From the NCBI GenBank assembly GCA_018333865.1, contig JAGXSE010000065.1, positions 48,794 to 112,793 on the forward strand: a stretch of 64,000 nt of DNA. Direction: 5' to 3'. How positions within the stretch are numbered: the first letter of the stretch is position 1; the number at the start of each line of letters is the position of its first letter. Of this stretch, positions 1 through 64,000 are shown one piece after another. The translations under genes were made by a program, and so were the position numbers. The notes under the pieces are model-generated. The model made no database searches. It was given only the letters and a program-made list of their open reading frames with translations, and had not been told where the DNA came from. The stretch comes from Syntrophomonadaceae bacterium. Its GTDB lineage: Bacteria > Bacillota > PH28-bin88.

Positions 1-57
1 GCCCAGGGGCTTAAAGAATTAATTGCAGCTTACCGGGAAAAAGAGGGGAATAAATAG
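1..57 (+). CDS. 3' end of an upstream gene (partial, product unknown)
   Basis: Open frame running in from the window edge to TAG at 55-57; too short to assign. Confidence 0.2.
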   Translation, partial: AQGLKELIAAYREKEGNK

Positions 58-91
58 ATGTTCAATTTTAGGATGCAGGTGGTGAGTAATA

Positions 92-205
92 ATGGCAGTA
101 TGGAAGTGTTCTCAATGCGGCTACGAAAAGGACACCAGGTGTAAGCCCCAAAAGTGTCCGGAATGCACCGCGAAGGATTCTTTTGCCAAGAAAGAACAGA
201 AATAA
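92..205 (+). CDS. small zinc-ribbon (rubredoxin-like) protein, 37 aa
   Basis: ATG at 92 preceded by AGGTGGTGA RBS; translation MAVWKCSQCGYEKDTRCKPQKCPECTAKDSFAKKEQK has two CxxC pairs; followed by a strong terminator. Below the 60-aa cutoff of the ORF track. Confidence 0.45.
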   Translation: MAVWKCSQCGYEKDTRCKPQKCPECTAKDSFAKKEQK

Positions 206-220
206 TAGCATTTTTGTTAA

Positions 221-249
221 GGTTGTTTCTGGCGAAACAACCTTTTTTT
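221..249 (+). terminator. rho-independent terminator
   Basis: 9-bp stem GGTTGTTTC/GAAACAACC with a 4-nt loop, followed by TTTTTTT. Confidence 0.55.
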
Positions 250-280
250 CCAAAAAATTAAAAGGAGGACCAGAAATTAA

Positions 281-1237
281 TTGCATTGGGCAATTGGCAT
301 AGATCTCGGTGGTACAAATATAAAGGCAGCGGCGGTAGATGTTTTTGGCCAACCTTTTAACCAGGTGAGGGTTCCAACCCTGGTTGAACAAGGTGTGGAC
401 GGGGTTGTGGAACAGCTAGCTGCCCTGGTAGGTGAACTGTGCGGCCGGGTTCAGGTTGGAGGACCCCCGGTAGGAATCGGCTTGGGGGTGCCTGGAACCG
501 TTGATAGAGAAAATGGTTTTGTGGTCCTGGCCCCCAATCTCAAGTGGCAGGCCGTACCTCTGGGAGAGTTGTTAAACAGAAGATATGATCTGCAAGTGGT
601 TTTTGAAAACGATGCGCAAGCTGCGGCAATAGGCGAACATTGGGCTGGCGCCGGAAAAAGCGTTCGCCACCTGCTGATGGTTACCATCGGCACCGGCATT
701 GGATCTGGCCTGATTTTAAACGGGAGGCCCCACCGTGGCTACACAGGCAGGGGACCTGAATTGGGTCATACCAAACTGCTGCTTGGCCAGGACTGTTTGT
801 GTGGCTGCGGCAATACGGGTTGCATGGAGACCATGGCATCTGGCAGTGCTATGGTCAGAGCCTTGTCAGGAGTCGAGCGGGAGACAGGCGAAAAAACCCT
901 GAATAAACTGAGTAGCAGGAGCATAATTGAAAGATCGGATGCCGGTGAACCTCTGGCCGTTAAGGCAGTTGAACTTGCGATGTTAAGCCTTGGAAGCGCT
1001 ATTGCAAATTTGAGCCTGGCCCTTGACCTGGAGCTTGTCTTGATTGGCGGAGGAGTAGCCGAAGCCGGTGAATATTTGCTAACTTCACTGCGGGAAAAAA
1101 TTACCGGGGCTATGTTCCCATATGCCCCGCCCAGAGTGGAAAAAGGAGCATTGGGTAACTGGGCAGGGGCAATTGGGGCTGCTCGCCTGGCTTTTCCAGA
1201 GGATACAAAAGTTAGCGTTAGAGGAGCAGATCTATGA
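281..1237 (+). CDS. ROK family sugar kinase (glucokinase-like)
   Basis: N-terminal IGIDLGGTNIK ATP-binding motif and a Cys cluster CLCGCGNTGC typical of ROK kinases; TTG start with AAAGGAGGA RBS. Confidence 0.8.
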   Translation: MHWAIGIDLGGTNIKAAAVDVFGQPFNQVRVPTLVEQGVDGVVEQLAALVGELCGRVQVGGPPVGIGLGVPGTVDRENGFVVLAPNLKWQAVPLGELLNRRYDLQVVFENDAQAAAIGEHWAGAGKSVRHLLMVTIGTGIGSGLILNGRPHRGYTGRGPELGHTKLLLGQDCLCGCGNTGCMETMASGSAMVRALSGVERETGEKTLNKLSSRSIIERSDAGEPLAVKAVELAMLSLGSAIANLSLALDLELVLIGGGVAEAGEYLLTSLREKITGAMFPYAPPRVEKGALGNWAGAIGAARLAFPEDTKVSVRGADL

Positions 1238-1839
1238 TCGATAAAATGGTTAAATATGGCAGGGATCTCTATCTGACTGGTCTGGTCACCTCTCATGGCG
1301 GAAATATGAGTTTGCGTATAGATGATAAAATCATGATTACACGGCGGGGAGCCATGTTGGGATACCTGGAATTCCAGGACTTTGTCGAGACTCCCCTGGA
1401 CGCAGAAATTCCGCAGCATCCTCTGGCTTCCCGGGAACTTATTGTCCACCGGGCTATCTATCTTAATTCTTCTGCCCAGGCAGTATTGCATGCCCATCCT
1501 CCTTATACTGTCGCGCTTTCTTTTTCCACCGAATCCATTAAACCCTGCGATTCCGAAGGCCAGTATCTCTTGCCAATTGTTCCTGTCATTGCAGTTGCTG
1601 ATACTGTTGGTTCAAAAGAGGTGGCCGAGGCCTTAGGGCTTTTAGCAGAGCAGCATAAAATCATAGTGGTAAGAGGCCACGGAACATTTGCAGCCGGAAA
1701 GTGTATTGAAGAGGTGCTGCAGTGGACGTCTATTTTAGAGGCCTCATGCAAAATCATGCATCTGCATGAACTATTAGGAGAAACGGTAGCGAGGGGTAAC
1801 GGAAGGGCAGGTGCCGTTGTTAATGGACATCAGACCTGA
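1234..1839 (+). CDS. class II aldolase/adducin family protein
   Basis: 201 aa with GGNMS and His-rich metal-site pattern of fuculose-phosphate-aldolase-like proteins; start overlaps kinase stop (ATGA). Confidence 0.7.
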   Translation: MIDKMVKYGRDLYLTGLVTSHGGNMSLRIDDKIMITRRGAMLGYLEFQDFVETPLDAEIPQHPLASRELIVHRAIYLNSSAQAVLHAHPPYTVALSFSTESIKPCDSEGQYLLPIVPVIAVADTVGSKEVAEALGLLAEQHKIIVVRGHGTFAAGKCIEEVLQWTSILEASCKIMHLHELLGETVARGNGRAGAVVNGHQT

Positions 1840-3028
1840 TTTTTTGCAGGCTGCGTTGAACATTGCCGCAGAAATAATTGAAGTGCGGCGGAAAGTGCAT
1901 CAATACCCTGAACTCGGTTTTGAGGAAAATGAGACAGCCGGATTAATTGCCGGAAAGCTCCAAACAATTGGGCTGGATGTAGTTCAGGGAGTTGGGAAGA
2001 CAGGCGTTGTGGGGCTTCTTCGGGGAGGATTTCCTGGACCCACCCTGGCCGTCAGGGCTGATATGGATGCCTTGCCCATCATGGAAAATACGGGGCTGTC
2101 GTATGCGTCTGTTCGCCCCGGGTTGATGCATGCCTGCGGTCATGATGCCCATATAGCTGTGGTGTTAGGTGCGGCCATGATCTTAAACAGGTTTCGACCT
2201 CTCTTGAGGGGTAACCTGAAATTTATCTTTCAGCCGTGTGAAGAGACACCTCCTGGGGGGGCGCTGGAAATGATCGCCATGGGAGTATTGGGGGACCCCA
2301 AAGTAGACGGGATTCTGGGTTTGCATGTTAATCCGCTGTTGCCTGCTGGCACTATCGGGATAAAACATGGGACGGTTATGGCGGCAGCTGATATGTTTAA
2401 GATTATTATTCGGGGTAAAGGAGGGCATGGAGCAGCTCCCCACCAGGCGGCAGACGCTATAGTAGCTGCTGCGGCAGTAATTCAAGCCCTGCAAACCCTG
2501 GTCAGCAGAAGGGTGGACCCGGTACAGCCGGCGGTTATAACAGTTGGGACAATCGCAGGCGGTAATAAGTCCAATATAATTGCGGATCGGGTAGAAATGA
2601 AGGGAACGGTCCGAACTCTCTGTCCGGAATTACGGGTCCGGCTGCCTGCCCTGATGGAGGAGATTATCAAAAGCTCTGCTCAGGCATATAACACAGAAGC
2701 TGATTTAGCATATGAATTTGGCTATCCCCCGCTGGAGAATAGCCCAGGGATGGTTGAACTGGTTCGGGAAGCCGCATCTTTAGTGGTCGGTCCCGGGAGG
2801 GTTATCGAAGTTCAGCATTCTTCTATGGGCGGTGAAGACTTTGCCTACTTCTTGCGGCATTCTCCCGGCGCTTACTTTTATCTCGGAGTCGGGAAAGATA
2901 ATGCTCCCAATTATCCCTGGCATCACCCCCAATTTGATATCTCAGAAACGGCATTGACTGATGGTGCTGCAACCCTGGCCGCAGCGTCTTTCAACTTCCT
3001 AAACCCCTGTGGGGGATTAATTGGCTGA
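1811..3028 (+). CDS. M20 family amidohydrolase (N-acyl-amino-acid deacylase / hippurate hydrolase type)
   Basis: 405 aa; MHACGHDAH metal-binding motif and overall M20D pattern; overlaps aldolase 3' end. Start could be ATG 1823. Confidence 0.8.
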   Translation: MPLLMDIRPDFLQAALNIAAEIIEVRRKVHQYPELGFEENETAGLIAGKLQTIGLDVVQGVGKTGVVGLLRGGFPGPTLAVRADMDALPIMENTGLSYASVRPGLMHACGHDAHIAVVLGAAMILNRFRPLLRGNLKFIFQPCEETPPGGALEMIAMGVLGDPKVDGILGLHVNPLLPAGTIGIKHGTVMAAADMFKIIIRGKGGHGAAPHQAADAIVAAAAVIQALQTLVSRRVDPVQPAVITVGTIAGGNKSNIIADRVEMKGTVRTLCPELRVRLPALMEEIIKSSAQAYNTEADLAYEFGYPPLENSPGMVELVREAASLVVGPGRVIEVQHSSMGGEDFAYFLRHSPGAYFYLGVGKDNAPNYPWHHPQFDISETALTDGAATLAAASFNFLNPCGGLIG

Positions 3029-3053
3029 AGCTCATTAGAATTGAGGTGTAATT

Positions 3054-4133
3054 ATGAAGTGGCCTTATCCACTTGCTGCTTGTGGGATTGGAAGTCTTCC
3101 TTACCAGGAGCCTGAGCAGGCAATCGAGTTAATCGCACGGTACCTGCCGGAAATCCCTCACTGGCCTCAATTGCCAAAAAGAGGCCATCAGGAACACTTT
3201 ATAAATCAAAACCTATTTATTTTGAAAAAAATTGCTTTGCTGGCAGAGGAGAATGGATCGTCCCCGCGAATGGACCCAGAGGCTCCCGGATGGGTCGATG
3301 GAATTGTAGAGTTCTACGACATCTACCTGGCTGCATCTGAGGGGGATGAAAAGGCTTTGCAGAGCTTTGCTACCCCTGAAGAGGCGGCTGTAGGTTTTTA
3401 TAATTTTTTAGCAGCAATGGCTGACCGGGATCAACGGAAACCTTTAATGGTCAAGACTCAGATCGCCGGCCCTCTGTCGGTGGGCTTAAATATTTATGAT
3501 CCTAAGCGGATACCGGTATATTATCATCACCAATTGCGGGACATCATTTTAAAAACCCTCTCGATGCAGATCAAATGGCAGGTTTCTGAGCTGCAAAAAC
3601 TTGGGCTGCCGGTACTTATTTTTGTAGACGACCCTGCTGTTTCATCTTATGGTGCTTCTGTCTATATTGCATTATCCAAGGAACAAATTATAGAGGATTT
3701 GAAGGAAATAATTCAGGTAATTGAGGCTCTTGGCGTCATTCCTGGTGTTCATTGCTGCGCAGGAGCGGATTGGTCAATTTTTATTGAGGCAGGGTTTCGG
3801 GTAATTAGTTTTGATGCGTATAACTATTTTGATTCTCTCTTGCCGTATATCGCCGAAATTAATGCTTTTCTGGAACAAGGGGGAGTATTGGCTTGGGGCC
3901 TGGTTCCCACCACCGAAGACGCGCTCCGGGAATCCCCTCAGTCCCTGAAAGGGTTCTTCGAGGATAAAATTACACATCTGACTAAAAAAGGTGTCGACCA
4001 ATTGAGACTATACCAGCAGTCGCTGGTGACTCCTGCGTGCGGTCTGGGGACTCTGGACCCTGGGTTGGCGGAACATATTTATCAGGTTAATCTGGAGTTA
4101 TCCAATCTTCTGCGAAGGAGTTTCCCCGGGTAA
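3054..4133 (+). CDS. MetE-like / URO-D-superfamily TIM-barrel protein (putative Zn-dependent methyltransferase)
   Basis: 359 aa; N-terminal GIGSLP and C-terminal HCCAGADW / PACGLG resemble cobalamin-independent methionine synthase catalytic domain proteins; family assignment uncertain. Confidence 0.4.
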   Translation: MKWPYPLAACGIGSLPYQEPEQAIELIARYLPEIPHWPQLPKRGHQEHFINQNLFILKKIALLAEENGSSPRMDPEAPGWVDGIVEFYDIYLAASEGDEKALQSFATPEEAAVGFYNFLAAMADRDQRKPLMVKTQIAGPLSVGLNIYDPKRIPVYYHHQLRDIILKTLSMQIKWQVSELQKLGLPVLIFVDDPAVSSYGASVYIALSKEQIIEDLKEIIQVIEALGVIPGVHCCAGADWSIFIEAGFRVISFDAYNYFDSLLPYIAEINAFLEQGGVLAWGLVPTTEDALRESPQSLKGFFEDKITHLTKKGVDQLRLYQQSLVTPACGLGTLDPGLAEHIYQVNLELSNLLRRSFPG

Positions 4134-4167
4134 TACTTTTCAAAAGGATGTGCTGGAGGAAATAGCC

Positions 4168-5217
4168 ATGTGGGAATATATCGCCAACCTGCATGTTCAT
4201 ACAAATTATTCTGATGGCAGCGGGTCAGTCAGGGATATTGTTCATGCGGCAGAGAATGCCGGTATTGATGTGGTAGGGATAACAGACCATTCAACCTTGG
4301 CGGCTTGGGAAAGAGGAGAAGAGGGTTGGCACGGTGCGGTGTTTGTTCTGGTAGGGGTGGAGATAAACCAGGCTATTAACCACTATCTGGCCTTTGGCAT
4401 CGAAAACCTGGTTGCGGATGATGACGCTTTGCCCCAAAATGTCATTAATAAGGTACACCAAATGGGCGGCATTGGTTTTATAGCGCATCCATATGAAAAG
4501 GGCAGCCCGCTGATAGAATCCGGCCGGAGTTTTCCTTGGACAGACTGGCAGGTTAAGGATTATACCGGCATCTGCATTTGGAATTATACCTCCCAATGGC
4601 GAGACAGCATCAGGTCGGCCTCTGAAGCCCTGTGGAGGGTATATATTGCTCCAAACAATCCCATCAAGTCTGCCTGCCCCGGGGCACTCTGGCGCTGGGA
4701 CCAGGAGAACCTGAAGCGGCAGGTGGTAGCTATAGGCGGTTCTGATGCCCATGCAGTCCAGGTCAAATATGGCCCTTTTAAGCCGGTGATCTTTCCGTAT
4801 GAGTTTTTGTTCAGGTGCATTAATACCCACATCCTTACCGGCACCCCTCTTGCGGGTAATCACCCGAACGACAGGCAGATCCTCCTGACTGCATTAGCCC
4901 AGGGCCATTGTTTTATCGCTTTTGATTATTACTATCCAGCCAGAGGATTTCGCTTTCAGGCTGTAAATGATCACCAGTTGCTGTCTGTAATGGGGGACAC
5001 CTGCCCATTAAGTCCAGGGGTTGCTTTGGAGGTTGCCCTGCCGTATCCGGGTGAAATCAGGTTGATAAAAAACGGCCAGCTGACCGTTGTGCAAAAAGGC
5101 TCGAAAGCGGGATGGAGGATTGCTGAGCCCGGTGTTTACCGGGTTGAGGTATGGAAAAGGGTATATGGCCTTAAGTCCATGGCCTGGATTTATTCCAACC
5201 CCATTTATGTCTGCTAG
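4168..5217 (+). CDS. PHP-domain metal-dependent phosphoesterase
   Basis: NLHVHTNYSDGSG and GITDHS motifs; ATG 4168 chosen over upstream GTG because of GGAGG spacing. Confidence 0.6.
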   Translation: MWEYIANLHVHTNYSDGSGSVRDIVHAAENAGIDVVGITDHSTLAAWERGEEGWHGAVFVLVGVEINQAINHYLAFGIENLVADDDALPQNVINKVHQMGGIGFIAHPYEKGSPLIESGRSFPWTDWQVKDYTGICIWNYTSQWRDSIRSASEALWRVYIAPNNPIKSACPGALWRWDQENLKRQVVAIGGSDAHAVQVKYGPFKPVIFPYEFLFRCINTHILTGTPLAGNHPNDRQILLTALAQGHCFIAFDYYYPARGFRFQAVNDHQLLSVMGDTCPLSPGVALEVALPYPGEIRLIKNGQLTVVQKGSKAGWRIAEPGVYRVEVWKRVYGLKSMAWIYSNPIYVC

Positions 5218-5263
5218 GACAGCCGCCGGTTGATTGCAGCAGACTTGAGGAGGGAGAATATTT

Positions 5264-5683
5264 TTGTTAAATTACCGGAGTTACGCTATGGCTGTGGCAA
5301 TTGGCCTTGCTATATTGCTCTATCTGGCAGCCGGCAGCCTGACTTACCTGAGTTCACCGGAGTATAAAAGGATTTCTCCTCAAGATGCAAAACAGAGACT
5401 GGAGACGGAAAAAACAATCGTGCTTTTGGATGTAAGAACACAGGAAGAACATCAAGAAAAGCGCATTCCGGGCAGCACTTTAATCCCGGTAGATAATCTG
5501 GCGGCGAATGTCTTGAATGTTATCCCCGATAAACAGACAGTTATCATCATATACTGCCGCAGCGGACGCCGCAGCGAGATTGCCGCCAGGATGCTTTTAA
5601 AGCTGGGGTACAGGGAAGTCTTCGATTTAGGCGGCATCAATGACTGGCCTTATGAGGTACAGCAAAATAAATTGCACAAGTAA
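5264..5683 (+). CDS. rhodanese-like domain protein with N-terminal membrane anchor
   Basis: 139 aa; hydrophobic N-terminus then rhodanese active-site loop CRSGRRS. Confidence 0.75.
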   Translation: MLNYRSYAMAVAIGLAILLYLAAGSLTYLSSPEYKRISPQDAKQRLETEKTIVLLDVRTQEEHQEKRIPGSTLIPVDNLAANVLNVIPDKQTVIIIYCRSGRRSEIAARMLLKLGYREVFDLGGINDWPYEVQQNKLHK

Positions 5684-5701
5684 CTTAATGACATGACAAG
5701 C

Positions 5702-5735
5702 AAGAGGGGAGATACCCCCTCTTGAATTTTTTTTT
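5702..5735 (+). terminator. rho-independent terminator
   Basis: Stem AAGAGGGG/CCCCTCTT followed by a 9-T run; separates the rhodanese gene from the dcw cluster. Confidence 0.6.
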
Positions 5736-5830
5736 AGGAATTGCAGGAGTTTTATCGTCTGGGGCGAATACTAAGTGGGGAATAGTGGGTAAAAGTGGGT
5801 CATAAGGCTTGCTTTGTGGGGTGAATTAAC

Positions 5831-6262
5831 ATGTTTATGGGAGAATTCCATCACTCCATCGATGAAAAAGGCCGGTTAACCTTGCCGGCCAGGTTTCGTG
5901 ACGGTCTGGGCGAGCGCTTTGTGATCACCAAAGGGTTGGATAACTGCCTGTTTGTCTATCCCATGGATGAATGGGCCAATCTGGAGCAAAAGCTGCGGGT
6001 CCTGCCATTTACTAATGGCGATGCCAGGGCCTTTGTGCGTTTTTTTCTCTCTGGCGCTGCTGAATGTGAGTTGGACAGGCAGGGAAGAATACTACTCCCC
6101 GCAAACCTGAGGGAATACGGTCAATTGGAAAAAGATGCCGTCGTGATTGGAGTATCTTCCCGGGTGGAAATCTGGGCTAAAGAGGCTTGGGAGGTTTACA
6201 GTCAGAAGGCCCAAATCAACTATGAGGGGCTGGCCGAAAAAATTGTTGATCTTGGTATTTAA
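5831..6262 (+). CDS. mraZ: transcriptional regulator MraZ
   Basis: 143 aa; [16 protein letters not shown] start and duplicated SpoVT/AbrB-like halves; first gene of the dcw cluster. Confidence 0.95.
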
Positions 6263-6298
6263 TCACACCGGCTTTTTTGGTTAAGGAGGTGGCAAGGA

Positions 6299-7237
6299 TT
6301 GGAGTTTGCCCATACCCCGGTGCTGCTCAGAGAAACCATTGAGCATTTGAATATTATTCCAGATGGAGTGTATGTTGACTGCACGGTCGGAGGGGCTGGC
6401 CATAGTCATGCCATAGCAAGACGACTTAACCAGTCAGGGGTTTTAGTGGGTATCGATCAGGATCCGGCTGCCATCAGAGCGGCAGGGCAGCAGTTAGCTG
6501 CAAGCGCAGCCAGGGTCCATCTGGTCCATGCCAACTTTTCAGAGGTGTCTGAAGTGTTAAGAGCACTAAACCTAAAGAAAGCAAACGGGTTTATTTTTGA
6601 TTTAGGTGTGTCATCCCATCAGTTGGATGAATTGGAACGAGGATTTGCCTATATGCAGGAGGCCCCCCTGGACATGAGAATGGATCCGGTGCGTCAAACC
6701 AAGACAGCAAAGGATCTGGTCAATAATCTATCTGAAGAAGAAATAGCTCATCTTTTATGGCAATATGGTGAGGAGAGATGGGCTAAGCGGATAGCAGCCT
6801 TTGTTGTTGAGCATAGGGCTCTGTCTCCGGTTGAAACGACCAGTCGCCTGGTAAACATAATTAAGGCCGCTATTCCAAAAGGAGCCAGAAAAGACGGGCC
6901 CCATCCCGCAAAGCGGACTTTTCAGGCCTTACGGATTGCTGTTAACGACGAATTAGAACATCTGAGGAAAGCGTTGGACCAGGTAGCTCATTTTCTGATC
7001 CGGGGCGGCCGCTTATGTGTAATTACTTTCCACTCCCTGGAAGACAGAATAGTGAAACATAAAATCAACGAGTTGGCCAGATCCTGCTCTTGTCCTGGAG
7101 AAATACCTTTTTGTGTGTGCAATCAGGAACCACTATTAAAACCGGTTTTCAGGAAACCGATTGTCCCGTCTGCCGGAGAAATTGCTGAAAATCCCAGAGC
7201 CCGCAGCGCCAAACTGCGGGTAGCTGAGCGGGTATAA
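6299..7237 (+). CDS. rsmH: 16S rRNA (cytosine1402-N4)-methyltransferase RsmH
   Basis: 312 aa; HTPVLL start and GGAGHS SAM motif; position after mraZ. Confidence 0.95.
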   Translation: MEFAHTPVLLRETIEHLNIIPDGVYVDCTVGGAGHSHAIARRLNQSGVLVGIDQDPAAIRAAGQQLAASAARVHLVHANFSEVSEVLRALNLKKANGFIFDLGVSSHQLDELERGFAYMQEAPLDMRMDPVRQTKTAKDLVNNLSEEEIAHLLWQYGEERWAKRIAAFVVEHRALSPVETTSRLVNIIKAAIPKGARKDGPHPAKRTFQALRIAVNDELEHLRKALDQVAHFLIRGGRLCVITFHSLEDRIVKHKINELARSCSCPGEIPFCVCNQEPLLKPVFRKPIVPSAGEIAENPRARSAKLRVAERV

Positions 7238-7272
7238 TTTTTCGTTCTATTTGGTGAGGAGGCAGAATAATT

Positions 7273-7785
7273 ATGTCACTAGCTCAAGCCAAGCAAGATT
7301 ATTCATACCGCTATCAGATTTCGCCGCAAACACAGGATTTGGGACAGCAAAACAGAAAAAAAAGATGCGCTGGGTCGCGGCATGGTCATGTCATTGTATT
7401 CGGTTTCGTGCTGATCTGTTTTGCACTGGGTTTGTCCATTGTGGCCCAAACCGCCAGGCTCAATGCCAAGGGCTATTATCTGTATAAACTGCAAAATGAA
7501 GTGCAAAGTCTAGGGAGAGAGGCAGATATTATCCGGCTGGAAATCGCTCAGATGCGTACCTTAGCAAGGGTAGAAAATATTGCTGTTGCGCAGTTGGGCA
7601 TGCGAAGGCCGGGAACCGCAGACTGGGGTGTATTGCCTGAAAGTCAAAGACTGGAATTGCCAAATCAAGCTGTTGCGTCAGCCTCAGTGTTGCCACCTGG
7701 TCAGAAACCAGTAGCCGGAATGCTGAATAAATTGCTGGCCAGTTGGTTTGGACTCGGGTCGCATGCTAAGGCTTCCGAAAATTAA
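7273..7785 (+). CDS. ftsL: cell division protein FtsL (septum formation initiator family)
   Basis: 170 aa bitopic protein with one TM helix then a coiled-coil-like segment; canonical position between rsmH and the PBP gene. Confidence 0.7.
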   Translation: MSLAQAKQDYSYRYQISPQTQDLGQQNRKKRCAGSRHGHVIVFGFVLICFALGLSIVAQTARLNAKGYYLYKLQNEVQSLGREADIIRLEIAQMRTLARVENIAVAQLGMRRPGTADWGVLPESQRLELPNQAVASASVLPPGQKPVAGMLNKLLASWFGLGSHAKASEN

Positions 7786-7847
7786 AGGCCAACCAGACTA
7801 AGAGTTCTGTTAGGAGCCCGGGCCGAGAGCGGAGGTTAATTGGCGGG

Positions 7848-9998
7848 ATGCTAAGCAAAGTTAATATCAACAAAAGAGTAACCGTCCTATTTCTGCTCTT
7901 AATTGCGGTGTTGTCAGGCCTTAATTTGCGGATGGCATGGATTCAGCTCGTTAAGGGCAGTGAATACCAACAACGCGCGTTGGATAACAGATTGAGGGAG
8001 ATCCCTGTCGAGGCCAAGCGGGGTAAGATTCTTGACCGCAACGATAAAGAACTGGCAGTCAGTATTACTACTCCCTCAATTGGAGCTTTTCCACTTGAGG
8101 TCAGGCGTTCTGGCAAAGCAGAAGAAATTGCGGCAAAACTGGCTCCGCTTTTGGAGTTAACTGAGGATGAAGTATTAAAAAGTATTACCAGGAAAGAGTA
8201 CTTCTGGTGGATTAAGCGGAAAGTGCCTTTTAATGTGGGTGCCATGATTAAAGAGTTGGACCTGCCTGGCATCAGGGTAGTGGAAGAGAGCCAGCGCCAT
8301 TACCCTAACAGTTCCCTTGCCTCTCACATAATTGGGATTGCAGGGATAGACAATCAGGGTTTAGAAGGCCTGGAATGGTTTTATGACAAGGTCTTAAGGG
8401 GTACCACCGGCTACCTTGCGATTGAAAAGGATGCCGGCGGAAGAAGTATTCCCCATGCAAAACACTCTTTCATTCCGCCTACAGATGGAAATACCCTGGT
8501 TTTAACTATTGATGAAACCATTCAGTATATTGTGGAGCGGGAACTTGATAAGCTTTTTAATAGCCCAACTAACCCCAAAGCTGCTACAATTGTAGTAATG
8601 GACCCAAAAACCGGCGACGTTTTGGCCTTGGCCAACCGGCCAACTTTTAACCCAAATAACTTTGCGGCCTACCCTCAGAGAAACCGTCGCAACATAGCGG
8701 TATCCGATGTGTATGAACCAGGCTCAACATTTAAAATAATCACTGCGGCTGCTGCCCTTGAAGAAGGGGTGGTAGCGGAGCAGGAGCGCTTTTACGATCC
8801 GGGTTATATAAGGGTTGGCAGAGAAATAATAAACTGCTGGCGGCGTGGCCGGCCGCACGGCAGCCAATCCTTTGTTGAGGCGGTACTAAATTCCTGCAAC
8901 CCTGCGTTTGTTACGATAGGGTTGCGGCTGGAAGAACGCCGGAGAGGAAGCTTTTACGAATATATTCATGGTTTTGGTTTCGGAAGCCCTACTGGTCTGG
9001 ATTTGAGCGGAGAGGCAAAAGGCCTTTTGCGTCCTGCTGACAGATTGAGACAAATCAATATTGCTACCATTTCAATTGGTCAAGGTATTGCGGTGACACC
9101 TATTCAGCTGGCTACTGCTATGTCTGCCCTGATGAACGATGGTGTGTTAATGAAGCCACGTTTAGTTAAGGAAATCCGGGACAGTGAGGGGAAAGTGGCA
9201 AGAACTTTTGAGCCGAAACCAGTGCGTCAGGTAGTTTCAAAGGAAACAGCATTGCAGATGGCCAGTATTCTGGAACATGTAGTGAGCAGAGGCACCGGCC
9301 GCAGGGCTTACATACCAGGTTACCGTGCTGGTGGGAAAACAGGTACTGCCCAGAAGGTAGAGGGGGGCAAGTATGTTGAAGGCAGGTACATTGCATCTTT
9401 TTTAGGAGTTGCTCCGGTAAATGACCCCAGGCTGGTGTGCCTGGTAATAGTTGATGAACCACAGGGAGTTTATTATGGCGGTGTTGTTGCCGCTCCGATT
9501 TTTAAAAACGTTGTTGAGGATGCCCTGCGGTATTTAAATGTTCCTACTCAGTATGATCCCCGGTCAGAAAGGCCAAAAACAGAACCTCAAGCAGTTGAAG
9601 TGTCGGTGCCAGATGTTAACGGAATGTCCTTGGAAAGAGCGCAGGCTGTAATCAATGCCGCCGGTTTATTGGCTCAGGTTCAAGGCAATGGGCCCATAGT
9701 AATCAATCAGGTTCCGAAAGGTGCAGCAAGGGTAAAAGCAGGTACCAGGGTGATCATCTACGCCGGTTCAGGAGCGGCGGGCGCTGGGTCCCGCTTGGTT
9801 GTGCCAGATGTGACGGGCCGCCGGATCAGTGAATCTGTAATCCTGCTGGAGGCAATGGGACTGAAGCTTTTACCTGAGGGAACCGCGGGCGAGGCTGTTA
9901 AGCAGCACCCTATTCCAGGCACGATAGTTGAGCAGGGGTCTGCGATCAGGGTGAAGTTTCAGGAGCCCCCCCAAGTTGTTGAGAGCATTAGTCCGTAA
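7848..9998 (+). CDS. spoVD: class B penicillin-binding protein with C-terminal PASTA domains (SpoVD/FtsI type)
   Basis: 716 aa; transpeptidase motifs STFK, SCN and KTGT (SxxK/SxN/KTG); two C-terminal PASTA-like repeats; dcw position. Confidence 0.9.
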   Translation: MLSKVNINKRVTVLFLLLIAVLSGLNLRMAWIQLVKGSEYQQRALDNRLREIPVEAKRGKILDRNDKELAVSITTPSIGAFPLEVRRSGKAEEIAAKLAPLLELTEDEVLKSITRKEYFWWIKRKVPFNVGAMIKELDLPGIRVVEESQRHYPNSSLASHIIGIAGIDNQGLEGLEWFYDKVLRGTTGYLAIEKDAGGRSIPHAKHSFIPPTDGNTLVLTIDETIQYIVERELDKLFNSPTNPKAATIVVMDPKTGDVLALANRPTFNPNNFAAYPQRNRRNIAVSDVYEPGSTFKIITAAAALEEGVVAEQERFYDPGYIRVGREIINCWRRGRPHGSQSFVEAVLNSCNPAFVTIGLRLEERRRGSFYEYIHGFGFGSPTGLDLSGEAKGLLRPADRLRQINIATISIGQGIAVTPIQLATAMSALMNDGVLMKPRLVKEIRDSEGKVARTFEPKPVRQVVSKETALQMASILEHVVSRGTGRRAYIPGYRAGGKTGTAQKVEGGKYVEGRYIASFLGVAPVNDPRLVCLVIVDEPQGVYYGGVVAAPIFKNVVEDALRYLNVPTQYDPRSERPKTEPQAVEVSVPDVNGMSLERAQAVINAAGLLAQVQGNGPIVINQVPKGAARVKAGTRVIIYAGSGAAGAGSRLVVPDVTGRRISESVILLEAMGLKLLPEGTAGEAVKQHPIPGTIVEQGSAIRVKFQEPPQVVESISP

Positions 9999-10161
9999 AA
10001 GTTGATAAATGAATCTGAGGCGATGAATATCGCCTCTATTCATAATTGTAGTCTGCCTGGCATTGTATTTAAGTTGCTCAAGGATTAAAATGTGGCTGTG
10101 CAGTGTATAATTTTATTAATGGTCGTTTCTGGAATCATTTCGGGGGGTGAAGAGGTTGGGA

Positions 10162-11652
10162 ATGAAACTGCCTGAGCTGTTAAAAGGCTTGCCGGTATTG
10201 GCTTCAAAAGGGGATCTGGAAGTTTTTATTCAATCCATCACTTATGATTCCCGCAAAGTTTGCTCCGGAGCCCTTTTTGTTGCTGTGAAGGGATTCAAAG
10301 TCGATGGTCATATATTCACTTCTGCTGCCGCAAGGGCCGGGGCCGCAGCCCTGGTGGTCCAGGAACCTATAGAAAACATTGATGACAGTGTGCCTGTGAT
10401 CAGGGTTGCTGACACCCGTTTTGCTCTGGGAATTTTATCGGCAAATTTCTACCGGTATCCCAGCCGGGAATTCCGGTTGGTTGGTGTAACCGGAACCAAT
10501 GGCAAGACAACCGTCACCCATCTGATTGAGGCAATTGCAGCTTACCATGGCATGCGGACCGGGCTAATTGGTACGGTTGGCAACAGAATTGCGGGCCGAT
10601 TGCTGTCATCAACTCATACCACGCCCGAGTCCCTGGATCTTCAGGACTTATTCCGGAAAATGGCTGATGAGAAGGTTCAGTATGTATCCATGGAAGTTTC
10701 ATCCCATGCGCTGGAGCTAAATCGAGTTGTGGGCTCTGAGTTTGATGCTGCTGTCTTCACTAACCTGACCCAGGATCACCTGGACTTCCATTCTGATATG
10801 GAGGCCTATTTTGCGGCGAAGGCTAAATTATTTTCCTCTTTAGACCAGGAAGCTTTTAAGCCAGGCCATAAATACGCTGTCATAAATGCTGATAGTGACT
10901 GGGGGAGGCGGCTGGCTGCAATGTCACCGGTTCCGGTTTATTCCTATAGCATTGAATCTGCCGCAGATGTTTCGGCCAGGGATATTTCCATCAATCTCAC
11001 AGGAGCTGCCTTTGATGTGGTTTGCAAAGAAGGATCTTTCCCTGTGAAATTGAAACTAACCGGAAAGTTCAGTGTTTACAACGCCCTGGCTGCCTTCGCC
11101 TGGGGCCTTGGCGAGGGCTTTCCTCCTGAGAGCATCTGTCAGGCTTTGGCAGGAGTGGCAGGTGCGCCGGGGCGTTTTGAAATGGTGAACTGCGGGCAGC
11201 TCTTTGGGGTTATTATTGATTACGCCCATACTCCTGATGGGCTGGTGAATATTCTTCAGACAGCTAAGGATGTTGCCCAGGGGAGGATTATAACCTTATT
11301 TGGCTGTGGAGGAGACCGGGACCGTAAAAAGCGGCCTCTTATGGGGGAGGCAGCTGCCCGTCTCAGCAATATTGTCATTGTAACATCCGATAATCCTCGC
11401 AGTGAAGATCCAGTGGGGATCATTGAAGAGATCCTGCCAGGGATTAAAGCCGCCGGCAATGAGGATTATCATGTAATACCAGATCGCTATCAAGCCATTG
11501 CGGCAGCAATAGATTTGGCTCAGCCAGGGGATCTGGTGATCATAGCTGGCAAAGGACACGAGAATTATCAAATAATTGGCCAGCAGACCCTGCCCTTTGA
11601 TGATAAAGAGGTGGCCTGTCGACTGTTAAAGGAAAAGGGGTATCAGTGTTGA
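10162..11652 (+). CDS. murE: UDP-N-acetylmuramoyl-L-alanyl-D-glutamate--2,6-diaminopimelate ligase
   Basis: Mur ligase P-loop GVTGTNGKTT; DNPR motif typical of meso-DAP-adding MurE; ATG 10162 chosen for AAGAGG RBS. Confidence 0.9.
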   Translation: MKLPELLKGLPVLASKGDLEVFIQSITYDSRKVCSGALFVAVKGFKVDGHIFTSAAARAGAAALVVQEPIENIDDSVPVIRVADTRFALGILSANFYRYPSREFRLVGVTGTNGKTTVTHLIEAIAAYHGMRTGLIGTVGNRIAGRLLSSTHTTPESLDLQDLFRKMADEKVQYVSMEVSSHALELNRVVGSEFDAAVFTNLTQDHLDFHSDMEAYFAAKAKLFSSLDQEAFKPGHKYAVINADSDWGRRLAAMSPVPVYSYSIESAADVSARDISINLTGAAFDVVCKEGSFPVKLKLTGKFSVYNALAAFAWGLGEGFPPESICQALAGVAGAPGRFEMVNCGQLFGVIIDYAHTPDGLVNILQTAKDVAQGRIITLFGCGGDRDRKKRPLMGEAAARLSNIVIVTSDNPRSEDPVGIIEEILPGIKAAGNEDYHVIPDRYQAIAAAIDLAQPGDLVIIAGKGHENYQIIGQQTLPFDDKEVACRLLKEKGYQC

Positions 11653-13028
11653 ATATCAGGGAGGTAGCAGAAGCTGTTAAAGGTTGTCTGCTAGCAGGGG
11701 ATAGCACTCAGGTTTTTGGCGGTGTGAGCACTGATAGCCGGCGAGTTGTTCCTGATACCATATTTGTAGCTCTGGCAGGGCAGAAGTATGATGGTCACCG
11801 CTTTGTAATTGAAGCGTTGGATAGGGGCGCGGCTGGGGCAATAGTATCCCGGCAGGCAGACCTGCCTCCCCATTATAGAGAACGGGTGCTGATCAGAGTG
11901 GAAAATACTCTGAAAGCTCTGCAAGACCTTGCTGTTGCGTGGAGACAGCAGTTTCAAGTCCCTGTTGTGGGAGTTACGGGCTCAAACGGCAAAACCACAA
12001 CCAAGGATATGATTGCCGATGTGCTTGGTATTAAGCTGCCTACCCTGAAAACCGAAGCTAACCTCAACAATGAAATTGGTTTGCCTTTAACCCTCCTGCA
12101 ACTGCAACCGCATCATAAAGCAGTGGTGGTTGAGATGGGCATGCGCGGCCTGGGGCAGATCAGTCAGCTTTGTGAGATTGCTAGGCCGCGTATTGGTGTG
12201 ATAACCAATATCGGGGTTGCCCATCTGGAACTCCTAGGAACCGTTGAAAATATTGCCAGGGCAAAAGGGGAATTGATTGAACAGATCCCTGTTGAAGGAT
12301 ATGCCGTACTAAACGGTGATGACCCATGGTGCAGGAAAATCAGCCAAAGGTGCAGCGGGAAGACAATCTTTTACGGTTTAGAATCTCCTGTGCAGGTGAA
12401 AGCAAGAAACATCCGTTACCGGGGTGAAGCCGGGATGGAGTTTGAGGCTGATATCGAGGGAGAGAGGGCTCCTGCCTTTTTGCCGGCGATGGGTGAGCAT
12501 AATGTAAGAAATGCCATCGCTGCTATCGGTGTGGGCTATTGTTTGGGCCTCACCCTGGAGGAGGCGGTTCGGGGATTAGCCAGCCTATCTTTAAGCTCCA
12601 TGCGACTGCAGATAGTGCCTTCTTCCCATGGGGGGATGATCATAAACGATGCTTATAATGCAAATCCGGATTCTACTGTCGCATCCCTTGAAGTGCTTAG
12701 CAAGATCAGGAAAAATAGGGCGATTGCAGTGCTAGGCGATATGTATGAACTGGGGCCTTTGGTTGAAAGGGGGCATTATCAGGTGGGAGAGACTGCCGCT
12801 CATTTGGGTATTGATATTTTGGTGGCGGTGGGTCCCCTTTCCCGGCACACAGTTGCAGGAGCTATTGCTGCTGGAATGGATGCAAAGAGGGTAGCATACT
12901 GCAAAACCAAGGAAGAAGCCCTTGCATTTTTACTGGGGATATTGCTGGAAGGAGATACAGTGCTTGTTAAAGCGTCCAGAGGAATGGCCATGGAACAAAT
13001 AGTGCAGGGACTGACAAGAATGAGGTGA
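11646..13028 (+). CDS. murF: UDP-N-acetylmuramoyl-tripeptide--D-alanyl-D-alanine ligase
   Basis: Mur ligase P-loop GVTGSNGKTTTK; dcw position after murE. Confidence 0.9.
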   Translation: MLNIREVAEAVKGCLLAGDSTQVFGGVSTDSRRVVPDTIFVALAGQKYDGHRFVIEALDRGAAGAIVSRQADLPPHYRERVLIRVENTLKALQDLAVAWRQQFQVPVVGVTGSNGKTTTKDMIADVLGIKLPTLKTEANLNNEIGLPLTLLQLQPHHKAVVVEMGMRGLGQISQLCEIARPRIGVITNIGVAHLELLGTVENIARAKGELIEQIPVEGYAVLNGDDPWCRKISQRCSGKTIFYGLESPVQVKARNIRYRGEAGMEFEADIEGERAPAFLPAMGEHNVRNAIAAIGVGYCLGLTLEEAVRGLASLSLSSMRLQIVPSSHGGMIINDAYNANPDSTVASLEVLSKIRKNRAIAVLGDMYELGPLVERGHYQVGETAAHLGIDILVAVGPLSRHTVAGAIAAGMDAKRVAYCKTKEEALAFLLGILLEGDTVLVKASRGMAMEQIVQGLTRMR

Positions 13029-13987
13029 TTTATCTGCACCCGGCAATAACTGCCTTTTTACTGTCTTTAGTTTTGTGTCTCTTAAGCGGACCCATCTTGA
13101 TACCCCTACTGCGCAGGCTGAAACTCGGCCAGAGTGTGCGCAGTGATGGACCACGGAGGCATTTACTTAAAACAGGCACTCCGACCATGGGCGGCATTAT
13201 GTTTTTACTTTCTACTACCGTGGCAACCCTGAGTGTTGCTCCTGCGGCAACTCTGGCGGGGACGGCGCTCCTGGTTACTTTGGGCCATGGGCTGATTGGC
13301 TTTGCAGATGATTTTTTTAAAATTGTCTTGCGGCGCCCTTTAGGTTTAAAAGCAAGGCATAAATTACTCGGGCAGGCCCTATTAGGCATTGTTTTGGCAA
13401 TAACTGTTGCAACTTATTTGGGACGGGAAACAGAGCTAACCATACCCTTTTGGGAGACAGTAATTCCTTTAGGGACTTTTTACTATTTTTTTGTAGTACT
13501 GATGGTTATGGGTTTATCAAATGCTGTAAACTTAACTGACGGACTGGATGGTTTGGCAGCAGGGGCTGCGTTTTTCGCTGCCTTAACCTATGCCGTCTTA
13601 ATGGCCTGGCAGGGACATAATGAATTGGCTATTTTTGCTGCGGCCTTGGCCGGTGGCTGCCTGGGGTTTTTAGGTTTCAACCGTCACCCTGCCAAGGTCT
13701 TTATGGGTGATACCGGGTCCTTGGCGCTCGGCGCAGGGTTGGCTGCTCTGGCCGTCCTATCAGGTACCGAGCTTTTGATGCTGATTGTGGGCGGGGTTTT
13801 TGTCGTTGAAACCGTTTCAGTGATCATTCAGGTATTAAGTTTCCGCTTAACCGGCAGGCGAGTTTTTCGCATGAGCCCCCTGCACCACCATTTTGAACTG
13901 ACCGGTTGGCCGGAAACCAAAGTAGTCAGGGCTTTTTGGCTTTGGGGAATCGGCTTTGGCCTAGCTGGATTAGCTGCCTATATTTAG
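13025..13987 (+). CDS. mraY: phospho-N-acetylmuramoyl-pentapeptide transferase
   Basis: 320 aa polytopic membrane protein with NAVNLTDGLDGLA motif; start overlaps murF stop. Confidence 0.95.
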   Translation: MIYLHPAITAFLLSLVLCLLSGPILIPLLRRLKLGQSVRSDGPRRHLLKTGTPTMGGIMFLLSTTVATLSVAPAATLAGTALLVTLGHGLIGFADDFFKIVLRRPLGLKARHKLLGQALLGIVLAITVATYLGRETELTIPFWETVIPLGTFYYFFVVLMVMGLSNAVNLTDGLDGLAAGAAFFAALTYAVLMAWQGHNELAIFAAALAGGCLGFLGFNRHPAKVFMGDTGSLALGAGLAALAVLSGTELLMLIVGGVFVVETVSVIIQVLSFRLTGRRVFRMSPLHHHFELTGWPETKVVRAFWLWGIGFGLAGLAAYI

Positions 13988-14018
13988 CTTTTTCCTATTA
14001 GATGCGGAGGAATTCTTA

Positions 14019-15398
14019 ATGAAGTGGGAAGGAACCAGAGTTGTTATTTTCGGGATGGCCCGCAGCGGTGCTGCTGCGGCTAAAGTCTTGGCGCAATTAG
14101 GCGCAGTCGTCACTTTGTGTGACCAGAAATCAAGTGACGAATTAACTGCAGTAATCAGGGACCTGGCCGGGACTGGTATTAAAGCTGTGACCGGAGGATA
14201 TCCGACAGATATTTCGTCAGCGACCGACCTGATTATCATCAGTCCGGGGGTCCCCCTGACAATTCCTCCTCTAGTTAAGGCTGCGGAGGCAGGGGTTCCC
14301 ATTTGGGGCGAATTGGAGCTTGCTTACCGGTTGGCAAAGGCGTCTATAGTAGCAATCACCGGCACAAACGGAAAAACCACTACAACTGCCCTGATCGGGC
14401 AGATGTTTAAAGATGGGGATCGAGAAGTGAGGGTTGGGGGTAATATAGGGGTGCCTTTATGCCAACTTGCGGTGGAAGCGGCCCCGCCAGAGGTCCTGGT
14501 AGCTGAAGTTAGCAGTTTTCAGCTGGAGACCATTCACCAATTTAAGCCCCGGGTGGCCGTCATTTTAAATGTAACTCCTGACCACTTAGACCGGCATGGC
14601 ACTTTTGCCAATTACCTCAATGCCAAGAGTATGATTTTTAGCCAGCAGTCAGAAGAGGACTATACTATTCTGAATTTTGACGACCATGAGACCCGGGCGT
14701 TAGCCGAAAAAACTTCCGCCAGTGTGATTTTTTTTAGCAGACAATCGGACTTGAACGAAGGAATCTGTGTAGTCGACGGTGAGGTCAGGGTGCGGCTCAA
14801 GGGTAGAGAAACAGGGGTCATCCCTGTTAAAGACATCGCTATTCCAGGCAGCCATAATCTGGAAAATGCTCTGGCAGCAGTAGCGGCAGGGTGGGTGATG
14901 GGGCTTGAGGCACCGTCCCTTGCTCATACCCTGAAGACTTTTCCTGGTGTGCCCCACCGGTTGGAGTTTGCCGGGGAGTATCAGGGGATCAGGTTTATCA
15001 ATGATTCCAAAGGCACCAACCCTGATGCTGCCATCAAGGCGTTGATGTCCTACCGGCAGCCAATAGTGCTTATTGCAGGCGGAAGAAACAAAGGCGGAGA
15101 GTTTTCCTCCTATGCAAAACTAATCCGGCAAAAGGTTAAGGCCCTGGTGTTGGTAGGAGAAGCTGCCGGCCAAATAGAAGAGGCCATAGTCAACGAGGGG
15201 TATGCAAATTATTACAGGGCTGATACTTTTCCAGCGGCTGTCCGGAAAGCAGCTGAACTTGCTGCCGCTGGGGATATAGTGCTTCTGTCCCCTGCTTGCG
15301 CTAGCTGGGATATGTTTAACAATTTTGAGGAACGAGGAGATGTCTTTAAGAAAACTGTGAGTGAAATAATAGAGGAATGGAAAGCCCAAATCTCCTAA
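14019..15398 (+). CDS. murD: UDP-N-acetylmuramoylalanine--D-glutamate ligase
   Basis: Mur ligase P-loop ITGTNGKTTT; dcw position. Confidence 0.9.
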   Translation: MKWEGTRVVIFGMARSGAAAAKVLAQLGAVVTLCDQKSSDELTAVIRDLAGTGIKAVTGGYPTDISSATDLIIISPGVPLTIPPLVKAAEAGVPIWGELELAYRLAKASIVAITGTNGKTTTTALIGQMFKDGDREVRVGGNIGVPLCQLAVEAAPPEVLVAEVSSFQLETIHQFKPRVAVILNVTPDHLDRHGTFANYLNAKSMIFSQQSEEDYTILNFDDHETRALAEKTSASVIFFSRQSDLNEGICVVDGEVRVRLKGRETGVIPVKDIAIPGSHNLENALAAVAAGWVMGLEAPSLAHTLKTFPGVPHRLEFAGEYQGIRFINDSKGTNPDAAIKALMSYRQPIVLIAGGRNKGGEFSSYAKLIRQKVKALVLVGEAAGQIEEAIVNEGYANYYRADTFPAAVRKAAELAAAGDIVLLSPACASWDMFNNFEERGDVFKKTVSEIIEEWKAQIS

Positions 15399-15426
15399 GG
15401 TTAAGATAGGCTGGAGGTTATGCAAA

Positions 15427-16524
15427 ATGCGTTGGAAGAAGGGTTCTCCTGATTATATACTTATCTTGACTATTTTATTGTTGTTAAGTATAGGAATTAT
15501 AATGGTATTCAGCGCTAGTGCCTATTCGGCCATGCTGGACAAAGGAGACCGCTTTTTCTATTTAAAACGCCAAGTGCTGTGGACACTGATCAGTCTCCCG
15601 ATAATGGCTTTTGTAATGAACATCGATTATTTCCGACTGAAAAGATTTGCCGGTTTATTTTTGATAATTTCCTTAGTAATCCTTTTTTTGGTACCGGTAA
15701 TAGGTGTTTCCAAGTACGGGGCTACCCGCAGTATTGACCTTGGGGTCATTGCTTTTCAGCCATCTGAACTGGTAAAACCAATCGCAGCGATGTTTATGGC
15801 CAAAAGTTTAAGCGATAACCAGGCTTACCTGCACCAGTTATTCAAGGGACTTTTCCCCCAATTGCTCACCCTGGCAATTATTGTCGGCTTAATAATGGCC
15901 CAGCCCGACCTGGGGACAGCAGTCGCGGTAGCCGGTGCCTGTTTTGTGATGTTTATCGCGGCTGGAGTGCGGCTGGCCCATTTATTTCCCTTGGGTCTGA
16001 TCGGGCTTGGTGGCACTGCCATTTTGATAGCCAGCGAGGAATACCGTATGCGCCGGATTCTGGCTTTTTTAGCTCCGGAAAAAGACCCAACAGGCGCAGG
16101 GTTTCAAATCATTCAATCTTTAATGGCTTTGGGTTCAGGCGGGCTTTTTGGCATGGGTCTGGGGGAAGGAAGACAAAAGCTCCTGTATATTCCTGAAAGA
16201 CATACAGATTTTATTTTTGCTATAATCGGTGAAGAGCTGGGCTTTATAGGCATTACCGTAGTTATAATTTTGTTTGCCATTTTAGTCTGGCGGGGATTCA
16301 GGATTGCTGTCAATGCGCCAGATATTTACGGAAGCTTGCTTGCGGTTGGCTTGACAACAATGGTGGTTCTGCCGGCTGTGATCAATATGGGTGTTGTTAG
16401 CGGTTCTCTGCCTATTACAGGGATTGCACTTCCGTTTATCAGTTATGGGGGCTCTTCCCTTTTATTTACCCTGATAGGTATGGGTATGCTGCTAAACATC
16501 TCCTGTTACGGGACACAACGTTGA
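15427..16524 (+). CDS. ftsW: SEDS family peptidoglycan polymerase FtsW/SpoVE
   Basis: 365 aa, about 10 TM segments, SEDS core motifs; dcw position between murD and murG. Confidence 0.9.
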   Translation: MRWKKGSPDYILILTILLLLSIGIIMVFSASAYSAMLDKGDRFFYLKRQVLWTLISLPIMAFVMNIDYFRLKRFAGLFLIISLVILFLVPVIGVSKYGATRSIDLGVIAFQPSELVKPIAAMFMAKSLSDNQAYLHQLFKGLFPQLLTLAIIVGLIMAQPDLGTAVAVAGACFVMFIAAGVRLAHLFPLGLIGLGGTAILIASEEYRMRRILAFLAPEKDPTGAGFQIIQSLMALGSGGLFGMGLGEGRQKLLYIPERHTDFIFAIIGEELGFIGITVVIILFAILVWRGFRIAVNAPDIYGSLLAVGLTTMVVLPAVINMGVVSGSLPITGIALPFISYGGSSLLFTLIGMGMLLNISCYGTQR

Positions 16525-16543
16525 CTGTTAGGGGGAGTAACGC

Positions 16544-17695
16544 TTGCGTATTGTGATTACAGGTGGGGGAACAGGGGGACATATTTATCCCGCCATAGCT
16601 ATTGCTAAGGGCCTACTCTCCCGCTGCCGGCAGACAAAAGTGTTGTATTTAGGGACACCAAAAGGGATGGAGGCAGAACTCGTCCCCAGAGAAGGTATTG
16701 ATTTCTATCCAGTGGCTAGCGAGGGTTGGAACAGAAAGCTGTCCTTGCAGACACCCCTCTTAGGAATTCGCCTGTTCCAAGGGATAATGCAGGCATGGTC
16801 AGTTCTAGGGAAGTTCAAACCTCATGTGGTGGTAGGCACCGGCGGTTTTGTTTGCGGGCCGGTAGTGCTGGCCGCAGCCCTCAGAGGATTCCCCATCGTG
16901 TTACATGAGCAAAATGCATGGCCCGGCCTGACTAATCGATATCTTTCTGGATTAGCCCAAGCTGTTTGCCTTACTTTTCCAGAAGCTTCCCAGTATCTTA
17001 GCCGGAAGGATCATCTTCATATAACAGGGATGCCTGTTCGAGAGGAAATATGTTCCGTTTCCCGGCAAGAAAGCGCCAAAAAACCAAATCTGAACCCCGA
17101 TGTATTCTCCGTGCTGGTTGTGGGAGGGAGCCGCGGGGCAAAGAGCATTAACAAGGCCGTCGTTATGCTTGCTAAAGAAATACAGGGTCGCTCAGGAATT
17201 AAACTGCTCCATGTTACCGGACAAGCTGGATATAAGGAAGTGCTGGCATGGATGGCAGAAGCAGGAATAACCCTGTCGGAAAAAGGGAACATTACTATCG
17301 TACCCTATATTTACCAAATGGAGAATGCCCTGGCAGCTGCTGACCTGATTGTTTCCCGGGCAGGTGCAGCGTTTATTTCCGAGCTTTTAGTTTGCGGGCG
17401 GCCGTCGATCCTGGTACCCTATCCTCATGCGGCCGAGAATCACCAGGAGTACAATGCCAGGGTACTGGAAAAGGTAAAGGCGGCTGTCGTAATCCTTGAC
17501 AAGGAGCTGGATGGCAACAGACTGTGTTTCGAGGTCAGTCGTTTGATGAATAGTCCGGAACTGCTGCGAGAGATGGGGGAACAGGCCGTAGCCCTCGCCA
17601 GGCCAGATGCCCTCAATTCAATTTTGGACATCATTAAACAAGTTGAGAAGGAATACCGGCAAAGAAAGTTCCGGCAGGCCTGCAAAATGAACTAG
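16544..17695 (+). CDS. murG: undecaprenyldiphospho-muramoylpentapeptide beta-N-acetylglucosaminyltransferase
   Basis: ITGGGTGGHIYPA start, GT28 fold pattern; TTG start. Confidence 0.9.
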   Translation: MRIVITGGGTGGHIYPAIAIAKGLLSRCRQTKVLYLGTPKGMEAELVPREGIDFYPVASEGWNRKLSLQTPLLGIRLFQGIMQAWSVLGKFKPHVVVGTGGFVCGPVVLAAALRGFPIVLHEQNAWPGLTNRYLSGLAQAVCLTFPEASQYLSRKDHLHITGMPVREEICSVSRQESAKKPNLNPDVFSVLVVGGSRGAKSINKAVVMLAKEIQGRSGIKLLHVTGQAGYKEVLAWMAEAGITLSEKGNITIVPYIYQMENALAAADLIVSRAGAAFISELLVCGRPSILVPYPHAAENHQEYNARVLEKVKAAVVILDKELDGNRLCFEVSRLMNSPELLREMGEQAVALARPDALNSILDIIKQVEKEYRQRKFRQACKMN

Positions 17696-17815
17696 GCTGC
17701 AGCTTTTTTACGGACAAGCTTTAACAGGAACACTTTCAACATTGCTGCATAGTATAAAGATGTGTTTGTGCAGGATAAATAGTAATATATGCCGCTCAAA
17801 AAAGGGGTGGGTTAA

Positions 17816-19246
17816 TTGACCGAAGGTCATGAATGGACACATTTTGTTGGTATCGGGGGCGCAGGAATGAGCGGGTTAGCCAAGATACTATTAGCCTTGG
17901 GCTACCCTGTTTCTGGGTCCGATTTGAAAAAATCTAAAGTTACGGATAGGTTGGAGCGAGCAGGTGCAATTATTGTTGAGGGGCATTCAGCTGAAAACTT
18001 GCGCGGTGAAGTTAATCTGGTAGTAGTTTCCTCTGCTATTCCAAAAGATAACCCGGAAATGATGGCAGCACAGGCCAAAGGAATTCCTGTCATCCAGCGG
18101 GCCGAACTCTTGGCACGCTTGATGAAAAGACAAAGGGCGATTGCAGTGGCAGGTGCCCATGGAAAAACGACAACTACTTCAATGATTGCTATGGTACTGG
18201 ACAAAAATGGTTTAGACCCAACTGTGATTGTAGGAGGCGAGTTAAACGATATCGGAGGTAATGCCAGGCTTGGTCATGGCCGATATCTGGTCGCCGAAGC
18301 GGATGAAAGTGATAAATCTTTTCTGAAGCTATACCCTTACATAGCCGTCATCACCAACATCGAAAACGATCACTTGGACCACTACGGGACCTTTGCCAAT
18401 ATTGTCGAAAGTTTTGAGGAATTCATCGAAAAGGTGCCGGAAGAAGGTTTTGTTGTGGCCTGCACTGATGACCCCGAATTAAAACGGATTTCGAAGGAGG
18501 GACGACGGAAGTTTATTACTTACGGGTTGAGCGGCGGTCCAGATTATTCTGCGAAAAAAGTAAAAATCAGGGGAATCGGCTCTGCGGCAGAAGTATATTT
18601 TCGCAAAGAGAAATTGGGAATTTTAAAACTTACAGTTCCTGGTAAACACAATGTAAGCAATGCCCTGGCCGCTGTAGCTGTGGGTCATGAGCTTGGGTTG
18701 CCTTTTGAGGATATTGCCGCTGCCTTGACCACCTTCCGCGGAGTTGACCGGCGTTTTCAAATCCTGGGAATATCTGATGGTATTCAGGTGGTAGATGATT
18801 ATGGTCATCATCCGACAGAGGTTCGGGTAACTCTGGCTGCAGCTAAGGCCACCAATCCCCGGCGGCTGATTGTTGTTTTTCAACCCCACAGGTATTCAAG
18901 GACTAAATTTTTAGCAACAGAATTTGGCCCAGCCTTTCAGGAAGCTGACCTTGCAATTATCACCGGTATTTATGCTGCGGGCGAAGCTCCAATTGAAGGG
19001 ATCTCGGGTGAAGTAATAGCAAAAGAAGCTGCAAATTATTGCCCTCATGTTGAGTATATTCCGTGCCTGGAGGAAGTAGTACTTTATCTGTTGCGGGAGT
19101 GTAAGCCTGGTGATCTGGTGCTCACCATGGGTGCCGGAAATATTCATCAGGCAGGCGAGGCTTTGGTAGAACATCTGACTGCTAAAAACGAGGTCACAAT
19201 CACATTACCAGCCGGCAGCATGGCTGGGGGTGGCAAGATTGGTTAG
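17816..19246 (+). CDS. murC: UDP-N-acetylmuramate--L-alanine ligase
   Basis: HFVGIGGAGMSGLA and GAHGKTTTTS motifs. Confidence 0.9.
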   Translation: MTEGHEWTHFVGIGGAGMSGLAKILLALGYPVSGSDLKKSKVTDRLERAGAIIVEGHSAENLRGEVNLVVVSSAIPKDNPEMMAAQAKGIPVIQRAELLARLMKRQRAIAVAGAHGKTTTTSMIAMVLDKNGLDPTVIVGGELNDIGGNARLGHGRYLVAEADESDKSFLKLYPYIAVITNIENDHLDHYGTFANIVESFEEFIEKVPEEGFVVACTDDPELKRISKEGRRKFITYGLSGGPDYSAKKVKIRGIGSAAEVYFRKEKLGILKLTVPGKHNVSNALAAVAVGHELGLPFEDIAAALTTFRGVDRRFQILGISDGIQVVDDYGHHPTEVRVTLAAAKATNPRRLIVVFQPHRYSRTKFLATEFGPAFQEADLAIITGIYAAGEAPIEGISGEVIAKEAANYCPHVEYIPCLEEVVLYLLRECKPGDLVLTMGAGNIHQAGEALVEHLTAKNEVTITLPAGSMAGGGKIG

Positions 19247-20141
19247 GCATCAAGTACTGCAGGAATTAGCCCAACTAGAGGGTGAGATCATGGTCAATGA
19301 ACCAATGTTCCGCCATACGACTTGGCGCATCGGTGGCTCTGCAGATATCTTGGTGATGCCAAAATCCATACCGGCTTTGAAAAACTGTCTGGAACTGGCA
19401 GAAAGGCATCAATTAGCGGTTACTGTTATCGGCAATGGATCAAATGTATTGGTTAGAGACGGTGGCATCAGGGGAATGGTGATCAAGACCACCCTTTTGA
19501 CTGCTGTAGAGTTGGATGGGACCATTATTAAGGCGGAGGGGGGCTTTCCTCTCCCTGCTCTGGTACAGGTATCCGCAAAGGCAGGTCTTCAAGGACTGGA
19601 ATTTGCAGCTGGAATCCCGGGAACTCTGGGTGGTGCCCTGGCCATGAATGCCGGGGCCGGGCAAGGCAGTTTCAATGATATTTTAAGGGAAGTCACCGTG
19701 ATAAAAGAAAATGGTACCATTGAAACCCTTTCACCGCACCAGATTTCCTTTGGTTACCGAAAAAGCAGCCTGAAAAAACCTGGTCAAATTATAGTCGCTG
19801 CTGTTTTGGCCCTTGCACCTGGATCCCCGGCAGAGATCCAGCAAAAGATAAAAGAATTGTTGCAAAGCCGCCGGGCGAAACAGCCCTTAAATTGGCCAAA
19901 CGCTGGCAGTGTCTTTGCTAATCCTGCAGGTTATGCTGCCGGGTATCTGATTGAACAGACCGGAGCAAAGGGTTTGACCAGGGGCAGAGCTCAAGTATCT
20001 GAGCTTCATGCCAATTTTATCATTAATCTTGGCGGAGCAACTGCCGGGGATGTGGAGGGGCTGATTGAAGAAGTTCGCCGCAGAGTAATGGATAAATATG
20101 GCATAGAACTCTGGCTGGAAATACAGATCTTTGGTGAATAA
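19230..20141 (+). CDS. murB: UDP-N-acetylenolpyruvoylglucosamine reductase
   Basis: 303 aa FAD-binding MurB pattern (GNGSNVL etc.). Confidence 0.9.
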   Translation: MARLVRHQVLQELAQLEGEIMVNEPMFRHTTWRIGGSADILVMPKSIPALKNCLELAERHQLAVTVIGNGSNVLVRDGGIRGMVIKTTLLTAVELDGTIIKAEGGFPLPALVQVSAKAGLQGLEFAAGIPGTLGGALAMNAGAGQGSFNDILREVTVIKENGTIETLSPHQISFGYRKSSLKKPGQIIVAAVLALAPGSPAEIQQKIKELLQSRRAKQPLNWPNAGSVFANPAGYAAGYLIEQTGAKGLTRGRAQVSELHANFIINLGGATAGDVEGLIEEVRRRVMDKYGIELWLEIQIFGE

Positions 20142-20170
20142 CATGGAATGGAACCGGGGGGAGTGACAAC

Positions 20171-21430
20171 ATGGGTAAATTCATCATCTTGGGAGGATCC
20201 CGCCTGGAAGGAAAAGTGCGAATCAGTGGCTCAAAGAATGCAGTTTTGCCCATTATGGCAGCCAGTTTGCTGAGCGGGCAAGCTAGTGTCCTGTACCAGG
20301 TGCCTGAACTGGCAGATGTCCTGACTATGAAAAAGGTTTTGGAGAGCCTTGGAGCTAAAGCGAATTTTGCAGGGAACAGGGCCGAGATTGAGACCAGAGG
20401 CGTTGCCCGCATGGAGGTGCCGGAGCTTTTGACAAGGCAAATGCGAGCCTCCAACCTGGTCATGGGGCCTTTGTTGGGGCGTTTTGGATACTGCAAAGTG
20501 AGCTATCCGGGCGGATGTGAAATCGGCTCCAGGCCAATGGACCTGCATCTAAAAGGATTTAAAGCGATGGGGGCTTTGGTTCAGGAAAAATTTGGTTATG
20601 TGGAGGCTGAATGCCGTCAATTAAAAGGGGCCGACATCCACCTGGATTTTCCCAGCGTAGGGGCTACCGAAAACCTAATGATGGCAGCAGTTCTTGCTTT
20701 GGGCCAAACAGTCATCCGCAATGCGGCCAAAGAGCCTGAGATTGTTGATCTGCAAAACTATTTGAATCGCATGGGCGCGAAGGTTAAAGGGGCGGGACTT
20801 GATGTGATCAGGGTTCAGGGGGTATCGACCTTGTATCCTGTTGAACATAACATTATCCCAGATCGAATAGAGGCCGGAACATTTATGGTTGCGGCAGCTA
20901 TCACAAATGGAGATGTAACTTTAGAAAACGTGATCCCGGAGCACTTAGAGCCGGTCACGGCAAAACTTCGGGAAGCGGGCGTGGAAATAACCGTTCTTGG
21001 GGATGCCTTGCGCATAACTTGTCCTGCAAGGATAAGTGCAGTTGATGTGAAAACAATGCCTTATCCAGGCTTCCCTACCGATATGCAGCCCCAGATGGTG
21101 GCTCTCCTGACAAAGTCTCAGGGGACCAGCATTGTATCCGAAAGTATTTTTGAAAACCGTTTTAAATATGTAGACGAATTAAGGCGAATGGGTGCCCAGA
21201 TTAAACTGGAAGGGCGGGTAGCCATTGTCAGTGGAGTGCCACGGCTCACCGGGGCAATAGTGGAGACTGCTGATTTAAGGGCCGGAGCAGCTCTTGTCCT
21301 TGCGGCGTTGGCAGCCCATGAGGCAACAATTGTTGAAAATACCAATCATATTGAGCGGGGCTACGAGAAGCTGGACAATAAACTCAATTATCTCGGCGCC
21401 CGGGTAATGAAGGTTAACGGCGGGCAGTAG
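20171..21430 (+). CDS. murA: UDP-N-acetylglucosamine 1-carboxyvinyltransferase
   Basis: 419 aa EPSP-synthase-fold protein with MurA N-terminus and a catalytic Cys in the GGCEIGSRP loop. Confidence 0.9.
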   Translation: MGKFIILGGSRLEGKVRISGSKNAVLPIMAASLLSGQASVLYQVPELADVLTMKKVLESLGAKANFAGNRAEIETRGVARMEVPELLTRQMRASNLVMGPLLGRFGYCKVSYPGGCEIGSRPMDLHLKGFKAMGALVQEKFGYVEAECRQLKGADIHLDFPSVGATENLMMAAVLALGQTVIRNAAKEPEIVDLQNYLNRMGAKVKGAGLDVIRVQGVSTLYPVEHNIIPDRIEAGTFMVAAAITNGDVTLENVIPEHLEPVTAKLREAGVEITVLGDALRITCPARISAVDVKTMPYPGFPTDMQPQMVALLTKSQGTSIVSESIFENRFKYVDELRRMGAQIKLEGRVAIVSGVPRLTGAIVETADLRAGAALVLAALAAHEATIVENTNHIERGYEKLDNKLNYLGARVMKVNGGQ

Positions 21431-21461
21431 GCAGCATCAGTTAGCTGCTTTTTTTACTGTC
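21431..21461 (+). terminator. candidate terminator after murA
   Basis: Short stem GCAGC/GCTGC followed by TTTTTTT. Confidence 0.35.
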
Positions 21462-21582
21462 ATCTTGGACAACCAGTCAAATTCTGTTATAATGAGCAAG
21501 GCCACTAATTATGGATTATTTTACTGTGTTTTGAAGCGGTGATTTGACCGCATCCGGCGATTGTTATGAAACGGGTGGTGCC

Positions 21583-22329
21583 ATGACAAAGCCTGTCAGG
21601 TCTCATAACCGTAAGGGTTTAGCCATTCAAGCAGTGCTTTTTGTTTTGATGAGCACGGCTGGACTCTACGGGTTCATTCATTCAGGTTTTTTTGCCTTGA
21701 CTCACATTGAAGTGGTAGGCGCAGAACAGCTGAAGCCAAACGAAGTTAGAAAATTAGCTGCCTTGCCGATTGGGAGCAATCTTTGGCGTATTGATGAAAT
21801 CCAGGTAATCAAAAACGTTAAGGCTCATCCAAAGATTAGCTTGGTTCAGGTTGCCAGGCAGTTGCCGGGAACCCTGGTTATTTCCATTCGGGAAAGGAAG
21901 GCATCTTGTTTAATTCCCACTGATAGAGGATTTGTTGAAGTAGATTCAACCGGGGTTGCCTTGCGCATTCTTGACCAGATATCTGGCAGCCGACTCCCCA
22001 TAATTACTGGCATCACAGTAAAACAACATCCTTTGCCAGGTGAACGAGTAGTTGCAGCTAACCTGGAAATAGGTTTGAGAATGGTTGGTTATCTGCCCCA
22101 AACGCTGATCCAGTCAATTGCCGAATTAGATGTGTCAAATGAAGAAAGCATTATTCTATTTACTACCGGCGGTATCAGGGTGAAAATGGGAGCCTCTCAG
22201 CTTTTACCGGAAAAGTACCAGGCACTGAAGGATGTTTTGTCCTTTAAAGATCAGGCGGGTTCAGGGAGGGCTATCGACTACATTGATTTGACCTTTCCGG
22301 AGCGACCTGCGGTAAAATACGCCAAATAA
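21583..22329 (+). CDS. divIB: cell division protein FtsQ/DivIB (POTRA domain)
   Basis: Single TM helix then POTRA-like domain; position before ftsA. Start may lie up to 39 nt upstream (TTG 21544). Confidence 0.75.
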   Translation: MTKPVRSHNRKGLAIQAVLFVLMSTAGLYGFIHSGFFALTHIEVVGAEQLKPNEVRKLAALPIGSNLWRIDEIQVIKNVKAHPKISLVQVARQLPGTLVISIRERKASCLIPTDRGFVEVDSTGVALRILDQISGSRLPIITGITVKQHPLPGERVVAANLEIGLRMVGYLPQTLIQSIAELDVSNEESIILFTTGGIRVKMGASQLLPEKYQALKDVLSFKDQAGSGRAIDYIDLTFPERPAVKYAK

Positions 22330-22347
22330 TGGAGAGGGTGCTGGGTT

Positions 22348-22677
22348 GTGTGGTTACCTTTATTGGGTTTAGCGATCGGAATTATATTAGGATTGCAGTT
22401 CCCCTTGCACCTGCCGGTAGCATATGCCAAATATATGTCAGTGGCAGTATTGGCAGCATTGGACTCAATTTTCGGCGGTCTCCGGGCTGGTTTGGAGGAT
22501 CGGTTCGATAATGCAGTATTTGTCACCGGGTTTTTTAGTAATACCTTATTGGCAGGAATATTGGCGTATATCGGCGATCAGCTGGGGGTTGAGCTTTACC
22601 TGGCGGCTGTGTTTGCCTTTGGCGTTCGTCTATTTCAAAACCTGGCCATTATCAGGCGTTTTTTGCTGAAAAAATAA
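22348..22677 (+). CDS. sbp: small basic membrane protein (Sbp/DUF1290-like)
   Basis: 109 aa hydrophobic protein between divIB and ftsA, as for sbp in Bacillus; GTG start. Confidence 0.55.
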   Translation: MWLPLLGLAIGIILGLQFPLHLPVAYAKYMSVAVLAALDSIFGGLRAGLEDRFDNAVFVTGFFSNTLLAGILAYIGDQLGVELYLAAVFAFGVRLFQNLAIIRRFLLKK

Positions 22678-22863
22678 TGAAAAGTCCCGATACAAAAAAA
22701 AGGAAATACAATCCCGGTGTGGTATTTCTTAAACTAAGAGCCGAAGCAGCTTGTTCCTTAGGTTTAAAAAGTCAACCATAGTTCAAAAATTTGCTTGGAA
22801 TAGTATTAATTATTCACAAAATCGGTGCTTCCATTATATGACTGAATAGGGCATGGTCTGGAG

Positions 22864-24108
22864 GTGCATAAATTGCCCAGAAAGAACATTGTGGCTGGGG
22901 TAGACATAGGGAGCACCAAGGTAACAGTACTGGTGGGGGAAATTACTCCGCCAGGTTTCTTGGAAATTATAGGGATTGGGGAGAGCCAGGTTTCAGGCTT
23001 GCGCCGGGGAGTAATCGTTGATATTGAACATACAAGCAGGGCTGTTCAGGCGGCTGCTGAACAGGCTGAACGGATGAGCGGCATCCGGCTCCAAACTGTT
23101 TATGCGGGGTTAACAGGACCCCATATTGCTTCTTTTAGCAACCGGGGTGTCGTTGCCGTTTCTAGCACCGACAAGGAAATCAGCATCGAAGATGTCAACC
23201 GGGTACTGGATGCTGCGAGAGTTATAACCTTACCGGCCGACAAAAGAATAATTCATGTTCTTCCCAGGGAATTCATAGTTGATGGATATGGTGGAGTTGT
23301 GGATCCGGTAGGCATGTCCGGATCAAGGCTTGAAGTGGAAACCCATATTGTTACAGCTTCTGCAGCAGCTGTACTAAACCTATTAAAAAGTATCCAGCGG
23401 GCTGGCCTGTCGGTATTGGAACTGGTTCTAAACCCATTGGCGTCTGCTGAGGCAGTACTTTTGCCGGCAGAGAGGGAATTAGGGGTGGTATTAGCCGATA
23501 TCGGCGGCGGAACAACTGAGATTGCACTGTTCGACCGGGGGGGGATGTGTTTTACCTCAGTGCTTCCAATAGGCGGAGAGCATATTACCAGCGATCTGGC
23601 GGTTGGTTTAAGGACACCCCTTCAATATGCGGAAAAAATTAAGCGGGAAAATGGCTGTGTTCTGGCATCGTTGATGCCCGACGCTGCGGATATAGATGTC
23701 GAGACAATCGGCCAGCAACAATGGCGTAAGGTTTCCCGTAAAACGGTAGCAAATATTATAGAGCCAAGGGTGCAGGAAATATTTGCGCTAATAAAATATG
23801 AGATGAAAAAGTCAGGTGTTAAGGGTATACTGCCTGGCGGAGTTGTTATTACCGGCGGCACAGCCTTAATGGATGGGTTTGTTAATTTAGCCTCCGAGGA
23901 ACTTGGCCTGCCGGTTCGAATTGGACAACCTCTTAACCTTGGAGGGCTTTCAGACATGGTGGCAGGTCCACAATACGCTACTGCGGCTGGATTGCTTCAT
24001 TACGCCGTCAAAAAGGGAACGGGCGGGGCTGAAGCAGGAGACGGCCCTATTTGGGAAAATGCTTGGTTTCGAGTTCGGGACTGGGTTCGCAATATTTTGG
24101 GAGCTTGA
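22864..24108 (+). CDS. ftsA: cell division protein FtsA
   Basis: 414 aa actin-fold protein, VAGVDIGSTKV start. Confidence 0.95.
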   Translation: MHKLPRKNIVAGVDIGSTKVTVLVGEITPPGFLEIIGIGESQVSGLRRGVIVDIEHTSRAVQAAAEQAERMSGIRLQTVYAGLTGPHIASFSNRGVVAVSSTDKEISIEDVNRVLDAARVITLPADKRIIHVLPREFIVDGYGGVVDPVGMSGSRLEVETHIVTASAAAVLNLLKSIQRAGLSVLELVLNPLASAEAVLLPAERELGVVLADIGGGTTEIALFDRGGMCFTSVLPIGGEHITSDLAVGLRTPLQYAEKIKRENGCVLASLMPDAADIDVETIGQQQWRKVSRKTVANIIEPRVQEIFALIKYEMKKSGVKGILPGGVVITGGTALMDGFVNLASEELGLPVRIGQPLNLGGLSDMVAGPQYATAAGLLHYAVKKGTGGAEAGDGPIWENAWFRVRDWVRNILGA

Positions 24109-24133
24109 CTGCCTATAAGGGAGGGGAACGCAT

Positions 24134-25180
24134 TTGTTTGAATTGGAAGACTATGAATTAGAGCAATTTGCGGCAATTAAGGTCGTTGGTGTTGGAGGCG
24201 GAGGTAATAATGCCGTTAACCGGATGATCTCTGCCGGCCTGCAAGGGGTAGATTTTATTACAGTAAATACTGATGCGCAGGCTTTGCGTTTATCCCGGGC
24301 AGAACAGAAAATACAGATTGGAGTAAAACTTACCAAAGGGTTGGGTGCTGGCGCAAACCCTGATACCGGAAAGAAGGCTGCTGAGGAGAACAAGGAAGAC
24401 CTTGCCAGGACACTAAAGGGTGCCGATATGGTATTTGTTACTGCTGGAATGGGGGGAGGGACAGGCACAGGTGCTGCTCCGATAGTGGCCGAAGTAGCTA
24501 AGGAAATTGGTGCCTTAACCGTTGGAGTGGTAACCAGACCCTTTACCTTTGAAGGCAGAAAAAGGGCCGAACAGGCAGAAGCAGGAATCAATGAACTTCG
24601 TAGCAAAGTTGATACCCTGATTATAATACCCAATGACCGTCTGCTGCAGGTAGCAGACAATAAGACATCAATTACGGAAGCTTTCCGCATCGCGGATGAT
24701 GTTTTGCGACAAGGTGTCCAGGGTATTTCTGACCTGATTGCGGTTCCCGGGTTAATTAATTTGGATTTTGCGGATGTTAAAACTATCATGCTCAATACTG
24801 GTTCCGCCCTGATGGGAATAGGTCGCGCTTCCGGCGAAAAGCGGGCATCGGAAGCTGCAAAGATGGCTATTTCCAGTCCGCTGCTGGAAACATCTATTGA
24901 AGGCGCAAGGGGAGTATTGTTGAACATTACAGGCGGTGCCAATTTGGGGTTGTTTGAGGTGAATGAAGCGGCCGAAATAATTGCCTCAGCTGCTGATCCG
25001 GATGCCAATATTATTTTCGGCGCGGTAATAGACGAATGTCTGCAGGACGAAATAAGAGTAACGGTTATTGCCACAGGTTTTGACCTTTACCGGACTAACA
25101 GGGTGATCCAGGACAAGATCCCGGAAATGAAACCTTTTTCTGATGACCTGGACATCCCCGCTTTTTTAAGACGGAAGTAA
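24134..25180 (+). CDS. ftsZ: cell division GTPase FtsZ
   Basis: Tubulin signature GGGTGTG and [13 protein letters not shown]-terminus; TTG start with GGGAGGGG RBS. Confidence 0.95.
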
Positions 25181-25231
25181 TTTTCCTCGTCTGTTCTCCC
25201 TGCTAGGGTTCAGGGGTCCATATTAGTGAAA

Positions 25232-25268
25232 AAAGCCTATCCCTTTTTGTTTGGGGTAGGCTTTTATA
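25232..25268 (+). terminator. candidate terminator after ftsZ
   Basis: Imperfect hairpin AGCCTATCCC/GGGGTAGGCT followed by a T-rich tract. Confidence 0.4.
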
Positions 25269-25290
25269 TGTTGGGCCGCCAAACCAGGAA

Positions 25291-25323
25291 CTGACAAGTT
25301 TTACCACAAGCTTATTGTATAAT
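25291..25323 (+). promoter_or_regulatory. putative spoIIGA promoter with overlong (21-nt) spacer
   Basis: cTGACA at 25291-25296, TATAAT at 25318-25323; the long spacer resembles the Spo0A-activated spoIIG promoter of Bacillus. Confidence 0.4.
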
Positions 25324-25409
25324 ATAGGAGGTTATCCAGTCATAGTCAGGAAAATTATTCATATGTATGGTAATAATTAGTTGCATTCTCTCTTTTTGGG
25401 GGATATGGC

Positions 25410-26342
25410 ATGGGCGATAGGCCGTACGTTTATCTTGATATCCTTTTTTGCATCAACTTTTTAATGGATTATGTTATCTTGTGGGCAGCCGCTCGCTTTG
25501 GTCAATTCCGAACTACTTTTCAACGGTTAGTTCTGGCATCATCTATAGGTGCCCTTTACTCTCTAAGCATTTTGCTGCCGGGAGCCGATTACCTGTTAAC
25601 CATCTTTGTCCGAATTATTATGTCGATAATAATGGTTCTGATTGCCTATGGCAGGCTGTCCCTGAAAAAGACAGCCCAAGCCCTGGGTTACTTTTACATG
25701 GTCGCCTTCGTGACTGGTGGAGCAATGCTTGGCACTATCTATTTATTTAGCCGCGAGATACAGGCAACTCCTGTCATGAGCGGGATGTTTTCCTTTTCCG
25801 TCAATATCAGATACACCTGGCTTTTAGCCGGATTGGCAACAGCAGTTTTGTTGGGAAAATGGGGATCGGGCTATCTCAAACGCAATATTTTTCGCAGTCT
25901 TTTGCGGTTACCTGTGATCCTCTGTTTTGGTCAGGTTCGCATACCGGTTAAGGCATTGATTGATACCGGGAATAACCTTAAAGACCCTCTTACAGCCAGA
26001 CCGGTAGTAATTGTAGAGTATGAACTGCTTCGTCCTTTCTTGCCACAAACTACTAGAAATCTGTACGATAATAAGCTGGAGCCTGATGTGCAGGAGCTAA
26101 TCAAGAGCCTGGCTGAATCCAGTTGGGCGCCCCGGGTGCGCATGATCCCCTTTTCAAGCATCGGCAAGCAAAAAGGGATGCTATTAGGTTTACGACCTGA
26201 CGAAATCATTGTTGTTGCCGAAGGTAAGCCGGTGCGGGTGCGAGAGGTGGTTTTGGGAATTTACCAGAAAAGGTTAGCCTTGGATCGAACATACCAGGCC
26301 TTGTTGCATCCAGATATTTTGCAAACTGCAATTGGCAGATGA
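25410..26342 (+). CDS. spoIIGA: sigma-E processing peptidase SpoIIGA
   Basis: 310 aa; N-terminal membrane domain and C-terminal aspartic protease motif LIDTGN. Confidence 0.85.
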
Positions 26343-26386
26343 GGTCACTGTTTTTGATCTACACAGTTGAGAGGAGGCCTAGTGCA

Positions 26387-27115
26387 ATGAGGCAATTGAT
26401 ATTATCCGTCAAATGGACAATAAAACTTGCTCTGCTCCGTCTTTTTAACCATTTTGGCATTCCAGGGGAACTCTGGTATGTCGGCAGCAGCGAGGCTTTG
26501 CCTCCGCCCCTGTCCAATGACGAGGAAAACCAGCTTTTAATCCGGTTAGAAAAAGGAGACGGGGCAGTAAAAGGTGTTCTTATTGAGCGCAACCTGCGGT
26601 TAGTAGTATACATTGCCAAAAAGTTCGAAAATACTGGTGTTGGGATTGAGGACCTGGTTTCTATTGGTACCATTGGACTGATTAAAGCTGTAAACACCTT
26701 TGACCCGACAAAAAAGATAAAACTGGCAACTTATGCCTCGCGCTGCATTGAGAATGAAATACTAATGCATTTGCGGCGGAACAACAAGACCAAGGTAGAG
26801 GTCAGTTTTGATGAGCCCCTCAATATTGATTGGGATGGAAATGAACTGCTCTTATCGGATATCCTTGGCACTGATAATGATATTATTTATAAGTGCATTG
26901 AAGAGGAAGTAGATAAAAAACTCCTGTACTCTGCCATGAAAAAGCTTTCCCCCAGGGAAAAAAAAATCATGGAATGCCGCTTCGGCCTGTATGATGGTGA
27001 AGAAAAGACCCAAAAGGAAGTTGCGGATCTGTTGGGAATATCCCAGTCTTATATCTCCCGGCTGGAAAAAAGAATTATCAAAAGGCTGAGAAAAGAAATA
27101 ATCAGGATGGAATAA
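26387..27115 (+). CDS. sigE: RNA polymerase sporulation sigma factor SigE (pro-sigma-E)
   Basis: Pro-sequence followed by [13 protein letters not shown] and sigma-70 regions 2-4; ATG 26387 with GAGAGGAGG RBS. Confidence 0.9.
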
Positions 27116-27132
27116 CGGTCTTTATAATAAGT

Positions 27133-27158
27133 ACTGCTGCGCAAGCAGTTTTTTTTTG
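27133..27158 (+). terminator. rho-independent terminator between sigE and sigG
   Basis: Stem ACTGCT/AGCAGT with a 5-nt loop, followed by a 9-T run. Confidence 0.6.
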
Positions 27159-27192
27159 TTTTTTTGCCAGATTCCTGATGGCGGGATAGTGG

Positions 27193-27222
27193 GTATAAAT
27201 GAAAAAAGGGTTGGACATAATT
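27193..27222 (+). promoter_or_regulatory. putative forespore-type (sigma-F/G) promoter upstream of sigG
   Basis: GTATA at 27193-27197, 18-nt spacer, CATAATT at 27216-27222, close to GnATA-N18-CATnnTA. Confidence 0.35.
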
Positions 27223-27294
27223 TTGGGTGACAGTGTCAAAACTGCCTTTTGAGGAGGGGTTCGCCTGATAGTCAACAAAGTCGAGATTTGTGGT

Positions 27295-28041
27295 GTGAAT
27301 ACCTCCAAACTCCCGGTGTTAACCAATGAAGAAATGCGGGAGTTATTTATTGCAATGCAAAACAGAACAAATCCCGGGGCGCGGGAAAAAATAATTAACG
27401 GGAATCTGCGCCTGGTGCTAAGTGTCATTCAACGCTTTATTAACAGGGGAGAATATGTTGATGACTTGTTCCAGGTTGGTTGTATAGGACTGATGAAAGC
27501 TATTGATAATTTTGATCTGGGACATGACGTTAAGTTTTCCACTTATGCCGTACCAATGATTATTGGGGAAATCCGCCGCTATTTAAGAGACAATAACCCC
27601 ATTAGAGTTAGCCGCTCTTTAAGGGATATTGCCTACAAAGCTTTGCAAGTACGGGATGCTCTTGTGAACAAATATTCCAGAGAACCCTCAATAACTGAAA
27701 TTGCAGGCGAATTAAAACTGCCCCGGGAAGAAGTCATTTTTGCCCTTGATGCTATTCAAGAGCCCATCTCCCTGTTTGAACCGATTTATCATGACGGGGG
27801 GGATCCGATTTTTGTGATGGACCAAATCGGTGATGATAAAAACTTGGATGCAAACTGGCTGGAAGATATTGCAGTCAGAGAGGCACTTGGCAAACTGAAT
27901 GACAGAGAGAAGCTAATTTTATCCCTAAGGTTTTTTGAGGGCAAAACTCAAATGGAAGTGGCAGACGAAATTGGCATTTCCCAAGCTCAGGTATCAAGGC
28001 TGGAAAAGGCTGCCCTTAACCATATGCGCAAGCACATTTAA
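27295..28041 (+). CDS. sigG: RNA polymerase sporulation sigma factor SigG
   Basis: TSKLPVLTNEEMRELF N-terminal pattern and sigma-70 regions; conserved KVEICGV residues are encoded in-frame upstream without ATG/GTG/TTG, so the true start may be non-canonical near 27265. Confidence 0.85.
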   Translation: MNTSKLPVLTNEEMRELFIAMQNRTNPGAREKIINGNLRLVLSVIQRFINRGEYVDDLFQVGCIGLMKAIDNFDLGHDVKFSTYAVPMIIGEIRRYLRDNNPIRVSRSLRDIAYKALQVRDALVNKYSREPSITEIAGELKLPREEVIFALDAIQEPISLFEPIYHDGGDPIFVMDQIGDDKNLDANWLEDIAVREALGKLNDREKLILSLRFFEGKTQMEVADEIGISQAQVSRLEKAALNHMRKHI

Positions 28042-28101
28042 TGACACGCGTGGTGTCTTGTTTCTGAATATCTAAATAGACTGTTACCCGAGGTGATTGA
28101 A

Positions 28102-28740
28102 ATGTTGGATAAAAAAAAATACATGGCATTGTTCATCCTGTTGCTCATTCCGATAGGACTTGGTCGCTATTTATACCCGGAACCGGCAGTCGAAGCTTTT
28201 AACACCAACAATCTGATCCGCTTCCATGTCGTAGCTAATAGCGATCTCCCCTTGGACCAGAGCATTAAAGGCCAGGTGCGGAATGCGGCCCTGGCTGTTT
28301 TGGCAGGTGAGTTTAGCGGGGTTTCCAGTCATGAGGAAGCCCGGAAAGTTATCACTGATTCACTGCCAAAACTAGAACAAGCAGCAAAAGCTAAGCTATC
28401 TCAGGCCGGTCTGAATTACCGACCCCGGGCAGAATTCGGATTTTATAACTTCCCTACCCGATCTTATCTGGGACTTAACCTTCCAGCCGGCCGCTACGAG
28501 GCAGTGAGGCTAGTCTTAGGCGAGGGACAAGGCGAAAATTGGTGGTGCGTCCTCTTCCCCCCCCTTTGTTTTGTCGATATTTCCGGCACATTGGGTATGT
28601 TGAATCCCAGGAACCAGGCTCAGCCGGTAATTAAAAAAAACCGAACAGATCTTGAAGAGCGGGCCGAGGGAGTAGAAGTAAGATTTAAGATTTTAGAAGT
28701 GTGGAAACGTTCAAAAGACTTCCTGGCAAACAGCAAATAG
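28102..28740 (+). CDS. spoIIR: stage II sporulation protein R-like (SpoIIR)
   Basis: Signal/anchor sequence then motif NWWCVLFPPLCF that I recall as characteristic of SpoIIR; identification from memory only. Confidence 0.5.
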   Translation: MLDKKKYMALFILLLIPIGLGRYLYPEPAVEAFNTNNLIRFHVVANSDLPLDQSIKGQVRNAALAVLAGEFSGVSSHEEARKVITDSLPKLEQAAKAKLSQAGLNYRPRAEFGFYNFPTRSYLGLNLPAGRYEAVRLVLGEGQGENWWCVLFPPLCFVDISGTLGMLNPRNQAQPVIKKNRTDLEERAEGVEVRFKILEVWKRSKDFLANSK

Positions 28741-28765
28741 CCCCTGGAGAGCAGATCCCTGAACA

Positions 28766-28792
28766 CCCCTGATCAAGAAGGGGTTTTTTTAT
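28766..28792 (+). terminator. rho-independent terminator
   Basis: Stem CCCCT/AGGGG followed by TTTTTTT. Confidence 0.5.
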
Positions 28793-28895
28793 GGAAAGAA
28801 TCCTCCCTTCCCGTCATATATTTTAGTTAGCCCGGCCTTCTTGCTGCAATGGGTTGGACAAGGAATTACGTTTATCTTGGAGGTGTGCATAAAAA

Positions 28896-29156
28896 ATGAT
28901 AAAAATAAGTGATCTGCGGCTGCGGGAAGTAGTAAATATTGTTGATGGCAGACGCCTGGGGGTGATCAAAGACATTGAACTTGACCTGGAAGTGGGAAAG
29001 GTAAAAGCTTTAATCCTGCCCGGCACTAACAGGCTGATGAGTTTTTTCGGCCGTAACGAGGATGTGATTGTGCCGTGGGAGAAAATTAGGACCATTGGAG
29101 TTGATGTGATCCTGGTAGAAATCCACGGCTTTGCAGATGTCGGCCACCCCGCATAA
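28896..29156 (+). CDS. ylmC: YlmC/YmxH family sporulation protein (PRC-barrel)
   Basis: 86 aa; MIKISDLRLREVVNIVDGRRLG pattern typical of YlmC/YmxH. Confidence 0.85.
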   Translation: MIKISDLRLREVVNIVDGRRLGVIKDIELDLEVGKVKALILPGTNRLMSFFGRNEDVIVPWEKIRTIGVDVILVEIHGFADVGHPA

Positions 29157-29301
29157 AAATAGATTAATGCCTGGGAATTTATGGAAAGAAATAGATCTGT
29201 GGATATAAAAGGTTCGTGCTAGAATTGACGGTAGTGCTTAAGCAAGGGATCCATCAGGTCCCTTTTCCCATTTAAAAGGATGTTTCTCAGATAGTAGGAA
29301 T

Positions 29302-29310
29302 CCTGGTTTT
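29302..29310 (+). promoter_or_regulatory. extended -10 element (TGgTATAAT) upstream of pgeF
   Basis: TG at 29302-29303 and TATAAT at 29305-29310; weak -35. Confidence 0.3.
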
Positions 29311-29382
29311 GTGGTATAATTTTGTTACTTTTAACTTGTTTGGAGGCTCTGCCGCAAGGTTCACTTTGGAGGTGTAAACTTC

Positions 29383-30210
29383 TTGGGCCAGGAGTTTAAA
29401 TTAATGGAAGACCAATCAGGCATTGCTTACCTTTCAATACCTGTTTTTGACAGAACCGGTTTAACTGTCAGCGCCTTTTCGACCAGAACAGGTGGCTTTA
29501 GTTTGCCGCCATATCACGGCTTAAACCTGGCTTTTCATGTAGGCGATGACTGGGTTAATGTAACAGAGAACCGGCGACTTTTGTGCCAGGCCCTTGATCT
29601 AAGGCTGGAGAACCTGGTCTCGGGCAACCAGGTTCATGGAGATGAAATAGCCGTTGTCAAGAGGCAGCACCAGGGCCGGGGATCTGTAGATATGATTGGA
29701 GCCCTGCCCGACACGGACGGCTTAATCTGCATGGAACCGGAAATCCCGTTAGCGGCTTTTTTTGCAGACTGCGTTCCCGTTTTTTTGTTTGACCCTGTCA
29801 GGAGAGCTATTGGTCTTTCTCATGCAGGCTGGAAAGGAACAGTATTGGAAGTAGCAAAAAAGACGCTGCAAAAAATGCGGGATGAATTCGATACAAAACC
29901 CGCTGACTGTTTGGCGGCAATTGGGCCATCAATAGGTCCTTGCTGCTATGAAGTAGACAAACCGGTGCTGGATATGGTAAAACAGTATTTAACCTACGCA
30001 GAGGATATAATTTTGCCTTTATCCAACGAAAAGGGCATGCTGAACCTATGGCAAGCTAACGCCTTTGCCTTGCAAAAAGCGGGAATCGCTGCAGAATCGA
30101 TTTTTGTTAGCGGCCTTTGCACCTCCTGCCATACCCAGATGTTTTTTTCCCACCGCAAGGAGGGAGGCCGTACCGGCAGGATGGCGGCTCTGTTAATGCT
30201 GAAAAAATAA
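29383..30210 (+). CDS. pgeF: peptidoglycan editing factor PgeF (YfiH/YlmD, laccase-domain protein)
   Basis: 275 aa with His/Cys ligand pattern (HAGWKG, SGLCTSCH) of the YfiH family; TTG start with GGAGGTG RBS. Confidence 0.85.
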   Translation: MGQEFKLMEDQSGIAYLSIPVFDRTGLTVSAFSTRTGGFSLPPYHGLNLAFHVGDDWVNVTENRRLLCQALDLRLENLVSGNQVHGDEIAVVKRQHQGRGSVDMIGALPDTDGLICMEPEIPLAAFFADCVPVFLFDPVRRAIGLSHAGWKGTVLEVAKKTLQKMRDEFDTKPADCLAAIGPSIGPCCYEVDKPVLDMVKQYLTYAEDIILPLSNEKGMLNLWQANAFALQKAGIAAESIFVSGLCTSCHTQMFFSHRKEGGRTGRMAALLMLKK

Positions 30211-30233
30211 TCTTCGAGAGGACCGAGGTTAGG

Positions 30234-31232
30234 GTGGCCACGATTATAAAACATCCCAATCAACAAAAGCAACCCGGCCTGAACAGACTGGCAAAACCTT
30301 GGAAAAAAAGAAAGAGCATCATTCTATTATTAATTGCAGTTATCCTCAGCTGGGCAATATGGACCAATGTAAAAGAAGCAGTTCTAAGCCGGATGGTTCC
30401 TGCTGTAGTTGTCTCAGAGGGCACCTTGCGGCGGCAGGTGCCTGTAGAAATATTGATTATCCGCGAGGAAAAAGTGGTTACAGCTCCTGCTGCCGGGATT
30501 TGGAGCCCATCTGCCAGGGATGGAGAGCGGGTCAAGGCTGGTGGAGTTTTGGCAAGCATTTCCCCTGTGCCAGGGATCACTTCCGGTGTTTCTGGTCCAG
30601 TACCGGTAATTGCTCCTGTGGCAGGAATTGTCCGCTATACCGTCGATGGGAAAGAAGAAGTGCTTTCGCCAAAAACAATTCTAACTTACGACTGGAACGC
30701 CATCAAAGAGATAGGAGCTTCTTACAGTCCAATTCAGCGCAAACCTGGAGAAGCTGTTATGCTCGGGCAAACAGTTGCCAAAATTGTTAATAATCTAGCT
30801 CCGCCGCTCTTTTTTGTGACTGCTCAGGAAGGCAGCTCGGCAGTGCCGCTTAAAGAGGGCAGGTCTGTAAAACTGGAGTGGCATGATGGTGCCTCTGTCG
30901 AGGCAAATGTGGTAAGATTTAGGAAGAGTGGGGCGGAGATTGATTATTTGCTGCAGGCCGTATCCTGGGATGAAACCCCCTCGGAGCGTAGGGCGGCAGG
31001 GAAAATGGTTATCGAACAGTGGCCCGGGGTTATTGTGCCGGAAGAGGCCATTGTAGTCAAACAGGGGAATGACGGAGTTTTGCTTGTTCGACCCCATGGT
31101 GTCATTTGGCATCCCGTTGAAATTAAGGGTAAGGTTGAAGGACAGGCAGCAGTTGTTGGATTGGCCGCAAAAACCAGGATAATTGCTGATCCGGCTATAT
31201 TTTTACGGAGCAATCAGCTGGAAGATGAATAA
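30234..31232 (+). CDS. membrane-anchored HlyD-like (barrel-sandwich) protein
   Basis: N-terminal TM helix then beta-rich lipoyl-like segments; GTG 30234 chosen just after pgeF stop. Confidence 0.4.
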   Translation: MATIIKHPNQQKQPGLNRLAKPWKKRKSIILLLIAVILSWAIWTNVKEAVLSRMVPAVVVSEGTLRRQVPVEILIIREEKVVTAPAAGIWSPSARDGERVKAGGVLASISPVPGITSGVSGPVPVIAPVAGIVRYTVDGKEEVLSPKTILTYDWNAIKEIGASYSPIQRKPGEAVMLGQTVAKIVNNLAPPLFFVTAQEGSSAVPLKEGRSVKLEWHDGASVEANVVRFRKSGAEIDYLLQAVSWDETPSERRAAGKMVIEQWPGVIVPEEAIVVKQGNDGVLLVRPHGVIWHPVEIKGKVEGQAAVVGLAAKTRIIADPAIFLRSNQLEDE

Positions 31233-31317
31233 TCTGCTATAAAAGCTTTTTCATAGGCGGCAGAAGGAAAAACAAGGTATGCCGTAGAAAAAAACAACAG
31301 CCTGGAGTGATGTCTGA

Positions 31318-32013
31318 ATGACAGGGCATCTGTCAGCAAACCTGTCTGATGTCAGGGAGCAGGTAAAAGAGGCCGCCTGCCGGTCAGGAATAATGCCTGA
31401 AGACATTGAGATAGTGGCGGTTACTAAAAATATTGGCATTCCTATCATGCAAGAAGCTCAGCTTTTGGGCATCAATTCTTTTGGAGAAAACCGGGCGCAG
31501 GAATTTGTGCAAAAATACCCCTCATTTAATGATTCTGTCCGCTGGCATTTTATTGGCCATCTGCAAACCAATAAAGCAAAACTGTTGATTGATAAGGTTG
31601 AATTGATTCATTCCCTTGACCGGCTTGCTTTGGCCAAGGAATTAAACTTGCGGGCTGCAGAAAAAGGGTTGTTGCTCAAGGTTCTTCTGCAGGTAAACAT
31701 TTCCGGCGAGGGCACCAAGTTTGGCCTGAAAGAAAAAGAAGTCTTGCCATTATTAGAGACTTTGCTGCCGATGACTAATTTGCGGGTGATGGGTCTAATG
31801 ACCATGGCGCCTGTTTCGGACCGGCCCGAAGAAGTAAGACCTGTGTTTACAGGCTTAAGAAAAATGGCAGAAAAGATTAGCCGTGAGGGCTTTCCGTTAG
31901 TGAAAATGAAATATCTTTCCATGGGAATGAGTCAGGACTATCAAGTGGCCATAGAAGAAGGGGCTAATATTATCAGAATCGGCAGCGGCATATTTGGTGC
32001 GCGCGGGGGATAA
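31318..32013 (+). CDS. yggS: YggS family pyridoxal phosphate homeostasis protein (YlmE)
   Basis: 231 aa; VAVTKN PLP-lysine motif and HFIGHLQTNK. Confidence 0.9.
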   Translation: MTGHLSANLSDVREQVKEAACRSGIMPEDIEIVAVTKNIGIPIMQEAQLLGINSFGENRAQEFVQKYPSFNDSVRWHFIGHLQTNKAKLLIDKVELIHSLDRLALAKELNLRAAEKGLLLKVLLQVNISGEGTKFGLKEKEVLPLLETLLPMTNLRVMGLMTMAPVSDRPEEVRPVFTGLRKMAEKISREGFPLVKMKYLSMGMSQDYQVAIEEGANIIRIGSGIFGARGG

Positions 32014-32030
32014 CTAAGGGGGGCAGGAAG

Positions 32031-32468
32031 ATGGGCAAATTAATGGACAAAGTATTGGGCTTTATGGGGGTAGAGGTAAAAGAAGCAGAGGATTTTGAAG
32101 AGGAGAGCCAGTCGTGGAGCGATGGATCTGTAAAACCTAACCGCAATAATGTTGTTGCCTTGCACAATTCCAGGCCGATCAAGATGATTGTAGTCAAACC
32201 AGTTGTTTTTGAACAGGTGCAGGTGATTTCCGATCACCTGAAGGCTCGTCGCCCGGTGATTATTAACCTTGAGGGGACAGAAAAGGACATTGCAAAACGG
32301 ATTTTGGATTTTGTCAGCGGTACAGCCTATGCCTTAAACGGCAGTATGCAAAAAATATCTCAATACATTTTTTTGTTTGTCCCGACTAACGTAGAAGTAA
32401 GTGGGGAGATGGCCGAGGAGGCTCGCAGCTACGGAGCATTTCACTGGGAAAGCCTGACTCGACCCTAA
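32031..32468 (+). CDS. sepF: cell division protein SepF
   Basis: 145 aa; conserved C-terminal SepF domain pattern. Confidence 0.9.
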   Translation: MGKLMDKVLGFMGVEVKEAEDFEEESQSWSDGSVKPNRNNVVALHNSRPIKMIVVKPVVFEQVQVISDHLKARRPVIINLEGTEKDIAKRILDFVSGTAYALNGSMQKISQYIFLFVPTNVEVSGEMAEEARSYGAFHWESLTRP

Positions 32469-32490
32469 TCAGCTGAAAGGATCAGAAAAA

Positions 32491-33303
32491 ATGGATGCTA
32501 AGATAGGCTTTATCGGGGCCGGGGCAATGGCTGAAGCACTGATCAGCGGACTTCTGCAGGCAAGAACTGTAGAACCCTCAAATATAATCATCAGTGAAAT
32601 AGCAGCTTCACGGCTTAACATCATGACAAAGCGTTACGGGATTTTGGCTGCAGACTCCAATTCCGACCTGGTACAAAAGGCTAGGACTGTGATATTGGCT
32701 GTTAAGCCCCAGGATCTCCGTGGGGTTTTGCATGGTTTAAACGGCAGTTTCTCAAATTGCCAGTTGGTTATTTCTATAGTAACAGGCATTACAATTGCAG
32801 AAATGGAGAGAATGTTGCCGGAAAAAACTGGCGTAATAAGGGTGGTTCCGAATACGCCTTGCCTTGTGGGAGAAGGGGTTTCTGTGATTTCTCTGGGCAG
32901 CAAAGCATTGCCGGAGCATCAGGAGATAGCGGAAAAATTGCTCCGCTCTGTTGGTCCGGTTTTTACCTTGCCTGAGAGAGATTTGGATGCAGTGACTGGT
33001 TTGAGTGGCAGTGGTCCTGCTTACATTTACTTGGTTATTGAAGCTTTAACTGATGCCGGAGTAAGGGTTGGGCTTAGCCGTCAGGCTGCCGGTATCCTTG
33101 CATACCAAACTGTTTTAGGTGCAGCCAAGATGGTAAGGGATACAGGGAAACACCCGGCAGAATTGAAAGATATGGTAACTTCTCCAGGCGGCACCACTAT
33201 TACCGGGCTGCACGTCCTTGAAGCTCGCGGAGTACGGGCAGCTTTAATGGATGCGGTTGTAGCAGCAACAGATAAAGCACGGGAATTACGCCAAAAGACA
33301 TGA
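32491..33303 (+). CDS. proC: pyrroline-5-carboxylate reductase
   Basis: IGFIGAGAMAEAL Rossmann start and ProC dimerisation-domain pattern. Confidence 0.9.
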   Translation: MDAKIGFIGAGAMAEALISGLLQARTVEPSNIIISEIAASRLNIMTKRYGILAADSNSDLVQKARTVILAVKPQDLRGVLHGLNGSFSNCQLVISIVTGITIAEMERMLPEKTGVIRVVPNTPCLVGEGVSVISLGSKALPEHQEIAEKLLRSVGPVFTLPERDLDAVTGLSGSGPAYIYLVIEALTDAGVRVGLSRQAAGILAYQTVLGAAKMVRDTGKHPAELKDMVTSPGGTTITGLHVLEARGVRAALMDAVVAATDKARELRQKT

Positions 33304-33321
33304 GATGGGGTGTGAATTTAA

Positions 33322-33585
33322 TTGGCTGATTTTATCAGGCTTGTAATGGTAGCTTTCCAGGTACTTTATTGGCTGATTATTGCCCGGGTAATCCTTTCTT
33401 TTTTCCGTTCACCATATAACCCGGTGACACGTTTTATTTATGAAATTACTGAACCAGTACTTGCTCCTTTTCGCCGGATCCTGCCAAAGGGGGGCATGAT
33501 CGATTTTTCCCCTTTTCTGGCTATTTTGTCCTTGAACCTGTTAGAATGGCTTTTGCTAAACCTCATTAGAAATATCTCTTATTAA
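33322..33585 (+). CDS. yggT: YggT family membrane protein (YlmG)
   Basis: 87 aa, two TM helices; position after proC/sepF. Confidence 0.75.
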   Translation: MADFIRLVMVAFQVLYWLIIARVILSFFRSPYNPVTRFIYEITEPVLAPFRRILPKGGMIDFSPFLAILSLNLLEWLLLNLIRNISY

Positions 33586-33757
33586 AAAGAGATTACAATT
33601 GGATTACCGGGAAAAACTACTAAGCCATGTTTGGGATCACCGTCTAACAATAGCAGGCTCGAATTGGAATCCTGTTCAGGAGTACTCCTGATTTTCTGGA
33701 GGAATCGGTAGCGCAATGTCGAATAAGTAAATAATCCCTGGTAAGGAGGTGTTGGTT

Positions 33758-34258
33758 TTGCCGTTAACTCCTGTGGACCTTCAGAGTGTTCAGTTCAGAA
33801 AGTCTTGGCGAGGCTATTGCTGTGACCAGGTAGATAGCTTCCTGCACAAGGCTACAAGGGATTATGAACTGGTTTATAAAGAAAACCTGGAGCTCAAGGA
33901 AAACGTCAGCAATATCCATGCTCTCCTAGATACTTATCGCCAAATGGAGGATACTTTAAAAAACACCTTGATTTTGGCGCAAAAATCTGCTGATGAGATC
34001 AGGAAACTAGCTGACCAGGAAGCTGAACTTATCATCAGGGAGGCTAAATCCCAGGCTGAAAATACTAAGGCATCGGCTGCCGCGCAAGTTGAAGAAAGAA
34101 TGCGTAAATACGAGGAAATGGTTAACAGAGCCGAAGCGTTTCGTGCCAATATGCGGGGTTTCTTATTAGCCCAACTGGATCTTTGGGATCCGGGCAGGCA
34201 GTCTTGCCAGGAAGCCGCTGCGGGCCGTTCGTCATGCCTCACTGACAGCAATGGGTAG
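33758..34258 (+). CDS. divIVA: cell division/polar scaffold protein DivIVA
   Basis: TTG 33758 gives canonical N-terminus (M)PLTPVDLQSVQF; coiled-coil body; AAGGAGG RBS 8 nt upstream. Confidence 0.85.
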   Translation: MPLTPVDLQSVQFRKSWRGYCCDQVDSFLHKATRDYELVYKENLELKENVSNIHALLDTYRQMEDTLKNTLILAQKSADEIRKLADQEAELIIREAKSQAENTKASAAAQVEERMRKYEEMVNRAEAFRANMRGFLLAQLDLWDPGRQSCQEAAAGRSSCLTDSNG

Positions 34259-34281
34259 GAAGGAGAATTAATAACACCTTA

Positions 34282-34923
34282 ATGGGCAACGAAAAAAAAA
34301 TTGGAGTTATATATGGTCCTGTACCAAGCGGAGAGCTATTAATGGATTACCTTTCCAATAAACAAGAGATAGCTTCATACACAGGTGTTTGGCGCGGACG
34401 GATTCTTGGCGAAGAAACTATCCTGGTTAGCTTGCCTCAGTGCGTTATCGAGCTGGAGGAAGTACTGAGGCTATTAATTTCCGAGGGAGTTGACAGGATT
34501 ATTTTCCTCGGCACTGCTCCGGTTTGTATGGCGTCTGCTGAAGAGTCCACAGGCCGTCCGGTAGAATTTATGATCAGCAATGAAGTGGTTTTTGCAGTTC
34601 AGGGAGAACTGGTAACAGTGCCAGCAGATAAGAAACTGGTTGATTTAGGTTTAGCTGCGGCGGAAAATATAGCCGAAACATGGAATATCCGTCTTCTGGC
34701 TGGCAAGCTGATCTCACCGGATATTCCGTTTAGTGTTGCAGAGGGGCCCTACTGTACAGATCGGGAGGCTATTACGGTGCATGAATCATGCTGGCGCAAT
34801 AACCTGTCCTTTGTAACGGTTATCATTAATCAGGACTTTATTCCCGAAGAGAATCAAACCAGCACAAAAGGGTTTTTGCTTATCAAGGGAATATTTGAAG
34901 GCATTCGAGACCTGCAACAATAG
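34282..34923 (+). CDS. hypothetical protein, distant PNP/UDP-phosphorylase-like pattern
   Basis: 213 aa; KIGVIYG start and spacing reminiscent of MTA/SAH nucleosidase N-termini; weak. Confidence 0.3.
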   Translation: MGNEKKIGVIYGPVPSGELLMDYLSNKQEIASYTGVWRGRILGEETILVSLPQCVIELEEVLRLLISEGVDRIIFLGTAPVCMASAEESTGRPVEFMISNEVVFAVQGELVTVPADKKLVDLGLAAAENIAETWNIRLLAGKLISPDIPFSVAEGPYCTDREAITVHESCWRNNLSFVTVIINQDFIPEENQTSTKGFLLIKGIFEGIRDLQQ

Positions 34924-34924
34924 T

Positions 34925-34953
34925 TTGACTATTCCCTCGCAGCTTAGTATAAT
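34925..34953 (+). promoter_or_regulatory. sigma-A-type promoter of ileS
   Basis: TTGACT at 34925-34930, 17-nt spacer, TATAAT at 34948-34953. Confidence 0.5.
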
Positions 34954-34985
34954 ACCTCTTATTGTACTTAGGAGTGGGTAGAGAA

Positions 34986-37772
34986 ATGGGATATGATCAG
35001 ACGCTGAATCTGCCAAAAACAGACTTTCCCATGCGGGGAAATCTGCCGCTAAAAGAACCGGAGATATTGCAGTTCTGGGAAGAAAAGAACATCTATCAGC
35101 TCGTGCAGCAATCAACTGCCGGCAAACCTAAGTTCATCCTGCATGACGGTCCTCCCTACGCCAATGGGGATATTCACTTAGGGACAACACTTAACAAAAT
35201 ACTGAAAGACATTATTGTTAAATTCCATTCCCTGACGGGGCATGATACTCCCTATGTGCCGGGTTGGGATACCCATGGTTTGCCGATTGAACAGCAAGTG
35301 ATCAAGAAACTCGGGATTGACCGCCACCGGGTAGATGTACAGGAATTCCGCAAGAATTGCAAGGATTATGCAATGAAATATGTGGGTGTTCAGCGGGAGC
35401 AGTTTAAGCGGTTAGGAGTTAGAGGGGACTGGGATCGGCCCTACCTGACCTTGGCGCCTGAATTCGAGGCAGTTCAGGTCGGCGTTTTTGGTGAAATGGC
35501 AAAAAAAGGGTTTATTTATAAAGGACTAAAACCTGTTTACTGGTGTACAGACTGTGAAACAGCCCTGGCTGAAGCCGAGGTTGATTACAGTGACAGGCGC
35601 TCACCCTCCGTTTATGTCAGGTTCCCGGTGAAAGCGGCTAATGGCCTGTTTTCCGAACAGGATGCCTATGTGGTGATCTGGACAACCACCCCATGGACTC
35701 TGCCTGCTAATGTCGCCATCGCGGTACATCCTGATTATGATTATGTGCTGGTTGAAGCTGGCAATCAGCGGTTAGTGATGGCAAAGCTTTTATATCAAGC
35801 TGTCCTGAAACTGACGGGGCAGGAGGAGACCAAGGTTTTGGCAGAGTGGAAAGGAAGTCAATTAGAAGGCATCGTCTGCCAGAACCCCCTCATGGAGAGG
35901 GATTCTGTGGTGGTATTGGGGGAACATGTTACCCTTGATCAGGGTACCGGCTGTGTACATACTGCCCCAGGCCATGGACAGGATGACTTTGAAATTGGCA
36001 AAAAATATAACCTGCCAGTAATTTCACCCCTCGATAACCGGGGCAGATTTACACATGAAGGCAAGCAATTCCAGGGGCTTTTTGTGGAAGATGCCAACAA
36101 GGCAATAGGTAAAGAATTGCAGGAAAAGGGAATGCTGCTTCACCTCGGTTTCGTGCAGCATCAATATCCCCATTGCTGGCGATGCAAAAAGCCTGTTCTA
36201 TTCAGGGCTACAGAGCAGTGGTTTGCATCGATTGACGGCTTCAGGCAGGAAGCACTGGAAGCAATAAAAAATGTCAGGTGGATTCCTGCCTGGGGACAAG
36301 AGCGAATTCACAGCATGGTTGCCGAGCGGGGAGATTGGTGCATTTCCAGACAGCGGACCTGGGGTGTCCCGATTCCGATCTTCTATTGCGACGCATGCAA
36401 TGAGGTCATTATTAACGATCAGACAATCACTCACATCCAAAACCTGTTCCGCCAGCATGGTTCAGATATCTGGTTCAGTTCCAAGGCAGATGACCTGACA
36501 CCGTCCGGCTTAAGGTGCGGCAACTGCAGCCACACCCAATTCAGAAAAGAAACAGATATTATGGATGTCTGGTTTGATTCCGGTTCCAGCCATGCTGCTG
36601 TCCTGGAAACCCGTCCGGATCTGCAGTGGCCGGCAGACCTTTACCTGGAGGGAAGCGATCAACACAGGGGTTGGTTTAACTCATCCCTGTCCACCTCGGT
36701 AGCAACCAGAGGGCTTCCTCCCTACCATGCAGTCTTAACCCATGGATATGTGGTGGATGAGCAGGGCCGCAAAATGTCCAAGTCTCTGGGTAATGGCATC
36801 GACCCAATGGATGTCATCAAGGAAATGGGTGCTGATATTTTACGATTATGGGTAGCCTCCGCCGACTACAGGAGAGATGTGGCTGCTTCTCCCAACATCA
36901 TGAAACAGATGGTGGAAGCCTACCGGAAAATACGCAATACCTGCCGCTTTCTTTTAAGCAACCTTTATGATTTCGACCCTGTTCGCTACCAGGTTTCTTA
37001 CCACGAAATGGAAGAGCTTGACCGATGGGCTTTAATGCGCTTGCACCAGTTGATCCGCCGGGTTACCCAAGCCTACCGTGATTATGAATTCCATGTCGTT
37101 TATCATGCAATGCATAACTTTTGTGTAGTTGATATGAGCGCTGTTTACCTGGATATCATCAAAGACAGACTGTATATCATGCCACCAGGTAGCAAAGCCC
37201 GCCGGGCTGCCCAGACTGTAATCCACGAAATAATCACTTCCCTGGTCAGGATGCTAACCCCTGTACTTGCTTTTACCAGCGAGGAGATCTGGCAGCACCT
37301 GCCTGAAACCAAAGGAAAGCCGGAAAGCGTTCAACTGGCTGGCTGGCCTGAGGTTAAACAGGAGTATTTTTCGGAGGAGTTAGAGCATAAGTGGGGCCGC
37401 TTAATGGAGGTCCGCAGCGAAGTAGCCCGTTGCCTGGAAAAGGCTCGAAAGGAAAAGCTGATCGGCAGTTCATTGCAAGCTGAGGTGCTTCTCTACGCCC
37501 TGGATGAAACAGCATACGGTTTTTTGAAATCTAATGAAGGCCTGCTAAATACCCTTTTTATTACCTCCCATGTCCATGTCTACCGGCCGGGTTCCGAGGT
37601 GCCGGAAGCTCTTGAGAACTCTGAGGAAATAAGCGGCTTTAAAGTTTTAGTCCAAAAGGCCAAAGGCGAGAAATGCGAGCGCTGCTGGATGTTTAGCCAG
37701 ACCGTTGGCGGGGATGCGAAACATCCTGTCCTTTGCTCCAGGTGTGCTCAGGTAGTGCAATCCCTGGCTTAA
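34986..37772 (+). CDS. ileS: isoleucine--tRNA ligase
   Basis: Class I HIGH motif (PPYANGDIHLGT), KMSKS, C-terminal zinc knuckle CERCW...CSRC; start could be TTG 34962. Confidence 0.95.
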   Translation: MGYDQTLNLPKTDFPMRGNLPLKEPEILQFWEEKNIYQLVQQSTAGKPKFILHDGPPYANGDIHLGTTLNKILKDIIVKFHSLTGHDTPYVPGWDTHGLPIEQQVIKKLGIDRHRVDVQEFRKNCKDYAMKYVGVQREQFKRLGVRGDWDRPYLTLAPEFEAVQVGVFGEMAKKGFIYKGLKPVYWCTDCETALAEAEVDYSDRRSPSVYVRFPVKAANGLFSEQDAYVVIWTTTPWTLPANVAIAVHPDYDYVLVEAGNQRLVMAKLLYQAVLKLTGQEETKVLAEWKGSQLEGIVCQNPLMERDSVVVLGEHVTLDQGTGCVHTAPGHGQDDFEIGKKYNLPVISPLDNRGRFTHEGKQFQGLFVEDANKAIGKELQEKGMLLHLGFVQHQYPHCWRCKKPVLFRATEQWFASIDGFRQEALEAIKNVRWIPAWGQERIHSMVAERGDWCISRQRTWGVPIPIFYCDACNEVIINDQTITHIQNLFRQHGSDIWFSSKADDLTPSGLRCGNCSHTQFRKETDIMDVWFDSGSSHAAVLETRPDLQWPADLYLEGSDQHRGWFNSSLSTSVATRGLPPYHAVLTHGYVVDEQGRKMSKSLGNGIDPMDVIKEMGADILRLWVASADYRRDVAASPNIMKQMVEAYRKIRNTCRFLLSNLYDFDPVRYQVSYHEMEELDRWALMRLHQLIRRVTQAYRDYEFHVVYHAMHNFCVVDMSAVYLDIIKDRLYIMPPGSKARRAAQTVIHEIITSLVRMLTPVLAFTSEEIWQHLPETKGKPESVQLAGWPEVKQEYFSEELEHKWGRLMEVRSEVARCLEKARKEKLIGSSLQAEVLLYALDETAYGFLKSNEGLLNTLFITSHVHVYRPGSEVPEALENSEEISGFKVLVQKAKGEKCERCWMFSQTVGGDAKHPVLCSRCAQVVQSLA

Positions 37773-37786
37773 AATTTTTAAACCTT

Positions 37787-37814
37787 CTCCGGCTCTTGGC
37801 CGGAGTTTTTTTTT
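37787..37814 (+). terminator. rho-independent terminator after ileS
   Basis: Stem CTCCGGC/GCCGGAG followed by a 9-T run. Confidence 0.7.
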
Positions 37815-37911
37815 GGTGAAATAAAGCCAAATGTTTAAACGACTTAACTGAATTACTTTATTTTTGACCGAGCATACTAATTATCAGCAGCTGGCGGAAG
37901 GTGAAATCGGC

Positions 37912-38544
37912 ATGCTCAATTGCAAGGACCAGAATTTTGATAAAAGGCTCATCCCCATAGGTATCCCCGTTGGAATATCCAACAGGCATGTCCATTTGAC
38001 CCAACAGGATCTGGATGAACTGTTTGGTTCTAACCATCAATTAACTGCCTTTAAAAAGCTTTCCCAACCGGGAGAATATGCTTCCCAGGAAGTAGTCACT
38101 CTTGTTGGTCCCCGGGGAGTTTTGGAGGGCGTCAGGATCCTTGGACCTCCCCGCAGCTACAGCCAGATAGAAATTTCCATGACCGATGCCTATCGAATAG
38201 GGTTGCGTCCTCCGGTAAGGGATTCCGGAGAACTGGCAGGAACTCCCGGTATTGCCATTGTTGGGCAAAAAGGAGCCCAGGCTCTGAAAGAAGGAGTGAT
38301 CCTGGCCGCACGCCATATCCATATGAGTCCTGCCCAAGCTAAAGAACTGGGAGTACAAAAGGGTGACAAAGTTCTGGTCTACGTTAATGGGAAGCGAGGC
38401 TGCATTTTGGAAAATGTGCTGATTAGGGTCCACGAAAAATTTGTGCTGGAAATGCATATCGATACCGATGAAGCAAACTGTTCCCTGATCAAGAATGGCG
38501 ATGAAGTCCACATTGTCAGAAACGGCAATATTCTTCTGCAATGA
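37912..38544 (+). CDS. pduL: phosphate acyltransferase PduL family (paralog 1)
   Basis: Two PduL repeats with GISNRHVHL and ARHIHMS motifs; ATG 37912 with AAGGTG RBS (ORF track start 37864). Confidence 0.8.
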   Translation: MLNCKDQNFDKRLIPIGIPVGISNRHVHLTQQDLDELFGSNHQLTAFKKLSQPGEYASQEVVTLVGPRGVLEGVRILGPPRSYSQIEISMTDAYRIGLRPPVRDSGELAGTPGIAIVGQKGAQALKEGVILAARHIHMSPAQAKELGVQKGDKVLVYVNGKRGCILENVLIRVHEKFVLEMHIDTDEANCSLIKNGDEVHIVRNGNILLQ

Positions 38545-38837
38545 CACAGACGAATAGTCTATTGGATGAATTGAATAAAAAAATAGATATGGTTATGATT
38601 GAACTCCATAAAGCCGGTATAGCCGAATATGTGGAAATGATGCATAGGCCAGGAAGGGTTTTAGCAGTTAATTTTCTGGCGGGTATTGCCCGGGGAATTG
38701 GCATGGCGATAGGTTTCGCCCTTTTAGGGGCTTTGGCAATCATTATACTAAGGAAGCTGGTTGTTTTGAACTTACCTGTAATCAGTGATTTTATTGCCGA
38801 ATTAATCAAAATGGTCCAGTTCCAGATGAAACTATAA
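38541..38837 (+). CDS. hypothetical small membrane protein
   Basis: 98 aa with one hydrophobic stretch; start overlaps pduL stop. Confidence 0.4.
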   Translation: MTQTNSLLDELNKKIDMVMIELHKAGIAEYVEMMHRPGRVLAVNFLAGIARGIGMAIGFALLGALAIIILRKLVVLNLPVISDFIAELIKMVQFQMKL

Positions 38838-38858
38838 AATGGGGAGACGGGGTGTTTT

Positions 38859-39611
38859 GTGAACTACCAGAAACGTCATCGGCAGCAATTAATTATGGCG
38901 AAAAAAGAAGCCGGCAGAATTATTCAGGGTCTTGACTGGCAGGGGCTTTCCCTTCCATTGCAGGAAACTGTTTCAGAACTTTCCGGCTACGATAACCACC
39001 CGGGAGATTTAGCCAGCGAAACCTTTGAACGGAGCAAGGATTTGGCTTTGCGAGCCTTGGCCGTAAAAAGGATGGAAAAAATTGAAAAGGCACTGGATCG
39101 CATGGATGCCGGTATTTATGGCAAATGCCTTGCTTGTGGAAAAGAAATACCAGAAGCCCGGCTGGAAGCTGAACCCGAAGCCGAGTTTTGTATTCAATGC
39201 TTTGACGGGATGGATTTGCCGGACCGGCACCTAAGGCCGATCGAGGAAGATGTCATTAGCCCTCCCTATGGCGGCCTCAACCATGATCGCTCTGCCAGGG
39301 AAGAGCCCGATGGAGAAGATGAAGTAATGTTTGACGGTGAAGACACCTGGCAAATCCTGGCCCGCTGGAATGAACATGCAGAAACCGCCCAATCCGGCTC
39401 TTATTATGGCGGATCAGATCTGGATGAAGACCAGGGTAGTGTGGATAATGTGGAGGCTATTCCTTATTATAAGGGTGCGGATGGCATGTTTTATGAGAGT
39501 CTTGGCGATTATAACGATGAAGATGCCCCCGGTGAAAAAACGGTTGGAGATGAGGGGTGGGACCGGGCTCGGAAAAAACCGCAAGCTAGAAAATTCAGGG
39601 TAGAAAAATAA
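38859..39611 (+). CDS. yteA: TraR/DksA family zinc-finger protein (YteA-like)
   Basis: C4 zinc finger CLACGKEIP...CIQCF; acidic C-terminal tail. Confidence 0.7.
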   Translation: MNYQKRHRQQLIMAKKEAGRIIQGLDWQGLSLPLQETVSELSGYDNHPGDLASETFERSKDLALRALAVKRMEKIEKALDRMDAGIYGKCLACGKEIPEARLEAEPEAEFCIQCFDGMDLPDRHLRPIEEDVISPPYGGLNHDRSAREEPDGEDEVMFDGEDTWQILARWNEHAETAQSGSYYGGSDLDEDQGSVDNVEAIPYYKGADGMFYESLGDYNDEDAPGEKTVGDEGWDRARKKPQARKFRVEK

Positions 39612-39850
39612 TTAAAGAGTCTGAATGAATAGTATAAAGGATGGAATCACACTCAGGGGAGCGGCTCACGGCCCCTTTTCTTATGCATTCAACTTGGCTT
39701 TGGCTGCAGGGGGGGAAGTAGAGTGGCTAGCTACCCATGATAAATGCGTGCTATTTAATTAAGGATAGTTGGGCTTTCATCAGTTATGCTTTGTTGTTTA
39801 TCCTTTTACGGTATGGTAAAATTAACACACTGATCTTGCCGTGGGGAGAG

Positions 39851-40312
39851 ATGGAAGTGTCAGCTTTACTTATAGCTGCAGCAGTATTATTATTTGATCA
39901 GTTAAGTAAATGGATTATCCAGCATACGATGGAAATCGGCCAATCCATCCCGGTGATTACAAATATTTTTCACATCACATACTGGCGCAATCCTGGGGCT
40001 GCTTTCGGCATCCTGGCATTTCATACTAATTTTTTTATCATTGTAGGCATCCTGGTGTCTCTGGTTCTGATCGTAGTTTTGCTGAAACTGCCTCCGGGCA
40101 GAAGCCTGCTTAAAATAGCTTTATCCCTGCAGTTGGGAGGCGCAGCCGGCAATCTAATTGATAGAATGCGTACAGGTTATGTAACAGATTTTTTTGATTT
40201 CCGTGTCTGGCCTGTTTTTAATATCGCTGACAGCGCAATTGTTGTTGGCGTGATACTTCTGTCCTGGGTTCTCCTGATTGCGCCAGAAACAAACCCGAAC
40301 CCAAATGGTTGA
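39851..40312 (+). CDS. lspA: lipoprotein signal peptidase II
   Basis: N-terminus matches Bacillus LspA layout; NPGAAFGIL and FNIADSAIVVG motifs; ORF track start 39737 would add a 38-aa extension. Confidence 0.85.
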   Translation: MEVSALLIAAAVLLFDQLSKWIIQHTMEIGQSIPVITNIFHITYWRNPGAAFGILAFHTNFFIIVGILVSLVLIVVLLKLPPGRSLLKIALSLQLGGAAGNLIDRMRTGYVTDFFDFRVWPVFNIADSAIVVGVILLSWVLLIAPETNPNPNG

Positions 40313-40325
40313 GGTGAAAAAATTG

Positions 40326-41261
40326 ATGATGGATGATGCCGGTGTATTTGTATGCCAGGTATTGCCAGCGGAAGCTGGGGCGCGGTTAGATCTTTTCCTG
40401 GCGGAAAAATACCCTGATCTGTCCAGATCTCGCATCCAAGGGATTATTAGCGATAGATTGCTCACGGTGAACCAGAAAATAGAAAAGCCCAGTTATCGTA
40501 TCCGTTCTGGTGACAGAATTGAATTTAAGATGCCGGAACCTACTCCTTTGGAGGCTGAACCTGAACAGATACCTTTGGAAGTGCTGTATGAGGACCAGGA
40601 TCTGGTTGTGGTCAATAAACCTCAGGGGATGGTAGTCCACCCTGCTGAGGGTAATTACTCCGGCACCCTGGTAAATGCTTTGCTTTTTCACTGCCGGGAT
40701 CTCTCCGGCATCAATGGTCGTTTAAGGCCAGGAATTGTCCACCGCATTGATAAGGACACATCCGGGGTCCTCGTAGTGGCCAAGACAGATTTCGCCCATC
40801 AGGGGTTAGCAGAACAAATAAAGCGGCATTCGGTAGCCAGGATTTATACTGCTCTGGTCCGGGGTAATTTAGCCGATGAACGGGGGACTGTTGATGCCCC
40901 AATTGGCCGCCACCCAGTTGACAGAAAAAGAATGGCTGTTGTTCATGGCGGGCGAAGAGCTGTTACTCATTACCGAGTGCTGAAAAGATTTCGCGGTTAC
41001 GATCTGATCGAAGCCCGTTTGGAAACCGGCCGTACCCATCAAATTCGTGTTCACATGGCTTATATCGGCCACCCTCTGGTGGGTGACTTAAGGTATGGTC
41101 CAGCCGATAATAAGCTGGGCTTGCAAGGGCAGGCCCTTCATGCAACTACCCTCGGATTTGTCCATCCTCGCACTGGCGATTACATTGAATTTTCTGTTTC
41201 ATTACCAGGGAGGATGGAACTGGCATTGCGGCAGTTAGAGGAAAACAGTTTAAAAGAGTGA
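40326..41261 (+). CDS. rluD: RluA-family 23S rRNA pseudouridine synthase (RluD-like)
   Basis: S4-like N-terminus, catalytic HRIDKDTSGVLVVAK motif; ATG 40326 with GAGGTG RBS. Confidence 0.85.
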   Translation: MMDDAGVFVCQVLPAEAGARLDLFLAEKYPDLSRSRIQGIISDRLLTVNQKIEKPSYRIRSGDRIEFKMPEPTPLEAEPEQIPLEVLYEDQDLVVVNKPQGMVVHPAEGNYSGTLVNALLFHCRDLSGINGRLRPGIVHRIDKDTSGVLVVAKTDFAHQGLAEQIKRHSVARIYTALVRGNLADERGTVDAPIGRHPVDRKRMAVVHGGRRAVTHYRVLKRFRGYDLIEARLETGRTHQIRVHMAYIGHPLVGDLRYGPADNKLGLQGQALHATTLGFVHPRTGDYIEFSVSLPGRMELALRQLEENSLKE

Positions 41262-41271
41262 GGGATAGACA

Positions 41272-41517
41272 TTGGGAATAGAATTAGAAGACTGGGACCT
41301 GGTTCTTGTGGCTCCGAGCAGGCTTCAGGCGGAGTTTGTCCGGGCTTTCCTTGAATCGGCAGGATTTTTAGTTCGCCTTGAGGGGGAATCCCTGGGGGCT
41401 ATTTATGGTCTGCAGGTTGGTCCACTGGCTGAGGTTAAGGTTTTTGTTCCCAAGGATCAAGTTGTAGAGGCTAGAGAATTGCTAAATGAAGTTCCCCCGG
41501 AGCAGGAGGAACTCTGA
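41272..41517 (+). CDS. DUF2007-like small protein
   Basis: 81 aa; pattern typical of DUF2007 proteins. Confidence 0.5.
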   Translation: MGIELEDWDLVLVAPSRLQAEFVRAFLESAGFLVRLEGESLGAIYGLQVGPLAEVKVFVPKDQVVEARELLNEVPPEQEEL

Positions 41518-42197
41518 TGAGCTCCAAGGTAATTGCCTGTCCGGTTGATATTAAAGGAAGAACTGGCCTGGATATTTTGGTCCTAAACCCGGCCGCCTCT
41601 GTTGCAGATTATATTGCCGCTGTTGATGCGTTTATCCGCGAGGCTCAGATTGAGCGACCAAGAAGCCAGGGATCCCCTGACTGTTTTGGGTGTTATGCCT
41701 GCTGCCAGGAACGGATTCCCTTAACTTCCATTGATTATGCCCGGCTATATAGCCACTACCTGTTCAGATCAGAAGGCCGACACTGGCACCATTTTTTGGA
41801 CAAGATCAGTCTTATTTCAGTAGCGGGCAGACAGGTGGATATTACCATGAGACTTGAAGAGGACGGGATATGTTCTTTTTTGGAGCGGAATAAAGGGTTG
41901 TGTAGTATTTATCCCATCCGCCCTTTGGTCTGTCATTTGTATATTTGTGTTCCTCTGACAAAAAATGCCATGGATCTGAGGGAATTAGTTGTTAATTTGG
42001 GAGAGGACGATCTGGTAAGGTTATGGCTTGAAGAGGCCTCTCAAGTGGGGGAAGAACCAGCCTACCATGAAGGAGACCAACCTGATTTGCATATTGAAGA
42101 TTGGGCGGATAACCCTTTCAGCGGGAAGAAAGACTACCAGGATGTATTGCTGAAGGATCTTTGCCCTCCTGAATTGTGGTCACGATTATTATCTTAA
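41517..42197 (+). CDS. YkgJ family cysteine-cluster protein
   Basis: CFGCYACC motif (CxxCxxCC); start overlaps upstream stop. Confidence 0.6.
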   Translation: MSSKVIACPVDIKGRTGLDILVLNPAASVADYIAAVDAFIREAQIERPRSQGSPDCFGCYACCQERIPLTSIDYARLYSHYLFRSEGRHWHHFLDKISLISVAGRQVDITMRLEEDGICSFLERNKGLCSIYPIRPLVCHLYICVPLTKNAMDLRELVVNLGEDDLVRLWLEEASQVGEEPAYHEGDQPDLHIEDWADNPFSGKKDYQDVLLKDLCPPELWSRLLS

Positions 42198-42230
42198 TAA
42201 ATCCAGACATTATTTAATTGAGGGGTGTTG

Positions 42231-42953
42231 CCGATGCAAATTGGGGTAGGGGTGTCTGCCAGGCATATTCATTTATCACAGCAGGATCTGGATAGTATAT
42301 TTGGAGCTGGTTACCAGCTGCAGCCAGAACGGCCGTTATCATTCACTACGCAGTTTATTGCCCGGGAACGGTTGCTCCTGAGAGGACCTAAAGGTGAATT
42401 GCGAAATGTTGCTTTGATTGGTCCGCCAAGACCAGCTACCCAAATAGAAATAACGAAATCTGATGGTTATGCCTTGGGGATTATTCCTCCGGTTCGCTTA
42501 TCCGGTAATTTACAGGGTTCTCCAGGGGTTACTCTTGTTAGCACCGAACGGGAAATATCTATATCGGCGGGACTGATTATTGCCATGCGGCATATCCACA
42601 TGACGGAAGATGATGCCGGGGAGCTGGGATTTCAACACAGAGACTTTGCGATGGTGGTTGCAAAAGGAGACCGTTCTTTGGTCTTTGACTTTGTTGTGGT
42701 CAGGGTGGATCCAGCCAATACCCACACAGAATTTCATATTGATACCGATGAGGCTAATGCTTCTGATTTGAAAACCGGTGATATGGTGGATTTACTCCAT
42801 GTTAATGACAAGAAACTCAGGTTAGAGCAGCTTATTAATATGTTTGATGAAAGGCAGCTAAAAATCTTGGAACAATCGATTTCAGTAATTGTTCAGGATG
42901 AAAAAAGACGCCTCACCATGATGGAGGATATGTTAAAACTGCTGCAGAGGTAG
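42231..42953 (+). CDS. pduL: phosphate acyltransferase PduL family (paralog 2)
   Basis: GVSARHIHLSQ and AMRHIHMT repeats; extra ~45-aa C-terminal helical tail. Confidence 0.8.
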   Translation, partial: PMQIGVGVSARHIHLSQQDLDSIFGAGYQLQPERPLSFTTQFIARERLLLRGPKGELRNVALIGPPRPATQIEITKSDGYALGIIPPVRLSGNLQGSPGVTLVSTEREISISAGLIIAMRHIHMTEDDAGELGFQHRDFAMVVAKGDRSLVFDFVVVRVDPANTHTEFHIDTDEANASDLKTGDMVDLLHVNDKKLRLEQLINMFDERQLKILEQSISVIVQDEKRRLTMMEDMLKLLQR

Positions 42954-43094
42954 GGCCGGTTAGGTTTTCCGGCGGAGGAATTAGATCAGCTGAGAGCGGA
43001 AACGGCGGATTAATCCATTTTTGGTTTTGTTGGGATGACATTAAAACTAATCTGGAACTATGTTTTTGAGATGATAAACGGAAGGAGGAGACCG

Positions 43095-43628
43095 ATGGCG
43101 ATAGATTTATCCTGTAAAATCGCTGAGCCGACAAACCAGAAGCTGAAATACATTGCCATAGAGTGGCTGCAAGAGAGAGGGGTAAGCATTGAGGACATTG
43201 CCCGTTTGGTTTATGAGATCCAAAAATGCTATATTCCCGGCCTGAGCCTGGAAGATTGTTTTTGTAGTGTCGACAGGGTAATGGATAAGCGGGAAGTTCA
43301 GAATACAATTTTTACCGGCCTTTCCCTGGACGAGCTGGTGGAAAAAGGGCTTATCCGGGAACCACTTTTAGCCATGATCAGGAAAGATGACGGGCTGTAT
43401 GGAATTGATGAGATCCTGGCTTTAAGCATTGTAAATGTTTACGGTTCAATTGGGCTGACTAATTTTGGCTATTTGGACAAAGTAAAGCTAGGCAAAATTG
43501 CAGAGCTAAATACGCACCAAAACGGGGTTATAAACACCTTTTTAGACGATATTGTGGCCGCGCTCGCTGCGGCTGCTGCAGCAAGACTTGCCCACCAAAC
43601 CAGGGACCAATTGGAAAACTTGGCTTAA
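43095..43628 (+). CDS. PgpA-like phosphatidylglycerophosphatase A family protein
   Basis: C-terminal NTFLDDIVAALAAA resembles the PgpA DDIVAG motif; ATG 43095 with GGAAGGAGGAG RBS. Confidence 0.4.
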   Translation: MAIDLSCKIAEPTNQKLKYIAIEWLQERGVSIEDIARLVYEIQKCYIPGLSLEDCFCSVDRVMDKREVQNTIFTGLSLDELVEKGLIREPLLAMIRKDDGLYGIDEILALSIVNVYGSIGLTNFGYLDKVKLGKIAELNTHQNGVINTFLDDIVAALAAAAAARLAHQTRDQLENLA

Positions 43629-43653
43629 GTTATCTCGACAGGGGGCAGGCCTT

Positions 43654-44508
43654 GTGGGCAGAAAAAAAGAGAATAAACTGAATGATTTGAACGGGTCGCA
43701 ATGGCTGTATTGGACTGATAGCATTTACCTTACAAATATCCCCGTTGATGCTACCCATCCCTTGCGGAAAAAGCATGGGGCAATAAAGCCGCCGGAGGTA
43801 ATGGCTGAAGTAATAAAGTTTTTTACCAAAAAGGGAGAGATGGTCCTTGATCCTTTCGCTGGGGTAGGCGGGACATTGCTGGGTGCAGCCTTGGCCAGGC
43901 GACTTTCCTTTGGTTTTGAACTAAACCCCATCTGGGTAGAAGTATACAGGGAAATATGCCGGCGATTTGTAGTGCGGGGGGAGAAACTGGAACCCAGATC
44001 GTCATCCAGTACAGGTCTTGAACCCTGCGTGGAAATTGATGGAGTAATGGAACAGGGAGATTGTATAACGCTGATTAGCCGGTTACAGCCGTTATCAATT
44101 GACGCAGTAATTACAGACCCTCCCTATGGCTGCCAGCATGGGATTGCCGGTTTTAAAAACGAAACAAACTTCAACATGTTCAACGGAGACGAACCGCTAG
44201 ACTTTGCCAATGCCAGGAGCTTTGACGATTACCTGGTCATGATGTCCTTGCTGGGAAAAGAAGTATGGCGAGTCTTAAAAGATGGTCGCTATTTTGTTCT
44301 GATTATTGGCGATCGTTATCAAAAAGGGGAATATATCCCTCTTGCCGCTATGGTAGGACGGACAATGCAGGATATAGGGTTCAAGCTGAAGGGGATCAAG
44401 ATTTGGTGCAATAAGGCGACTCAGCGGCCGCTGAAGCCGTATGGCATCATGTCTGCTTTTGTTCCTAACATAAATCATCAAAACATTGTGATCTTGCGCA
44501 AACAGTAG
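43654..44508 (+). CDS. SAM-dependent DPPY-motif methyltransferase (N4/N6 DNA-methylase-like)
   Basis: HPLRKKHGAIKPPEVMAEVIKFF...VLDPFAGVGGT (motifs X/I) then ITDPPYG (motif IV); GTG 43654 just after the PgpA-like stop. Confidence 0.6.
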   Translation: MGRKKENKLNDLNGSQWLYWTDSIYLTNIPVDATHPLRKKHGAIKPPEVMAEVIKFFTKKGEMVLDPFAGVGGTLLGAALARRLSFGFELNPIWVEVYREICRRFVVRGEKLEPRSSSSTGLEPCVEIDGVMEQGDCITLISRLQPLSIDAVITDPPYGCQHGIAGFKNETNFNMFNGDEPLDFANARSFDDYLVMMSLLGKEVWRVLKDGRYFVLIIGDRYQKGEYIPLAAMVGRTMQDIGFKLKGIKIWCNKATQRPLKPYGIMSAFVPNINHQNIVILRKQ

Positions 44509-44527
44509 ATATAAAGGAGGGAATGGC

Positions 44528-45181
44528 ATGGAGATTAATCAGCTGGAGGAATTGATCAAAACCAGGCGGTCGATCCGAAAATGGCAGGATCAGGCGATTC
44601 CTGATGCTTTGCTGGAAAAGGCACTGGAGCTGGCCACATGGGCACCTAACGGCGGAAATCACCAGGCCTGGCATTTCTATGTGGTTAAAAGCCGGTCAGT
44701 CATCAACAGTATTGCAGAAGCGGTGGAGGCCAGGACAGAGCTGATGGCCGGTTGGCCCGAAGCCGGGCCTCATCATGACACTGTGGTCAGATGGAAAAAG
44801 ACATCAGGTTTTTTCCGGCATGCCCCAGTGCTCATCGCGGTGACTGTTGGACGATACCAGTCAATTACCGATGTCCTGGTCAGCGCCAGAAAAGATTTTG
44901 ATCATGTGGCTGCGGAAATTTATGCCAATCGACAATTCTGCTGCACCAAGATGCAGAATATAGCTGCAGCTATTACTAATATGCTCCTGGCATTCCACCA
45001 GCTGGGGCTGGGTGCCTGCTGGATGACCGGCCCGGCTCAGGCTAAGCAGGAGATCGAAAAGATACTGGGGATTCCGCAAGATTATGAATTTGCAGCATTA
45101 ATTCCTGTTGGATTTCCGAGAGAACAACCTGAACCGCTAAATCGGAAACCACTGTCCCAGGTTGTGACGGTAATTGGGTAA
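44528..45181 (+). CDS. nitroreductase family protein
   Basis: 217 aa; RRSIRKW start motif and nitroreductase-fold pattern. Confidence 0.8.
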   Translation: MEINQLEELIKTRRSIRKWQDQAIPDALLEKALELATWAPNGGNHQAWHFYVVKSRSVINSIAEAVEARTELMAGWPEAGPHHDTVVRWKKTSGFFRHAPVLIAVTVGRYQSITDVLVSARKDFDHVAAEIYANRQFCCTKMQNIAAAITNMLLAFHQLGLGACWMTGPAQAKQEIEKILGIPQDYEFAALIPVGFPREQPEPLNRKPLSQVVTVIG

Positions 45182-45203
45182 TATTCAATAAAAAATGGTA
45201 AAA

Positions 45204-45238
45204 AGCGGGGACCATGTCGCAAGGTCCCCGCTTTATCT
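45204..45238 (+). terminator. candidate terminator
   Basis: Stem GCGGGGACC/GGTCCCCGC with short loop, then TTTATCTT. Confidence 0.5.
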
Positions 45239-45325
45239 TCCAAAACCTTACAAAATTCCCGAAGGAAAACAGGAAGCATCTGTCAAATCATCGCCCCATG
45301 CATTTAGTATAGACAAAAGATTGGG

Positions 45326-47266
45326 GTGAAGATTTTGAAAAAGCAAAAAGTAATTCGGGTACGGGTTAATGGAAGTCTGGATGCTTTGACTGACATGCTA
45401 AAATACTATTTGTACCAGCAGCCTGGGCAAACAGCAGATAATCTTGTAGCCAGAGTCCTTGGGCGGTTAGTTACAAATCAAACTGCAGCAAAATTGGAGA
45501 AGCATGTCAGCCGGTGTCTGCATAAAAACCCAGCCTTTGAACAAACTTCCAATAACCGGTGGTTGTTGGATGCCAGGGGACAAAGGGGTAATGATCAGCT
45601 CTACCAGTGGCTGCAAACGGCGGGACAAGCTATGAATATAACGGAATTTAGACTCAAAGCTAAGGAGAGAGGAATTGACCCCGAACTGATTCAGGAAAAA
45701 GAACTGGTTACCGACAGCCGCTTTTTGCGCCTGAAAAATGGCAAATGGGCCTTGATCCACTGGGAAATCATCAGGCAGGCTTCTGCAAAGGAATTAGATA
45801 AAGCGATAGAGCAGATGCGCACTACCAGGCAGCCGATGGGTGTAGAAGAGATCGCCCGCAATATCTTAGGTCACGGTGCGGAAGGGACAGATCTTTTGGC
45901 ATGCCTGCAAAAAGATCCCAGGTTCGTATGGGTTGGTGGACATCATTGGTATTTAAGAGAAGCACTGCCAACCCCTGCAGATAGCGGTTCAGTTAGGGCC
46001 TTTGCCTTGGAACCATTCCGCAAGGCTGAAATCACGGCATTAGGTGAAGCAGAGCTGATGTTAATTTTGAACGATACCGATCCTAACTGCCGCGAATATA
46101 TCTTGTCTTCTGTAGATCTTGAGCGCGGCTCCTTAAGGATTACCAAACGGATGGACAGGTTATTTGCCGGGTTGCCGCCTGTAGCTTGGATTTCTTTCAA
46201 CACTCAGACTGGCCCTTTAGAGGCATGGTATCTCCGGATGGGCGGTTCAATACTGGGCTTTGCGCACTGGTTTCTGCAGAACGGCCTCGAGCCTGGCAGC
46301 AAGCTGCGATTAAAACGGGTAATGGGAGAAGAACGGGTATTTAACATAGAAATCACTGGAGAAAGAGAGGCCGAGGTATTTACTGAAGGGTCAAGGGTGC
46401 GTAAACTGGAGGATCTGTGGCGGAAGGCCCAAACAGAAAACTTTGCCTTGGAGCAATTGCTCTTAGAAGTCATGGAACTCTTCCCTGCCGGATTGCCGCA
46501 GGAAGAAGTTGCGCAGTTGATGGCAGCCTTTAAGACTGTTTCCCCGGAAGAGATCGGGCGGTTTATGGAAACAACACCATATTTTGAACGGACAAGTTCA
46601 GGAAATTGGCGCTTTAATCAGGCAATTTTTGAAACCTATCATAAGCTGACCAGAGAACTTTCTTTTATTAAGGATGAAATATCCCGCTCCCAGCAGGAGA
46701 TTGCCGCTACCCTGCAGGAGAACCAACAGCTGATTATGGAAAAAGAGGGCCTGTATGGTGAATTGATTTATCTTAAGAACCATCATCGGGATCAGGAATC
46801 TCAACTGCAGGAAAAAATACGCCGCTTAAAGGATCATCTGGAGGAATTGCAGCGGGAACATGCCAAGGCAAGGGCTGAACTGGAGAAACAGCTAAAACAG
46901 CGGGAAACACTGCAACAGGAACTGGAAAAGTCTAAGCAGCAGCTTCAGGTCCTCCGGGCGGATAGAGATAGCCTGAAGATAAAGACTGAGCAGCTTGAGT
47001 CAAGAATCTTGCAGCTTCAGGGCAATCTAAGCCGCTCCCGGGAAGAAATCGAGGAGCAGCATTTGCGGGTAAACCAGCGGTTAAAGGAACTGGAAGCAAA
47101 GCTCCATAACTCCGTCATATCTAACGATGACCTTGAGCGGACAGTGGTAAAGCTCCAGGAGGAGCGGCGCTTGTTAAAACGCCGGATGAACCATTGGCTG
47201 GTGCGCTGGGCCATCGCCCTCACCTCTGGGTGGCGGCAAAACGGCAATAACTTTTTGAAATCCTAA
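45326..47266 (+). CDS. hypothetical protein with tandem winged-helix (HARE-HTH-like) repeats and C-terminal coiled coil
   Basis: 646 aa; three to four repeats ending in RFLRLKNGKWALIHWE, RFVWVGGHHWYLRE, YFERTSSGNWRF; last ~200 aa heptad-rich. Confidence 0.5.
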   Translation: MKILKKQKVIRVRVNGSLDALTDMLKYYLYQQPGQTADNLVARVLGRLVTNQTAAKLEKHVSRCLHKNPAFEQTSNNRWLLDARGQRGNDQLYQWLQTAGQAMNITEFRLKAKERGIDPELIQEKELVTDSRFLRLKNGKWALIHWEIIRQASAKELDKAIEQMRTTRQPMGVEEIARNILGHGAEGTDLLACLQKDPRFVWVGGHHWYLREALPTPADSGSVRAFALEPFRKAEITALGEAELMLILNDTDPNCREYILSSVDLERGSLRITKRMDRLFAGLPPVAWISFNTQTGPLEAWYLRMGGSILGFAHWFLQNGLEPGSKLRLKRVMGEERVFNIEITGEREAEVFTEGSRVRKLEDLWRKAQTENFALEQLLLEVMELFPAGLPQEEVAQLMAAFKTVSPEEIGRFMETTPYFERTSSGNWRFNQAIFETYHKLTRELSFIKDEISRSQQEIAATLQENQQLIMEKEGLYGELIYLKNHHRDQESQLQEKIRRLKDHLEELQREHAKARAELEKQLKQRETLQQELEKSKQQLQVLRADRDSLKIKTEQLESRILQLQGNLSRSREEIEEQHLRVNQRLKELEAKLHNSVISNDDLERTVVKLQEERRLLKRRMNHWLVRWAIALTSGWRQNGNNFLKS

Positions 47267-47278
47267 CCGGGCTGAAAA

Positions 47279-49078
47279 TTAAAGTTCTCCGGTAAGGATA
47301 ATTCCTCCAAAACCCTGTACCCGGGGCAGTGCCAGCTGGTTGCCGGAAACCGGGTAGGAATAGCCCGTGCTGCAATCTGAAAAAACAATGTCCGGCGGTA
47401 CCTGAGGCAGGGTGATCACTAGACCGTGTAGTTCCTGGTGCTTATTTAAAACAACAATGGCAATCTCCTGTTCGTTGCGCCTCAGGTAGTAATATAGCCC
47501 CCTGTGATCATCAGCAAATAATGTTTCAAAAGTACCGGTTTTTAGAACCGGGTGCTTGTGCCGTATAGTGATGAGGGTTTTGTATAGTGAGAAGAGCTCT
47601 TGATCATGGCAGTCCTTTACCCAGCCCATGGTGCTGCGGCAGCCTGGGTCCGGGCCCCCGGTCATTCCTACCTCATCGCCATAATAAACCATTGGCGCTC
47701 CTAGATAAGTCATTTGAAATATCAGGGCAGGCCGCAGACGGTCCTTTGCAGTCTGATATGCTTCTTTTTCAGTCAGCCCATGGGGCAGATGGCTGATGAA
47801 CTCTGTGATAATTCTGGCTGTGTCGTGGCTTCCAAGCAAGTTTAGCAGGCAACCATGCACCTGCTCCGGGTAGCGCAGGCGAATCAGGCCCAAAAGATAG
47901 TCAAAGGTCTTGAGCCCAATTCTGTCTTTGGCAAAGCAATCGATGACAAGATCGCGGAAAAGGTAATTCATCACCCCGTCGAACTGGTCGCCCTGCAGCC
48001 AAGGCCTGCCATCCCGCCATATTTCGCCAACAATGTAGGTTTCCGGGTCAATCCCTTTTACCACCTGGCGAAACTCCTGCCAAAACTTGTGCTCCACTTC
48101 ATTAGGCACATCCAGGCGCCAGCCGTCCGCGCCTCTTTTTGTCCATAAGGCGGCAGTCTCTAATAAATATTTTCTCACTTCGGGGTTTTTTACATTTAAT
48201 TTGGGCAGGTCGGCAAAATCCCACCAACAGGCGTAGTTGGGCGGGTGTTTGCAGATGGGGCAATCGTAAATATAATACCAGTCTATATAGCGGGAGGCAT
48301 ATCCATGCTGCACAATATCCTCAAAGGCCCAGAACTCGTCACCGGTATGATTAAATACACAATCCAGAACCAATTTAATTTGATGCTGCCGAAAGATATC
48401 TACCAGATGATCAAAAGTAGCCAGATCCCCGAAATGAGGATCTACTTTCCTGAAATCCATGGTATCATACTTGTGATTAGAAACCGAGGCAAAAATAGGA
48501 TTTAACCAAACAGCATTAACACCGAGTTCAGCCAGGTAGCGGATTTTAGCAGCAATTCCTTGCAGGTCCCCGCCAAAGAAATTTGTTCTGGTTGGTATCC
48601 CGCCCCAGGGTTCAGTATTTGGCGGGTCGTTGCTGGGATCTCCGTTATAAAACCTTTCCGGAAATATCTGATAGAAGACAGCTGACTGAACCCAGTCCGG
48701 TACAACAAAAACCTGTTCAGGCTGCCAGGAGCCGCAAAACGGTTGCAGGTCCTCGGGGAAGTCAATTCCTGCCTCTACCCCGCTTGATCCAACCCAGTAA
48801 CTGAAACCATTACAAACAAGTTGAAAAAAATATTTCAGCTGAGGTTTGCTGGTTGTAACAAAGGTTTGATAATATACGGACTTGGGGGTATATGCAAAGG
48901 GATACATAATTTTGGGCTGCCAATCTTCCTCCAAGTACCAGACCTGGCAGGTTGCCTCGGATTTCGGTCTGACCCGCAATTTAAGGGATACCATATTTGG
49001 TTTAACCGGGTTAAAGTATCGTGTGACTTGGCGGTGGTAAAACCGGAAGGGTAACATACCGTTCTCTTTTCTGTTCAA
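47279..49078 (-). CDS. GH13 alpha-amylase family glycosidase (cyclomaltodextrinase/neopullulanase-like)
   Basis: 599 aa on the reverse strand with GH13 motifs WLNPIF, DGWRLDVPNEV, GEIW, LLGSHD. Confidence 0.85.
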   Translation of the reverse strand: MNRKENGMLPFRFYHRQVTRYFNPVKPNMVSLKLRVRPKSEATCQVWYLEEDWQPKIMYPFAYTPKSVYYQTFVTTSKPQLKYFFQLVCNGFSYWVGSSGVEAGIDFPEDLQPFCGSWQPEQVFVVPDWVQSAVFYQIFPERFYNGDPSNDPPNTEPWGGIPTRTNFFGGDLQGIAAKIRYLAELGVNAVWLNPIFASVSNHKYDTMDFRKVDPHFGDLATFDHLVDIFRQHQIKLVLDCVFNHTGDEFWAFEDIVQHGYASRYIDWYYIYDCPICKHPPNYACWWDFADLPKLNVKNPEVRKYLLETAALWTKRGADGWRLDVPNEVEHKFWQEFRQVVKGIDPETYIVGEIWRDGRPWLQGDQFDGVMNYLFRDLVIDCFAKDRIGLKTFDYLLGLIRLRYPEQVHGCLLNLLGSHDTARIITEFISHLPHGLTEKEAYQTAKDRLRPALIFQMTYLGAPMVYYGDEVGMTGGPDPGCRSTMGWVKDCHDQELFSLYKTLITIRHKHPVLKTGTFETLFADDHRGLYYYLRRNEQEIAIVVLNKHQELHGLVITLPQVPPDIVFSDCSTGYSYPVSGNQLALPRVQGFGGIILTGEL

Positions 49079-49201
49079 CCTTAGCTCACTCCATTCAACT
49101 TTAGATCAGGGAGGGTTTTGTTTTAAGCCTTATTTATGGTATTATTTGATAGACAGGTAAAAAATATGTTCTTCCAGGATAAGTGATGAGGGATGAATTG
49201 G

Positions 49202-50269
49202 ATGGTTAAGGTACGGGCCAGAATACTCAAAACAGGGATTGCTATAGCTTTAGCGCTAACTTTCGCCTCATGGATGGAGCTAAAGCCTGGTACTCTGGCA
49301 GCTGTTGCTGCTGTAATTGCCATGCAGCCCTCGATCGGCAAATCATATGATAACACCAAGATCCAACTGGTGGCCAATATTTTTGGCGCGGCAGTAGGAA
49401 TGGTCTTTGCCCTTTATATCGGGTATCATCCTGTGCTAATTGGTATCGCCGCCGTTTTAGTGATGACAGTTGTGATCAGGTTGGGGTTTGCTGATGCGGT
49501 AATCATGGCAGCCATTACCGTAATTGCGATCATGGACAACCCGGATCCTAATATGCTTCAATTTGCACTAAACAGGCTGGCCTTAGTAACATTGGGGTTA
49601 GCGACAGCTTTCGCCGTTAATATAGTAATCATGCCGCCTGATTATAGATCCCGATTGTTGGAGGAAATCGACCATGCCCGCAAAAAACTGGAGGGACTGA
49701 TGGAGGCTGTCAATGCTGAGGCTGCCGGTTCTAACCTTGATAATAAGTACCTTGTTAAACAAATGGCTGACAATATAAGATCAGAAATCAATAAGTGCCG
49801 GGAATTATCTAGCCTGGCAACAGAAAACAGGCTGCCTTTTTTGCAGCCTGGAAAACAGCTGGAAGATGCTGACCGCTGGATCAATGCCATGTATACCAAC
49901 CTGGAGCGACTGTTAGAAGTCCACCACAGCGGGGTTCTGATCGCTGCCGAAGATAAAATGGCGGAACAAAGACAGGAACTGGCAGAACTTGGCCGGCTTG
50001 CCCTGGAAATCCACCGCCAAGTATACAACCATCTGATTTTTGACCAGGATCTGGATTCTAATCTAGCAAACGAATATAGCATAAAACAAATGCAAATCAA
50101 AAGGAGTATTATGCAGGTCTACCGCACTAAAGATATGTTTGAATACCACAATATTCTAATGGAGTATAACCGGCTGGTGCGAAAAACCTGCAAATTGACC
50201 CCAGTCTTAGCCCTAGAACTCGATAATTTGAGTGTTGCGCCGGTCCAACAGGAGCCGGCTTCCCTTTAA
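49202..50269 (+). CDS. FUSC / aromatic-acid-exporter family membrane protein
   Basis: N-terminal multi-TM domain then long helical cytoplasmic domain, as in YgaE-type FUSC proteins. Confidence 0.7.
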   Translation: MVKVRARILKTGIAIALALTFASWMELKPGTLAAVAAVIAMQPSIGKSYDNTKIQLVANIFGAAVGMVFALYIGYHPVLIGIAAVLVMTVVIRLGFADAVIMAAITVIAIMDNPDPNMLQFALNRLALVTLGLATAFAVNIVIMPPDYRSRLLEEIDHARKKLEGLMEAVNAEAAGSNLDNKYLVKQMADNIRSEINKCRELSSLATENRLPFLQPGKQLEDADRWINAMYTNLERLLEVHHSGVLIAAEDKMAEQRQELAELGRLALEIHRQVYNHLIFDQDLDSNLANEYSIKQMQIKRSIMQVYRTKDMFEYHNILMEYNRLVRKTCKLTPVLALELDNLSVAPVQQEPASL

Positions 50270-50292
50270 TATTCTTAACAAATGGTTTGGTG

Positions 50293-51453
50293 CTAAAAAA
50301 TACTGGTCTCCTTAGGTTTATCGTTTCCACTACAGGAAAATCTGGCTGGGGACAGGCTCTTGATTTCCATGGAACGTACCTTTCTATCAACCAGCAGTTC
50401 AGCCAGTAGCAAGCCAATAGCTGGCGCATGCATGAAACCATGGCCGGTAAAGCCGTTAGCACAATAAAAACCTTCTGCCTCCTGCGCCTCCCCCAGGACA
50501 GGCTGGAAGTCGGGGGTAACTGACCTGAGCCCGGCATAGGCCTTGCTGATCTTTGCTTCGTTCAGGAGAGGTATTCGCTTAATTGCGGCTTGGGCGACCG
50601 TTTCCAAGCCGCTCCAATCGACAGAAATATCCATGCCCGGGGCTGTTGTTTTATCAGTACCCCCCATTAAAAGCTGCCCGTTTAGTTCTTGATGCAGGTA
50701 AAATCCGCTGTCCATATCAACTGTTAGGGGTATATTCCTGGGCAAGCTAGGGATGGGCTCGGCTACAAAAACCTGCCGCCGGTAGGGTGTTACCGGCAGG
50801 TTTACCCCTGCTAAACCGGCCACACTGGCGGCATAGGGGCCACCGGCATTGATGATCCTTGTTGTCGAGACAGTTTGTTTGCTGGTAATCACACGCCGGA
50901 CCTTCCCTTTTTCAACGCCAATGCCAATAACTGGTTCTTCAAAAAAATATTTGACACCAAGCCTTTTCCCGCTATTCAAATAGCCTTTAACCATTTCCGA
51001 TGGATCTGCAGATCCGTCAATAGAGCAAAAACTGCCCCCCTGAAGGTCAGTGGTGATCAGGTATGGAAACCGCCGGGCGATTTCATCCCTGTATAAAAGT
51101 TCAGAGGGTACGCCCAATTCTTGCTGTAGCAGAATATCCTTGGCAAACAATTCCATTTGCGCAGGGCAAGCAGTAACAAATAGGTAGCCGTTTTGCCGGT
51201 AGTTGATGTGATAGCCCATTTCTTCTGCAAAGGATTGAAAAAATGGGACACTCAGGAGAGAAAGCTGAATGTTTTCCCTGGCGGAAAATTGGTAGCGGAT
51301 GCCGCCGGTGCAGGCCGCCGTGGAACCGGTTCCTTCAAACTTTTCTTTTTCCAAAACAATGACCTTTAAGCCAGGGTCTTTTTTCTTCAAGTTATAGGCA
51401 ACGCTTAACCCAATGATTCCGGCTCCAATCACGACTACATCGGCCATATGCAC
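50293..51453 (-). CDS. FAD-dependent oxidoreductase (DAO family)
   Basis: N-terminal VVVIGAGIIGLSVAY dinucleotide fold, about 386 aa. Confidence 0.8.
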   Translation of the reverse strand: MHMADVVVIGAGIIGLSVAYNLKKKDPGLKVIVLEKEKFEGTGSTAACTGGIRYQFSARENIQLSLLSVPFFQSFAEEMGYHINYRQNGYLFVTACPAQMELFAKDILLQQELGVPSELLYRDEIARRFPYLITTDLQGGSFCSIDGSADPSEMVKGYLNSGKRLGVKYFFEEPVIGIGVEKGKVRRVITSKQTVSTTRIINAGGPYAASVAGLAGVNLPVTPYRRQVFVAEPIPSLPRNIPLTVDMDSGFYLHQELNGQLLMGGTDKTTAPGMDISVDWSGLETVAQAAIKRIPLLNEAKISKAYAGLRSVTPDFQPVLGEAQEAEGFYCANGFTGHGFMHAPAIGLLLAELLVDRKVRSMEIKSLSPARFSCSGNDKPKETSIF

Positions 51454-51650
51454 TGTGCGTCACTCCTAATCGACATGATATCCTCATCTTATACTTTACA
51501 ATGCTTTCCCGTCAACCCAATGTAATTCAGCATGATTAGATCAAACTCGCCTGGATCAGTCCGGACATTGGCTTGAGGCATGAAAGGATTTCGATTGCCG
51601 GATGCAGAAGTAACTATTAACGTCATTATTCTGGAGGGTGCAGATAAAAT

Positions 51651-52694
51651 ATGCAGTTTGATAAACCAGTACTGGCCATAGACGTGGGCGGAGGGACCCA
51701 GGATATTTTTTTATTTCAACCCGGTCAATCCGTGGAAAACTCTGTGCAGATGGTCCTGCCTTCCCAGACCCAGGTAATTGCCCGTCAGATCAGGGAAATC
51801 ACCGACAGACGAGAAGACCTGTTCCTGACGGGGAGTTTAATGGGCGGGGGGGCTTCCAGTTCAGCCATCCGAAAACACCTTGCCGCCGGGTGCCGGGTTT
51901 ATGCTAACCCTGAGGCCGCCAAAACCCTGGACGATGACCTGCATAAGGTGCGGGCAACGGGAGTTATAATTACTGAAAGCCAACCCAGAAACACTGTCTC
52001 AGTTACAATGGGCGATATCAACCTGCCGGCCCTGGCAGCGGCTCTAAAGACTTTTGCCGTTGAACTGCCGGAACAGATTGTGGTTGCTGTGCAGGACCAT
52101 GGGGAAAGCCCGGGCTTCAGCAACAGGTTATTCCGCTTCCAGCACTGGCAGCGTTTTGTAGCTGAAGGTGGTGATATCAGACGGCTTTTATACAGTGAGG
52201 TTCCCTCATACCTGACCAGGATGCTGGCAGTTAAAGCTTTGCTACCCCAGGCTTATCTGGCCGATACGGGTACCGCTGCCATTTGGGGGGCATTGGAAGA
52301 CCCGCAGGTGGCCGTAAAACAGGCTGAAGGGGTAATCCTGCTCAATGTGGGAAATCAGCATACGGTGGGAGTGCTGCTGAAAAAATGGCAAGTCTATGGG
52401 CTGTTTGAACACCATACCGGCTTGCTGAATTCTGGAAAGTTGATTGACTATATCGAAAGGCTCCGCATGGGAGCATTAACCCATGCCGAAGTATACCAGG
52501 ATGGCGGTCATGGCTGTTATATCAGCCCAGACTATAATCCGGCGTCAGGGTTTAATCTGGTAGCCGTCACCGGGCCAAGACGAGCCATGACATGGGGAGC
52601 TGGGTATTATTTGGCTGTGCCCCACGGCAACATGATGCTGGCCGGCGCCTTCGGACTGGTAGCAGCATTGGCTGCCCGACAAATAGAGCAATAA
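51651..52694 (+). CDS. ASKHA-fold protein (possibly DUF1786-like)
   Basis: N-terminal LAIDVGGGTQDIF phosphate-1-like motif; no Fe-S Cys motifs; assignment from memory. Confidence 0.4.
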   Translation: MQFDKPVLAIDVGGGTQDIFLFQPGQSVENSVQMVLPSQTQVIARQIREITDRREDLFLTGSLMGGGASSSAIRKHLAAGCRVYANPEAAKTLDDDLHKVRATGVIITESQPRNTVSVTMGDINLPALAAALKTFAVELPEQIVVAVQDHGESPGFSNRLFRFQHWQRFVAEGGDIRRLLYSEVPSYLTRMLAVKALLPQAYLADTGTAAIWGALEDPQVAVKQAEGVILLNVGNQHTVGVLLKKWQVYGLFEHHTGLLNSGKLIDYIERLRMGALTHAEVYQDGGHGCYISPDYNPASGFNLVAVTGPRRAMTWGAGYYLAVPHGNMMLAGAFGLVAALAARQIEQ

Positions 52695-53415
52695 AGCATA
52701 CAAATCGCAATATTTTATACTTGTCTGGGAAAAACATAAATAATAAGCTTAAAATTAAGAAGGATACAAGGAGGTTTTCACTATGTCTGTATTGGAGGAT
52801 ATCAAACAAGCAGTGATTGACGGGAACGCTCCCAAGGTGAAAGCTATAACTGAAAGAGCTCTGGTCGAAGGAATCAGTATTAACGACATCATCAACGAAG
52901 GCTTAATCGGTGGGATGAGCTATATCGGCGTCAGGTTTAAAAACAACGAAGTCTATGTGCCCGAGGTCTTGATTGCCGCCAGGGCGATGCATGCGGGCAT
53001 GGGTGTGATGAAACCTTTGTTAACGGGTGAAAATTTTCAATCTAAAGGCACCTTTGTAATCGGCACCGTAAAAGGTGATCTCCACGACATCGGCAAGAAC
53101 CTGGTGATCATGATGATGGAAGGAGCTGGCTTTAAGGTTGTTGACCTGGGGATAGATGTGCCAACGGAAAAGTTCATTAAAGCCATTGAGGAGCATAAAC
53201 CCCAGATTGTCGGGCTTTCAGCCTTGTTGACTACAACCATGGTCCAGATGAAAAACACCATTCAAGAACTTAAGCCTTACCGCAATGAAATCAAAGTGAT
53301 GATCGGCGGAGCGCCGCTAACCCAAAAGTTTGCCGATGAAATCGGCGCCGATGCCTATGCTCCGGATGCGGCTACTGCTGTCGAACTGGCGACAGAACTT
53401 CTGGCTTCATAGCTG
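52695..53415 (+). repeat. direct repeat copy 1 (corrinoid-protein gene plus upstream element)
   Basis: About 95% nucleotide identity by eye to 56480-57193 across the coding region; upstream shares ACAAATCGCAATAT...ACTTGTCT. Confidence 0.8.
52783..53412 (+). CDS. cobalamin-binding corrinoid protein
   Basis: 209 aa; B12-binding motif GDLHDIGKNLV (DxHxxG) and Rossmann-like domain; AAGGAGG RBS. Confidence 0.85.
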   Translation: MSVLEDIKQAVIDGNAPKVKAITERALVEGISINDIINEGLIGGMSYIGVRFKNNEVYVPEVLIAARAMHAGMGVMKPLLTGENFQSKGTFVIGTVKGDLHDIGKNLVIMMMEGAGFKVVDLGIDVPTEKFIKAIEEHKPQIVGLSALLTTTMVQMKNTIQELKPYRNEIKVMIGGAPLTQKFADEIGADAYAPDAATAVELATELLAS

Positions 53416-53432
53416 AAAGGAGGCCGACCTCA

Positions 53433-54227
53433 GTGCTGGTTGTCGGCGAATTAATCAATTCTACCCGTAAAGCCATTGCCCAGGCCCTGGAGCAAAGAGA
53501 CCAGGCTTACCTGCAGGATTTGGCCCGGCGCCAGGTAGAGGCTGGCGCTTTGATCATCGATGTCAATGCGGCAATCGGTGGTAATGAAGCTGATCGCATG
53601 AAGTGGCTGGTAGAAATCGTGCAGGAAGCGGTGGGGGTGCCTCTTTGTATTGACAGTCCAAGTGCTGCTGCTATTGAGGCCGGTCTGGCCGTCTGCCGGG
53701 AAAAAGCCATGCTGAACTCCATTACGGCAGAAGACTACCGTTGGAACGAACTCTTGCCAGTTGTGCAAAAGTACAAGCCCCGCGTAATCGCCCTTTGTAT
53801 GGGTGACGGACCAATGCCTGAAACTACCCTTGACCGCCTGCGGGAAGCAGAAAAACTGGTGCCAGGCCTGGTGGCTGCGGGCATCCCGATTGAGGACATT
53901 TACCTTGATCCATTAATTAAACCCCTGGGGGTTAATACTAAACATGCTATGGAAGCCTTAGAAAGCACCCGTGCCTTACGCCTGGAATATCCCGGTGTAC
54001 ATATTATCTGTGGTTTATCCAATGTTTCTTTTGGCCTGCCAGAGCGTCGCCTGTTAAACAGAGCCTTTATGGTGATGGCAATTTCCTCTGGCATGGATGC
54101 CCTTATTATGGATCCCCTGGATCACCCTACCATGTCCTTCTTAGCGGCTGCCAGGGCTTTAGTTGGGCAGGACGAATACTGCCTGGAATACATTGCCGGT
54201 GTCAGGTCAGGAAGGGTTAAGGCTTAG
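53433..54227 (+). CDS. pterin-binding methyltransferase (methylcorrinoid:tetrahydrofolate type, MtrH/AcsE-like)
   Basis: 264 aa DHPS-like barrel; GELINS start, IDVNAA and HIICGLSNVSFGLP segments. Confidence 0.7.
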   Translation: MLVVGELINSTRKAIAQALEQRDQAYLQDLARRQVEAGALIIDVNAAIGGNEADRMKWLVEIVQEAVGVPLCIDSPSAAAIEAGLAVCREKAMLNSITAEDYRWNELLPVVQKYKPRVIALCMGDGPMPETTLDRLREAEKLVPGLVAAGIPIEDIYLDPLIKPLGVNTKHAMEALESTRALRLEYPGVHIICGLSNVSFGLPERRLLNRAFMVMAISSGMDALIMDPLDHPTMSFLAAARALVGQDEYCLEYIAGVRSGRVKA

Positions 54228-54259
54228 AGAAAGGTAATAAAAAATGGGGGTGGCTAAAA

Positions 54260-55405
54260 ATGGGAGCACTAACCCCGCGGGAACGGGTCCGGCGGGCACT
54301 AAGTTTCCAGGAGCCTGACCGGGTTCCCACCGATGTGGGAACCAGTGCAGCGACAGGGATCACCCTGGGGGCTTATGAGCAATTAAAGCAGTATCTAAAG
54401 ATGCCTGATGCTACTGGGAGCGTAAATCACTTGATGTTTCAGACGGTAACGGCAGATCACCGGGTGCTGGAAAGGCTGGGAGTGGATTTCCGTCCGGTAT
54501 ACTATCGCCCGCCTGCCGAAAACAAGGGTATTTGGGGGCCTGATGACACTTTTGTCACAGAATGGGGGTTTACTGTCAAACGGCCTGAAGGCGGCCTGTA
54601 TTATGACATTATTAAAAGCCCATTGCTAGAGGCAGAAATAGAAGACCTGGACAGGTATCCCTGGCCGGATCCCCATGACCCAGGCCGGATCGCCGGAGTG
54701 GCTAAAGAGGCCAAGGAACTCTACGAGCAGACAGATTATGCAATATTTGGCCCGGGCATGGAAGGCGGATTTTTCGAGCTTTCCTGGTATTTAAGAGGAA
54801 TAGAGCGCTTTTTTATGGACCTAATCGAAAACAAAGAGTTTGTCCACGCCCTGTTCCGGAAGCTTTTGGATTATCGCAAGGCTTTATTGGGACGTTATCT
54901 TGATGCAGCAGGAAAATACCTGGATGTAGTGTATTACGGGGACGACATCGCCATGCAGACCGGCCCTTTGATGTCTTTAGGGCTCTACCGGGAGCTGGTC
55001 AAGCCCTATCAAAAAGAGCTGTTCAGTTTTATTAAAGAAAAGACCGAGGCCAAGCTCTTCTACCACACCTGTGGCAGCGTGGTAAAGTACTTGGACGATC
55101 TGATCGAGATCGGGGTTGATATCATTAACCCCGTTCAGGTCAGCGCCAAGGATATGGATACTGCCAGGTTAAAGCAAAGCTATGGCCATCGGCTGGTATT
55201 CTGGGGCGGGATCGATACCCAGCATGTCTTGCCTTTTGGTACAGAAGAAGAAGTAGAGGAAGAGGTAAAAAGGCGGATTAAAGACCTGGCTCCGGGCGGC
55301 GGCTATGTCTTGGGGCCTGTGCATAACGTCCAGCCTGACGTGCCTCCCCAGAACCTGGTGCGAGTTTTCCAGGCCGCCAGCCAGTACGGTGTTTATCATA
55401 GATAG
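54260..55405 (+). CDS. URO-D/MtaA-family methyltransferase (substrate:corrinoid type), copy 1
   Basis: 381 aa with PDRVP near N-terminus and HTCGS, GGGYVLGPVHNV segments. Confidence 0.8.
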   Translation: MGALTPRERVRRALSFQEPDRVPTDVGTSAATGITLGAYEQLKQYLKMPDATGSVNHLMFQTVTADHRVLERLGVDFRPVYYRPPAENKGIWGPDDTFVTEWGFTVKRPEGGLYYDIIKSPLLEAEIEDLDRYPWPDPHDPGRIAGVAKEAKELYEQTDYAIFGPGMEGGFFELSWYLRGIERFFMDLIENKEFVHALFRKLLDYRKALLGRYLDAAGKYLDVVYYGDDIAMQTGPLMSLGLYRELVKPYQKELFSFIKEKTEAKLFYHTCGSVVKYLDDLIEIGVDIINPVQVSAKDMDTARLKQSYGHRLVFWGGIDTQHVLPFGTEEEVEEEVKRRIKDLAPGGGYVLGPVHNVQPDVPPQNLVRVFQAASQYGVYHR

Positions 55406-55659
55406 CTACCCGCTCTAATCCCCCCACTAGTTGGGACATTCCTTTAAAGCGGCGGGATAAGAGCGGTTACGCTACACAAAGTTGGGGACATTCCTGTCCC
55501 AAAAAAATGGCCTGAGCTTCAGCAGGTGTGTCCCCGTTCCTTTTATCTGGCTCTAAGCTTCAGTGGGGGTAGTAATCCCCCCTCTGAAGCCAAGACCCAG
55601 TTGAACCAATCAGATTATAGCCCCTTCGATAGCTTAAAATAACCCAAGTATAAAACAGG

Positions 55660-55695
55660 CTGGAAGTGCCTTCGCCTAGGCGAAGGCACTTCCAG
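55660..55695 (+). repeat. 36-nt perfect inverted repeat (hairpin)
   Basis: CTGGAAGTGCCTTCGCC-TA-GGCGAAGGCACTTCCAG; no T-run on the plus side, T-rich on the minus side. Confidence 0.7.
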
Positions 55696-55723
55696 CAATT
55701 CTCATGGCCTCTAGCAACGCAGA

Positions 55724-55751
55724 TTGCATTTTTCGCCATTTCCTTTATAAT
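55724..55751 (+). promoter_or_regulatory. sigma-A-type promoter for the small two-gene cassette
   Basis: TTGCAT at 55724-55729, 16-nt spacer, TATAAT at 55746-55751. Confidence 0.45.
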
Positions 55752-55809
55752 CTAAGATAGCAGTGGTATGATGTCAAGCAACTAAATAGTATACCAAGGG
55801 GGTGTTTTT

Positions 55810-56067
55810 ATGGTTCCGTCACCCAAAGTTAAGAAACATCTCAGTGAGATCAAAAGAGAGCAGTGGACAGAGGCGGAATTGAGAGAGCTGCTCAAAGCCA
55901 TTGCCCGGGATTTCCAATTGCAAATCGAGATATCCGGCGAATCTGCAGATGATGATTTTTGGGCACTCACCCCGGATGAGGATCAGCATTTCAATGACCT
56001 GCTGGTCAAATCAGCGAGAGACACCAAAAATAAGTGTTTTACCGAATACAGTAGGCCGCAGCTCTAA
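55810..56067 (+). CDS. small acidic protein (antitoxin-like)
   Basis: 85 aa; acidic C-terminal half; ATG with AAGGGGG RBS; 2 nt from the next ORF. Confidence 0.3.
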   Translation: MVPSPKVKKHLSEIKREQWTEAELRELLKAIARDFQLQIEISGESADDDFWALTPDEDQHFNDLLVKSARDTKNKCFTEYSRPQL

Positions 56068-56069
56068 TC

Positions 56070-56396
56070 ATGCGCAGAAAGATCAGATTTCGCAGAACTC
56101 ATACCTATAATGAGGAATTGTTAAACATCCGGGAATTCAACCGGGAATTGGCCGAACAGATTGAAGAAAAGCGAGAGTATTTTGAGCGTTGCCTGACCAA
56201 TCCCCCTTACCTTCCGTCACCAGGCCTCAACATGGAGACACTGGAGGGTAAAATTACCCGGCCCGATTGGCTGAGAGGGTACCCTAAACTATACAGCTTC
56301 AGGGTGAATAAATATGCCCGAGTAATTTTCTGGTGGGCTGAAGACGGAACATGCGAGTATTTATTTCCTTTTGCCAAGCATTACAGAAGAAGTTGA
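56070..56396 (+). CDS. small basic protein with RelE/YoeB-like C-terminal pattern (toxin-like)
   Basis: 108 aa; C-terminus YSFRVNKYARVIFWWAEDGTCEYLFPFAKHYRR fits the RelE/ParE/YoeB core pattern. Confidence 0.3.
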   Translation: MRRKIRFRRTHTYNEELLNIREFNRELAEQIEEKREYFERCLTNPPYLPSPGLNMETLEGKITRPDWLRGYPKLYSFRVNKYARVIFWWAEDGTCEYLFPFAKHYRRS

Positions 56397-56423
56397 AGCT
56401 TCCTGCGAGGGAGGCTTTTTTTT
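56397..56423 (+). terminator. rho-independent terminator
   Basis: Stem AGCTTCC/GGAGGCT (one G-U) followed by TTTTTTTT. Confidence 0.6.
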
Positions 56424-56479
56424 CAGTTCTTCAAAATGCTGGCTAACATTAAACACCAAAAAAGCAAAATAACAAACAA

Positions 56480-57193
56480 ATCGCAATATATTGAACTTGT
56501 CTTATGGAAGGCAAAGGCAGTAGTATTAGATTAAGGAAAGGACTACAAAGGAGGTATTTGATACCAGTGTTGGAAGATATCAAGCAAGCAGTGATTGACG
56601 GGAACGCTCCCAAGATGAAAGCTATTACTGAAAGAGCACTGGCCGAAGGAATCAGTATTAATGACATCATCAACGAAGGCTTAATCGGCGGGATGAGCTA
56701 TATCGGTGTCAAGTTTAAAAACAACGAAGTATATGTGCCCGAGGTCTTGATTGCCGCCAGGGCAATGCATGCAGGCATGGGTGTGATTAAGCCCTTGTTA
56801 ACTGGTGAAAATTTTCAATCTAAAGGCACCTTCGTAATCGGCACCGTAAAAGGTGATCTCCACGACATCGGCAAGAACCTGGTGATCATGATGATGGAAG
56901 GCGCCGGCTTTAAGGTAGTTGACCTGGGGATAGATGTACCAACGGAAAAGTTTATTCAAGCGATCGAGGAGCACAAACCCCAAATTGTCGGGCTTTCAGC
57001 CTTGTTGACCACAACCATGGTCCAGATGAAAAACACCATTCAAGAACTGAAGCCTTACCGCAATGAAATCAAGGTGATGATCGGCGGAGCGCCGGTTACC
57101 CAAAAGTTTGCCGATGAAATCGGAGCCGATGCCTATGCCCCCGATGCGGCCACAGCTGTAGAACTGGCGACAGATCTACTGGCTTCATAGCTA
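56480..57193 (+). repeat. direct repeat copy 2 (corrinoid-protein gene plus upstream element)
   Basis: Near-identical to 52695-53415; see copy 1. Confidence 0.8.
56567..57190 (+). CDS. cobalamin-binding corrinoid protein, copy 2
   Basis: GTG 56567 aligns with copy 1 N-terminus (VLEDIKQAVIDG); same GDLHDIGKNLV motif; AAGGAGG RBS. Confidence 0.85.
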   Translation: MLEDIKQAVIDGNAPKMKAITERALAEGISINDIINEGLIGGMSYIGVKFKNNEVYVPEVLIAARAMHAGMGVIKPLLTGENFQSKGTFVIGTVKGDLHDIGKNLVIMMMEGAGFKVVDLGIDVPTEKFIQAIEEHKPQIVGLSALLTTTMVQMKNTIQELKPYRNEIKVMIGGAPVTQKFADEIGADAYAPDAATAVELATDLLAS

Positions 57194-57337
57194 TTGTTGA
57201 CATTAATCTGACTGCGCCATCCATCGTTAAGCACCAAAATTTCTTGTGTTGCCAATGTCTGATTATAAAGGATTTCTTAAAAGAGAAATTTGTGCGCCAG
57301 GATCTAACTTGTGATCGTGATAGTGTTTAAGTTGAAA

Positions 57338-57360
57338 GAAGTATTTGCACAGAATACTTC
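57338..57360 (+). promoter_or_regulatory. 8-bp-stem hairpin between corrinoid gene 2 and the methyltransferase
   Basis: GAAGTATT-tgcacag-AATACTTC; not followed by a T-run. Confidence 0.3.
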
Positions 57361-57415
57361 TATGCAATAAAAAGTTTGAATATTATGAGATTTTAAGAAC
57401 GGAGGCTTGCTAGGC

Positions 57416-58513
57416 ATGACCGAAATGAAACCTAGGCAACGTGTCTTAACAGCATTAAACTTAGGAGTTCCAGATAGGGTTCCATTTATGGAAAGTGCTA
57501 TAGATGAGATTTTACAGGTTCAATTAATGGGCAGAGATAATTTTACCCCAGATGAGCTATGTGAAAAATTGGGATTGGATGCTTTTGGTTATGACTATCC
57601 TGCTACCGGTGGAGAGCTAGGAACAGGGGAAGTTGCAAGGGGTATAACCACCCATGATGTATATTACTTTCCTAAAAGAATAACTTTTGATTTCCTGCCT
57701 CCGTGGATCGCTGATAAAGGAGAGGGGGTGGCGGGGCGTAGTTTTATAAAAAAAGGATTGCTAACCGATAATGATTCCATTGCACTATTTGATAAATTTC
57801 TTCCCGATCCCCATCACCTAGCCCGATACGACATTGTTTCTGATTGGATATCAAAATACAAAAAAGACTATGCGGTTTTTGCCCGCATTCGGCTGGGTGC
57901 AGCTCCCACGATTAATAGCATGGGCTTTGAGGAGTTGTGTTACAAAATTTTCGACAACCCCAATTTAGTTAAGGAAGTACACAGGAGGTTTTCTGAATGG
58001 ACGGCTCAGGTTATTCAGCACCTAAATAAAATGGACTTTGATTTTATTTGGGCGGCTGACGATATAGCCGATAATAAAGGTCCTTGGTTTTCACCAGCGA
58101 TTTTTCAAGAATTCTTTTTACCGTATATGAAGATTGCAGCCGATGAAATTAAGAAACCATGGGTCTTTCACAGTGACGGTAATTTGTTCCCTATTATGGA
58201 TGATTTGTTATCCTTGGGGATGCAAGGCATCCACCCATTGCAGCCTGCTGCAATGGACATTGTAAAAATGAAGGAAGATTACGGCCACAGGGTATGCCTT
58301 GTTGGTAATATCGATCTTGATTATACATTGACCCGGGGAACACCTGAAGAAGTGGAAGAGGAGGTTAAACAGCGGATTGAAACGATTGGCCAGAAAGGAG
58401 GTTATATTGTTAGCAGTGCTAATAGTCTAGCTTCATATGTAAAACCGGAGAATGCCTTAGCTTTGGGGCAAGCAGTCAAAAAGTACGGAAAGTATCCCTT
58501 AATTATTGATTGA
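57416..58513 (+). CDS. URO-D/MtaA-family methyltransferase, copy 2 (divergent paralog)
   Basis: PDRVP N-terminal motif, HSDGN and GGYIVSSANS segments; distant from copy 1. Confidence 0.8.
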   Translation: MTEMKPRQRVLTALNLGVPDRVPFMESAIDEILQVQLMGRDNFTPDELCEKLGLDAFGYDYPATGGELGTGEVARGITTHDVYYFPKRITFDFLPPWIADKGEGVAGRSFIKKGLLTDNDSIALFDKFLPDPHHLARYDIVSDWISKYKKDYAVFARIRLGAAPTINSMGFEELCYKIFDNPNLVKEVHRRFSEWTAQVIQHLNKMDFDFIWAADDIADNKGPWFSPAIFQEFFLPYMKIAADEIKKPWVFHSDGNLFPIMDDLLSLGMQGIHPLQPAAMDIVKMKEDYGHRVCLVGNIDLDYTLTRGTPEEVEEEVKQRIETIGQKGGYIVSSANSLASYVKPENALALGQAVKKYGKYPLIID

Positions 58514-58614
58514 TTAAAACGAGGGGGGGGAGATTTTATATAAGTGTTCGGTGTAGTAACTTTTGTGTTGTGGAATAACAGCTAAAACATGATATTTGAA
58601 AGGGGGAGGGTTAG

Positions 58615-59712
58615 ATGAGTAAACCTGAAAAAAGAAAATATATGTTAGCTTTATTGTTAATGGTTTTGTTAACAGTAGTGTTTTTTAGTGCAGGCTGTGC
58701 ACCCAGAGATCAGAAAGCTGCGGAAGGACCACCAGCACCAGCTCAAAAAGAGAAACATACCTGGGAAATGCAGTCTTGGACTTGGCCTGGCTTGGAACCT
58801 AAGCATAGTATAGTCCATGATTTTGCCAAAAGAGTGTACGAGGCATCTGGTGGTCGCCTTGAAATCATCATGCATCCACGGGAAGCGGTTGTGCCGGGTT
58901 GGGAGGCTACTGAAGCAGTAGGAAGGGGCATATTAGACATGTCCTTTGAGTGGCCAGGAGTTATGGCAGGGAGATGGGGGGATGTAGGCTTTAATCTTTT
59001 TTCGCCTCCTCCCATGTCCCTCCGAGAAGGTTGGCAGGTAACTTCCTGGTTTTACGACTGGGGTGTGCTAGATATAATGCGGGAAGCATTCGCTAAACAC
59101 AATGTTTATGTTGCTGGTATAACCTTTTGGCAACAAGAGAGCTTACATTCCAAAAAGCCAATTCGAGGAATCGCAGATCTACGAGGAGTAAAAGTCAGAA
59201 CCCCTCCAGGCATAACTTCGGACTTTTTTAGAGCGTTGGGAGCCTCTCCAGTTGTTTTGCCTCCGCCTGAAATTTATTCATCATTGGATAGAGGGGTAAT
59301 TGACGCTGCTGAGTGGGTAACTCCAGTCGGAAACTTTGCCTCAGGTTTCCAAGAAGTGACTGAATACGTGCTTTGGCCATCACCACATCAAGAATTTGCT
59401 ACTGTATATGTAGCAGTAAACATGGATTCCTGGAATGCATTATCTCCTGAACTCAAAGCTATATTTAAGGGAGCTTTAGCGGAGTTTTCCTGGAGGCATG
59501 CATACGAACCTTATTTAGCGGATTATCAAACAATTAAGAAATATATTGCAGCAGGAAATGAACATATTCAGTGGTCTGATGCAGAATTAAAAAAGGCACG
59601 AATAATTGCCAGAGATTTATGGCGTTCTTATGGTAAACAAAGCCCACTTGCAGCAAAATTGGTAGAAAAGCTTGAGTCATATCTGAAAACGATCGGAGAA
59701 ATGCCTGAATAG
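58615..59712 (+). CDS. TRAP transporter substrate-binding lipoprotein
   Basis: Signal peptide with lipobox FSAGC; about 340-aa mature domain; directly upstream of DctQ/DctM-type permease genes. Confidence 0.65.
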   Translation: MSKPEKRKYMLALLLMVLLTVVFFSAGCAPRDQKAAEGPPAPAQKEKHTWEMQSWTWPGLEPKHSIVHDFAKRVYEASGGRLEIIMHPREAVVPGWEATEAVGRGILDMSFEWPGVMAGRWGDVGFNLFSPPPMSLREGWQVTSWFYDWGVLDIMREAFAKHNVYVAGITFWQQESLHSKKPIRGIADLRGVKVRTPPGITSDFFRALGASPVVLPPPEIYSSLDRGVIDAAEWVTPVGNFASGFQEVTEYVLWPSPHQEFATVYVAVNMDSWNALSPELKAIFKGALAEFSWRHAYEPYLADYQTIKKYIAAGNEHIQWSDAELKKARIIARDLWRSYGKQSPLAAKLVEKLESYLKTIGEMPE

Positions 59713-59747
59713 CAACTTGTTTTTAGCTCAAATCAAGTAGAACTATT

Positions 59748-59788
59748 GGAGGAGGGAAGGGATGCCTTGTCATTTTTATCCCTCCTCC
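59748..59788 (+). other. intercistronic stem-loop
   Basis: 10-bp perfect stem GGAGGAGGGA/TCCCTCCTCC with a 21-nt loop. Confidence 0.5.
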
Positions 59789-59885
59789 AAACTCTAAGTT
59801 TAGCGGTTGAAAGGAAGTCCTGCTAAAAATATTTTCAAAGCACCCGATGGGCATCTTTGAGTAAAACAGAGGAGGGATGAATAAC

Positions 59886-60383
59886 ATGGGGTATTTTTTT
59901 CGCCTCGTAGATATGACAAACGAATTGGTCGGCAAATTGATGAGCATCATCGTTGTTGCAACAGTGTTGATTATTACTTTTGGAGTGATCATGCGGTATA
60001 TTTTTAAGTCACCTATTCCGGTAGTTTTTGAGTTAACCATATATCCTCTTGCAGCAGTATATGCACTTTCGACTGGTTACGCACTTCTCCACAACGCCCA
60101 TGTAAATGTCGACGCAATAATCCACAGATTATCGCCTAGACACAGACTTATACTGGCCTTTGCGACCTTTCCGGTTTTTTTGGTTTTTTGTGCTGCGCTG
60201 ATTTGGAGCGGATTCCCGTGGGCATGGCATTCGTTTTTAATAAATGAAACAAGCGGGTCGTCGTGGAGCCTAAAATTATACCCATATAAGTTTGCACTGC
60301 CAATTGGAGCAGTATTGTTGCTCCTTCAAGGTACGGTTAACTTGATCCGTCAGATGGATCTAACTAAGAAAGCTTCAAAATAA
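59886..60383 (+). CDS. TRAP transporter small permease (DctQ-like)
   Basis: About 165 aa, four TM helices; ATG 59886 chosen for GGAGGG spacing. Confidence 0.65.
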   Translation: MGYFFRLVDMTNELVGKLMSIIVVATVLIITFGVIMRYIFKSPIPVVFELTIYPLAAVYALSTGYALLHNAHVNVDAIIHRLSPRHRLILAFATFPVFLVFCAALIWSGFPWAWHSFLINETSGSSWSLKLYPYKFALPIGAVLLLLQGTVNLIRQMDLTKKASK

Positions 60384-60457
60384 TGGCAGTGTCGAGTATG
60401 GTGTATGTTTGGGATCCGGGTAAGGTTGCAGTGTTAGAAAGGTAGGCATCGGATGAA

Positions 60458-61777
60458 ATGAATATTGAATTGATTACATTAGTTGTTATTATATCTTTCC
60501 TAGGTCTATTAATGGCGGGAGTGCCCATGGCCTTTACTATGGGTGGGAGTGCGATAGTTTTAACCCTTATTTTGTGGGGGCCAGACTTTATTCCCCTGAT
60601 TCTTATGCGCATTTTTGAACAGATGGCAAGTTATACTTTTGTGGCAGCACCAATGTTTATTTTTATGGCTTCGGTCTTAGAGCGAATTGGTGTCGCAGAG
60701 GAATTGTTTGAAGGGATATACTCCTGGATCGGCTCTATCCGCGGAGGTTTAGCGATAACTGTTGTGATCGCATGTACTATTCTAGCTGCTATGGTGGGCA
60801 TTATTGGGGCGGGTATTGTATTAATGGGGTTAATTGCCCTACCTCAGATGCTGAAACGTGGGTACGATAAAAACCTAGCAACGGGAACCATCATGGCCTC
60901 AGGTTGTCTAGGAATTCTAATTCCCCCCAGTATATTATTCGTCGTCTATTCTATGGTTGCTGGCGTATCTGTAGGGAAGCTGTTTGCAGGAGCTATAATC
61001 CCTGGGCTCATGCTTTCTTTCGCGTACGTATTATATATTACTATCAGATGTTATTTAAATCCAAAAATAGGTCCTGCTGCCAATGAGAAAAACTTGGAAC
61101 CTATTTCTATAAAAAAGAAGTTAATGCTTTTGAAAAATCTTATTGCCCCCATGCTTTTAATAGTAACTGTTATGGGCAGCATTTTTTTTGGGATTGCAAC
61201 CCCTACAGAAGCAGCCGGCGTAGGAAGTTTTTGCGCGCTTTTAATCGCGGTTGCCCGGGGTAAGCTTAGTTTTCTTATGCTGAAAGAAACTGCGATGCAA
61301 ACAGTCAAGGTATCAGCGATGATCATGTGGATAATTTTTGGTGCAACAGCCCTAATTTCTGTGTATACCCGCGCCGGTGGAGCTAGATTTATGGAAGAGG
61401 TTATCCATGCATTGCCTCTAGGACCATGGGAACTTTTTATTGCGGTACAAATGCTATTTTTTATTATGGGATTTTTTCTCGATTGGATTGGCATTCTTAT
61501 GTTAACAGGCCCACTTTTAATACCGATAATGGCTGAGATAGGATTTGATCCTCTATGGTTTGGTATCGTGTTTGCGCTTAATATGCAAATGGCTTTTTTA
61601 ACACCGCCATTTGGCCCAGCGATGTTTTATATGAAAGGTGTAGTGCCTGCCGAGATTAAAATTACAGATTTGTATCGGGCTGTCATTCCTTTTATTTGTC
61701 TGCAGTTGCTAGTTCTGATTATCGTCATTTTATATCCATCACTTGCCCTATGGCTGCCAGCGAAGTTATTCCCTTAA
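60458..61777 (+). CDS. TRAP transporter large permease (DctM family)
   Basis: 439 aa, about 12 TM helices, typical DctM pattern. Confidence 0.9.
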   Translation: MNIELITLVVIISFLGLLMAGVPMAFTMGGSAIVLTLILWGPDFIPLILMRIFEQMASYTFVAAPMFIFMASVLERIGVAEELFEGIYSWIGSIRGGLAITVVIACTILAAMVGIIGAGIVLMGLIALPQMLKRGYDKNLATGTIMASGCLGILIPPSILFVVYSMVAGVSVGKLFAGAIIPGLMLSFAYVLYITIRCYLNPKIGPAANEKNLEPISIKKKLMLLKNLIAPMLLIVTVMGSIFFGIATPTEAAGVGSFCALLIAVARGKLSFLMLKETAMQTVKVSAMIMWIIFGATALISVYTRAGGARFMEEVIHALPLGPWELFIAVQMLFFIMGFFLDWIGILMLTGPLLIPIMAEIGFDPLWFGIVFALNMQMAFLTPPFGPAMFYMKGVVPAEIKITDLYRAVIPFICLQLLVLIIVILYPSLALWLPAKLFP

Positions 61778-61942
61778 TTCTAGTTATGGCCCGAAGTGGA
61801 ACCAAGATCGTGGTATGTGAACATAAATTTTTTTACAGCAGAATCATATATTTTAATTAACAAGGCTAGCAAATATTATTGTTAGAATTTATGCTGATAC
61901 TTAGTAAAATATAGTTAACAGGAGCCAGGAGGGGTTATCGCG

Positions 61943-62899
61943 GTGAAATTGCATGTGGTGATTGCAGATTTTCGTTGGGAAGATTTATCCTGCGAACAAA
62001 ACATCTTTTCCCCTAACGGTATCGAGATAGCTGGTTTCCAATGTGACACAGAAGAAGAAGTGCTATCTGCCTGTAAGGAGGCGGACGGAATTATTACTAC
62101 TGCTAGCCCAATTTCGGCGCGAGTCATCCAGGGAATGAAAAAATGCAAGGTTATTTCCAGATACGGGATCGGTTATGATAATGTGGATATTAAGGCTGCT
62201 TCGGCCCAAGGTATTATTGTGTGCAATGTCCCAGATTATTGCATTGACGAAGTAGCCGATCATGCCTTCACTTTAATAATGGCCTTGGTAAGAAAACTAA
62301 ACCCATATGCTCAAAGTGTTAGGGATGGTTTATGGGATTACCCCTTGTATAAACCAATCTTTAGGTTGAAAGGCAAGGTCTTAGGCCTTGTTGGTTTTGG
62401 AAATATTGCTCGTAACCTTGCGCGAAAAGCTCAGTGTTTCGGCCTGGAAATTATTGCTTTTGATCCCCATGTCTCCGGTGCGGAAATGGAACAATTAGGA
62501 GTTTCCCCTGTGAGTTTAGATCAACTATGTCGTGTTTCTGATATTATTTCTGTACATGTACCATTGGCAGATTCAACCAGGGGCATCATTGGTCAGCAAC
62601 AGCTCGAAAAAATGAAGCCCACTGCGATCTTGATCAATACCGCCCGCGGGCCGGTGGTGAATGAAGATGCCTTAATAAGTGCTTTGGAAGCAAAAACAAT
62701 TGCAGGTGCAGGTTTGGATGTAGTCACGAAAGAACCTATTGATATTAATAATCCCTTGCTAATGATGCCGAATGTTATTGTGACCCCTCATATGAGTTGG
62801 TATTCCAAAGAGGCAGAAGAAGAACTACGAATAAAAGCCGCAAATAATGTTCTTTCCGTTTTGAAAGGTGAAAACCCTAAGTACAGGGTCAACAGCTGA
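61943..62899 (+). CDS. D-isomer-specific 2-hydroxyacid dehydrogenase (NAD-binding)
   Basis: GLVGFGNIARNLARKA NAD-binding motif and catalytic Arg/Glu/His arrangement; GTG start with GGAGGGG RBS. Confidence 0.9.
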   Translation: MKLHVVIADFRWEDLSCEQNIFSPNGIEIAGFQCDTEEEVLSACKEADGIITTASPISARVIQGMKKCKVISRYGIGYDNVDIKAASAQGIIVCNVPDYCIDEVADHAFTLIMALVRKLNPYAQSVRDGLWDYPLYKPIFRLKGKVLGLVGFGNIARNLARKAQCFGLEIIAFDPHVSGAEMEQLGVSPVSLDQLCRVSDIISVHVPLADSTRGIIGQQQLEKMKPTAILINTARGPVVNEDALISALEAKTIAGAGLDVVTKEPIDINNPLLMMPNVIVTPHMSWYSKEAEEELRIKAANNVLSVLKGENPKYRVNS

Positions 62900-63088
62900 A
62901 TAAAACACAAATGTTTTGTGCCTGAGCGCCATGAAAGGATAGCTGATTACTATCGTGTCAAGCAGTAGGAACGCCTTGGAATTCTTTCCTCCAACAATGG
63001 ATTTGAGAATATAGGCAATAATTGCATTGGCTACACTTCCTACCTTCCACCGGCCACTGAGAGCGGTATCGGCGCCAAAATCGCTGAC

Positions 63089-63541
63089 ATGTGGGGGGAA
63101 AACAGTGATCAGATCCTGACCAGTGTTTCACCGGAAATGACTGAGGAGTTTGCCTTTGTATATGAGAAGAAATGGGCAGATATGTTCGGACTTCACTCCT
63201 ATGGCTGTTGTGAGCGGCTGGATCACAAGCTGGGGATCCTGACAAAAAGTTTTCCCAACCTGCGAAAGGTATCGTGCTCTCCTTTCAGTAATCTGGAGTT
63301 TACCATGGAGCAATTAGGTGACAGGTATATTATCAGCTTTAAGCCAAATTCTAACTATCTTGCGGGCAGCACTCCTGATATGGAGTATCTAAAGCGGGAA
63401 ATTATTTGCGCATTAAACCTGGCTCGAAAGTATAAGGCCAACCTTGTATTAAATATGAAGACAATGATTTCTCTCAACGGTGATCCCACCCGGCTGTGGA
63501 AATGGTGTGACATGGCTAGTGACATATTAACAAATTATTGA
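63089..63541 (+). CDS. hypothetical protein, possible gene remnant
   Basis: 150 aa from the only canonical start; frame stays open upstream to an in-frame TAG at 62966-62968; no convincing RBS. Confidence 0.3.
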   Translation: MWGENSDQILTSVSPEMTEEFAFVYEKKWADMFGLHSYGCCERLDHKLGILTKSFPNLRKVSCSPFSNLEFTMEQLGDRYIISFKPNSNYLAGSTPDMEYLKREIICALNLARKYKANLVLNMKTMISLNGDPTRLWKWCDMASDILTNY

Positions 63542-63624
63542 TTCCAATGAATTTATAGACCCTTTAATTCTGCAATCGCAATAGCAATAGGAAAAACTAA
63601 TTGACAAAGAGAGGTGCTTGGTTA

Positions 63625-64000
63625 GTGAGACCAGATAAGCCTGATTTTGAAAGAATAAAAACAGCTCTATATTGCAAAGAGCCTGACAGGGTACCATTGG
63701 CCGAGTTAATTATAGATCCTAAAGTAAGAGCTGGATTTATGGGCAAACCGGTTGACGACATCAAGACGAATGTGGAATTTTGGGCCGCAGCTGGATATGA
63801 TTATATTATACTATCGAAAGGATTGCTTGAACCTGGGCATGTGTTGGAAGGTACAGCAGTCCAAAAAACAAGAAGTGAAACAAGCCTTTATGGAAATGGA
63901 GTTGAAGAGAGAGATTGGGCTAATTTGCATGAAGGTGTCATAAAAACCGAAGCAGATTTTGAAAAATTTAATTGGCCTGATCCTGATTCATTGGATTACT
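63625..64000 (+). CDS. URO-D/MtaA-family methyltransferase, copy 3 (5' partial, runs off window)
   Basis: GTG 63625 with AGAGAGGTG RBS; N-terminus VRPDKPDFERIKTALYCKEPDRVP parallels the other URO-D paralogs. Confidence 0.6.
   Translation, partial: MRPDKPDFERIKTALYCKEPDRVPLAELIIDPKVRAGFMGKPVDDIKTNVEFWAAAGYDYIILSKGLLEPGHVLEGTAVQKTRSETSLYGNGVEERDWANLHEGVIKTEADFEKFNWPDPDSLDY

Follow-up and report, generated by a model that had tools for sequence, protein, structure and literature searches.

A probable corrinoid-dependent methyl-transfer operon of a Syntrophomonadaceae bacterium and its uncharacterised URO-D-fold protein

Which methylated compounds an anaerobe can channel into C1 metabolism depends on its corrinoid methyltransferase systems. 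In the 64-kb stretch of Syntrophomonadaceae DNA analysed here (the window), three tightly packed genes at 52783-55405 raise the question of whether they encode one such system, in which direction a methyl group would flow through it, and what its third protein does. GenBank labels that protein (54260-55405) 'uroporphyrinogen decarboxylase'.

The three genes and their products

The ORF listing gives three consecutive genes:

52783-53412, + strand: CP1, corrinoid (cobamide-binding) methyl carrier; 209 aa, ATG start, B12-binding_2 and B12-binding domains
53433-54227, + strand: MT II, methyl-corrinoid:tetrahydrofolate methyltransferase of the MeTr/MtgA family; 264 aa, GTG start, Pterin_bind domain
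54260-55405, + strand: UROD1, URO-D-fold, MtaA-like methyltransferase and putative MT I; 381 aa, ATG start, URO-D domain, predicted zinc site His269-Cys271-His355

CP1 and MT II are separated by 20 nt (53413-53432), MT II and UROD1 by 32 nt (54228-54259), and each gene has its own RBS: AAGGAGG, 8 nt 5' of the ATG of CP1; GAAAGGAGG, 8 nt 5' of the GTG of MT II; and GGGGGTGG, 7 nt 5' of the ATG of UROD1. No promoter-like or terminator-like site was found on the + strand within 52783-55405 by the consensus scans, which detect consensus matches only and whose counts in the operon region equal the shuffle expectation. The short gaps, the three RBSs and the lack of internal signals in these scans support the tight three-gene operon proposed in a preliminary description, and the independent promoters between the genes that would speak against it were not seen. 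Taken jointly with the three-component methyl-transfer reading set out below, 52783-55405 is probably a single transcription unit. The 321-nt spacer 3' of UROD1 is structured and contains a palindrome; the spacer has no second copy in the window, and the palindrome had no plasmid or metagenome match. Neither a riboswitch nor another known RNA was matched in Rfam at gathering thresholds across the window, or at E≤1 across 51300-58700.

CP1 has the B12 cap and Rossmann domains expected of a corrinoid protein (B12-binding_2/PF02607, 1.2e-20; B12-binding/PF02310, 5.6e-31), together with the His-on motifs DxHxxG (D99-H101-G104), SxL (S146-x-L148) and GG (G175-G176), and it matched Moorella 1y80 at 2.8e-65. 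Its top NCBIfam models were those of MtgC and the pyl_corrinoid family, every score lying under the cut-off; the values for NF047996 (247.4 vs 370) and NF047995 (196.9 vs 310) place it outside glycine-betaine MtgC.

MT II matched Pterin_bind (1.1e-27) and exceeded the cut-off of NCBIfam NF005719 (331.9 bits; cut-off, 259). Its closest solved proteins were MeTr (2yci, 189 bits; 2e7f, 173 bits) and 4o0q (181 bits), which is the D. hafniense methyltransferase MtgA although it is titled 'Dihydropteroate synthase DHPS'. The protein is a pterin-binding TIM barrel of the MeTr/MtgA/MetH-Fol type carrying the Asp and Asn residues D74, N95, D159 and N197, which correspond to the pterin-binding positions of MeTr. 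The NF005719 score and the solved relatives bear out the earlier assignment of 53433-54227 as a pterin-binding methyltransferase, and its being a genuine folP was ruled out, the DHPS model TIGR01496 reaching 30.2 bits against a cut-off of 162.6 and the MeTr residues being present. AcsE was rejected as well (NF040758, 125.9 bits; cut-off, 370); no CODH/ACS genes lie near the operon, as judged from the Pfam matches of the scanned window ORFs and the island described below.

UROD1 matched Pfam URO-D at 4e-29. The best PDB match of its family profile was MtaA (4ay7, 4.4e-11), compared with 1.2e-3 for CdmB and 4.8e-5 for the best true UroD. Its AF2 model had a pLDDT of 93.6 and 4ay7 as top Foldseek match, and MetE structures were also recovered. 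H269 and C271 align with the HxC motif of MtaA and H355 with its third-ligand Cys, and the triad is invariant in 121 UROD1-family sequences. The predicted His-Cys-His zinc site is unusual, departing from the S-type as well as from the O-type pattern, and the substrate heteroatom could therefore be O, S or N. UROD1 falls outside the SCMT (MtaA/CmuA) family, with 74.6 bits against the TIGR01463 cut-off of 235.4 and a triad other than His-Cys-Cys. HemE was rejected, given that no hemE model was among its five NCBIfam matches and that MtaA scored better than any UroD.

An island of three modules around one folate-side enzyme

The operon is the first module of an island of about 16 kb, bounded by a DUF1786 gene and pyrR. 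In addition to three URO-D genes, two corrinoid protein genes and one MT II gene, the island encodes a TRAP transporter, a 2-hydroxyacid dehydrogenase and a DUF1638 protein, together with a B12/PocR sensor kinase and an AraC-type regulator. Its further features in the window are:

52702-52726, + strand: conserved upstream element AAATCGCAATATTTTATACTTGTCT, 57 nt 5' of the CP1 start; candidate operator/promoter element of module 1
56478-56502, + strand: second copy of the element, AAATCGCAATATATTGAACTTGTCT, ahead of CP2
56567-57190, + strand: CP2, paralogous corrinoid protein; likely start GTG 56567 (mechanical ORF from ATG 56504)
57416-58513, + strand: UROD2, URO-D-fold putative MT I of module 2; Pfam URO-D, O-type His255-Asp257-Asn339
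58615-59712, 59877-60383 and 60458-61777, + strand: TRAP transporter genes DctP, DctQ and DctM (Pfam DctP/DctQ/DctM)
61943-62899, + strand: D-isomer-specific 2-hydroxyacid dehydrogenase (Pfam 2-Hacid_dh_C, 2e-60)
63574-63583, + strand: third copy of the core motif AATCGCAATA, 41 nt 5' of the UROD3 start
63625-64000, + strand: 5' part of UROD3, third URO-D methyltransferase, O-type His-Asp-Asn, cut by the window end

UROD3 has 355 aa in the source contig, which is 100% identical to the window at offset 47415 (L091); the B12/PocR histidine kinase, the AraC-type regulator, DUF1638 and pyrR lie 3' of it. CP2, with the RBS AAAGGAGG 8 nt 5' of GTG 56567, shares 92% nucleotide identity with CP1, stretching about 80 nt upstream. 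The two proteins differ at 7 of 207 residues, the substitutions being conservative (dN/dS, 0.049). UROD2 shares 27% identity with UROD1 and matched MtaA (2.4e-8) and CdmB (9.7e-8). Its His255-Asp257-Asn339 triad is invariant in 121 sequences, and its homologues are located in B12 methyltransferase clusters. The TRAP binding protein is nearest to lactate/2-oxoacid binders (2zzv, 8e-51), and the UROD2-DctPQM gene order also occurs in Desulfitibacter alkalitolerans. The transporter probably takes up a carboxylate substrate of module 2, and the 2-hydroxyacid dehydrogenase may process the demethylated product.

The element at 52702-52726 has its sole near-copy in the window at 56478-56502 (0 expected by chance), and that copy is preceded by an intrinsic-terminator-like site at 56395-56418 in the consensus scan. 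It is also the best-conserved stretch of the intergenic region in the sister genomes L001 and L084. The core 10-mer occurs three times in the window, each time 5' of a methyltransferase module, with 0.2 expected. This shared cis-element and the B12/PocR two-component system are candidates for regulation of the island.

The preliminary description had also held that the second module lacks an MT II of its own and that the single one may serve several substrate branches. The first point was confirmed: CP2 ends at 57190 and UROD2 at 58513 with no pterin-binding gene, tblastn found one MT II copy in the 64-kb window, and the remainder of the island has none. The second is supported by the 3:2:1 ratio of URO-D proteins, corrinoid proteins and MT II, by the near-identity of the corrinoid proteins, and by the sister genomes. 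L001 has one corrinoid protein and one MT II for two URO-D genes; L084 has CP-MT II only, without UROD1. Judged from sequence, CP1 and CP2 most likely both hand their methyl groups to the single MT II, which would in this way stand behind all three URO-D enzymes; a corrinoid and pterin module used in common has a precedent (PMC12478193). The region from DUF1786 to pyrR is a clear gain/loss hot spot among the relatives compared, and the sister genomes capture intermediate stages, L084 with its bare CP-MT II pair and L001 with two putative MT I genes that share a corrinoid protein. In the explanation that we consider probable, CP-MT II is the ancestral core, to which URO-D genes were added later, giving a hub in which one folate-side enzyme and near-identical carriers stand behind three substrate-side enzymes.

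The description of the operon as a complete methyl-transfer chain stood for its three components, corrinoid protein, MT II and URO-D protein, and was overstated as to completeness: no RACE/RamA-type activase (DUF4445) was present among the scanned window ORFs or in the Pfam table of the island. This does not disqualify the system, because in the Cdm system too the activase is encoded apart from the MT I/CP/MT II cluster (PMC13222342). The DUF1786 gene (51651-52694), whose product has an ASKHA-like N-terminus, was considered as the missing activase and rejected; it adjoins the pyr operon in Moorella naiadis without B12 genes and stands among nucleoside-metabolism genes in a second genome, which marks it as a syntenic neighbour rather than a part of the system. 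No paper mentioning DUF1786 was found.

Direction of methyl flow and the role of UROD1

With the three gene products identified as above, we infer their roles, the direction toward tetrahydrofolate and the substrate from sequence. The operon probably encodes one of the three-component corrinoid-dependent methyl-transfer systems by which anaerobes carry out O-demethylation and related methylotrophy. UROD1, as MT I, would activate a methylated substrate at its zinc site and methylate the Co(I) of CP1; MT II would then transfer the methyl group from CH3-Co(III)-CP1 to tetrahydrofolate. Co(II) would be reactivated by an activase encoded elsewhere, possibly aided by the DUF1638 protein of the island, and the operon would be the first of three co-regulated modules of this variable island. 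For UROD1 as MT I, the URO-D fold and the adjacency to CP1 and MT II are seen; its nearest characterised homologue, MtaA, acts on the acceptor side, from methyl-cobalamin to a thiol.

The MtaA relationship opens the reverse direction, in which MT II would load CP1 from methyl-tetrahydrofolate and UROD1 would methylate a thiol (homocysteine, sulfide or another) in the manner of MtaA or MetE. On that reading the trio would amount to a split MetH-like thiol methylase, such as a three-part methionine synthase, or UROD1 would offer the methyl groups brought in by UROD2 and UROD3 a second way out. Three-part methionine synthases do exist, in which a corrinoid protein is combined with a pterin module and one further methyltransferase (PMC5764234, PMC12478193). 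The best solved homologue being a methylcobalamin:thiol methyltransferase with conserved zinc ligand positions, the MetE structures in the fold search and a weak match to the archaeal methionine-synthase model NF002119 (E, 9.7e-4) point the same way. Against this, the third ligand of UROD1 is His and not the Cys of the His-Cys-Cys S-methyltransferases (rule from PMC10418091), UROD1 matches neither PF02574 nor PF01717, and L084 retains CP-MT II without UROD1. A huge, multi-copy clade amid catabolic and transport genes also ill suits a housekeeping methionine synthase. We regard reverse flow, in either form, as unlikely.

The clade itself bears on a further question, whether UROD1 uses a corrinoid at all. 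It is very large, with at least 6286 hits at E≤0.001 among 8000 candidates scored, and spans Desulfobacterota, Chloroflexota, Methylomirabilota, Spirochaetota, Atribacterota, Bathyarchaeia and others; its genes often occur in several copies per locus and lie dispersed amid genes of catabolism and transport. For the homologues in Bathyarchaeia, the Bathyarchaeal 'MtgB' O-demethylase was considered as a relative and rejected, being a protein of about 300 aa for which its authors report no homology to known MT I. Among the 79 genome loci listed, which do not include the source species, a corrinoid protein lies within 10 kb of the clade gene in 13 (about 16%) and an MT II in none, so that corrinoid dependence of the clade is putative. 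UROD1 could accordingly be an unrelated URO-D-fold zinc enzyme that landed by chance beside an ancestral CP-MT II pair, which would work only with methyltransferases encoded elsewhere. The heterogeneous neighbours of the clade (TrkH, zinc alcohol dehydrogenases, sugar-binding proteins, xylose-isomerase-like barrels, 2-oxoacid dehydrogenase E2), the solitary CP-MT II of L084 and the DUF1786-pyrR hot spot fit such an arrival. Yet the 32-nt gap, the RBS of UROD1 and the absence of an intervening signal are kept in L001, and corrinoid proteins still head the list of immediate neighbours of clade genes (9 of 96 flanking genes at the roughly 80 loci listed). The closest homologue outside the source species (72% identity) has a corrinoid protein gene directly 3' of it, across a gap of 57 nt, and the nearest characterised protein, MtaA, is cobalamin-dependent. 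A chance neighbour is in our judgement rather improbable, more so than reverse flow. That the database names are true, 53433-54227 being a dihydropteroate synthase and 54260-55405 hemE in folate and haem/B12 biosynthesis, has the GenBank label, the Pfam Pterin_bind and URO-D matches and the title of 4o0q on its side and is still very improbable, given the TIGR01496 score of 30 vs 162.6, the lack of a hemE equivalog model among the NCBIfam matches of UROD1, the better match to MtaA (4.4e-11) than to a true UroD (4.8e-5), the HxC...H triad aligned to the MtaA zinc site, and the identity of 4o0q as D. hafniense MtgA.

On the preferred reading, methyl transfer from a substrate via CP1 to tetrahydrofolate, the operon is a real but fairly ordinary B12-dependent methyl-transfer operon of an anaerobic bacterium, and the locus brings no new principle. 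The UROD1 clade is uncharacterised, with a His-Cys-His triad in all 121 sequences compared. Tentatively, it may be a new class of corrinoid-dependent methyltransferase for a donor without a known anaerobic demethylase; candidate donors are aliphatic methoxy acids and methylated sugars, or else a compound with a methyl-thio or N-methyl group. The window is among the few sites that hard-wire this clade to a corrinoid protein and a tetrahydrofolate methyltransferase, which makes it the best entry point for the clade's substrate. UROD1 is tractable and belongs to a huge group labelled 'uroporphyrinogen decarboxylase' in databases, and once its substrate is found thousands of genes could be re-annotated.

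Comparison with known systems

The type 1 mlp clusters of anaerobic Firmicutes (PMC10418091) resemble the island in grouping several URO-D paralogues with a corrinoid protein. They differ in lacking a tetrahydrofolate methyltransferase, in having a Ram/RACE activase and in their His-Cys-Cys Mlps. By this published description the island was set apart from them, as MT II is present, RACE is absent and none of its three URO-D proteins is His-Cys-Cys. The split methionine synthase of Phaeobacter and Ruegeria (PMC5764234, PMC12478193) likewise has one corrinoid protein and one pterin module for more than one branch, and DUF1638, which closes the island here, is genetically linked there. Its third component is a PF02574 homocysteine methyltransferase, unlike here, and its hosts are aerobic Alphaproteobacteria; a split cobalamin-dependent methionine synthase was rejected for the island, PF02574 and PF01717 being absent from the Pfam matches of any of its genes.

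The MtgABC glycine betaine system of D. hafniense shares the best NCBIfam model of CP1 (MtgC) and a solved relative of MT II (MtgA, 4o0q, 181 bits), whereas its MT I belongs to the MttB superfamily and not to URO-D, and CP1 stays under the MtgC cut-offs. The methanogen soluble coenzyme M methyltransferases MtaA/MtbA/MtsA (4ay7) give the best profile and fold match of UROD1, with the HxC motif and third-ligand position aligned; in contrast, the third ligand of UROD1 is His and not Cys, and UROD1 is bacterial and partnered with a tetrahydrofolate methyltransferase. In the CdmBCA chloromethane dehalogenase/methyltransferase of A. dehalogenans (PMC13222342; 9rui), the genes for a URO-D-fold MT I (here putative), a corrinoid protein and an MT II are likewise clustered, and the activase gene lies at another place in the genome, just as none is found in the island. 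CdmB is without zinc (PMC13222342), the gene order differs, and the similarity of CdmB is marginal to UROD1 (1.2e-3) and weak to UROD2 (9.7e-8).

Among the closest known systems are the three-component ones of the O-demethylase type in anaerobic Firmicutes: MtvABC of Moorella thermoacetica, OdmA/B/D with Vdm of Acetobacterium dehalogenans, and the Desulfitobacterium hafniense O-demethylases. UROD1 differs from them in its His-Cys-His site and in lying nearer by profile to MtaA (4.4e-11) than to CdmB (1.2e-3), the sole solved bacterial relative of the O-demethylases, and the cluster here contains no activating enzyme; MtvB, OdmB and VdmB were compared by their descriptions only. The likenesses extend to the arrangement, a clustered corrinoid protein, pterin-binding MT II and URO-D-superfamily protein (MT I there, putative MT I here), with the methyl group passed to tetrahydrofolate there and probably here (component lists in PMC13222342 and PMC10989822), and to UROD2 and UROD3, which carry carboxylate or non-coordinating substitutions at the zinc positions as described for O-methyltransferases (PMC10418091).

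The probable CP1-MT II-UROD1 operon and its predicted metal sites

The preliminary description had placed three genes on the plus strand with gaps of 20 and 32 nt, and this placement is exact. The genes belong to an island whose content past base 64000 was read from JGI contigs (~310-320 kb) that are 100% identical to the window. UROD3, which runs on past the window end, and the sensor kinase, the AraC-type regulator and DUF1638 beyond it were outside the view of that description.

Features of the island, in gene order
51651-52694, DUF1786 protein, first in the island
52783-53412, plus strand, corrinoid protein CP1 (209 aa, ATG start)
53433-54227, plus strand, folate-side methyltransferase MT II (264 aa, GTG start)
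54260-55405, plus strand, URO-D methyltransferase UROD1 (381 aa, ATG start)
55400-55720, highly structured spacer of 321 nt
55810-56067 and 56070-56396, two small ORFs (85 and 108 aa) between modules 1 and 2
56395-56418, terminator-like site (consensus scan)
After this site, CP2, UROD2, DctP, DctQ, DctM, 2-hydroxyacid dehydrogenase and a 150-aa ORF (module 2)
63625, start of UROD3, which extends beyond the window end
Beyond the window, B12-binding/PocR/His_kinase sensor kinase, AraC-type response regulator and DUF1638 (UROD3 to here is spanned by 16210-20675 of the matching contig L091)
After DUF1638, pyrR, closing flank of the island

Each of the three starts is preceded at 7-8 nt by a Shine-Dalgarno sequence, AAGGAGG for CP1, GAAAGGAGG for MT II and GGGGGTGG for UROD1. 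Independent promoters between the genes, which had been named as an argument against a single transcript, did not appear in a consensus scan of 52783-55405; the scan returned neither promoter-like nor terminator-like sites on the plus strand and is weak evidence, with regional counts equal to the shuffle expectation. The three genes probably form one co-transcribed unit. The long UROD1 start is right, because the protein read from 54260 is matched by homologues starting at residue 1; one database record gives a shorter product.

CP1 contains the B12-binding cap and Rossmann domains (Pfam), carries the motifs DxHxxG (D99/H101/G104), SxL and GG, and is matched by the Moorella cobalamin-binding protein 1y80 at 2.8e-65. 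Since its top NCBIfam models (MtgC, the pyl_corrinoid family and MtbC) all score under cut-off, CP1 is regarded as a generic methyltransferase corrinoid protein, and the Mtg system was rejected on the MtgC result. MT II clears the methyltetrahydrofolate:corrinoid methyltransferase model NF005719 (331.9 bits, cut-off 259), whereas the DHPS model fails (30, cut-off 162.6), as does that of AcsE (126, cut-off 370), which was rejected as its identity. The closest solved relatives are MeTr of Carboxydothermus (189 bits) and of Moorella (173) and D. hafniense MtgA (181); a structure titled DHPS among them is presumably this MtgA. MT II carries D74, N95, D159 and N197, which we take to be the MeTr pterin-binding positions. 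The second gene is therefore MT II and not folP, in agreement with the earlier claim of a pterin-binding methyltransferase.

UROD1 was assigned a URO-D fold by Pfam, and no hemE model was among its NCBIfam matches. A 24-homologue profile matched MtaA (4ay7) at 4.4e-11, ahead of the best true UroD (4.8e-5) and CdmB (1.2e-3), and Foldseek on the AlphaFold model (pLDDT 93.6) ranked MtaA best, then UroD structures, then MetE. UROD1 is thus a URO-D-fold protein and not hemE. GenBank (MBS3977696-99) names DUF1786 and the three genes 'DUF1786 domain-containing protein', 'corrinoid protein', 'methyltetrahydrofolate cobalamin methyltransferase' and 'uroporphyrinogen decarboxylase', the last label being probably wrong.

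In the profile alignment, the HxC motif of MtaA corresponds to H269 and C271 of UROD1 (YHTCG) and its third-ligand cysteine to H355 (VHNVQ); these residues are kept in 121/121 aligned sequences. Within the UroD superfamily, S-methyltransferases have His-Cys-Cys, and O-methyltransferases have carboxylates or non-coordinating residues in place of Cys (PMC10418091). The predicted His-Cys-His site of UROD1 is neither the S-type nor the O-type pattern. UROD2, 27% identical to UROD1, has the counterpart residues His255-Asp257-Asn339, invariant in 121 homologues, a putative site that agrees with the O-type pattern; by alignment, His-Asp-Asn recurs in UROD3.

The island and its states in relatives

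Within its 16 kb the island encodes one MT II, alongside two corrinoid proteins and three URO-D methyltransferases. The earlier proposal that one MT II may serve several branches was borne out in number, as tblastn detected just one such gene in the window and the island has no other; the serving function itself is a reading of this arrangement. No RACE/RamA-type activase was found among the scanned window ORFs or island genes. DUF1638 has been genetically linked to B12 reactivation, alongside a RamA-like protein (PMC5764234; PMC12478193). The module 2 DctP is nearest to lactate/2-oxoacid binding proteins (2zzv, 8e-51), a match that might, speculatively, hint at a small carboxylate as substrate. 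The G+C content is 42.2% in module 2 (56504-62899), 50.9% in CP1-MT II-UROD1 and 47.9% in the first 43 kb of the window, which hold the dcw cell-division cluster, ileS and others; the low value of module 2 would fit the UROD2-TRAP segment having been acquired separately.

The interval between DUF1786 and pyrR was compared among relatives. It is empty in Moorella naiadis, whose DUF1786 protein is 54% identical to that of the window, and holds only CP-MT II, collinear with the window, in L084, a locus of ~82% nucleotide identity. In L001, a locus of 90-97% nucleotide identity, CP1 is absent and the order is MT II, UROD1, an RHH/PIN pair, two small ORFs, CP, UROD2, DctP, kinase, regulator and DUF1638. 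The ~100 nt before MT II in L001 is the sequence preceding CP1 in the window, and the break point lies between two AAGGAGG ribosome-binding sites; therefore, CP1 was deleted in L001 and not inserted in the window. We infer that the core originally present here was CP-MT II, to which the URO-D genes and the transporter were later joined.

CP2 is a duplicate of CP1, ~80 nt of upstream sequence included. The genes share 92% nucleotide identity (dS 0.30, dN/dS 0.049), and the proteins differ at 7/207 residues, all conservatively; both are therefore under strong purifying selection as near-identical proteins. The corrinoid protein is presumably interchangeable between modules.

A 25-nt element, AAATCGCAATATwTTrwACTTGTCT, occurs in the window only at 52702-52726 and 56478-56502 (0 expected) and is the best-conserved intergenic stretch in L001 and L084. 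Its 10-mer core, AATCGCAATA, has exactly three copies within 64 kb (0.2 expected), at 52703, 56479 and 63574, always on the plus strand and upstream of the first gene of each module (CP1, CP2 and UROD3); the third site is not derived from the CP duplication. AATCGCAATA would be a shared operator/promoter element, and plausibly a candidate binding site of the island's AraC-type response regulator beyond the window end. On this reading, three transcription units would be regulated together, and the CP1 operon would begin after DUF1786.

Three neighbours, DUF1786, the FAD oxidoreductase encoded divergently at 50293-51453 and the ArAE exporter, are also conserved in places that lack URO-D genes and are therefore placed outside the system. 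An ASKHA-type motif (LAIDVGGGTQD) marks the N-terminus of the DUF1786 protein, which is 50-60% conserved in Moorella, Calderihabitans, Chloroflexota and others and, in this lineage, precedes the pyr operon with or without B12 genes. No solved homologue was found by sequence, and no mention of the protein was found in the papers searched.

The spacer after UROD1 is non-coding, with four strong hairpins, a perfect 19+19 nt palindrome at 55659-55696 and a fold energy of -129.5 kcal/mol (z-score -8.2 against shuffles). It had no Rfam match and no other copy in the window or the plasmid collection, and a metagenome scan of the palindrome was likewise empty; L001 has its RHH/PIN toxin-antitoxin pair at this position. 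The adjacent small ORFs, kept in L001, had no Pfam match and have their own promoter-like site (55744-55772, extended -10) besides the terminator-like site. The second shows, by eye, a RelE/ParE-like C-terminus, and the two may be a toxin-antitoxin pair.

URO-D families elsewhere

The UROD1 clade is very large, with at least 6286 matches at E<=0.001 (8000 candidates scored). Those listed are 43-52% identical and come from Desulfobacteraceae, Chloroflexota, Methylomirabilota, Spirochaetota, Atribacterota, Armatimonadota, Bathyarchaeia and others. Among the matches listed, a corrinoid protein lies within 10 kb in 13/79 genome loci and MT II in 0/79. The corrinoid protein is also the commonest same-strand flanking family (9/96 genes, the others being heterogeneous), and a 72%-identical homologue has one 57 nt downstream. 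The corrinoid link of the clade is therefore enriched, yet not universal. A Desulfosarcina widdelii homologue lies among MttB-family genes.

The UROD2 family is firmly at home in B12 methyltransferase clusters. A Desulfosporosinus genome has Pterin_bind, DUF1638, URO-D and CP; in Desulfitibacter, URO-D and DctPQM are accompanied by a B12-binding kinase and an AraC-type regulator; and Thermanaeromonas combines three URO-D genes and DUF1638 with a PocR-AraC regulator and an MFS transporter. A small DUF6951 gene adjoins URO-D methyltransferase genes in two mutually unrelated genomes, D. widdelii (UROD1 clade) and Thermanaeromonas toyohensis (UROD2 clade), and may be an accessory of such systems that has so far gone unrecognised.

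Proposed methyl transfer and known systems

We consider it fairly probable that UROD1, as MT I, would move a methyl group from a putative donor to Co(I)-CP1 and that MT II would pass it to tetrahydrofolate. The same MT II would serve as a hub for CP2, hence for UROD2 and UROD3, with the activase encoded outside the island. It is unlikely that the flow is reversed or that UROD1 is an outlet that methylates thiols (MtaA/MetE-like, as in split methionine synthase): UROD1 is related to MtaA, but its third ligand is His, its clade distribution is ill-suited to a housekeeping enzyme, and a homocysteine-binding domain is absent, for which split methionine synthase was rejected as a class. We give still less credence to UROD1 being an unrelated passenger within a variable island. 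That the folP and hemE names are right is hardly credible, given the model scores. SCMT was considered as the identity of UROD1 and a type 1 mlp cluster as that of the island, and both were rejected on membership.

The operon itself will not surprise a specialist. Mildly new are the His-Cys-His clade, which is uncharacterised and deserves a biochemical look, and the clean natural series of a proposed CP-MT II hub gaining putative MT I genes. The operon would be placed among the O-demethylase-type systems Mtv, Odm/Vdm and Cdm, whose MT I/CP/MT II architecture it has (PMC13222342), with the qualifications that UROD1 is a putative MT I and that the island has no linked activase. Module sharing has precedent (PMC12478193).

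Follow-up and report, generated by a model that had tools for sequence, protein, structure and literature searches.

We analysed a window of 64,000 nucleotides from a Syntrophomonadaceae metagenome-assembled genome (contig JAGXSE010000065.1); all positions below refer to this whole stretch. On its forward strand lie two corrinoid-protein genes, CP1 (52783 to 53412; 209 amino acids) and CP2 (56567 to 57190; 207 amino acids from a GTG start), each recognised by the Pfam families B12-binding_2 and B12-binding. CP1 is the first gene of an operon, followed on the same strand by genes for a pterin-binding methyl-THF:corrinoid methyltransferase (53433 to 54227; Pfam Pterin_bind and NCBIfam) and a URO-D family methyltransferase, URO-D1 (54260 to 55405; Pfam URO-D). 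This methyltransferase pair (53433 to 55405), with a match to NCBIfam PRK07535 at 331.9 bits against a cut-off of 259, lies within the 3.7 kb that separates the repeated genes. Just 5' of CP2, on the forward strand, are two small open reading frames of 85 and 108 amino acids (55810 to 56396), and after the second a terminator scan found a hairpin followed by a T-run (56395 to 56418, forward strand). Neither reading frame matched Pfam or NCBIfam; the 108-amino-acid product has a faint RelE-like PHROG match (E=0.005), and the two are possibly a toxin-antitoxin pair. Downstream of CP2 are its partner module, a second URO-D family methyltransferase (URO-D2; 57416 to 58513, forward strand; Pfam), and then the TRAP transporter genes dctPQM (58615 to 61777). 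A DUF1786 gene is the conserved upstream neighbour.

Both corrinoid proteins consist of an N-terminal B12-binding_2 cap and a C-terminal B12-binding Rossmann domain, with matches well over the cut-offs (PF02607, E=1e-20 to 3e-21; PF02310, E=6e-31 to 2e-31). The DxHxxG motif supplies the histidine lower ligand to cobalt. In CP1 it reads GDLHDIG, and GDLHDIGKN was invariant in all 12 aligned relatives (D99, H101, G104). A three-component system comprises a substrate methyltransferase, a corrinoid protein and a methyl-THF-forming methyltransferase. As in such systems of acetogens and Desulfitobacterium (O-demethylase and MtgABC types), a corrinoid protein here stands beside a pterin-binding methyl-THF:corrinoid methyltransferase, with URO-D/MtaA-family methyltransferases and a substrate transporter alongside. 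Unlike in those systems, the upstream gene encodes DUF1786 rather than a RACo-type activase, and both corrinoid proteins fall under every substrate-specific NCBIfam cut-off. We could therefore assign none of the equivalogs MtgC, MtbC and MtaC; the best, MtgC_2, reached 247 bits against a cut-off of 370. At CP2 the ancestral ATG is now ATA (56561 to 56563), and a ribosome-binding site, AAAGGAGG, lies about 10 nt 5' of the start. Databases hold versions of this protein of 207, 209 and 228 amino acids. A longer reading frame from an ATG at 56504 is unlikely to be real, since that start falls within the predicted promoter.

The two genes were described in an earlier note as about 95% identical by eye and far more similar than the neighbouring URO-D paralogues. 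The likeness is indeed high, and the second statement is borne out by the 27% amino-acid identity of URO-D1 and URO-D2, but alignment lowers the figure to 93.4% (41 differences in 618 aligned coding bases), or 91.7% over 726 columns in a local alignment with the flanks. Third codon positions hold 36 of the 41 differences, and there are seven amino-acid changes (dN 0.015; dS 0.23 to 0.29, about 0.25). The note had proposed that divergent synonymous sites would count against a recent common origin. We found synonymous sites that are not saturated, so the likeness is more than protein-level constraint: third-position identity is 82.5% between CP1 and CP2 and 57 to 67% between them and their orthologues. 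The likeness stops 2 nt past the stop codon, and 5' of the start codons it is restricted to one conserved element.

This element includes the block that the note had seen 60 to 90 nt upstream of both genes. The block, ACAAATCGCAATAT-N5-ACTTGTCT, is exact at 52700 to 52726 and 56476 to 56502, which is 57 to 83 nt 5' of the CP1 ATG and 65 to 91 nt 5' of the CP2 GTG at 56567; the spacer, given in the note as 4 to 5 nt, measures 5 nt each time. It matched nowhere else in the window even with three mismatches allowed (none expected by chance). A longer, 39-nt element with the block as its core, GCAA-N15-GCAAT-N8-CTTGyC, overlaps a predicted -35 box. Exact pattern matches on the forward strand define a type A element 5' of CP1 (52688 to 52726; GCAAT-N15-GCAAT-N8-CTTGTCT, with a predicted -35 TTGTCT at 52721 to 52726) and a type B element 5' of CP2 (56464 to 56502; GCAAA-N15-GCAAT-N8-CTTGTCT, with a predicted -35 TTGTCT at 56497 to 56502). 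By eye, the two are identical at 32 of 39 positions, and the first bases of element A overlap the DUF1786 stop codon. With a position weight matrix, elements A and B scored 53.7 and 52.9, and no other position in the window reached 12; no second site was found before other genes of the island.

The element is kept upstream of corrinoid-protein operons across genera. It stands 5' of corrinoid-protein genes at seven independent loci, with conservation in L081, L082, L084 (Moorella), L086, L096 and L181, the last being the locus of a sister species, and the block is retained 5' of orthologous genes down to 70% protein identity. Elsewhere in 1.4 Mb of fetched loci and in the window we found no further copy, apart from a weak match, also upstream of a corrinoid-protein gene, in L099. 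Its retention in at least five other lineages strengthens the proposal that the block is a candidate operator or promoter element for both modules. An alignment of eight upstream sequences shows a predicted -10 (T-A-N3-T) whose T, A and T (T105, A106 and T110 of the first sequence) are the only invariant columns in the spacer. These columns place a predicted -10 hexamer TAAGCT at 52744 to 52749, 17 nt past the -35, and TAGTAT at 56521 to 56526, 18 nt past it, both on the forward strand; the spacing of 17 to 18 nt from the -35 (TTGyCn) is conserved among orthologous promoters. The -35 boxes match the consensus at 4 of 6 positions and the -10 boxes at 3 to 4 of 6, a match below the threshold of the promoter scanner, which reported neither. 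The terminator just 5' of the CP2 element implies that CP2 needs a promoter of its own. Rfam covariance models, including the cobalamin riboswitch, gave no match at E<=1 on either strand between 49000 and 62000.

A candidate for the factor that would act on the element is encoded where the island closes, in both the window genome and L181: a sensor kinase with B12-binding, PocR and His_kinase domains, and a separate response regulator with an AraC DNA-binding domain. The kinase contains a complete corrinoid-protein-like module that is 47% identical to CP1. Orthologues of kinase and regulator directly follow the corrinoid-protein and pterin methyltransferase genes in L084, L086 and L096. MtaR, a PocR/AraC activator of Eubacterium limosum, requires a 50-nt region just 5' of the -35 of the mta promoter (PMC13602510). 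The arrangement here is like that of PmtaR and MtaR, and of Salmonella PocR at the pdu and cob promoters, in that a weak core promoter, here of a corrinoid methyltransferase operon, has about 40 to 50 conserved nucleotides adjoining or overlapping its -35. It is also like PmtaR/MtaR in its genetic linkage to PocR sensing and AraC DNA-binding domains. Unlike in MtaR, PocR here is part of a histidine kinase with a corrinoid-protein-like module, and a separate response regulator carries the AraC domain; the motif is a GCAA repeat, with binding predicted from sequence, whereas GAAAAT-N7-AATTTC was proposed for MtaR.

It is possible, although we consider it doubtful, that the block is not an activator site and serves instead as a repressor operator over the -35, as an UP element rich in A and T or as a promoter read by a different sigma factor. 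A dimeric repressor would also suit the inverted dyad GCAAk-N8-CTTGy, which overlaps the -35, the region is A/T-rich, and L081 has the element but no kinase or regulator within 8 kb, and so no linked AraC regulator. Against this, the weak -10 boxes (3 to 4 of 6) suggest dependence on an activator, in L084, L086, L096, L181 and the window genome the element strictly co-occurs with both PocR kinase and AraC regulator, and MtaR of E. limosum provides a precedent (PMC13602510).

The upstream regions and the coding sequences tell different histories. Upstream regions A and B differ at 35 of 88 positions, and outside the element at 28 of 49 (57%), a divergence equal to that from other genera. In the coding tree, CP1, CP2 and the sister-species protein formed one clade in 500 of 500 bootstraps (498 of 500 with third positions alone). 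In the upstream trees, built on only 50 to 100 columns, window A grouped with sister A and L081 in 459 to 461 of 500 replicates (92%) and window B with L082 in 331 to 394; window A and window B came together in 0 to 2. This grouping was stable after removal of the DUF1786 overlap or of the whole conserved element. CP1 is the positional orthologue of the corrinoid-protein genes in L081 and L082. Informative sites were split 1:7:1 upstream and 36:4:1 in the coding sequence (Fisher P=2e-5). Because the upstream regions are deeply diverged and group with different species, the block is shared through selection and not through recency; it is most likely an old, selectively conserved site, predicted to be a promoter or regulator site.

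The first reading of this locus had been a recent duplication that included the upstream element. Under this model, promoter and gene (about 730 bp) were duplicated fairly recently, non-essential upstream sites then diverged fast, and selection held the block and the coding sequence. The likeness does reach upstream as far as the 39-nt element, and a dS of 0.25 is modest. In addition, no corrinoid-protein gene stands next to the URO-D2 orthologues of Desulfitibacter and Thermanaeromonas, which would mean that CP2, with a promoter of the corrinoid-protein type, was added in this lineage. However, the A and B regions group with different species, and fast change predicts unique differences, yet seven sites share states with L081 or L082. 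The 170-nt region upstream of CP2 that contains element B is 97% identical in L181, having changed at only 5 of 170 positions since the split, where CP2 itself has a dS of 0.10 to 0.13; a 40% divergence between A and B therefore cannot fit a dS of 0.26. Recent duplication would need a more than ten-fold burst of change, confined to a short earlier interval and affecting both copies. We regard it as very unlikely.

Along the pair, identity rises from 52 to 67% upstream to 88 to 98% within the coding sequence and collapses past the stop codon. The jumps fall near nt 27 and near nt 560 of the coding sequence, and excess similarity is absent from its first 27 nt and from its last 70 nt. The approximate homogenised tract is thus 52810 to 53342 in CP1 and 56588 to 57120 in CP2 (forward strand), defined by excess similarity to the other copy. 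Within it CP1 and CP2 differ at 31 of 533 positions, orthologues at 100 to 113, and informative sites favour CP1 with CP2 by 35:3:0. Paralogues that cluster although their flanks show that the pair predates the species split, together with sharp tract boundaries and similarity at synonymous sites, point to interlocus gene conversion. Within the tract the differences have a fairly even spread. No identical run exceeds 68 nt, a length that is not unusual (P about 0.4 by a rough estimate), and there is no sign of separate recent tracts.

We dated the homogenisation against the sister species, where CP2 is kept but the loss of CP1 is precise: promoter A there is fused straight to the pterin methyltransferase gene at an AAGGAGG ribosome-binding site. 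CP2 differs from the sister-species orthologue (P0124) at 20 positions, and CP1 from either at 40 to 41. CP2 is thus closer to its orthologue than to CP1, and these counts demonstrate no homogenisation since the split. Of the two alternatives in the note, gene conversion is the one better supported, though not as an ongoing process. Two mosaic proteins, P0125 and P0127, are on contigs of only 1.35 to 1.38 kb and are possible assembly chimeras.

The same comparison raises the possibility that CP2 was acquired laterally, as a cassette of the 85- and 108-amino-acid pair, promoter B and CP2, from a close lineage with a B-type corrinoid-protein promoter, the tree conflict then reflecting recombination between lineages. 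Segment 55730 to 57500 is 97 to 100% identical between window and sister, whereas its flanks are 83 to 95% identical, and the adjoining junction carries different insertions in the two species, an RHH/PIN toxin-antitoxin pair being confined to the sister. Window-versus-sister dS varies from 0 to 0.5 along the locus, so lineages evidently do exchange DNA, which could likewise create tree conflicts; the grouping of promoter B with L082 would fit. Nevertheless, the CP2 coding sequence is no nearer to L082 (83.5%) than that of CP1 (82.5%), and a donor with a B-type promoter and CP1-like coding sequence would itself require recombination at the gene ends. Among 5.8 billion protein clusters there was no such donor, the next relative being 87% identical. 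We consider lateral acquisition unlikely.

The island also changes between close species, through loss of CP1 at ribosome-binding-site microhomology, swaps of toxin-antitoxin cassettes and different transporters. It had been proposed that the repeats permit deletion or inversion of the intervening 3.7 kb. The copies are direct repeats, which would allow the deletion but not the inversion. Across eight assemblies, each matching 51651 to 58600 at 100% identity wherever it overlaps that interval and five of them spanning both copies, we found neither a 3.7-kb deletion nor any other structural variant.

The explanation we favour, with confidence somewhat better than even, combines an old paralogous pair, conversion of the coding core and a conserved promoter architecture of corrinoid-protein operons with a probable AraC-type activator. 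CP1 and CP2 would be old paralogues, each feeding a different URO-D-type methyltransferase module and each with its own copy of the promoter architecture typical of corrinoid-protein operons in this Firmicutes group. Gene conversion would have copied about 0.5 kb from one coding sequence over the other, at a depth now read as dS of about 0.25 and before the split from the sister species, which kept CP2 and deleted CP1. From then on, strong purifying selection (dN/dS about 0.05) would have constrained the divergence of CP1 and CP2. The GCAA repeats would be the binding site of a transcription activator on or beside the -35, the most likely candidate being the AraC-type response regulator of the B12-binding/PocR kinase system at the island's end. 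If that regulator binds the element, both modules would be switched on together. What the sequences show directly is the repeat with its limits, an element conserved between lineages and conflicting trees; that conversion caused this conflict, that the element works as a promoter and which regulator acts on it are inferences.

The evolution of this pair follows a familiar pattern for paralogues. The tufA and tufB genes are the classic example of bacterial gene conversion. The corrinoid genes mtmC and mtbC, with mtmB and mtbB, undergo concerted evolution in Methanosarcinales (PMC6053082). As in both systems, paralogues in one genome are more alike than their flanks and age predict, and the likeness covers synonymous sites and stops close to the ends of the genes. 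Unlike mtmC and mtbC, the present pair is bacterial, only the corrinoid gene is homogenised while the partner methyltransferases remain just 27% identical, and a single past event can be deduced, nothing pointing to conversion that recurred or lasted long.

These findings leave the current understanding of the pathway unchanged. They add a bacterial example to the concerted evolution of archaeal corrinoid-protein genes, and they document the rebuilding of methyltransferase islands between close species. They also show that calls of "recent duplicate" from coding identity alone can mislead: in this case it is the flanks that show the age of the pair, whose core has been homogenised. For the corrinoid-protein operons of Moorella- and Syntrophomonadaceae-like anaerobes they provide a testable promoter or operator motif, and they name the PocR/B12 sensor kinase and AraC-type response regulator as its candidate regulator. 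We speculate further that the 39-nt element might serve as operator for a two-component system not characterised before, whose kinase would sense the status of corrinoids or methyl donors and exert feedback on carrier supply, and that conversion might keep the carriers interchangeable. If so, one regulator and one methyl-THF-forming methyltransferase could serve several substrate-specific URO-D methyltransferases.

The two corrinoid-protein genes lie in a methyltransferase gene island of a Syntrophomonadaceae metagenome-assembled genome. The island begins with a DAO-type oxidoreductase gene on the minus strand (50293-51453) and DUF1786 (51651-52694), followed by the first corrinoid-protein gene, CP1 (MBS3977697; 52783-53412), a pterin-binding methyl-THF:corrinoid methyltransferase gene (53433-54227), and the URO-D family methyltransferase 1 gene (URO-D1; 54260-55405). 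After a non-coding stretch of 400 nt come two small ORFs of 85 and 108 aa (55810-56396), a terminator-like hairpin behind the 108-aa ORF (56395-56418, from a terminator scan), the second corrinoid-protein gene, CP2 (MBS3977702; GTG at 56567 to 57190), URO-D2 (57416-58513), and a TRAP transporter (58615-61777). Past the window end the contig carries a third URO-D gene, a B12-binding/PocR histidine kinase, an AraC-type response regulator, DUF1638, and pyr genes. The ancestral ATG of CP2 reads ATA (56561-56563) in both the window and a sister species, and the GTG is the likely start. Public databases hold three versions of the CP2 protein, of 207, 209, and 228 aa, the last of which begins inside the predicted promoter.

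We compared the two genes and found that 41 of 618 aligned coding bases differ. The repeat that the earlier note had read by eye is therefore real, at 93.4% identity and not about 95%, and the pair is, as claimed, far more alike than its URO-D neighbors, whose proteins share only 27% identity. Thirty-six of the differences fall at third codon positions and 7 alter an amino acid (dN, 0.015; dS, 0.23 to 0.29). The likeness is confined to the gene: in 60-column windows, identity was 52 to 67% 5' of the start codon and 88 to 98% within the gene, and it collapsed directly after the stop. In the windows 5' of the start, each copy resembled its orthologous counterpart from another species more than it resembled the other copy. 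Between coding nucleotides 27 and 560, 31 of 533 sites distinguish CP1 from CP2, compared with 93 to 113 differences from orthologues. The ends hold 6 differences in the first 27 nt and 8 in the last 70 nt, and in both of these segments CP1 and CP2 are no closer to each other than orthologues are. A run-length check gave no sign of separate recent conversion tracts: the longest identical run is 68 nt, which is not significant by our own estimate from the positions of the differences.

Relatives were found in several lineages. Two other uncultured lineages carry a single corrinoid-protein gene, one (locus L081) at 84% protein identity in the order DUF1786, CP, pterin methyltransferase, and pyr genes, and the other (L082) at 87% in the order ArAE, CP, and pterin methyltransferase. 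More distant operons of CP and pterin methyltransferase occur in Moorella (L084), Clostridiales PH28_bin88 (L086), and two metagenome contigs (L095 and L096). Scans of GTDB genomes and metagenomes with the CP proteins returned relatives at no more than 70% identity, and the source species was not among the matches. The URO-D2 orthologue P0129 (88% identical) led us to a sister species. This species has the same island without CP1, and the one CP it retains occupies the CP2 position, behind an upstream region 97% identical to that of CP2. P0124, which we had considered as a mosaic CP, is the sister-species orthologue, and that idea was rejected. Two further proteins in the same 90% cluster as CP1 and CP2 (P0125 and P0127) mix CP1-type and CP2-type residues on contigs of just 1.35 to 1.38 kb; they may represent true recombinant alleles, or else chimeras that arose when reads were assembled across the repeat.

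Coding and upstream sequences gave conflicting trees. In the coding tree, CP1, CP2, and the sister CP formed a clade in 500 of 500 bootstraps (498 of 500 from third positions alone), within which CP2 paired with the sister CP in 473 of 500; these two differ at 20 coding positions, and CP1 differs from either at 40 to 41. The upstream trees were built from the GCAA site to the ribosome-binding site (88 to 98 nt). There, the CP1 promoter region of the window (promoter A) grouped with sister promoter A and L081 in 459 to 461 of 500 replicates, and the CP2 promoter region (promoter B) grouped with L082 in about 390. Window A and window B came together in only 0 to 2 of 500. The grouping held after dropping the columns that encode the DUF1786 end, and after dropping the whole conserved element. 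Parsimony-informative sites split 1:7:1 in the upstream region, compared with 36:4:1 in the coding sequence (Fisher P = 2e-5). When the element is left aside, 28 of 49 positions distinguish A from B, as many as separate either from the L086 promoter. Since the sister split, only 5 of 170 positions have changed in promoter B, at a CP2 dS of 0.10 to 0.13. Therefore, a duplication at a dS of about 0.26 cannot explain the divergence of A from B.

These data do not support the proposal of a recent duplication that included the upstream element. Of the alternatives offered with it, gene conversion is favored, not as an ongoing process but probably as a single event before the sister split. The simplest reading of the sequences is that the two promoter-gene units are old, that a single gene conversion would have homogenized the middle 0.5 kb of their coding sequences prior to the sister split, and that CP1 was probably deleted later in the sister species. 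In that species (L181, 5247-5345, against window 52688-53440), promoter A and the leader are joined directly to the pterin methyltransferase gene. The junction lies within an AAGGAGG ribosome-binding site, and AAGGAGG is repeated on both sides of window CP1, which suggests a precise microhomology-mediated deletion.

Divergence between window and sister varies along the locus. The dS is about 0.4 to 0.5 for ArAE, DAO, and URO-D2, about 0.15 to 0.25 for DUF1786, the pterin methyltransferase, and URO-D1, and 0 to 0.13 for the 85-aa ORF, the 108-aa ORF, and CP2. This patchiness indicates that homologous exchange between lineages occurs here. Window 55730-57500 (small ORFs, promoter B, CP2, and the next spacer) is 97 to 100% identical to L181 8315-10085, while the adjoining genes are 83 to 95% identical with dS up to 0.5, which suggests that the segment was recently exchanged between lineages. 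The patchy divergence also lends something to a rival account, that the cassette of small ORFs, promoter B, and CP2 was acquired from a close relative. However, this account would still require recombination at the gene ends, and 5.8 billion protein clusters yielded no suitable donor, the nearest other CP being 87% identical; we regard it as unlikely. We favor an old pair with one conversion of the coding core.

The earlier note had also described a block shared upstream of both genes. The block, ACAAATCGCAATAT-N5-ACTTGTCT, occurs without mismatch at both 52700 and 56476, with a spacer of 5 nt in both copies and not 4 to 5 nt. A search for random occurrences found no third match in the 64 kb allowing three mismatches, where zero are expected by chance. 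We then aligned eight CP upstream regions spanning 70 to 100% protein identity, which placed the block in a 39-nt element, GCAA-N15-GCAAk-N8-CTTGyC (52688-52726 and 56464-56502). It comprises three GCAAk units, two of them direct and 19 nt apart, and a third in inverted orientation that makes a dyad with the second, a perfect one in Moorella (GCAAG-N8-CTTGC). The first GCAA is kept with or without overlap of the DUF1786 stop codon, and homology between the window and L082 starts exactly at the block despite different upstream genes. The last unit overlaps a TTGyCn hexamer, and a T-A-N3-T hexamer lies 17 to 18 nt on, its T, A, and T being the sole invariant columns in an otherwise free-running spacer. 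By its sequence, this pattern has the hallmarks of a -35/-10 promoter whose -10 box is weak (predicted as TAAGCT for CP1, TAGTAT for CP2, and TAAAAT or TAAACT elsewhere). The CP2 element starts about 45 nt past the end of the terminator hairpin, and CP2 therefore requires a promoter of its own.

A weight matrix derived from seven sites was scanned over the window, the continuation of its contig (L187), and about 1.4 Mb of related loci, and it returned CP-upstream sites only. Over the same sequences, exact, three-mismatch, and matrix scans found no copies before URO-D, transporter, or kinase genes. A consensus promoter scan did not report the proposed CP promoters; near the block it gave only a minus-strand hit (56514-56485) that faces no gene, which we treated as chance. 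A riboswitch or known leader RNA was rejected after an Rfam scan of 49000-62000 gave no match, as was a CcpA cre site, which by eye has 3 mismatches in 10 defined positions of the consensus. The repeat and the motif are thus non-random, and the motif is a candidate conserved promoter or regulator site. At 63572-63588, GCAATCGCAATAGCAAT contains three GCAAT units at 6-nt spacing and has ATCGCAATA in common with the block. It lies 35 to 50 nt 5' of the third URO-D gene, which starts at 63625 and runs off the window, and is too near the start codon for the CP promoter layout; the units may belong to a related operator, or may be there by chance.

The element spans about -75 to -30 and overlaps the -35, and together with the weak -10 box this position fits an activator-dependent promoter. 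L081 aside, every sufficiently flanked locus that has the motif before its CP operon also carries, linked to that operon, orthologues of one pair of genes, those for the B12-binding/PocR histidine kinase and the response regulator with an AraC DNA-binding domain. The N-terminal 210 residues of the kinase are a complete corrinoid-protein module with a DxHxxG motif, 47% identical to CP1, followed by the PocR and kinase domains. On the contig of the window, kinase, regulator (14660-15478), and DUF1638 close the island at L187 12814-16148, about 2.8 to 6.1 kb beyond the window end; in Moorella, L086, and L096, the pair is directly 3' of CP and the pterin methyltransferase. A similar arrangement is known from Eubacterium limosum, where activation of the methanol methyltransferase operon by the PocR/AraC regulator MtaR depends on a stretch of 50 nt immediately 5' of the -35 (PMC13602510). 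Because of this precedent and the linkage, we propose that the response regulator would bind the GCAA repeats and switch on both CP promoters. The earlier suggestion that the two modules are co-regulated is plausible.

Other parts of the island also drew our attention. In three lineages (window 51651-52694, L081 6856-7911, and L181 4207-5253), the CP/pterin methyltransferase unit has DUF1786 as its conserved 5' neighbor, a gene whose annotation reads putative pyruvate formate-lyase activating enzyme. Since the Moorella island links a RACo-type corrinoid activase in its place, DUF1786 might fill the role of corrinoid reactivation here. The coding regions of the small ORFs are 2 nt apart, and searches of Pfam, NCBIfam, and PHROGs gave no family match beyond a faint RelE-like PHROGs match for the 108-aa ORF only (E = 0.005); they may form a toxin-antitoxin pair. 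Just 5' of them the sister species has an extra RHH/PIN toxin-antitoxin pair (L181 7540-8246); at this place the window carries unrelated non-coding DNA, 324 nt long, with no sister counterpart. This gap, 3' of URO-D1, includes a perfect 17-bp G+C-rich hairpin (GCTGGAAGTGCCTTCGCC/GGCGAAGGCACTTCCAGC; 55659-55696) whose T-run is confined to the minus strand. Between CP2 and URO-D2, a spacer of 225 nt (57191-57415) is 96% conserved in the sister species and contains a 9-bp hairpin without a T-run (57345-57367).

The earlier note expected the repeats to permit deletion or inversion of the intervening 3.7 kb. The repeats are direct, and therefore unequal recombination could delete or duplicate this interval but not invert it. 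Where they overlap 51651-58600, eight independent assemblies of the population show 100% identity, and no such deletion or duplication was seen among them, five of which span both copies. Relatives showed one rearrangement only, the precise loss of CP1, which is unlike the predicted 3.7-kb event. Concerted evolution of corrinoid-protein genes is itself already known, from mtmC and mtbC in the Methanosarcinales (PMC6053082), which the window pair resembles. The CP pair is thus a tidy yet ordinary case of known processes.

What the first reader, a model, noticed from the sequence alone, without database searches (positions are those of the whole stretch)
55406..55809. About 400 bp of non-coding sequence with dense secondary-structure potential
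The longest intergenic gap in the island contains a 36-nt perfect palindrome (55660-55695), a GGGGG/CCCCC stem nested in a GCTTCAG/CTGAAGC stem, a GGGACA/TGTCCC hairpin, and the long-range complementary pair CCCGCTCTAATCC / GGATAAGAGCGG. No ORF of meaningful size is present. It could be a structured 3' UTR, a small RNA, a riboswitch-like leader for the downstream cassette, or a protein-binding palindrome.
Basis: seen in the sequence. Interest (0 to 1): 0.5.

Follow-up and report, generated by a model that had tools for sequence, protein, structure and literature searches.

The report
Cluster of small mobile-type hairpin repeats
The hairpin-dense gap is mostly a strain-variable cluster of small repeats, of the MITE/REP kind, that recur between genes in related uncultured bacteria, plus one unexplained perfect palindrome, so it is not a riboswitch or a locus-specific RNA gene.

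Summary
All the hairpins exist, the palindrome is 38 nt rather than 36 (55659-55696), and this gap is the structural outlier among the window's intergenic regions (z about -6.7). The interpretation mostly fails. No Rfam family, tRNA or conserved ORF is present. The closest relative (L061, flanks 94-99% identical) lacks 55398-55729 entirely and carries an RHH+PIN toxin-antitoxin pair there instead. Only 55730-55809, the promoter and RBS of the next gene, is conserved. One metagenome scan with a 21-mer from hairpin H2 returned 26 unrelated loci. H2 is therefore a copy of a roughly 60-nt repeat with invariant inverted ends (GGGGACAttCCTG...CAGGtgTGTCCCC) and a variable interior. Copies are mostly intergenic, lie in either orientation, sometimes form tandem arrays, and occur in genomes of 43-61% GC. 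H1 and H3 also recur, and the whole H1-H2-H3 block (55398-55605) has a second copy elsewhere in the same or a sister genome. In the window the block removed the last codons of the upstream methyltransferase gene and supplies its stop codon. The palindrome region (55606-55729) is unique so far and remains unexplained. It looks like a terminator only on the minus strand. Verdict: an apparently undescribed family of a well-known kind of element, of modest interest.

The parts
54260..55405 (+). Upstream gene: a URO-D/MtaA-like methyltransferase, the last gene of a corrinoid methyltransferase cassette (DUF1786, B12-binding, pterin-binding, URO-D). Its last two codons and stop codon (CAT AGA TAG, 55397-55405) are repeat-derived from 55398 onward.
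   Evidence: Pfam assignments. Homologues and the sister allele end ...YPI(N/R/A)(L/F), whereas the window ends ...VYHR*. Similarity to L061 stops at 55397.
55398..55479 (.). H1 element. It begins with the left end ATAGATAGCTACCCGCTCTAA and has 22-nt imperfect inverted arms at 55407-55428 and 55448-55469. The arms enclose a fragment of the core repeat's 5' box (AGTTGGGACATTCCT, 55429-55443).
   Evidence: The same left end, preceded by TTTATC, and the same right arm occur in L086/L092, where they enclose about 170 nt of other repeat material. The right arm also occurs in L095.
55480..55542 (+). H2, the core repeat: a roughly 60-nt miniature element. Its ends are invariant and inverted (GGGGACAttCCTG ... 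CAGGtgTGTCCCC), its interior is variable, and TT lies on both sides.
   Evidence: The 21-mer scan gave 26 metagenome loci. An nhmmer profile gave 34 copies in 27 sources, one of them in the window. Alignment and consensus fold. A long-interior member is seen.
55543..55605 (.). H3: a long imperfect hairpin element whose right end is ...GACCCAGTTGAA. The window copy carries an extra GGGGG-loop-CCCCC tip at 55564-55583.
   Evidence: Other copies with different tips occur in L086/L092 and L095, all ending at the same right boundary.
55606..55729 (.). Allele-specific, so far unique DNA between the repeat block and the conserved promoter region.
   Evidence: No match in the window, in the roughly 110 fetched loci, or in the phage and plasmid collections. 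Absent from the L061-type allele.
55659..55696 (.). H4: a perfect 38-nt palindrome giving a 17-bp stem plus a 4-nt loop as RNA, about -36 kcal/mol. It is terminator-like only on the minus strand (tail CUGUUUUAUA). On the plus strand the tail is AAUUCUCAUGG.
   Evidence: Independent assemblies agree on the sequence. Short-read contigs break inside it.
55730..55809 (+). Conserved upstream region of the 85-aa gene. It holds a promoter-like site TTTATA-17-TGgTATGAT (55744-55772) and an RBS AAGGGGGTG (55797-55805). A minus-strand promoter-like site TTGACA-17-TAGATT (55777-55749) is also present.
   Evidence: 98.6-99.7% identical to the L061, L077 and L079 alleles from 55730 onward. Consensus scan.
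55810..56396 (+). Downstream portable two-gene module: an 85-aa gene (55810-56067) and a 108-aa gene (56070-56396). Its DNA similarity block is 55794-56403, followed by a canonical terminator at 56395-56418 plus a T-run. It is context for the repeat cluster, not part of it.
   Evidence: The same pair sits in unrelated neighbourhoods at 75-87% nt identity. Terminator. The 108-aa model gives weak fold matches to RelE/ParE-type toxins.

Best explanation
The first 208 bp after the gene junction (55398-55605) are a nested cluster of three small, non-coding, palindromic repeat elements (H1, H2, H3). They belong to dispersed multi-copy families of the MITE / REP-BIME kind carried by uncultured Syntrophomonadaceae-like genomes.

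**What is shown**
- H2 is a complete roughly 60-nt miniature element with conserved inverted ends and a free interior.
- The H1-H2-H3 block has defined ends and exists in at least one more copy elsewhere in the same or a sister genome.
- In the window lineage, the block sits where the sister allele has an RHH+PIN toxin-antitoxin pair.
- The block removed the last four or five codons of the URO-D methyltransferase gene and provides its new stop codon.

**What is inferred**
- The hairpins exist because such elements are built from inverted ends that a transposase recognises, or that fold in single-stranded DNA. They do not need to encode a locus-specific RNA function.
- Any effect on the host would be incidental, such as a bulky structured 3' tail on the methyltransferase mRNA or partial termination or insulation from the next promoter.
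- The mobilising enzyme is inferred, not identified.

The remaining 124 bp, with the perfect 38-nt palindrome (H4), are allele-specific DNA of unknown origin. The most likely readings are a terminator or insulator hairpin, or a leftover of earlier turnover at this hot spot. The last 80 bp (55730-55809) are simply the promoter and RBS of the next gene pair.
For: - **Presence/absence polymorphism.** L061, L077 and L079 match the window up to 55397 and again from 55730 (94-99.7% identity). Between those points they hold 1006 bp with RHH_3 and PIN genes instead.
- **Multi-copy.** The H2 21-mer occurs in 26 metagenome loci on different contigs. The profile search finds 34 copies.
- **Where copies lie.** 29 of 34 copies are intergenic by crude ORF calls, next to ordinary genes such as enoyl-CoA hydratases, ABC transporters and an aminotransferase.
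- **No orientation bias.** My count is 9 copies sense and 11 antisense to the gene whose 3' end faces the element.
- **Ends conserved, interior free.** The end boxes are invariant across 17 distinct copies. The interior varies in sequence and in length, from about 25 to about 95 nt.
- **Typical repeat behaviour.** Tandem arrays occur in L098 and L104, an inverted pair in L108, and solo end fragments elsewhere.
- **Carriers differ widely.** Host loci range from 43 to 61% GC. L086, L092 and L095 have tetranucleotide r of 0.93-0.94 to the window, and the Ga0209347 loci about 0.8.
- **A second copy of the whole block.** L086/L092 carry H1-H2-H3 with the same left end (TTTATC|ATAGATAGCTACCCGCTCTAA) and the same right end (CAGTTGAA|). 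A third H1-right-arm + H3 copy is in L095.
- **An assembly break where expected.** A k=31 (assumed k-mer size) Logan contig from the left ends at 55543. That is the position predicted if the 49-nt stretch 55514-55562 is repeated in that genome, as it is in L092.
- **Gene truncation.** Homologues and the sister allele end ...YPI(N/R/A)(L/F), and the window ends ...VYHR*.
- **Nothing else explains it.** No Rfam family, tRNA or conserved ORF is present.
Against: - No transposase or autonomous partner with matching ends was found in about 1 Mb of fetched sequence.
- No clean empty site is available, so transposition, exact termini and target-site duplication are not demonstrated.
- The constant TT on both sides of the core could be a 2-bp duplication, a target preference, or part of the element.
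- Only one core copy lies in the 64-kb window. Copy number in this particular genome may therefore be low. At least 16 copies were seen in another organism's sample.
- The scan required an exact 21-mer, which biases the apparent conservation of the 5' box.
- Invariant boxes across genomes of very different GC content could also mean a host-selected function rather than transposase recognition.
Confidence: 0.78

Rival explanations
1. Selected cis-acting RNA structure. The hairpins act in the methyltransferase operon's 3' UTR as a terminator or as a block to 3'-exonucleases. H2 (a GC-rich stem followed by GUUCCUUUUAU) and/or H4 would stop or stabilise the transcript and insulate the next promoter. 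This can coexist with a repeat origin, as with REP, SPRITE and Correia elements.
For: The segment lies directly 3' of the operon and upstream of the next promoter-like site. The hairpins are very stable. In many copies the core stem is followed by a T-rich (A/T/G)TTCCTT tail. Two U-G pairs make the core fold slightly better on the strand shown. The review PMC3184786 records mRNA-stabilising REPs and terminator-like SPRITE repeats.
Against: Core copies show no orientation bias relative to the gene ending next to them: 9 sense against 11 antisense, my count. Each hairpin folds about equally well on either strand. The sister allele works without any of it. H4 has a U-tract only on the minus strand. 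There is no covariation.
Confidence: 0.2
2. Riboswitch-like or attenuator leader controlling the downstream genes (the 85-aa/108-aa pair and the second corrinoid methyltransferase pair).
For: Several mutually exclusive pairings exist. For example, GGGGACA can pair with either of two TGTCCC(C) partners, and 55416-55428 can pair with 55562-55574.
Against: No Rfam hit. The promoter-like site and RBS lie downstream of all the hairpins, in the only part conserved in the sister allele. The 85/108 module occurs elsewhere without this sequence. The alternative pairings follow from repeated copies of the same repeat ends.
Confidence: 0.02
3. A small minus-strand RNA of about 95 nt. It would start at the promoter-like TTGACA-17-TAGATT (55777-55749) and end at H4 plus its UUUU tail (about 55650).
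For: The promoter match is 10 of 12. H4 qualifies as a terminator only on the minus strand.
Against: Promoter-like sites are no more frequent here than in shuffled sequence: 2 found against 1.6 expected, and 36 against 31.7 over 20 kb. The H4 half is missing in the sister allele, where the same promoter would read into the PIN gene. Rfam gives no match, and there are no homologous loci to test.
Confidence: 0.05
4. H4 is a DNA-level site. It could be an operator or binding site for a dimeric protein, a cruciform or recombination site that marks the boundary of the variable segment, or a remnant of an earlier occupant of this hot spot.
For: It is a perfect 38-bp dyad with no spacer and the strongest short-range inverted repeat in the window. 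It lies in the allele-specific DNA, close to the right breakpoint at 55730. The locus turns over toxin-antitoxin modules and repeats.
Against: It is far longer than usual operators. No candidate binding protein is linked to it. The 85-aa/108-aa pair and its promoter occur without it. No second copy is known, so nothing can be compared.
Confidence: 0.1
5. The H1-H2-H3 block is one non-autonomous element of the IS200/IS605 (PATE) or REP/RAYT type, moved as single-stranded DNA by a Y1 (HUH) transposase. Such elements have defined ends without terminal inverted repeats, hairpins just inside both ends, and insertion 3' of a short target (TTTATC).
For: Two copies share the same left junction TTTATC|ATAG..., and three share the same right end ...CAGTTGAA|. 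The block as a whole has no terminal inverted repeat. H1 sits about 10 nt from the left end and H3 sits at the right end. The block folds strongly as single-stranded DNA.
Against: Only two or three copies are available. No Y1 transposase or RAYT gene was seen. The left and right hairpins are unrelated in sequence, unlike IS200/IS605 ends. The core inside the block behaves as an independent element with inverted ends.
Confidence: 0.12

Closest known systems
MITEs (miniature inverted-repeat transposable elements), e.g. Neisseria Correia elements, pneumococcal RUP, Acinetobacter MITEs
   Same: Short and non-coding. They have conserved inverted termini with a variable interior, fold into long hairpins, occur in many copies between genes in either orientation, can be nested or clustered, and can fuse to or truncate the 3' ends of ORFs (review PMC3184786; here).
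   Different: The core is very small, about 60 nt with roughly 13-nt imperfect inverted ends. No autonomous IS with matching ends was found and no target-site duplication was proven. Tandem head-to-tail arrays (L098, L104) are unusual for MITEs.
REP / BIME elements of proteobacteria, with their RAYT transposases
   Same: GC-rich extragenic palindromes clustered into mosaic units in intergenic regions. They sit at the 3' ends of operons, where they can stabilise mRNA, and they act as targets for further insertions (my own knowledge, and PMC3184786).
   Different: The core has no GTAG-type 5' tetranucleotide. The units are longer than the classic 20-40 nt. No RAYT gene was seen. Copy number per genome is unknown. 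The hosts are Firmicutes-type MAGs, and the same sequence is shared across genomes of very different GC content, whereas REPs are usually species-specific.
Modular pneumococcal repeats (BOX, SPRITE) and enterobacterial ERIC/IRU
   Same: Modular, highly structured intergenic repeats that differ between strains. SPRITE resembles a Rho-independent terminator (PMC3184786). The window block is likewise modular (H1, core, H3), with modules found in different combinations.
   Different: There is no sequence relationship. The core family shows no bias towards the 3' ends of co-oriented genes.
Intrinsic (Rho-independent) terminators
   Same: H4 is a strong GC-rich hairpin with a U-run on the minus strand. 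H2 has a GC-rich stem base followed by a U-rich tail on the plus strand.
   Different: H4 lacks a plus-strand U-tract and no minus-strand gene reads into it. Typical terminators in this window are 13-15-bp stems flanked by A and T tracts (45202-45234, 25231-25265, 56395-56418).

Membership tests
MITE | Terminal inverted repeats flanking a short non-coding interior | tested here: met
   The core ends GGGGACAttCCTG / CAGGtgTGTCCCC are invariant in 17 distinct copies, while the interior varies from 25 to 95 nt. The H1 arms are 22 nt and 82% complementary.
MITE | Multiple dispersed copies, mostly intergenic | tested here: met
   26 loci from one 21-mer scan. 34 profile hits, 29 of them intergenic by crude ORF calls.
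MITE | Target-site duplication flanking each copy | tested here: inconclusive
   TT is present on both sides of nearly all core copies, and the full NTT matches in only about 3 of 14. No empty site is available to tell a duplication from element sequence.
MITE | A related autonomous IS with the same ends and a transposase | tested here: not met
   ORF clustering over the 26 loci found no multi-copy transposase-like ORF. The eight recurring or flanking ORFs that were checked against Pfam are ordinary genes with no transposase domain. Only about 0.25 Mb was searched, so this is a weak negative.
REP/BIME | Short GC-rich imperfect palindromes, extragenic, clustered in mosaics | tested here: met
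   H1, core and H3 are adjacent in the window and in L086/L092. L086 has a further member 40 bp away. Arrays occur in L098 and L104.
REP/BIME | Conserved 5' GT[AG]G tetranucleotide and an associated RAYT (Y1 transposase) gene flanked by REPs | tested here: not met
   The core begins (G/A)TTGGGGACA with no GTAG. No RAYT-like gene was seen in the fetched loci. Complete genomes were not available.
Riboswitch / cis-regulatory leader (any Rfam family) | Match to a curated covariance model, position between promoter and regulated gene, and conservation with that gene | tested here: not met
   Rfam gives 0 hits at gathering thresholds and only noise at E up to 10. The segment lies upstream of the promoter-like site. 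It is absent from the sister allele and from all other contexts of the downstream module.
Structured RNA gene (sRNA) | Covariation supporting the fold, its own promoter and terminator, and a conserved locus | tested here: not met
   0 of 13 core pairs covary and all are invariant. Folding is symmetrical between strands. The locus is not conserved. Transcription could not be tested.
Intrinsic terminator | GC-rich hairpin immediately followed by a U-tract on the transcribed strand, at the 3' end of a co-oriented gene | tested here: inconclusive
   H4 meets the pattern only on the minus strand, where no gene precedes it. H2 has a U-rich tail on the plus strand, but its large loop falls outside the scan's rules.
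IS200/IS605-derived PATE | Defined ends without inverted repeats or duplications, hairpins just inside both ends, insertion 3' of a fixed short target, and a Y1 transposase in the genome | tested here: inconclusive
   The H1-H2-H3 block shows shared junctions, TTTATC| on the left (2 copies) and CAGTTGAA| on the right (3 copies), and no terminal inverted repeat. There are too few copies to judge, and the transposase was not searched genome-wide.
CRISPR array / integron attC | Identical repeats separated by unique spacers, or an R''-L''...L'-R' site with a GTTRRRY core | tested here: not met
   Tandem units in L098 repeat the whole 61-64-nt unit with no unique spacers. GTTGGGA and GTTGGGG do not fit GTTRRRY (read directly from the sequence).

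The most novel reading that the evidence does not exclude
The roughly 60-nt core may be more than a decaying MITE. Its two invariant boxes are GTTGGGGACATTCCTGTCCCAAAA and GCTTCAGCAGGTGTGTCCCC-nTTCC. It could be a host-recruited or self-propagating hairpin element of a new type. The boxes stay identical in genomes from 43 to 61% GC while the interior drifts. Copies also form tandem arrays and recur inside larger hairpins. These traits would fit a specific DNA- or RNA-binding protein, or an unrecognised single-strand transposase, that acts on GGGGAC...GTCCCC hairpins across a whole clade of syntrophic Firmicutes. The unexplained perfect 38-bp palindrome next to the block could mark the recombination boundary of the hot spot.
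Probability: 0.12. Interest if true: 0.55.

Novelty: new member of a known kind. Interest (0 to 1): 0.3.

Why it matters
For annotation, this removes a false lead. A very strongly folding 400-bp gap next to corrinoid methyltransferase genes is not a riboswitch or a new RNA gene. It is a strain-variable patch of small repeats plus one palindrome.

The result also has some modest positive value.
- It defines a repeat family that appears undescribed. It has no Rfam match, no literature hit for its sequence, and no match in the phage or plasmid collections.
- The family is shared by several uncultured Syntrophomonadaceae-like genomes.
- It coincides with the point where one short-read contig breaks, and its tandem arrays sit at contig ends.
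- In this locus it remodelled the 3' end of a gene.
- It marks a hot spot where toxin-antitoxin modules and repeats replace one another.

A profile of the core could be used to mask or annotate these elements in MAGs and to look for the enzyme that moves them.

Tried and rejected
- **Rfam.** The whole window at gathering thresholds gave 0 hits. The region at E up to 10 gave only microRNA and snoRNA noise on the palindrome. Five repeat-bearing loci gave nothing relevant.
- **tRNA and tmRNA.** None found.
- **Coding potential.** The largest ORF is 59 aa on the minus strand. It has no Pfam or NCBIfam hit and no real homologue among 1.84 billion representatives. A six-frame Pfam attempt failed on stop codons.
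- **A second copy inside the window or early loci.** None found.
- **Phage and plasmid collections.** BLAST found no match.
- **Viral contig scans.** Scans with H1, H3 and H4 patterns gave nothing. The GGGACATTCCT pair hit an unrelated iteron-like tandem repeat. An 18-mer from the core 5' box gave two chance hits lacking the rest of the element, and one from the 3' box gave none.
- **Literature search for the repeat sequence.** 0 papers.
- **Concatenated six-frame peptides of the repeats** run against the 5.8-billion-protein index, to catch spurious ORF calls on other copies. No candidate scored, probably because candidates were swamped, so this is uninformative.
- **Search for a recurrent transposase near copies.** None found.
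- **Integron attC and CRISPR readings.** Rejected on sequence grounds.
- **Residual similarity between the two alleles' inserts.** None found.
Full report
**Observation**

There are four hairpin modules:
- H1 at 55407-55469;
- H2 at 55483-55535;
- H3 at 55542-55605;

The folding potential is far above chance. The whole gap gives z -6.6 on the plus strand and -7.8 on the minus strand. As single-stranded DNA, 55398-55729 gives z -8.3. Each hairpin alone gives z between -3.0 and -9.9. Among the 17 intergenic gaps of the window this one is the clear outlier. H4 is the longest short-range inverted repeat in the 64 kb. No ORF is credible. The longest is 59 aa and has no real homologues. There is no tRNA and no Rfam family.

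**Context**

- Upstream lies a corrinoid methyltransferase cassette: DUF1786, a B12-binding protein, a pterin-binding protein and URO-D.
- Downstream lie two small ORFs of 85 and 108 aa, then a second B12-binding plus URO-D pair and a TRAP transporter.
- The window is part of a 320-kb metagenome contig. The identical gap is present in four independent assemblies, so the palindrome is not an assembly artefact.
- NCBI labels the 85-aa protein as coming from a Syntrophomonadaceae MAG.
- GTDB species representatives hold no close relative of the URO-D gene. The best is 50% identical.

**The sister allele**

A close relative is available: L061, L077 and L079, whose URO-D is 98% identical in protein.
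- It matches the window up to 55397, at 94-97% nucleotide identity.
- It matches again from 55730, at 98.6-99.7%.
- In between it carries an unrelated 1006 bp encoding an RHH_3 antitoxin-like protein and a PIN-domain protein.

Three conclusions follow.
- Segment 55398-55729, which holds all four hairpins, is a strain-variable insertion or replacement.
- Only 55730-55809 is conserved. That stretch holds the promoter-like TTTATA-17-TGgTATGAT and the RBS of the 85-aa gene, so the structured part cannot be that gene's leader.
- Homologues of the URO-D protein, and the sister allele itself, end ...YPI(N/R/A)(L/F). The window protein ends ...VYHR*. The window allele has therefore lost the last four or five codons, and its stop codon comes from the inserted DNA.

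**The hairpins are repeats**

Aligning them shows a roughly 60-nt unit:

(G/A)TTGGGGACATTCCTGTCCCAAAA - variable 11-13 nt - GCTTCAGCAGGTGTGTCCCC - (A/T/G)TTCC.

A profile search finds 34 copies in 27 sources and only one in the window. The family has these properties:
- **Ends and interior.** The ends GGGGACAttCCTG and CAGGtgTGTCCCC are inverted copies of each other and are invariant. The interior varies in sequence and in length, up to about 95 nt in one L086 member.
- **No covariation.** RNAalifold predicts an 8+5-bp stem, but none of the 13 pairs covaries, because the ends never change.
- **Location.** Copies are mostly intergenic (29 of 34), next to ordinary genes.
- **Orientation.** There is no bias relative to the gene ending beside them: 9 sense against 11 antisense, my count.
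- **Arrangements.** There are tandem arrays (L098, L104), an inverted pair (L108), solo end fragments (L086 near position 9050, L103), and nesting inside larger inverted repeats. In sample Ga0209347, at least 16 near-identical copies sit within a roughly 150-nt composite.
- **Hosts.** Host loci range from 43 to 61% GC.

H1 and H3 are repeats too. L086/L092 have a tetranucleotide correlation of 0.94 with the window, and L092 comes from the same sample as a contig identical to the window. They carry the same H1-H2-H3 block, with three points of agreement:
- the same left junction, TTTATC|ATAGATAGCTACCCGCTCTAA;
- a 49-nt identical stretch across the H2/H3 junction;
- the same right end, ...GACCCAGTTGAA|.

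In that copy the H1 arms enclose about 170 nt of other repeat material and H3 has a different tip. L095 holds a third H1-right-arm + H3 copy with a nearly perfect H3 stem. Beyond the A-A mismatch, the H1 inner stem differs between copies but still pairs (ATCCC/GGGAT in the window, AGG/CCT in L092).

Assembly behaviour fits. A Logan contig coming from the left stops at 55543, exactly where the first 31-mer (assuming k=31) shared with the L092 copy would begin to branch the graph. Contigs coming from the right stop inside the H4 palindrome.

**What is not explained**

The 124 bp at 55606-55729, which include H4, have no match in anything fetched, and no further metagenome scan was possible.
- On the minus strand H4 looks like an intrinsic terminator, with tail CUGUUUUAUA.
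- On the plus strand the tail is AAUUCUCAUGG.
- No minus-strand gene reads into it. A minus-strand promoter-like site at 55777-55749 could in principle give a roughly 95-nt RNA ending at H4, but such consensus matches are at background frequency.

**Mechanism**

The best-supported reading is that 55398-55605 is a mosaic of small non-autonomous palindromic repeats of the MITE / REP-BIME kind. The mosaic landed in, or recombined into, a hot spot between two operons. This is the same spot where the sister lineage holds a toxin-antitoxin pair.

The shown steps are the multi-copy nature of the elements, their conserved ends, the presence/absence polymorphism and the truncation of the gene end.

The inferred steps are mobility by a transposase acting in trans, which was not found, and any effect on the host. 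A secondary role as a structured 3' tail, terminator or insulator is possible, as is known for REP, SPRITE and Correia elements (PMC3184786). The lack of orientation bias and the dispensability of the segment in the sister allele argue against it being the reason the sequence exists.

A variant reading treats the whole block as a single-strand-transposed PATE/REP-like unit, with defined ends, no terminal inverted repeat, hairpins just inside both ends, and insertion after TTTATC. It rests on only two or three copies.

**Comparison with known families**

- **MITE.** The core meets the criteria of inverted ends, short non-coding interior, many intergenic copies and hairpin folding. It has no proven target duplication or autonomous partner.
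- **REP/BIME.** It resembles these in clustering and GC-rich palindromes. It lacks the GTAG signature and a RAYT gene.
- **Rfam.** It is not a member of any Rfam family.
- **Prior description.** No paper in the searchable library contains its sequence.

I therefore file it as a new member of a known kind.

**Side finding**

The 85-aa + 108-aa pair (DNA similarity block 55794-56403) is a portable module. It occurs at 75-87% nucleotide identity in unrelated neighbourhoods, including a toxin-antitoxin and defence-rich island. The two ORFs are 2 nt apart in the window and overlap in some homologous loci, and the pair has its own terminator. A low-confidence model of the 108-aa protein has its best, though weak, fold matches to the RelE/ParE-type toxins YoeB, GraT, YafQ and HigB. 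It is probably a type II toxin-antitoxin pair, which fits the hot-spot picture.

**Verdict**

The interpretation as a regulatory or RNA-gene element is mostly not supported. The sequence is ordinary in kind, being repeat DNA plus a palindrome, although the repeat family itself seems undescribed. Interest is 0.3.

Noticed in passing
window 55794-56403 (genes 55810-56067 and 56070-56396); L064-L074: The 85-aa + 108-aa gene pair is a portable module. It occurs at 75-87% nt identity in unrelated contexts: after a VWA_CoxE gene, and in an island with HepT, AbiEii, PIN-MazE and DUF3800. It has no Pfam or NCBIfam hit. The 108-aa model (pLDDT 65) has its best, weak, fold matches to the RelE/ParE-type toxins YoeB, GraT, YafQ and HigB. 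It is probably an unannotated type II toxin-antitoxin pair.
   Followed up: partly
L061 11295-12001 (also L077, L079), at the position of window 55398-55729: The sister allele carries an RHH_3 + PIN (VapBC-like) pair exactly where the window has the repeat cluster. The site between the two methyltransferase cassettes is therefore a hot spot for small mobile modules.
   Followed up: yes
window 55392-55405: The URO-D methyltransferase of the window allele is truncated by four or five residues. It ends ...VYHR*, whereas homologues and the sister allele end ...YPI(N/R/A)(L/F). The last two codons (from 55398) and the stop codon come from the repeat element.
   Followed up: yes
L084, L093, L096, L097, L102, L106 (sample Ga0209347), flanks of the repeat copies: Repeat copies in this other organism are often flanked by short tandem runs of 7-8-nt units: GGAGACA, CAGAATC, AGCTGTT, CACAAAG and GGAATTG-like. 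In several copies there is also an outer layer with inverted ends CTACAGCGTA...TACGCTGTAG next to TA dinucleotides, which may be a TA-duplicating MITE.
   Followed up: no
L080 (Logan SRR22746128), downstream of the 85/108 pair: A third arrangement exists in which the 85/108 pair is followed directly by the DctP gene. The second B12-binding + URO-D pair (window 56504-58513) is missing.
   Followed up: no
window 1-64000: The whole 64-kb window has no Rfam match at gathering thresholds: no rRNA, riboswitch or known sRNA. tRNA genes were scanned directly only in 54800-56400. This holds even though the window contains a cell-division/mur-like gene run and several B12-dependent methyltransferase cassettes.
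   Followed up: no
L083 4267-4323 (IMG/VR contig IMGVR_UViG_3300017593_000921): An unrelated AT-rich viral contig has three tandem 23-nt units, TTTTTTAAGGGACATTCCTCAAG, that share the 11-mer GGGACATTCCT with the repeat. They look like iterons and are judged a chance overlap.
   Followed up: partly
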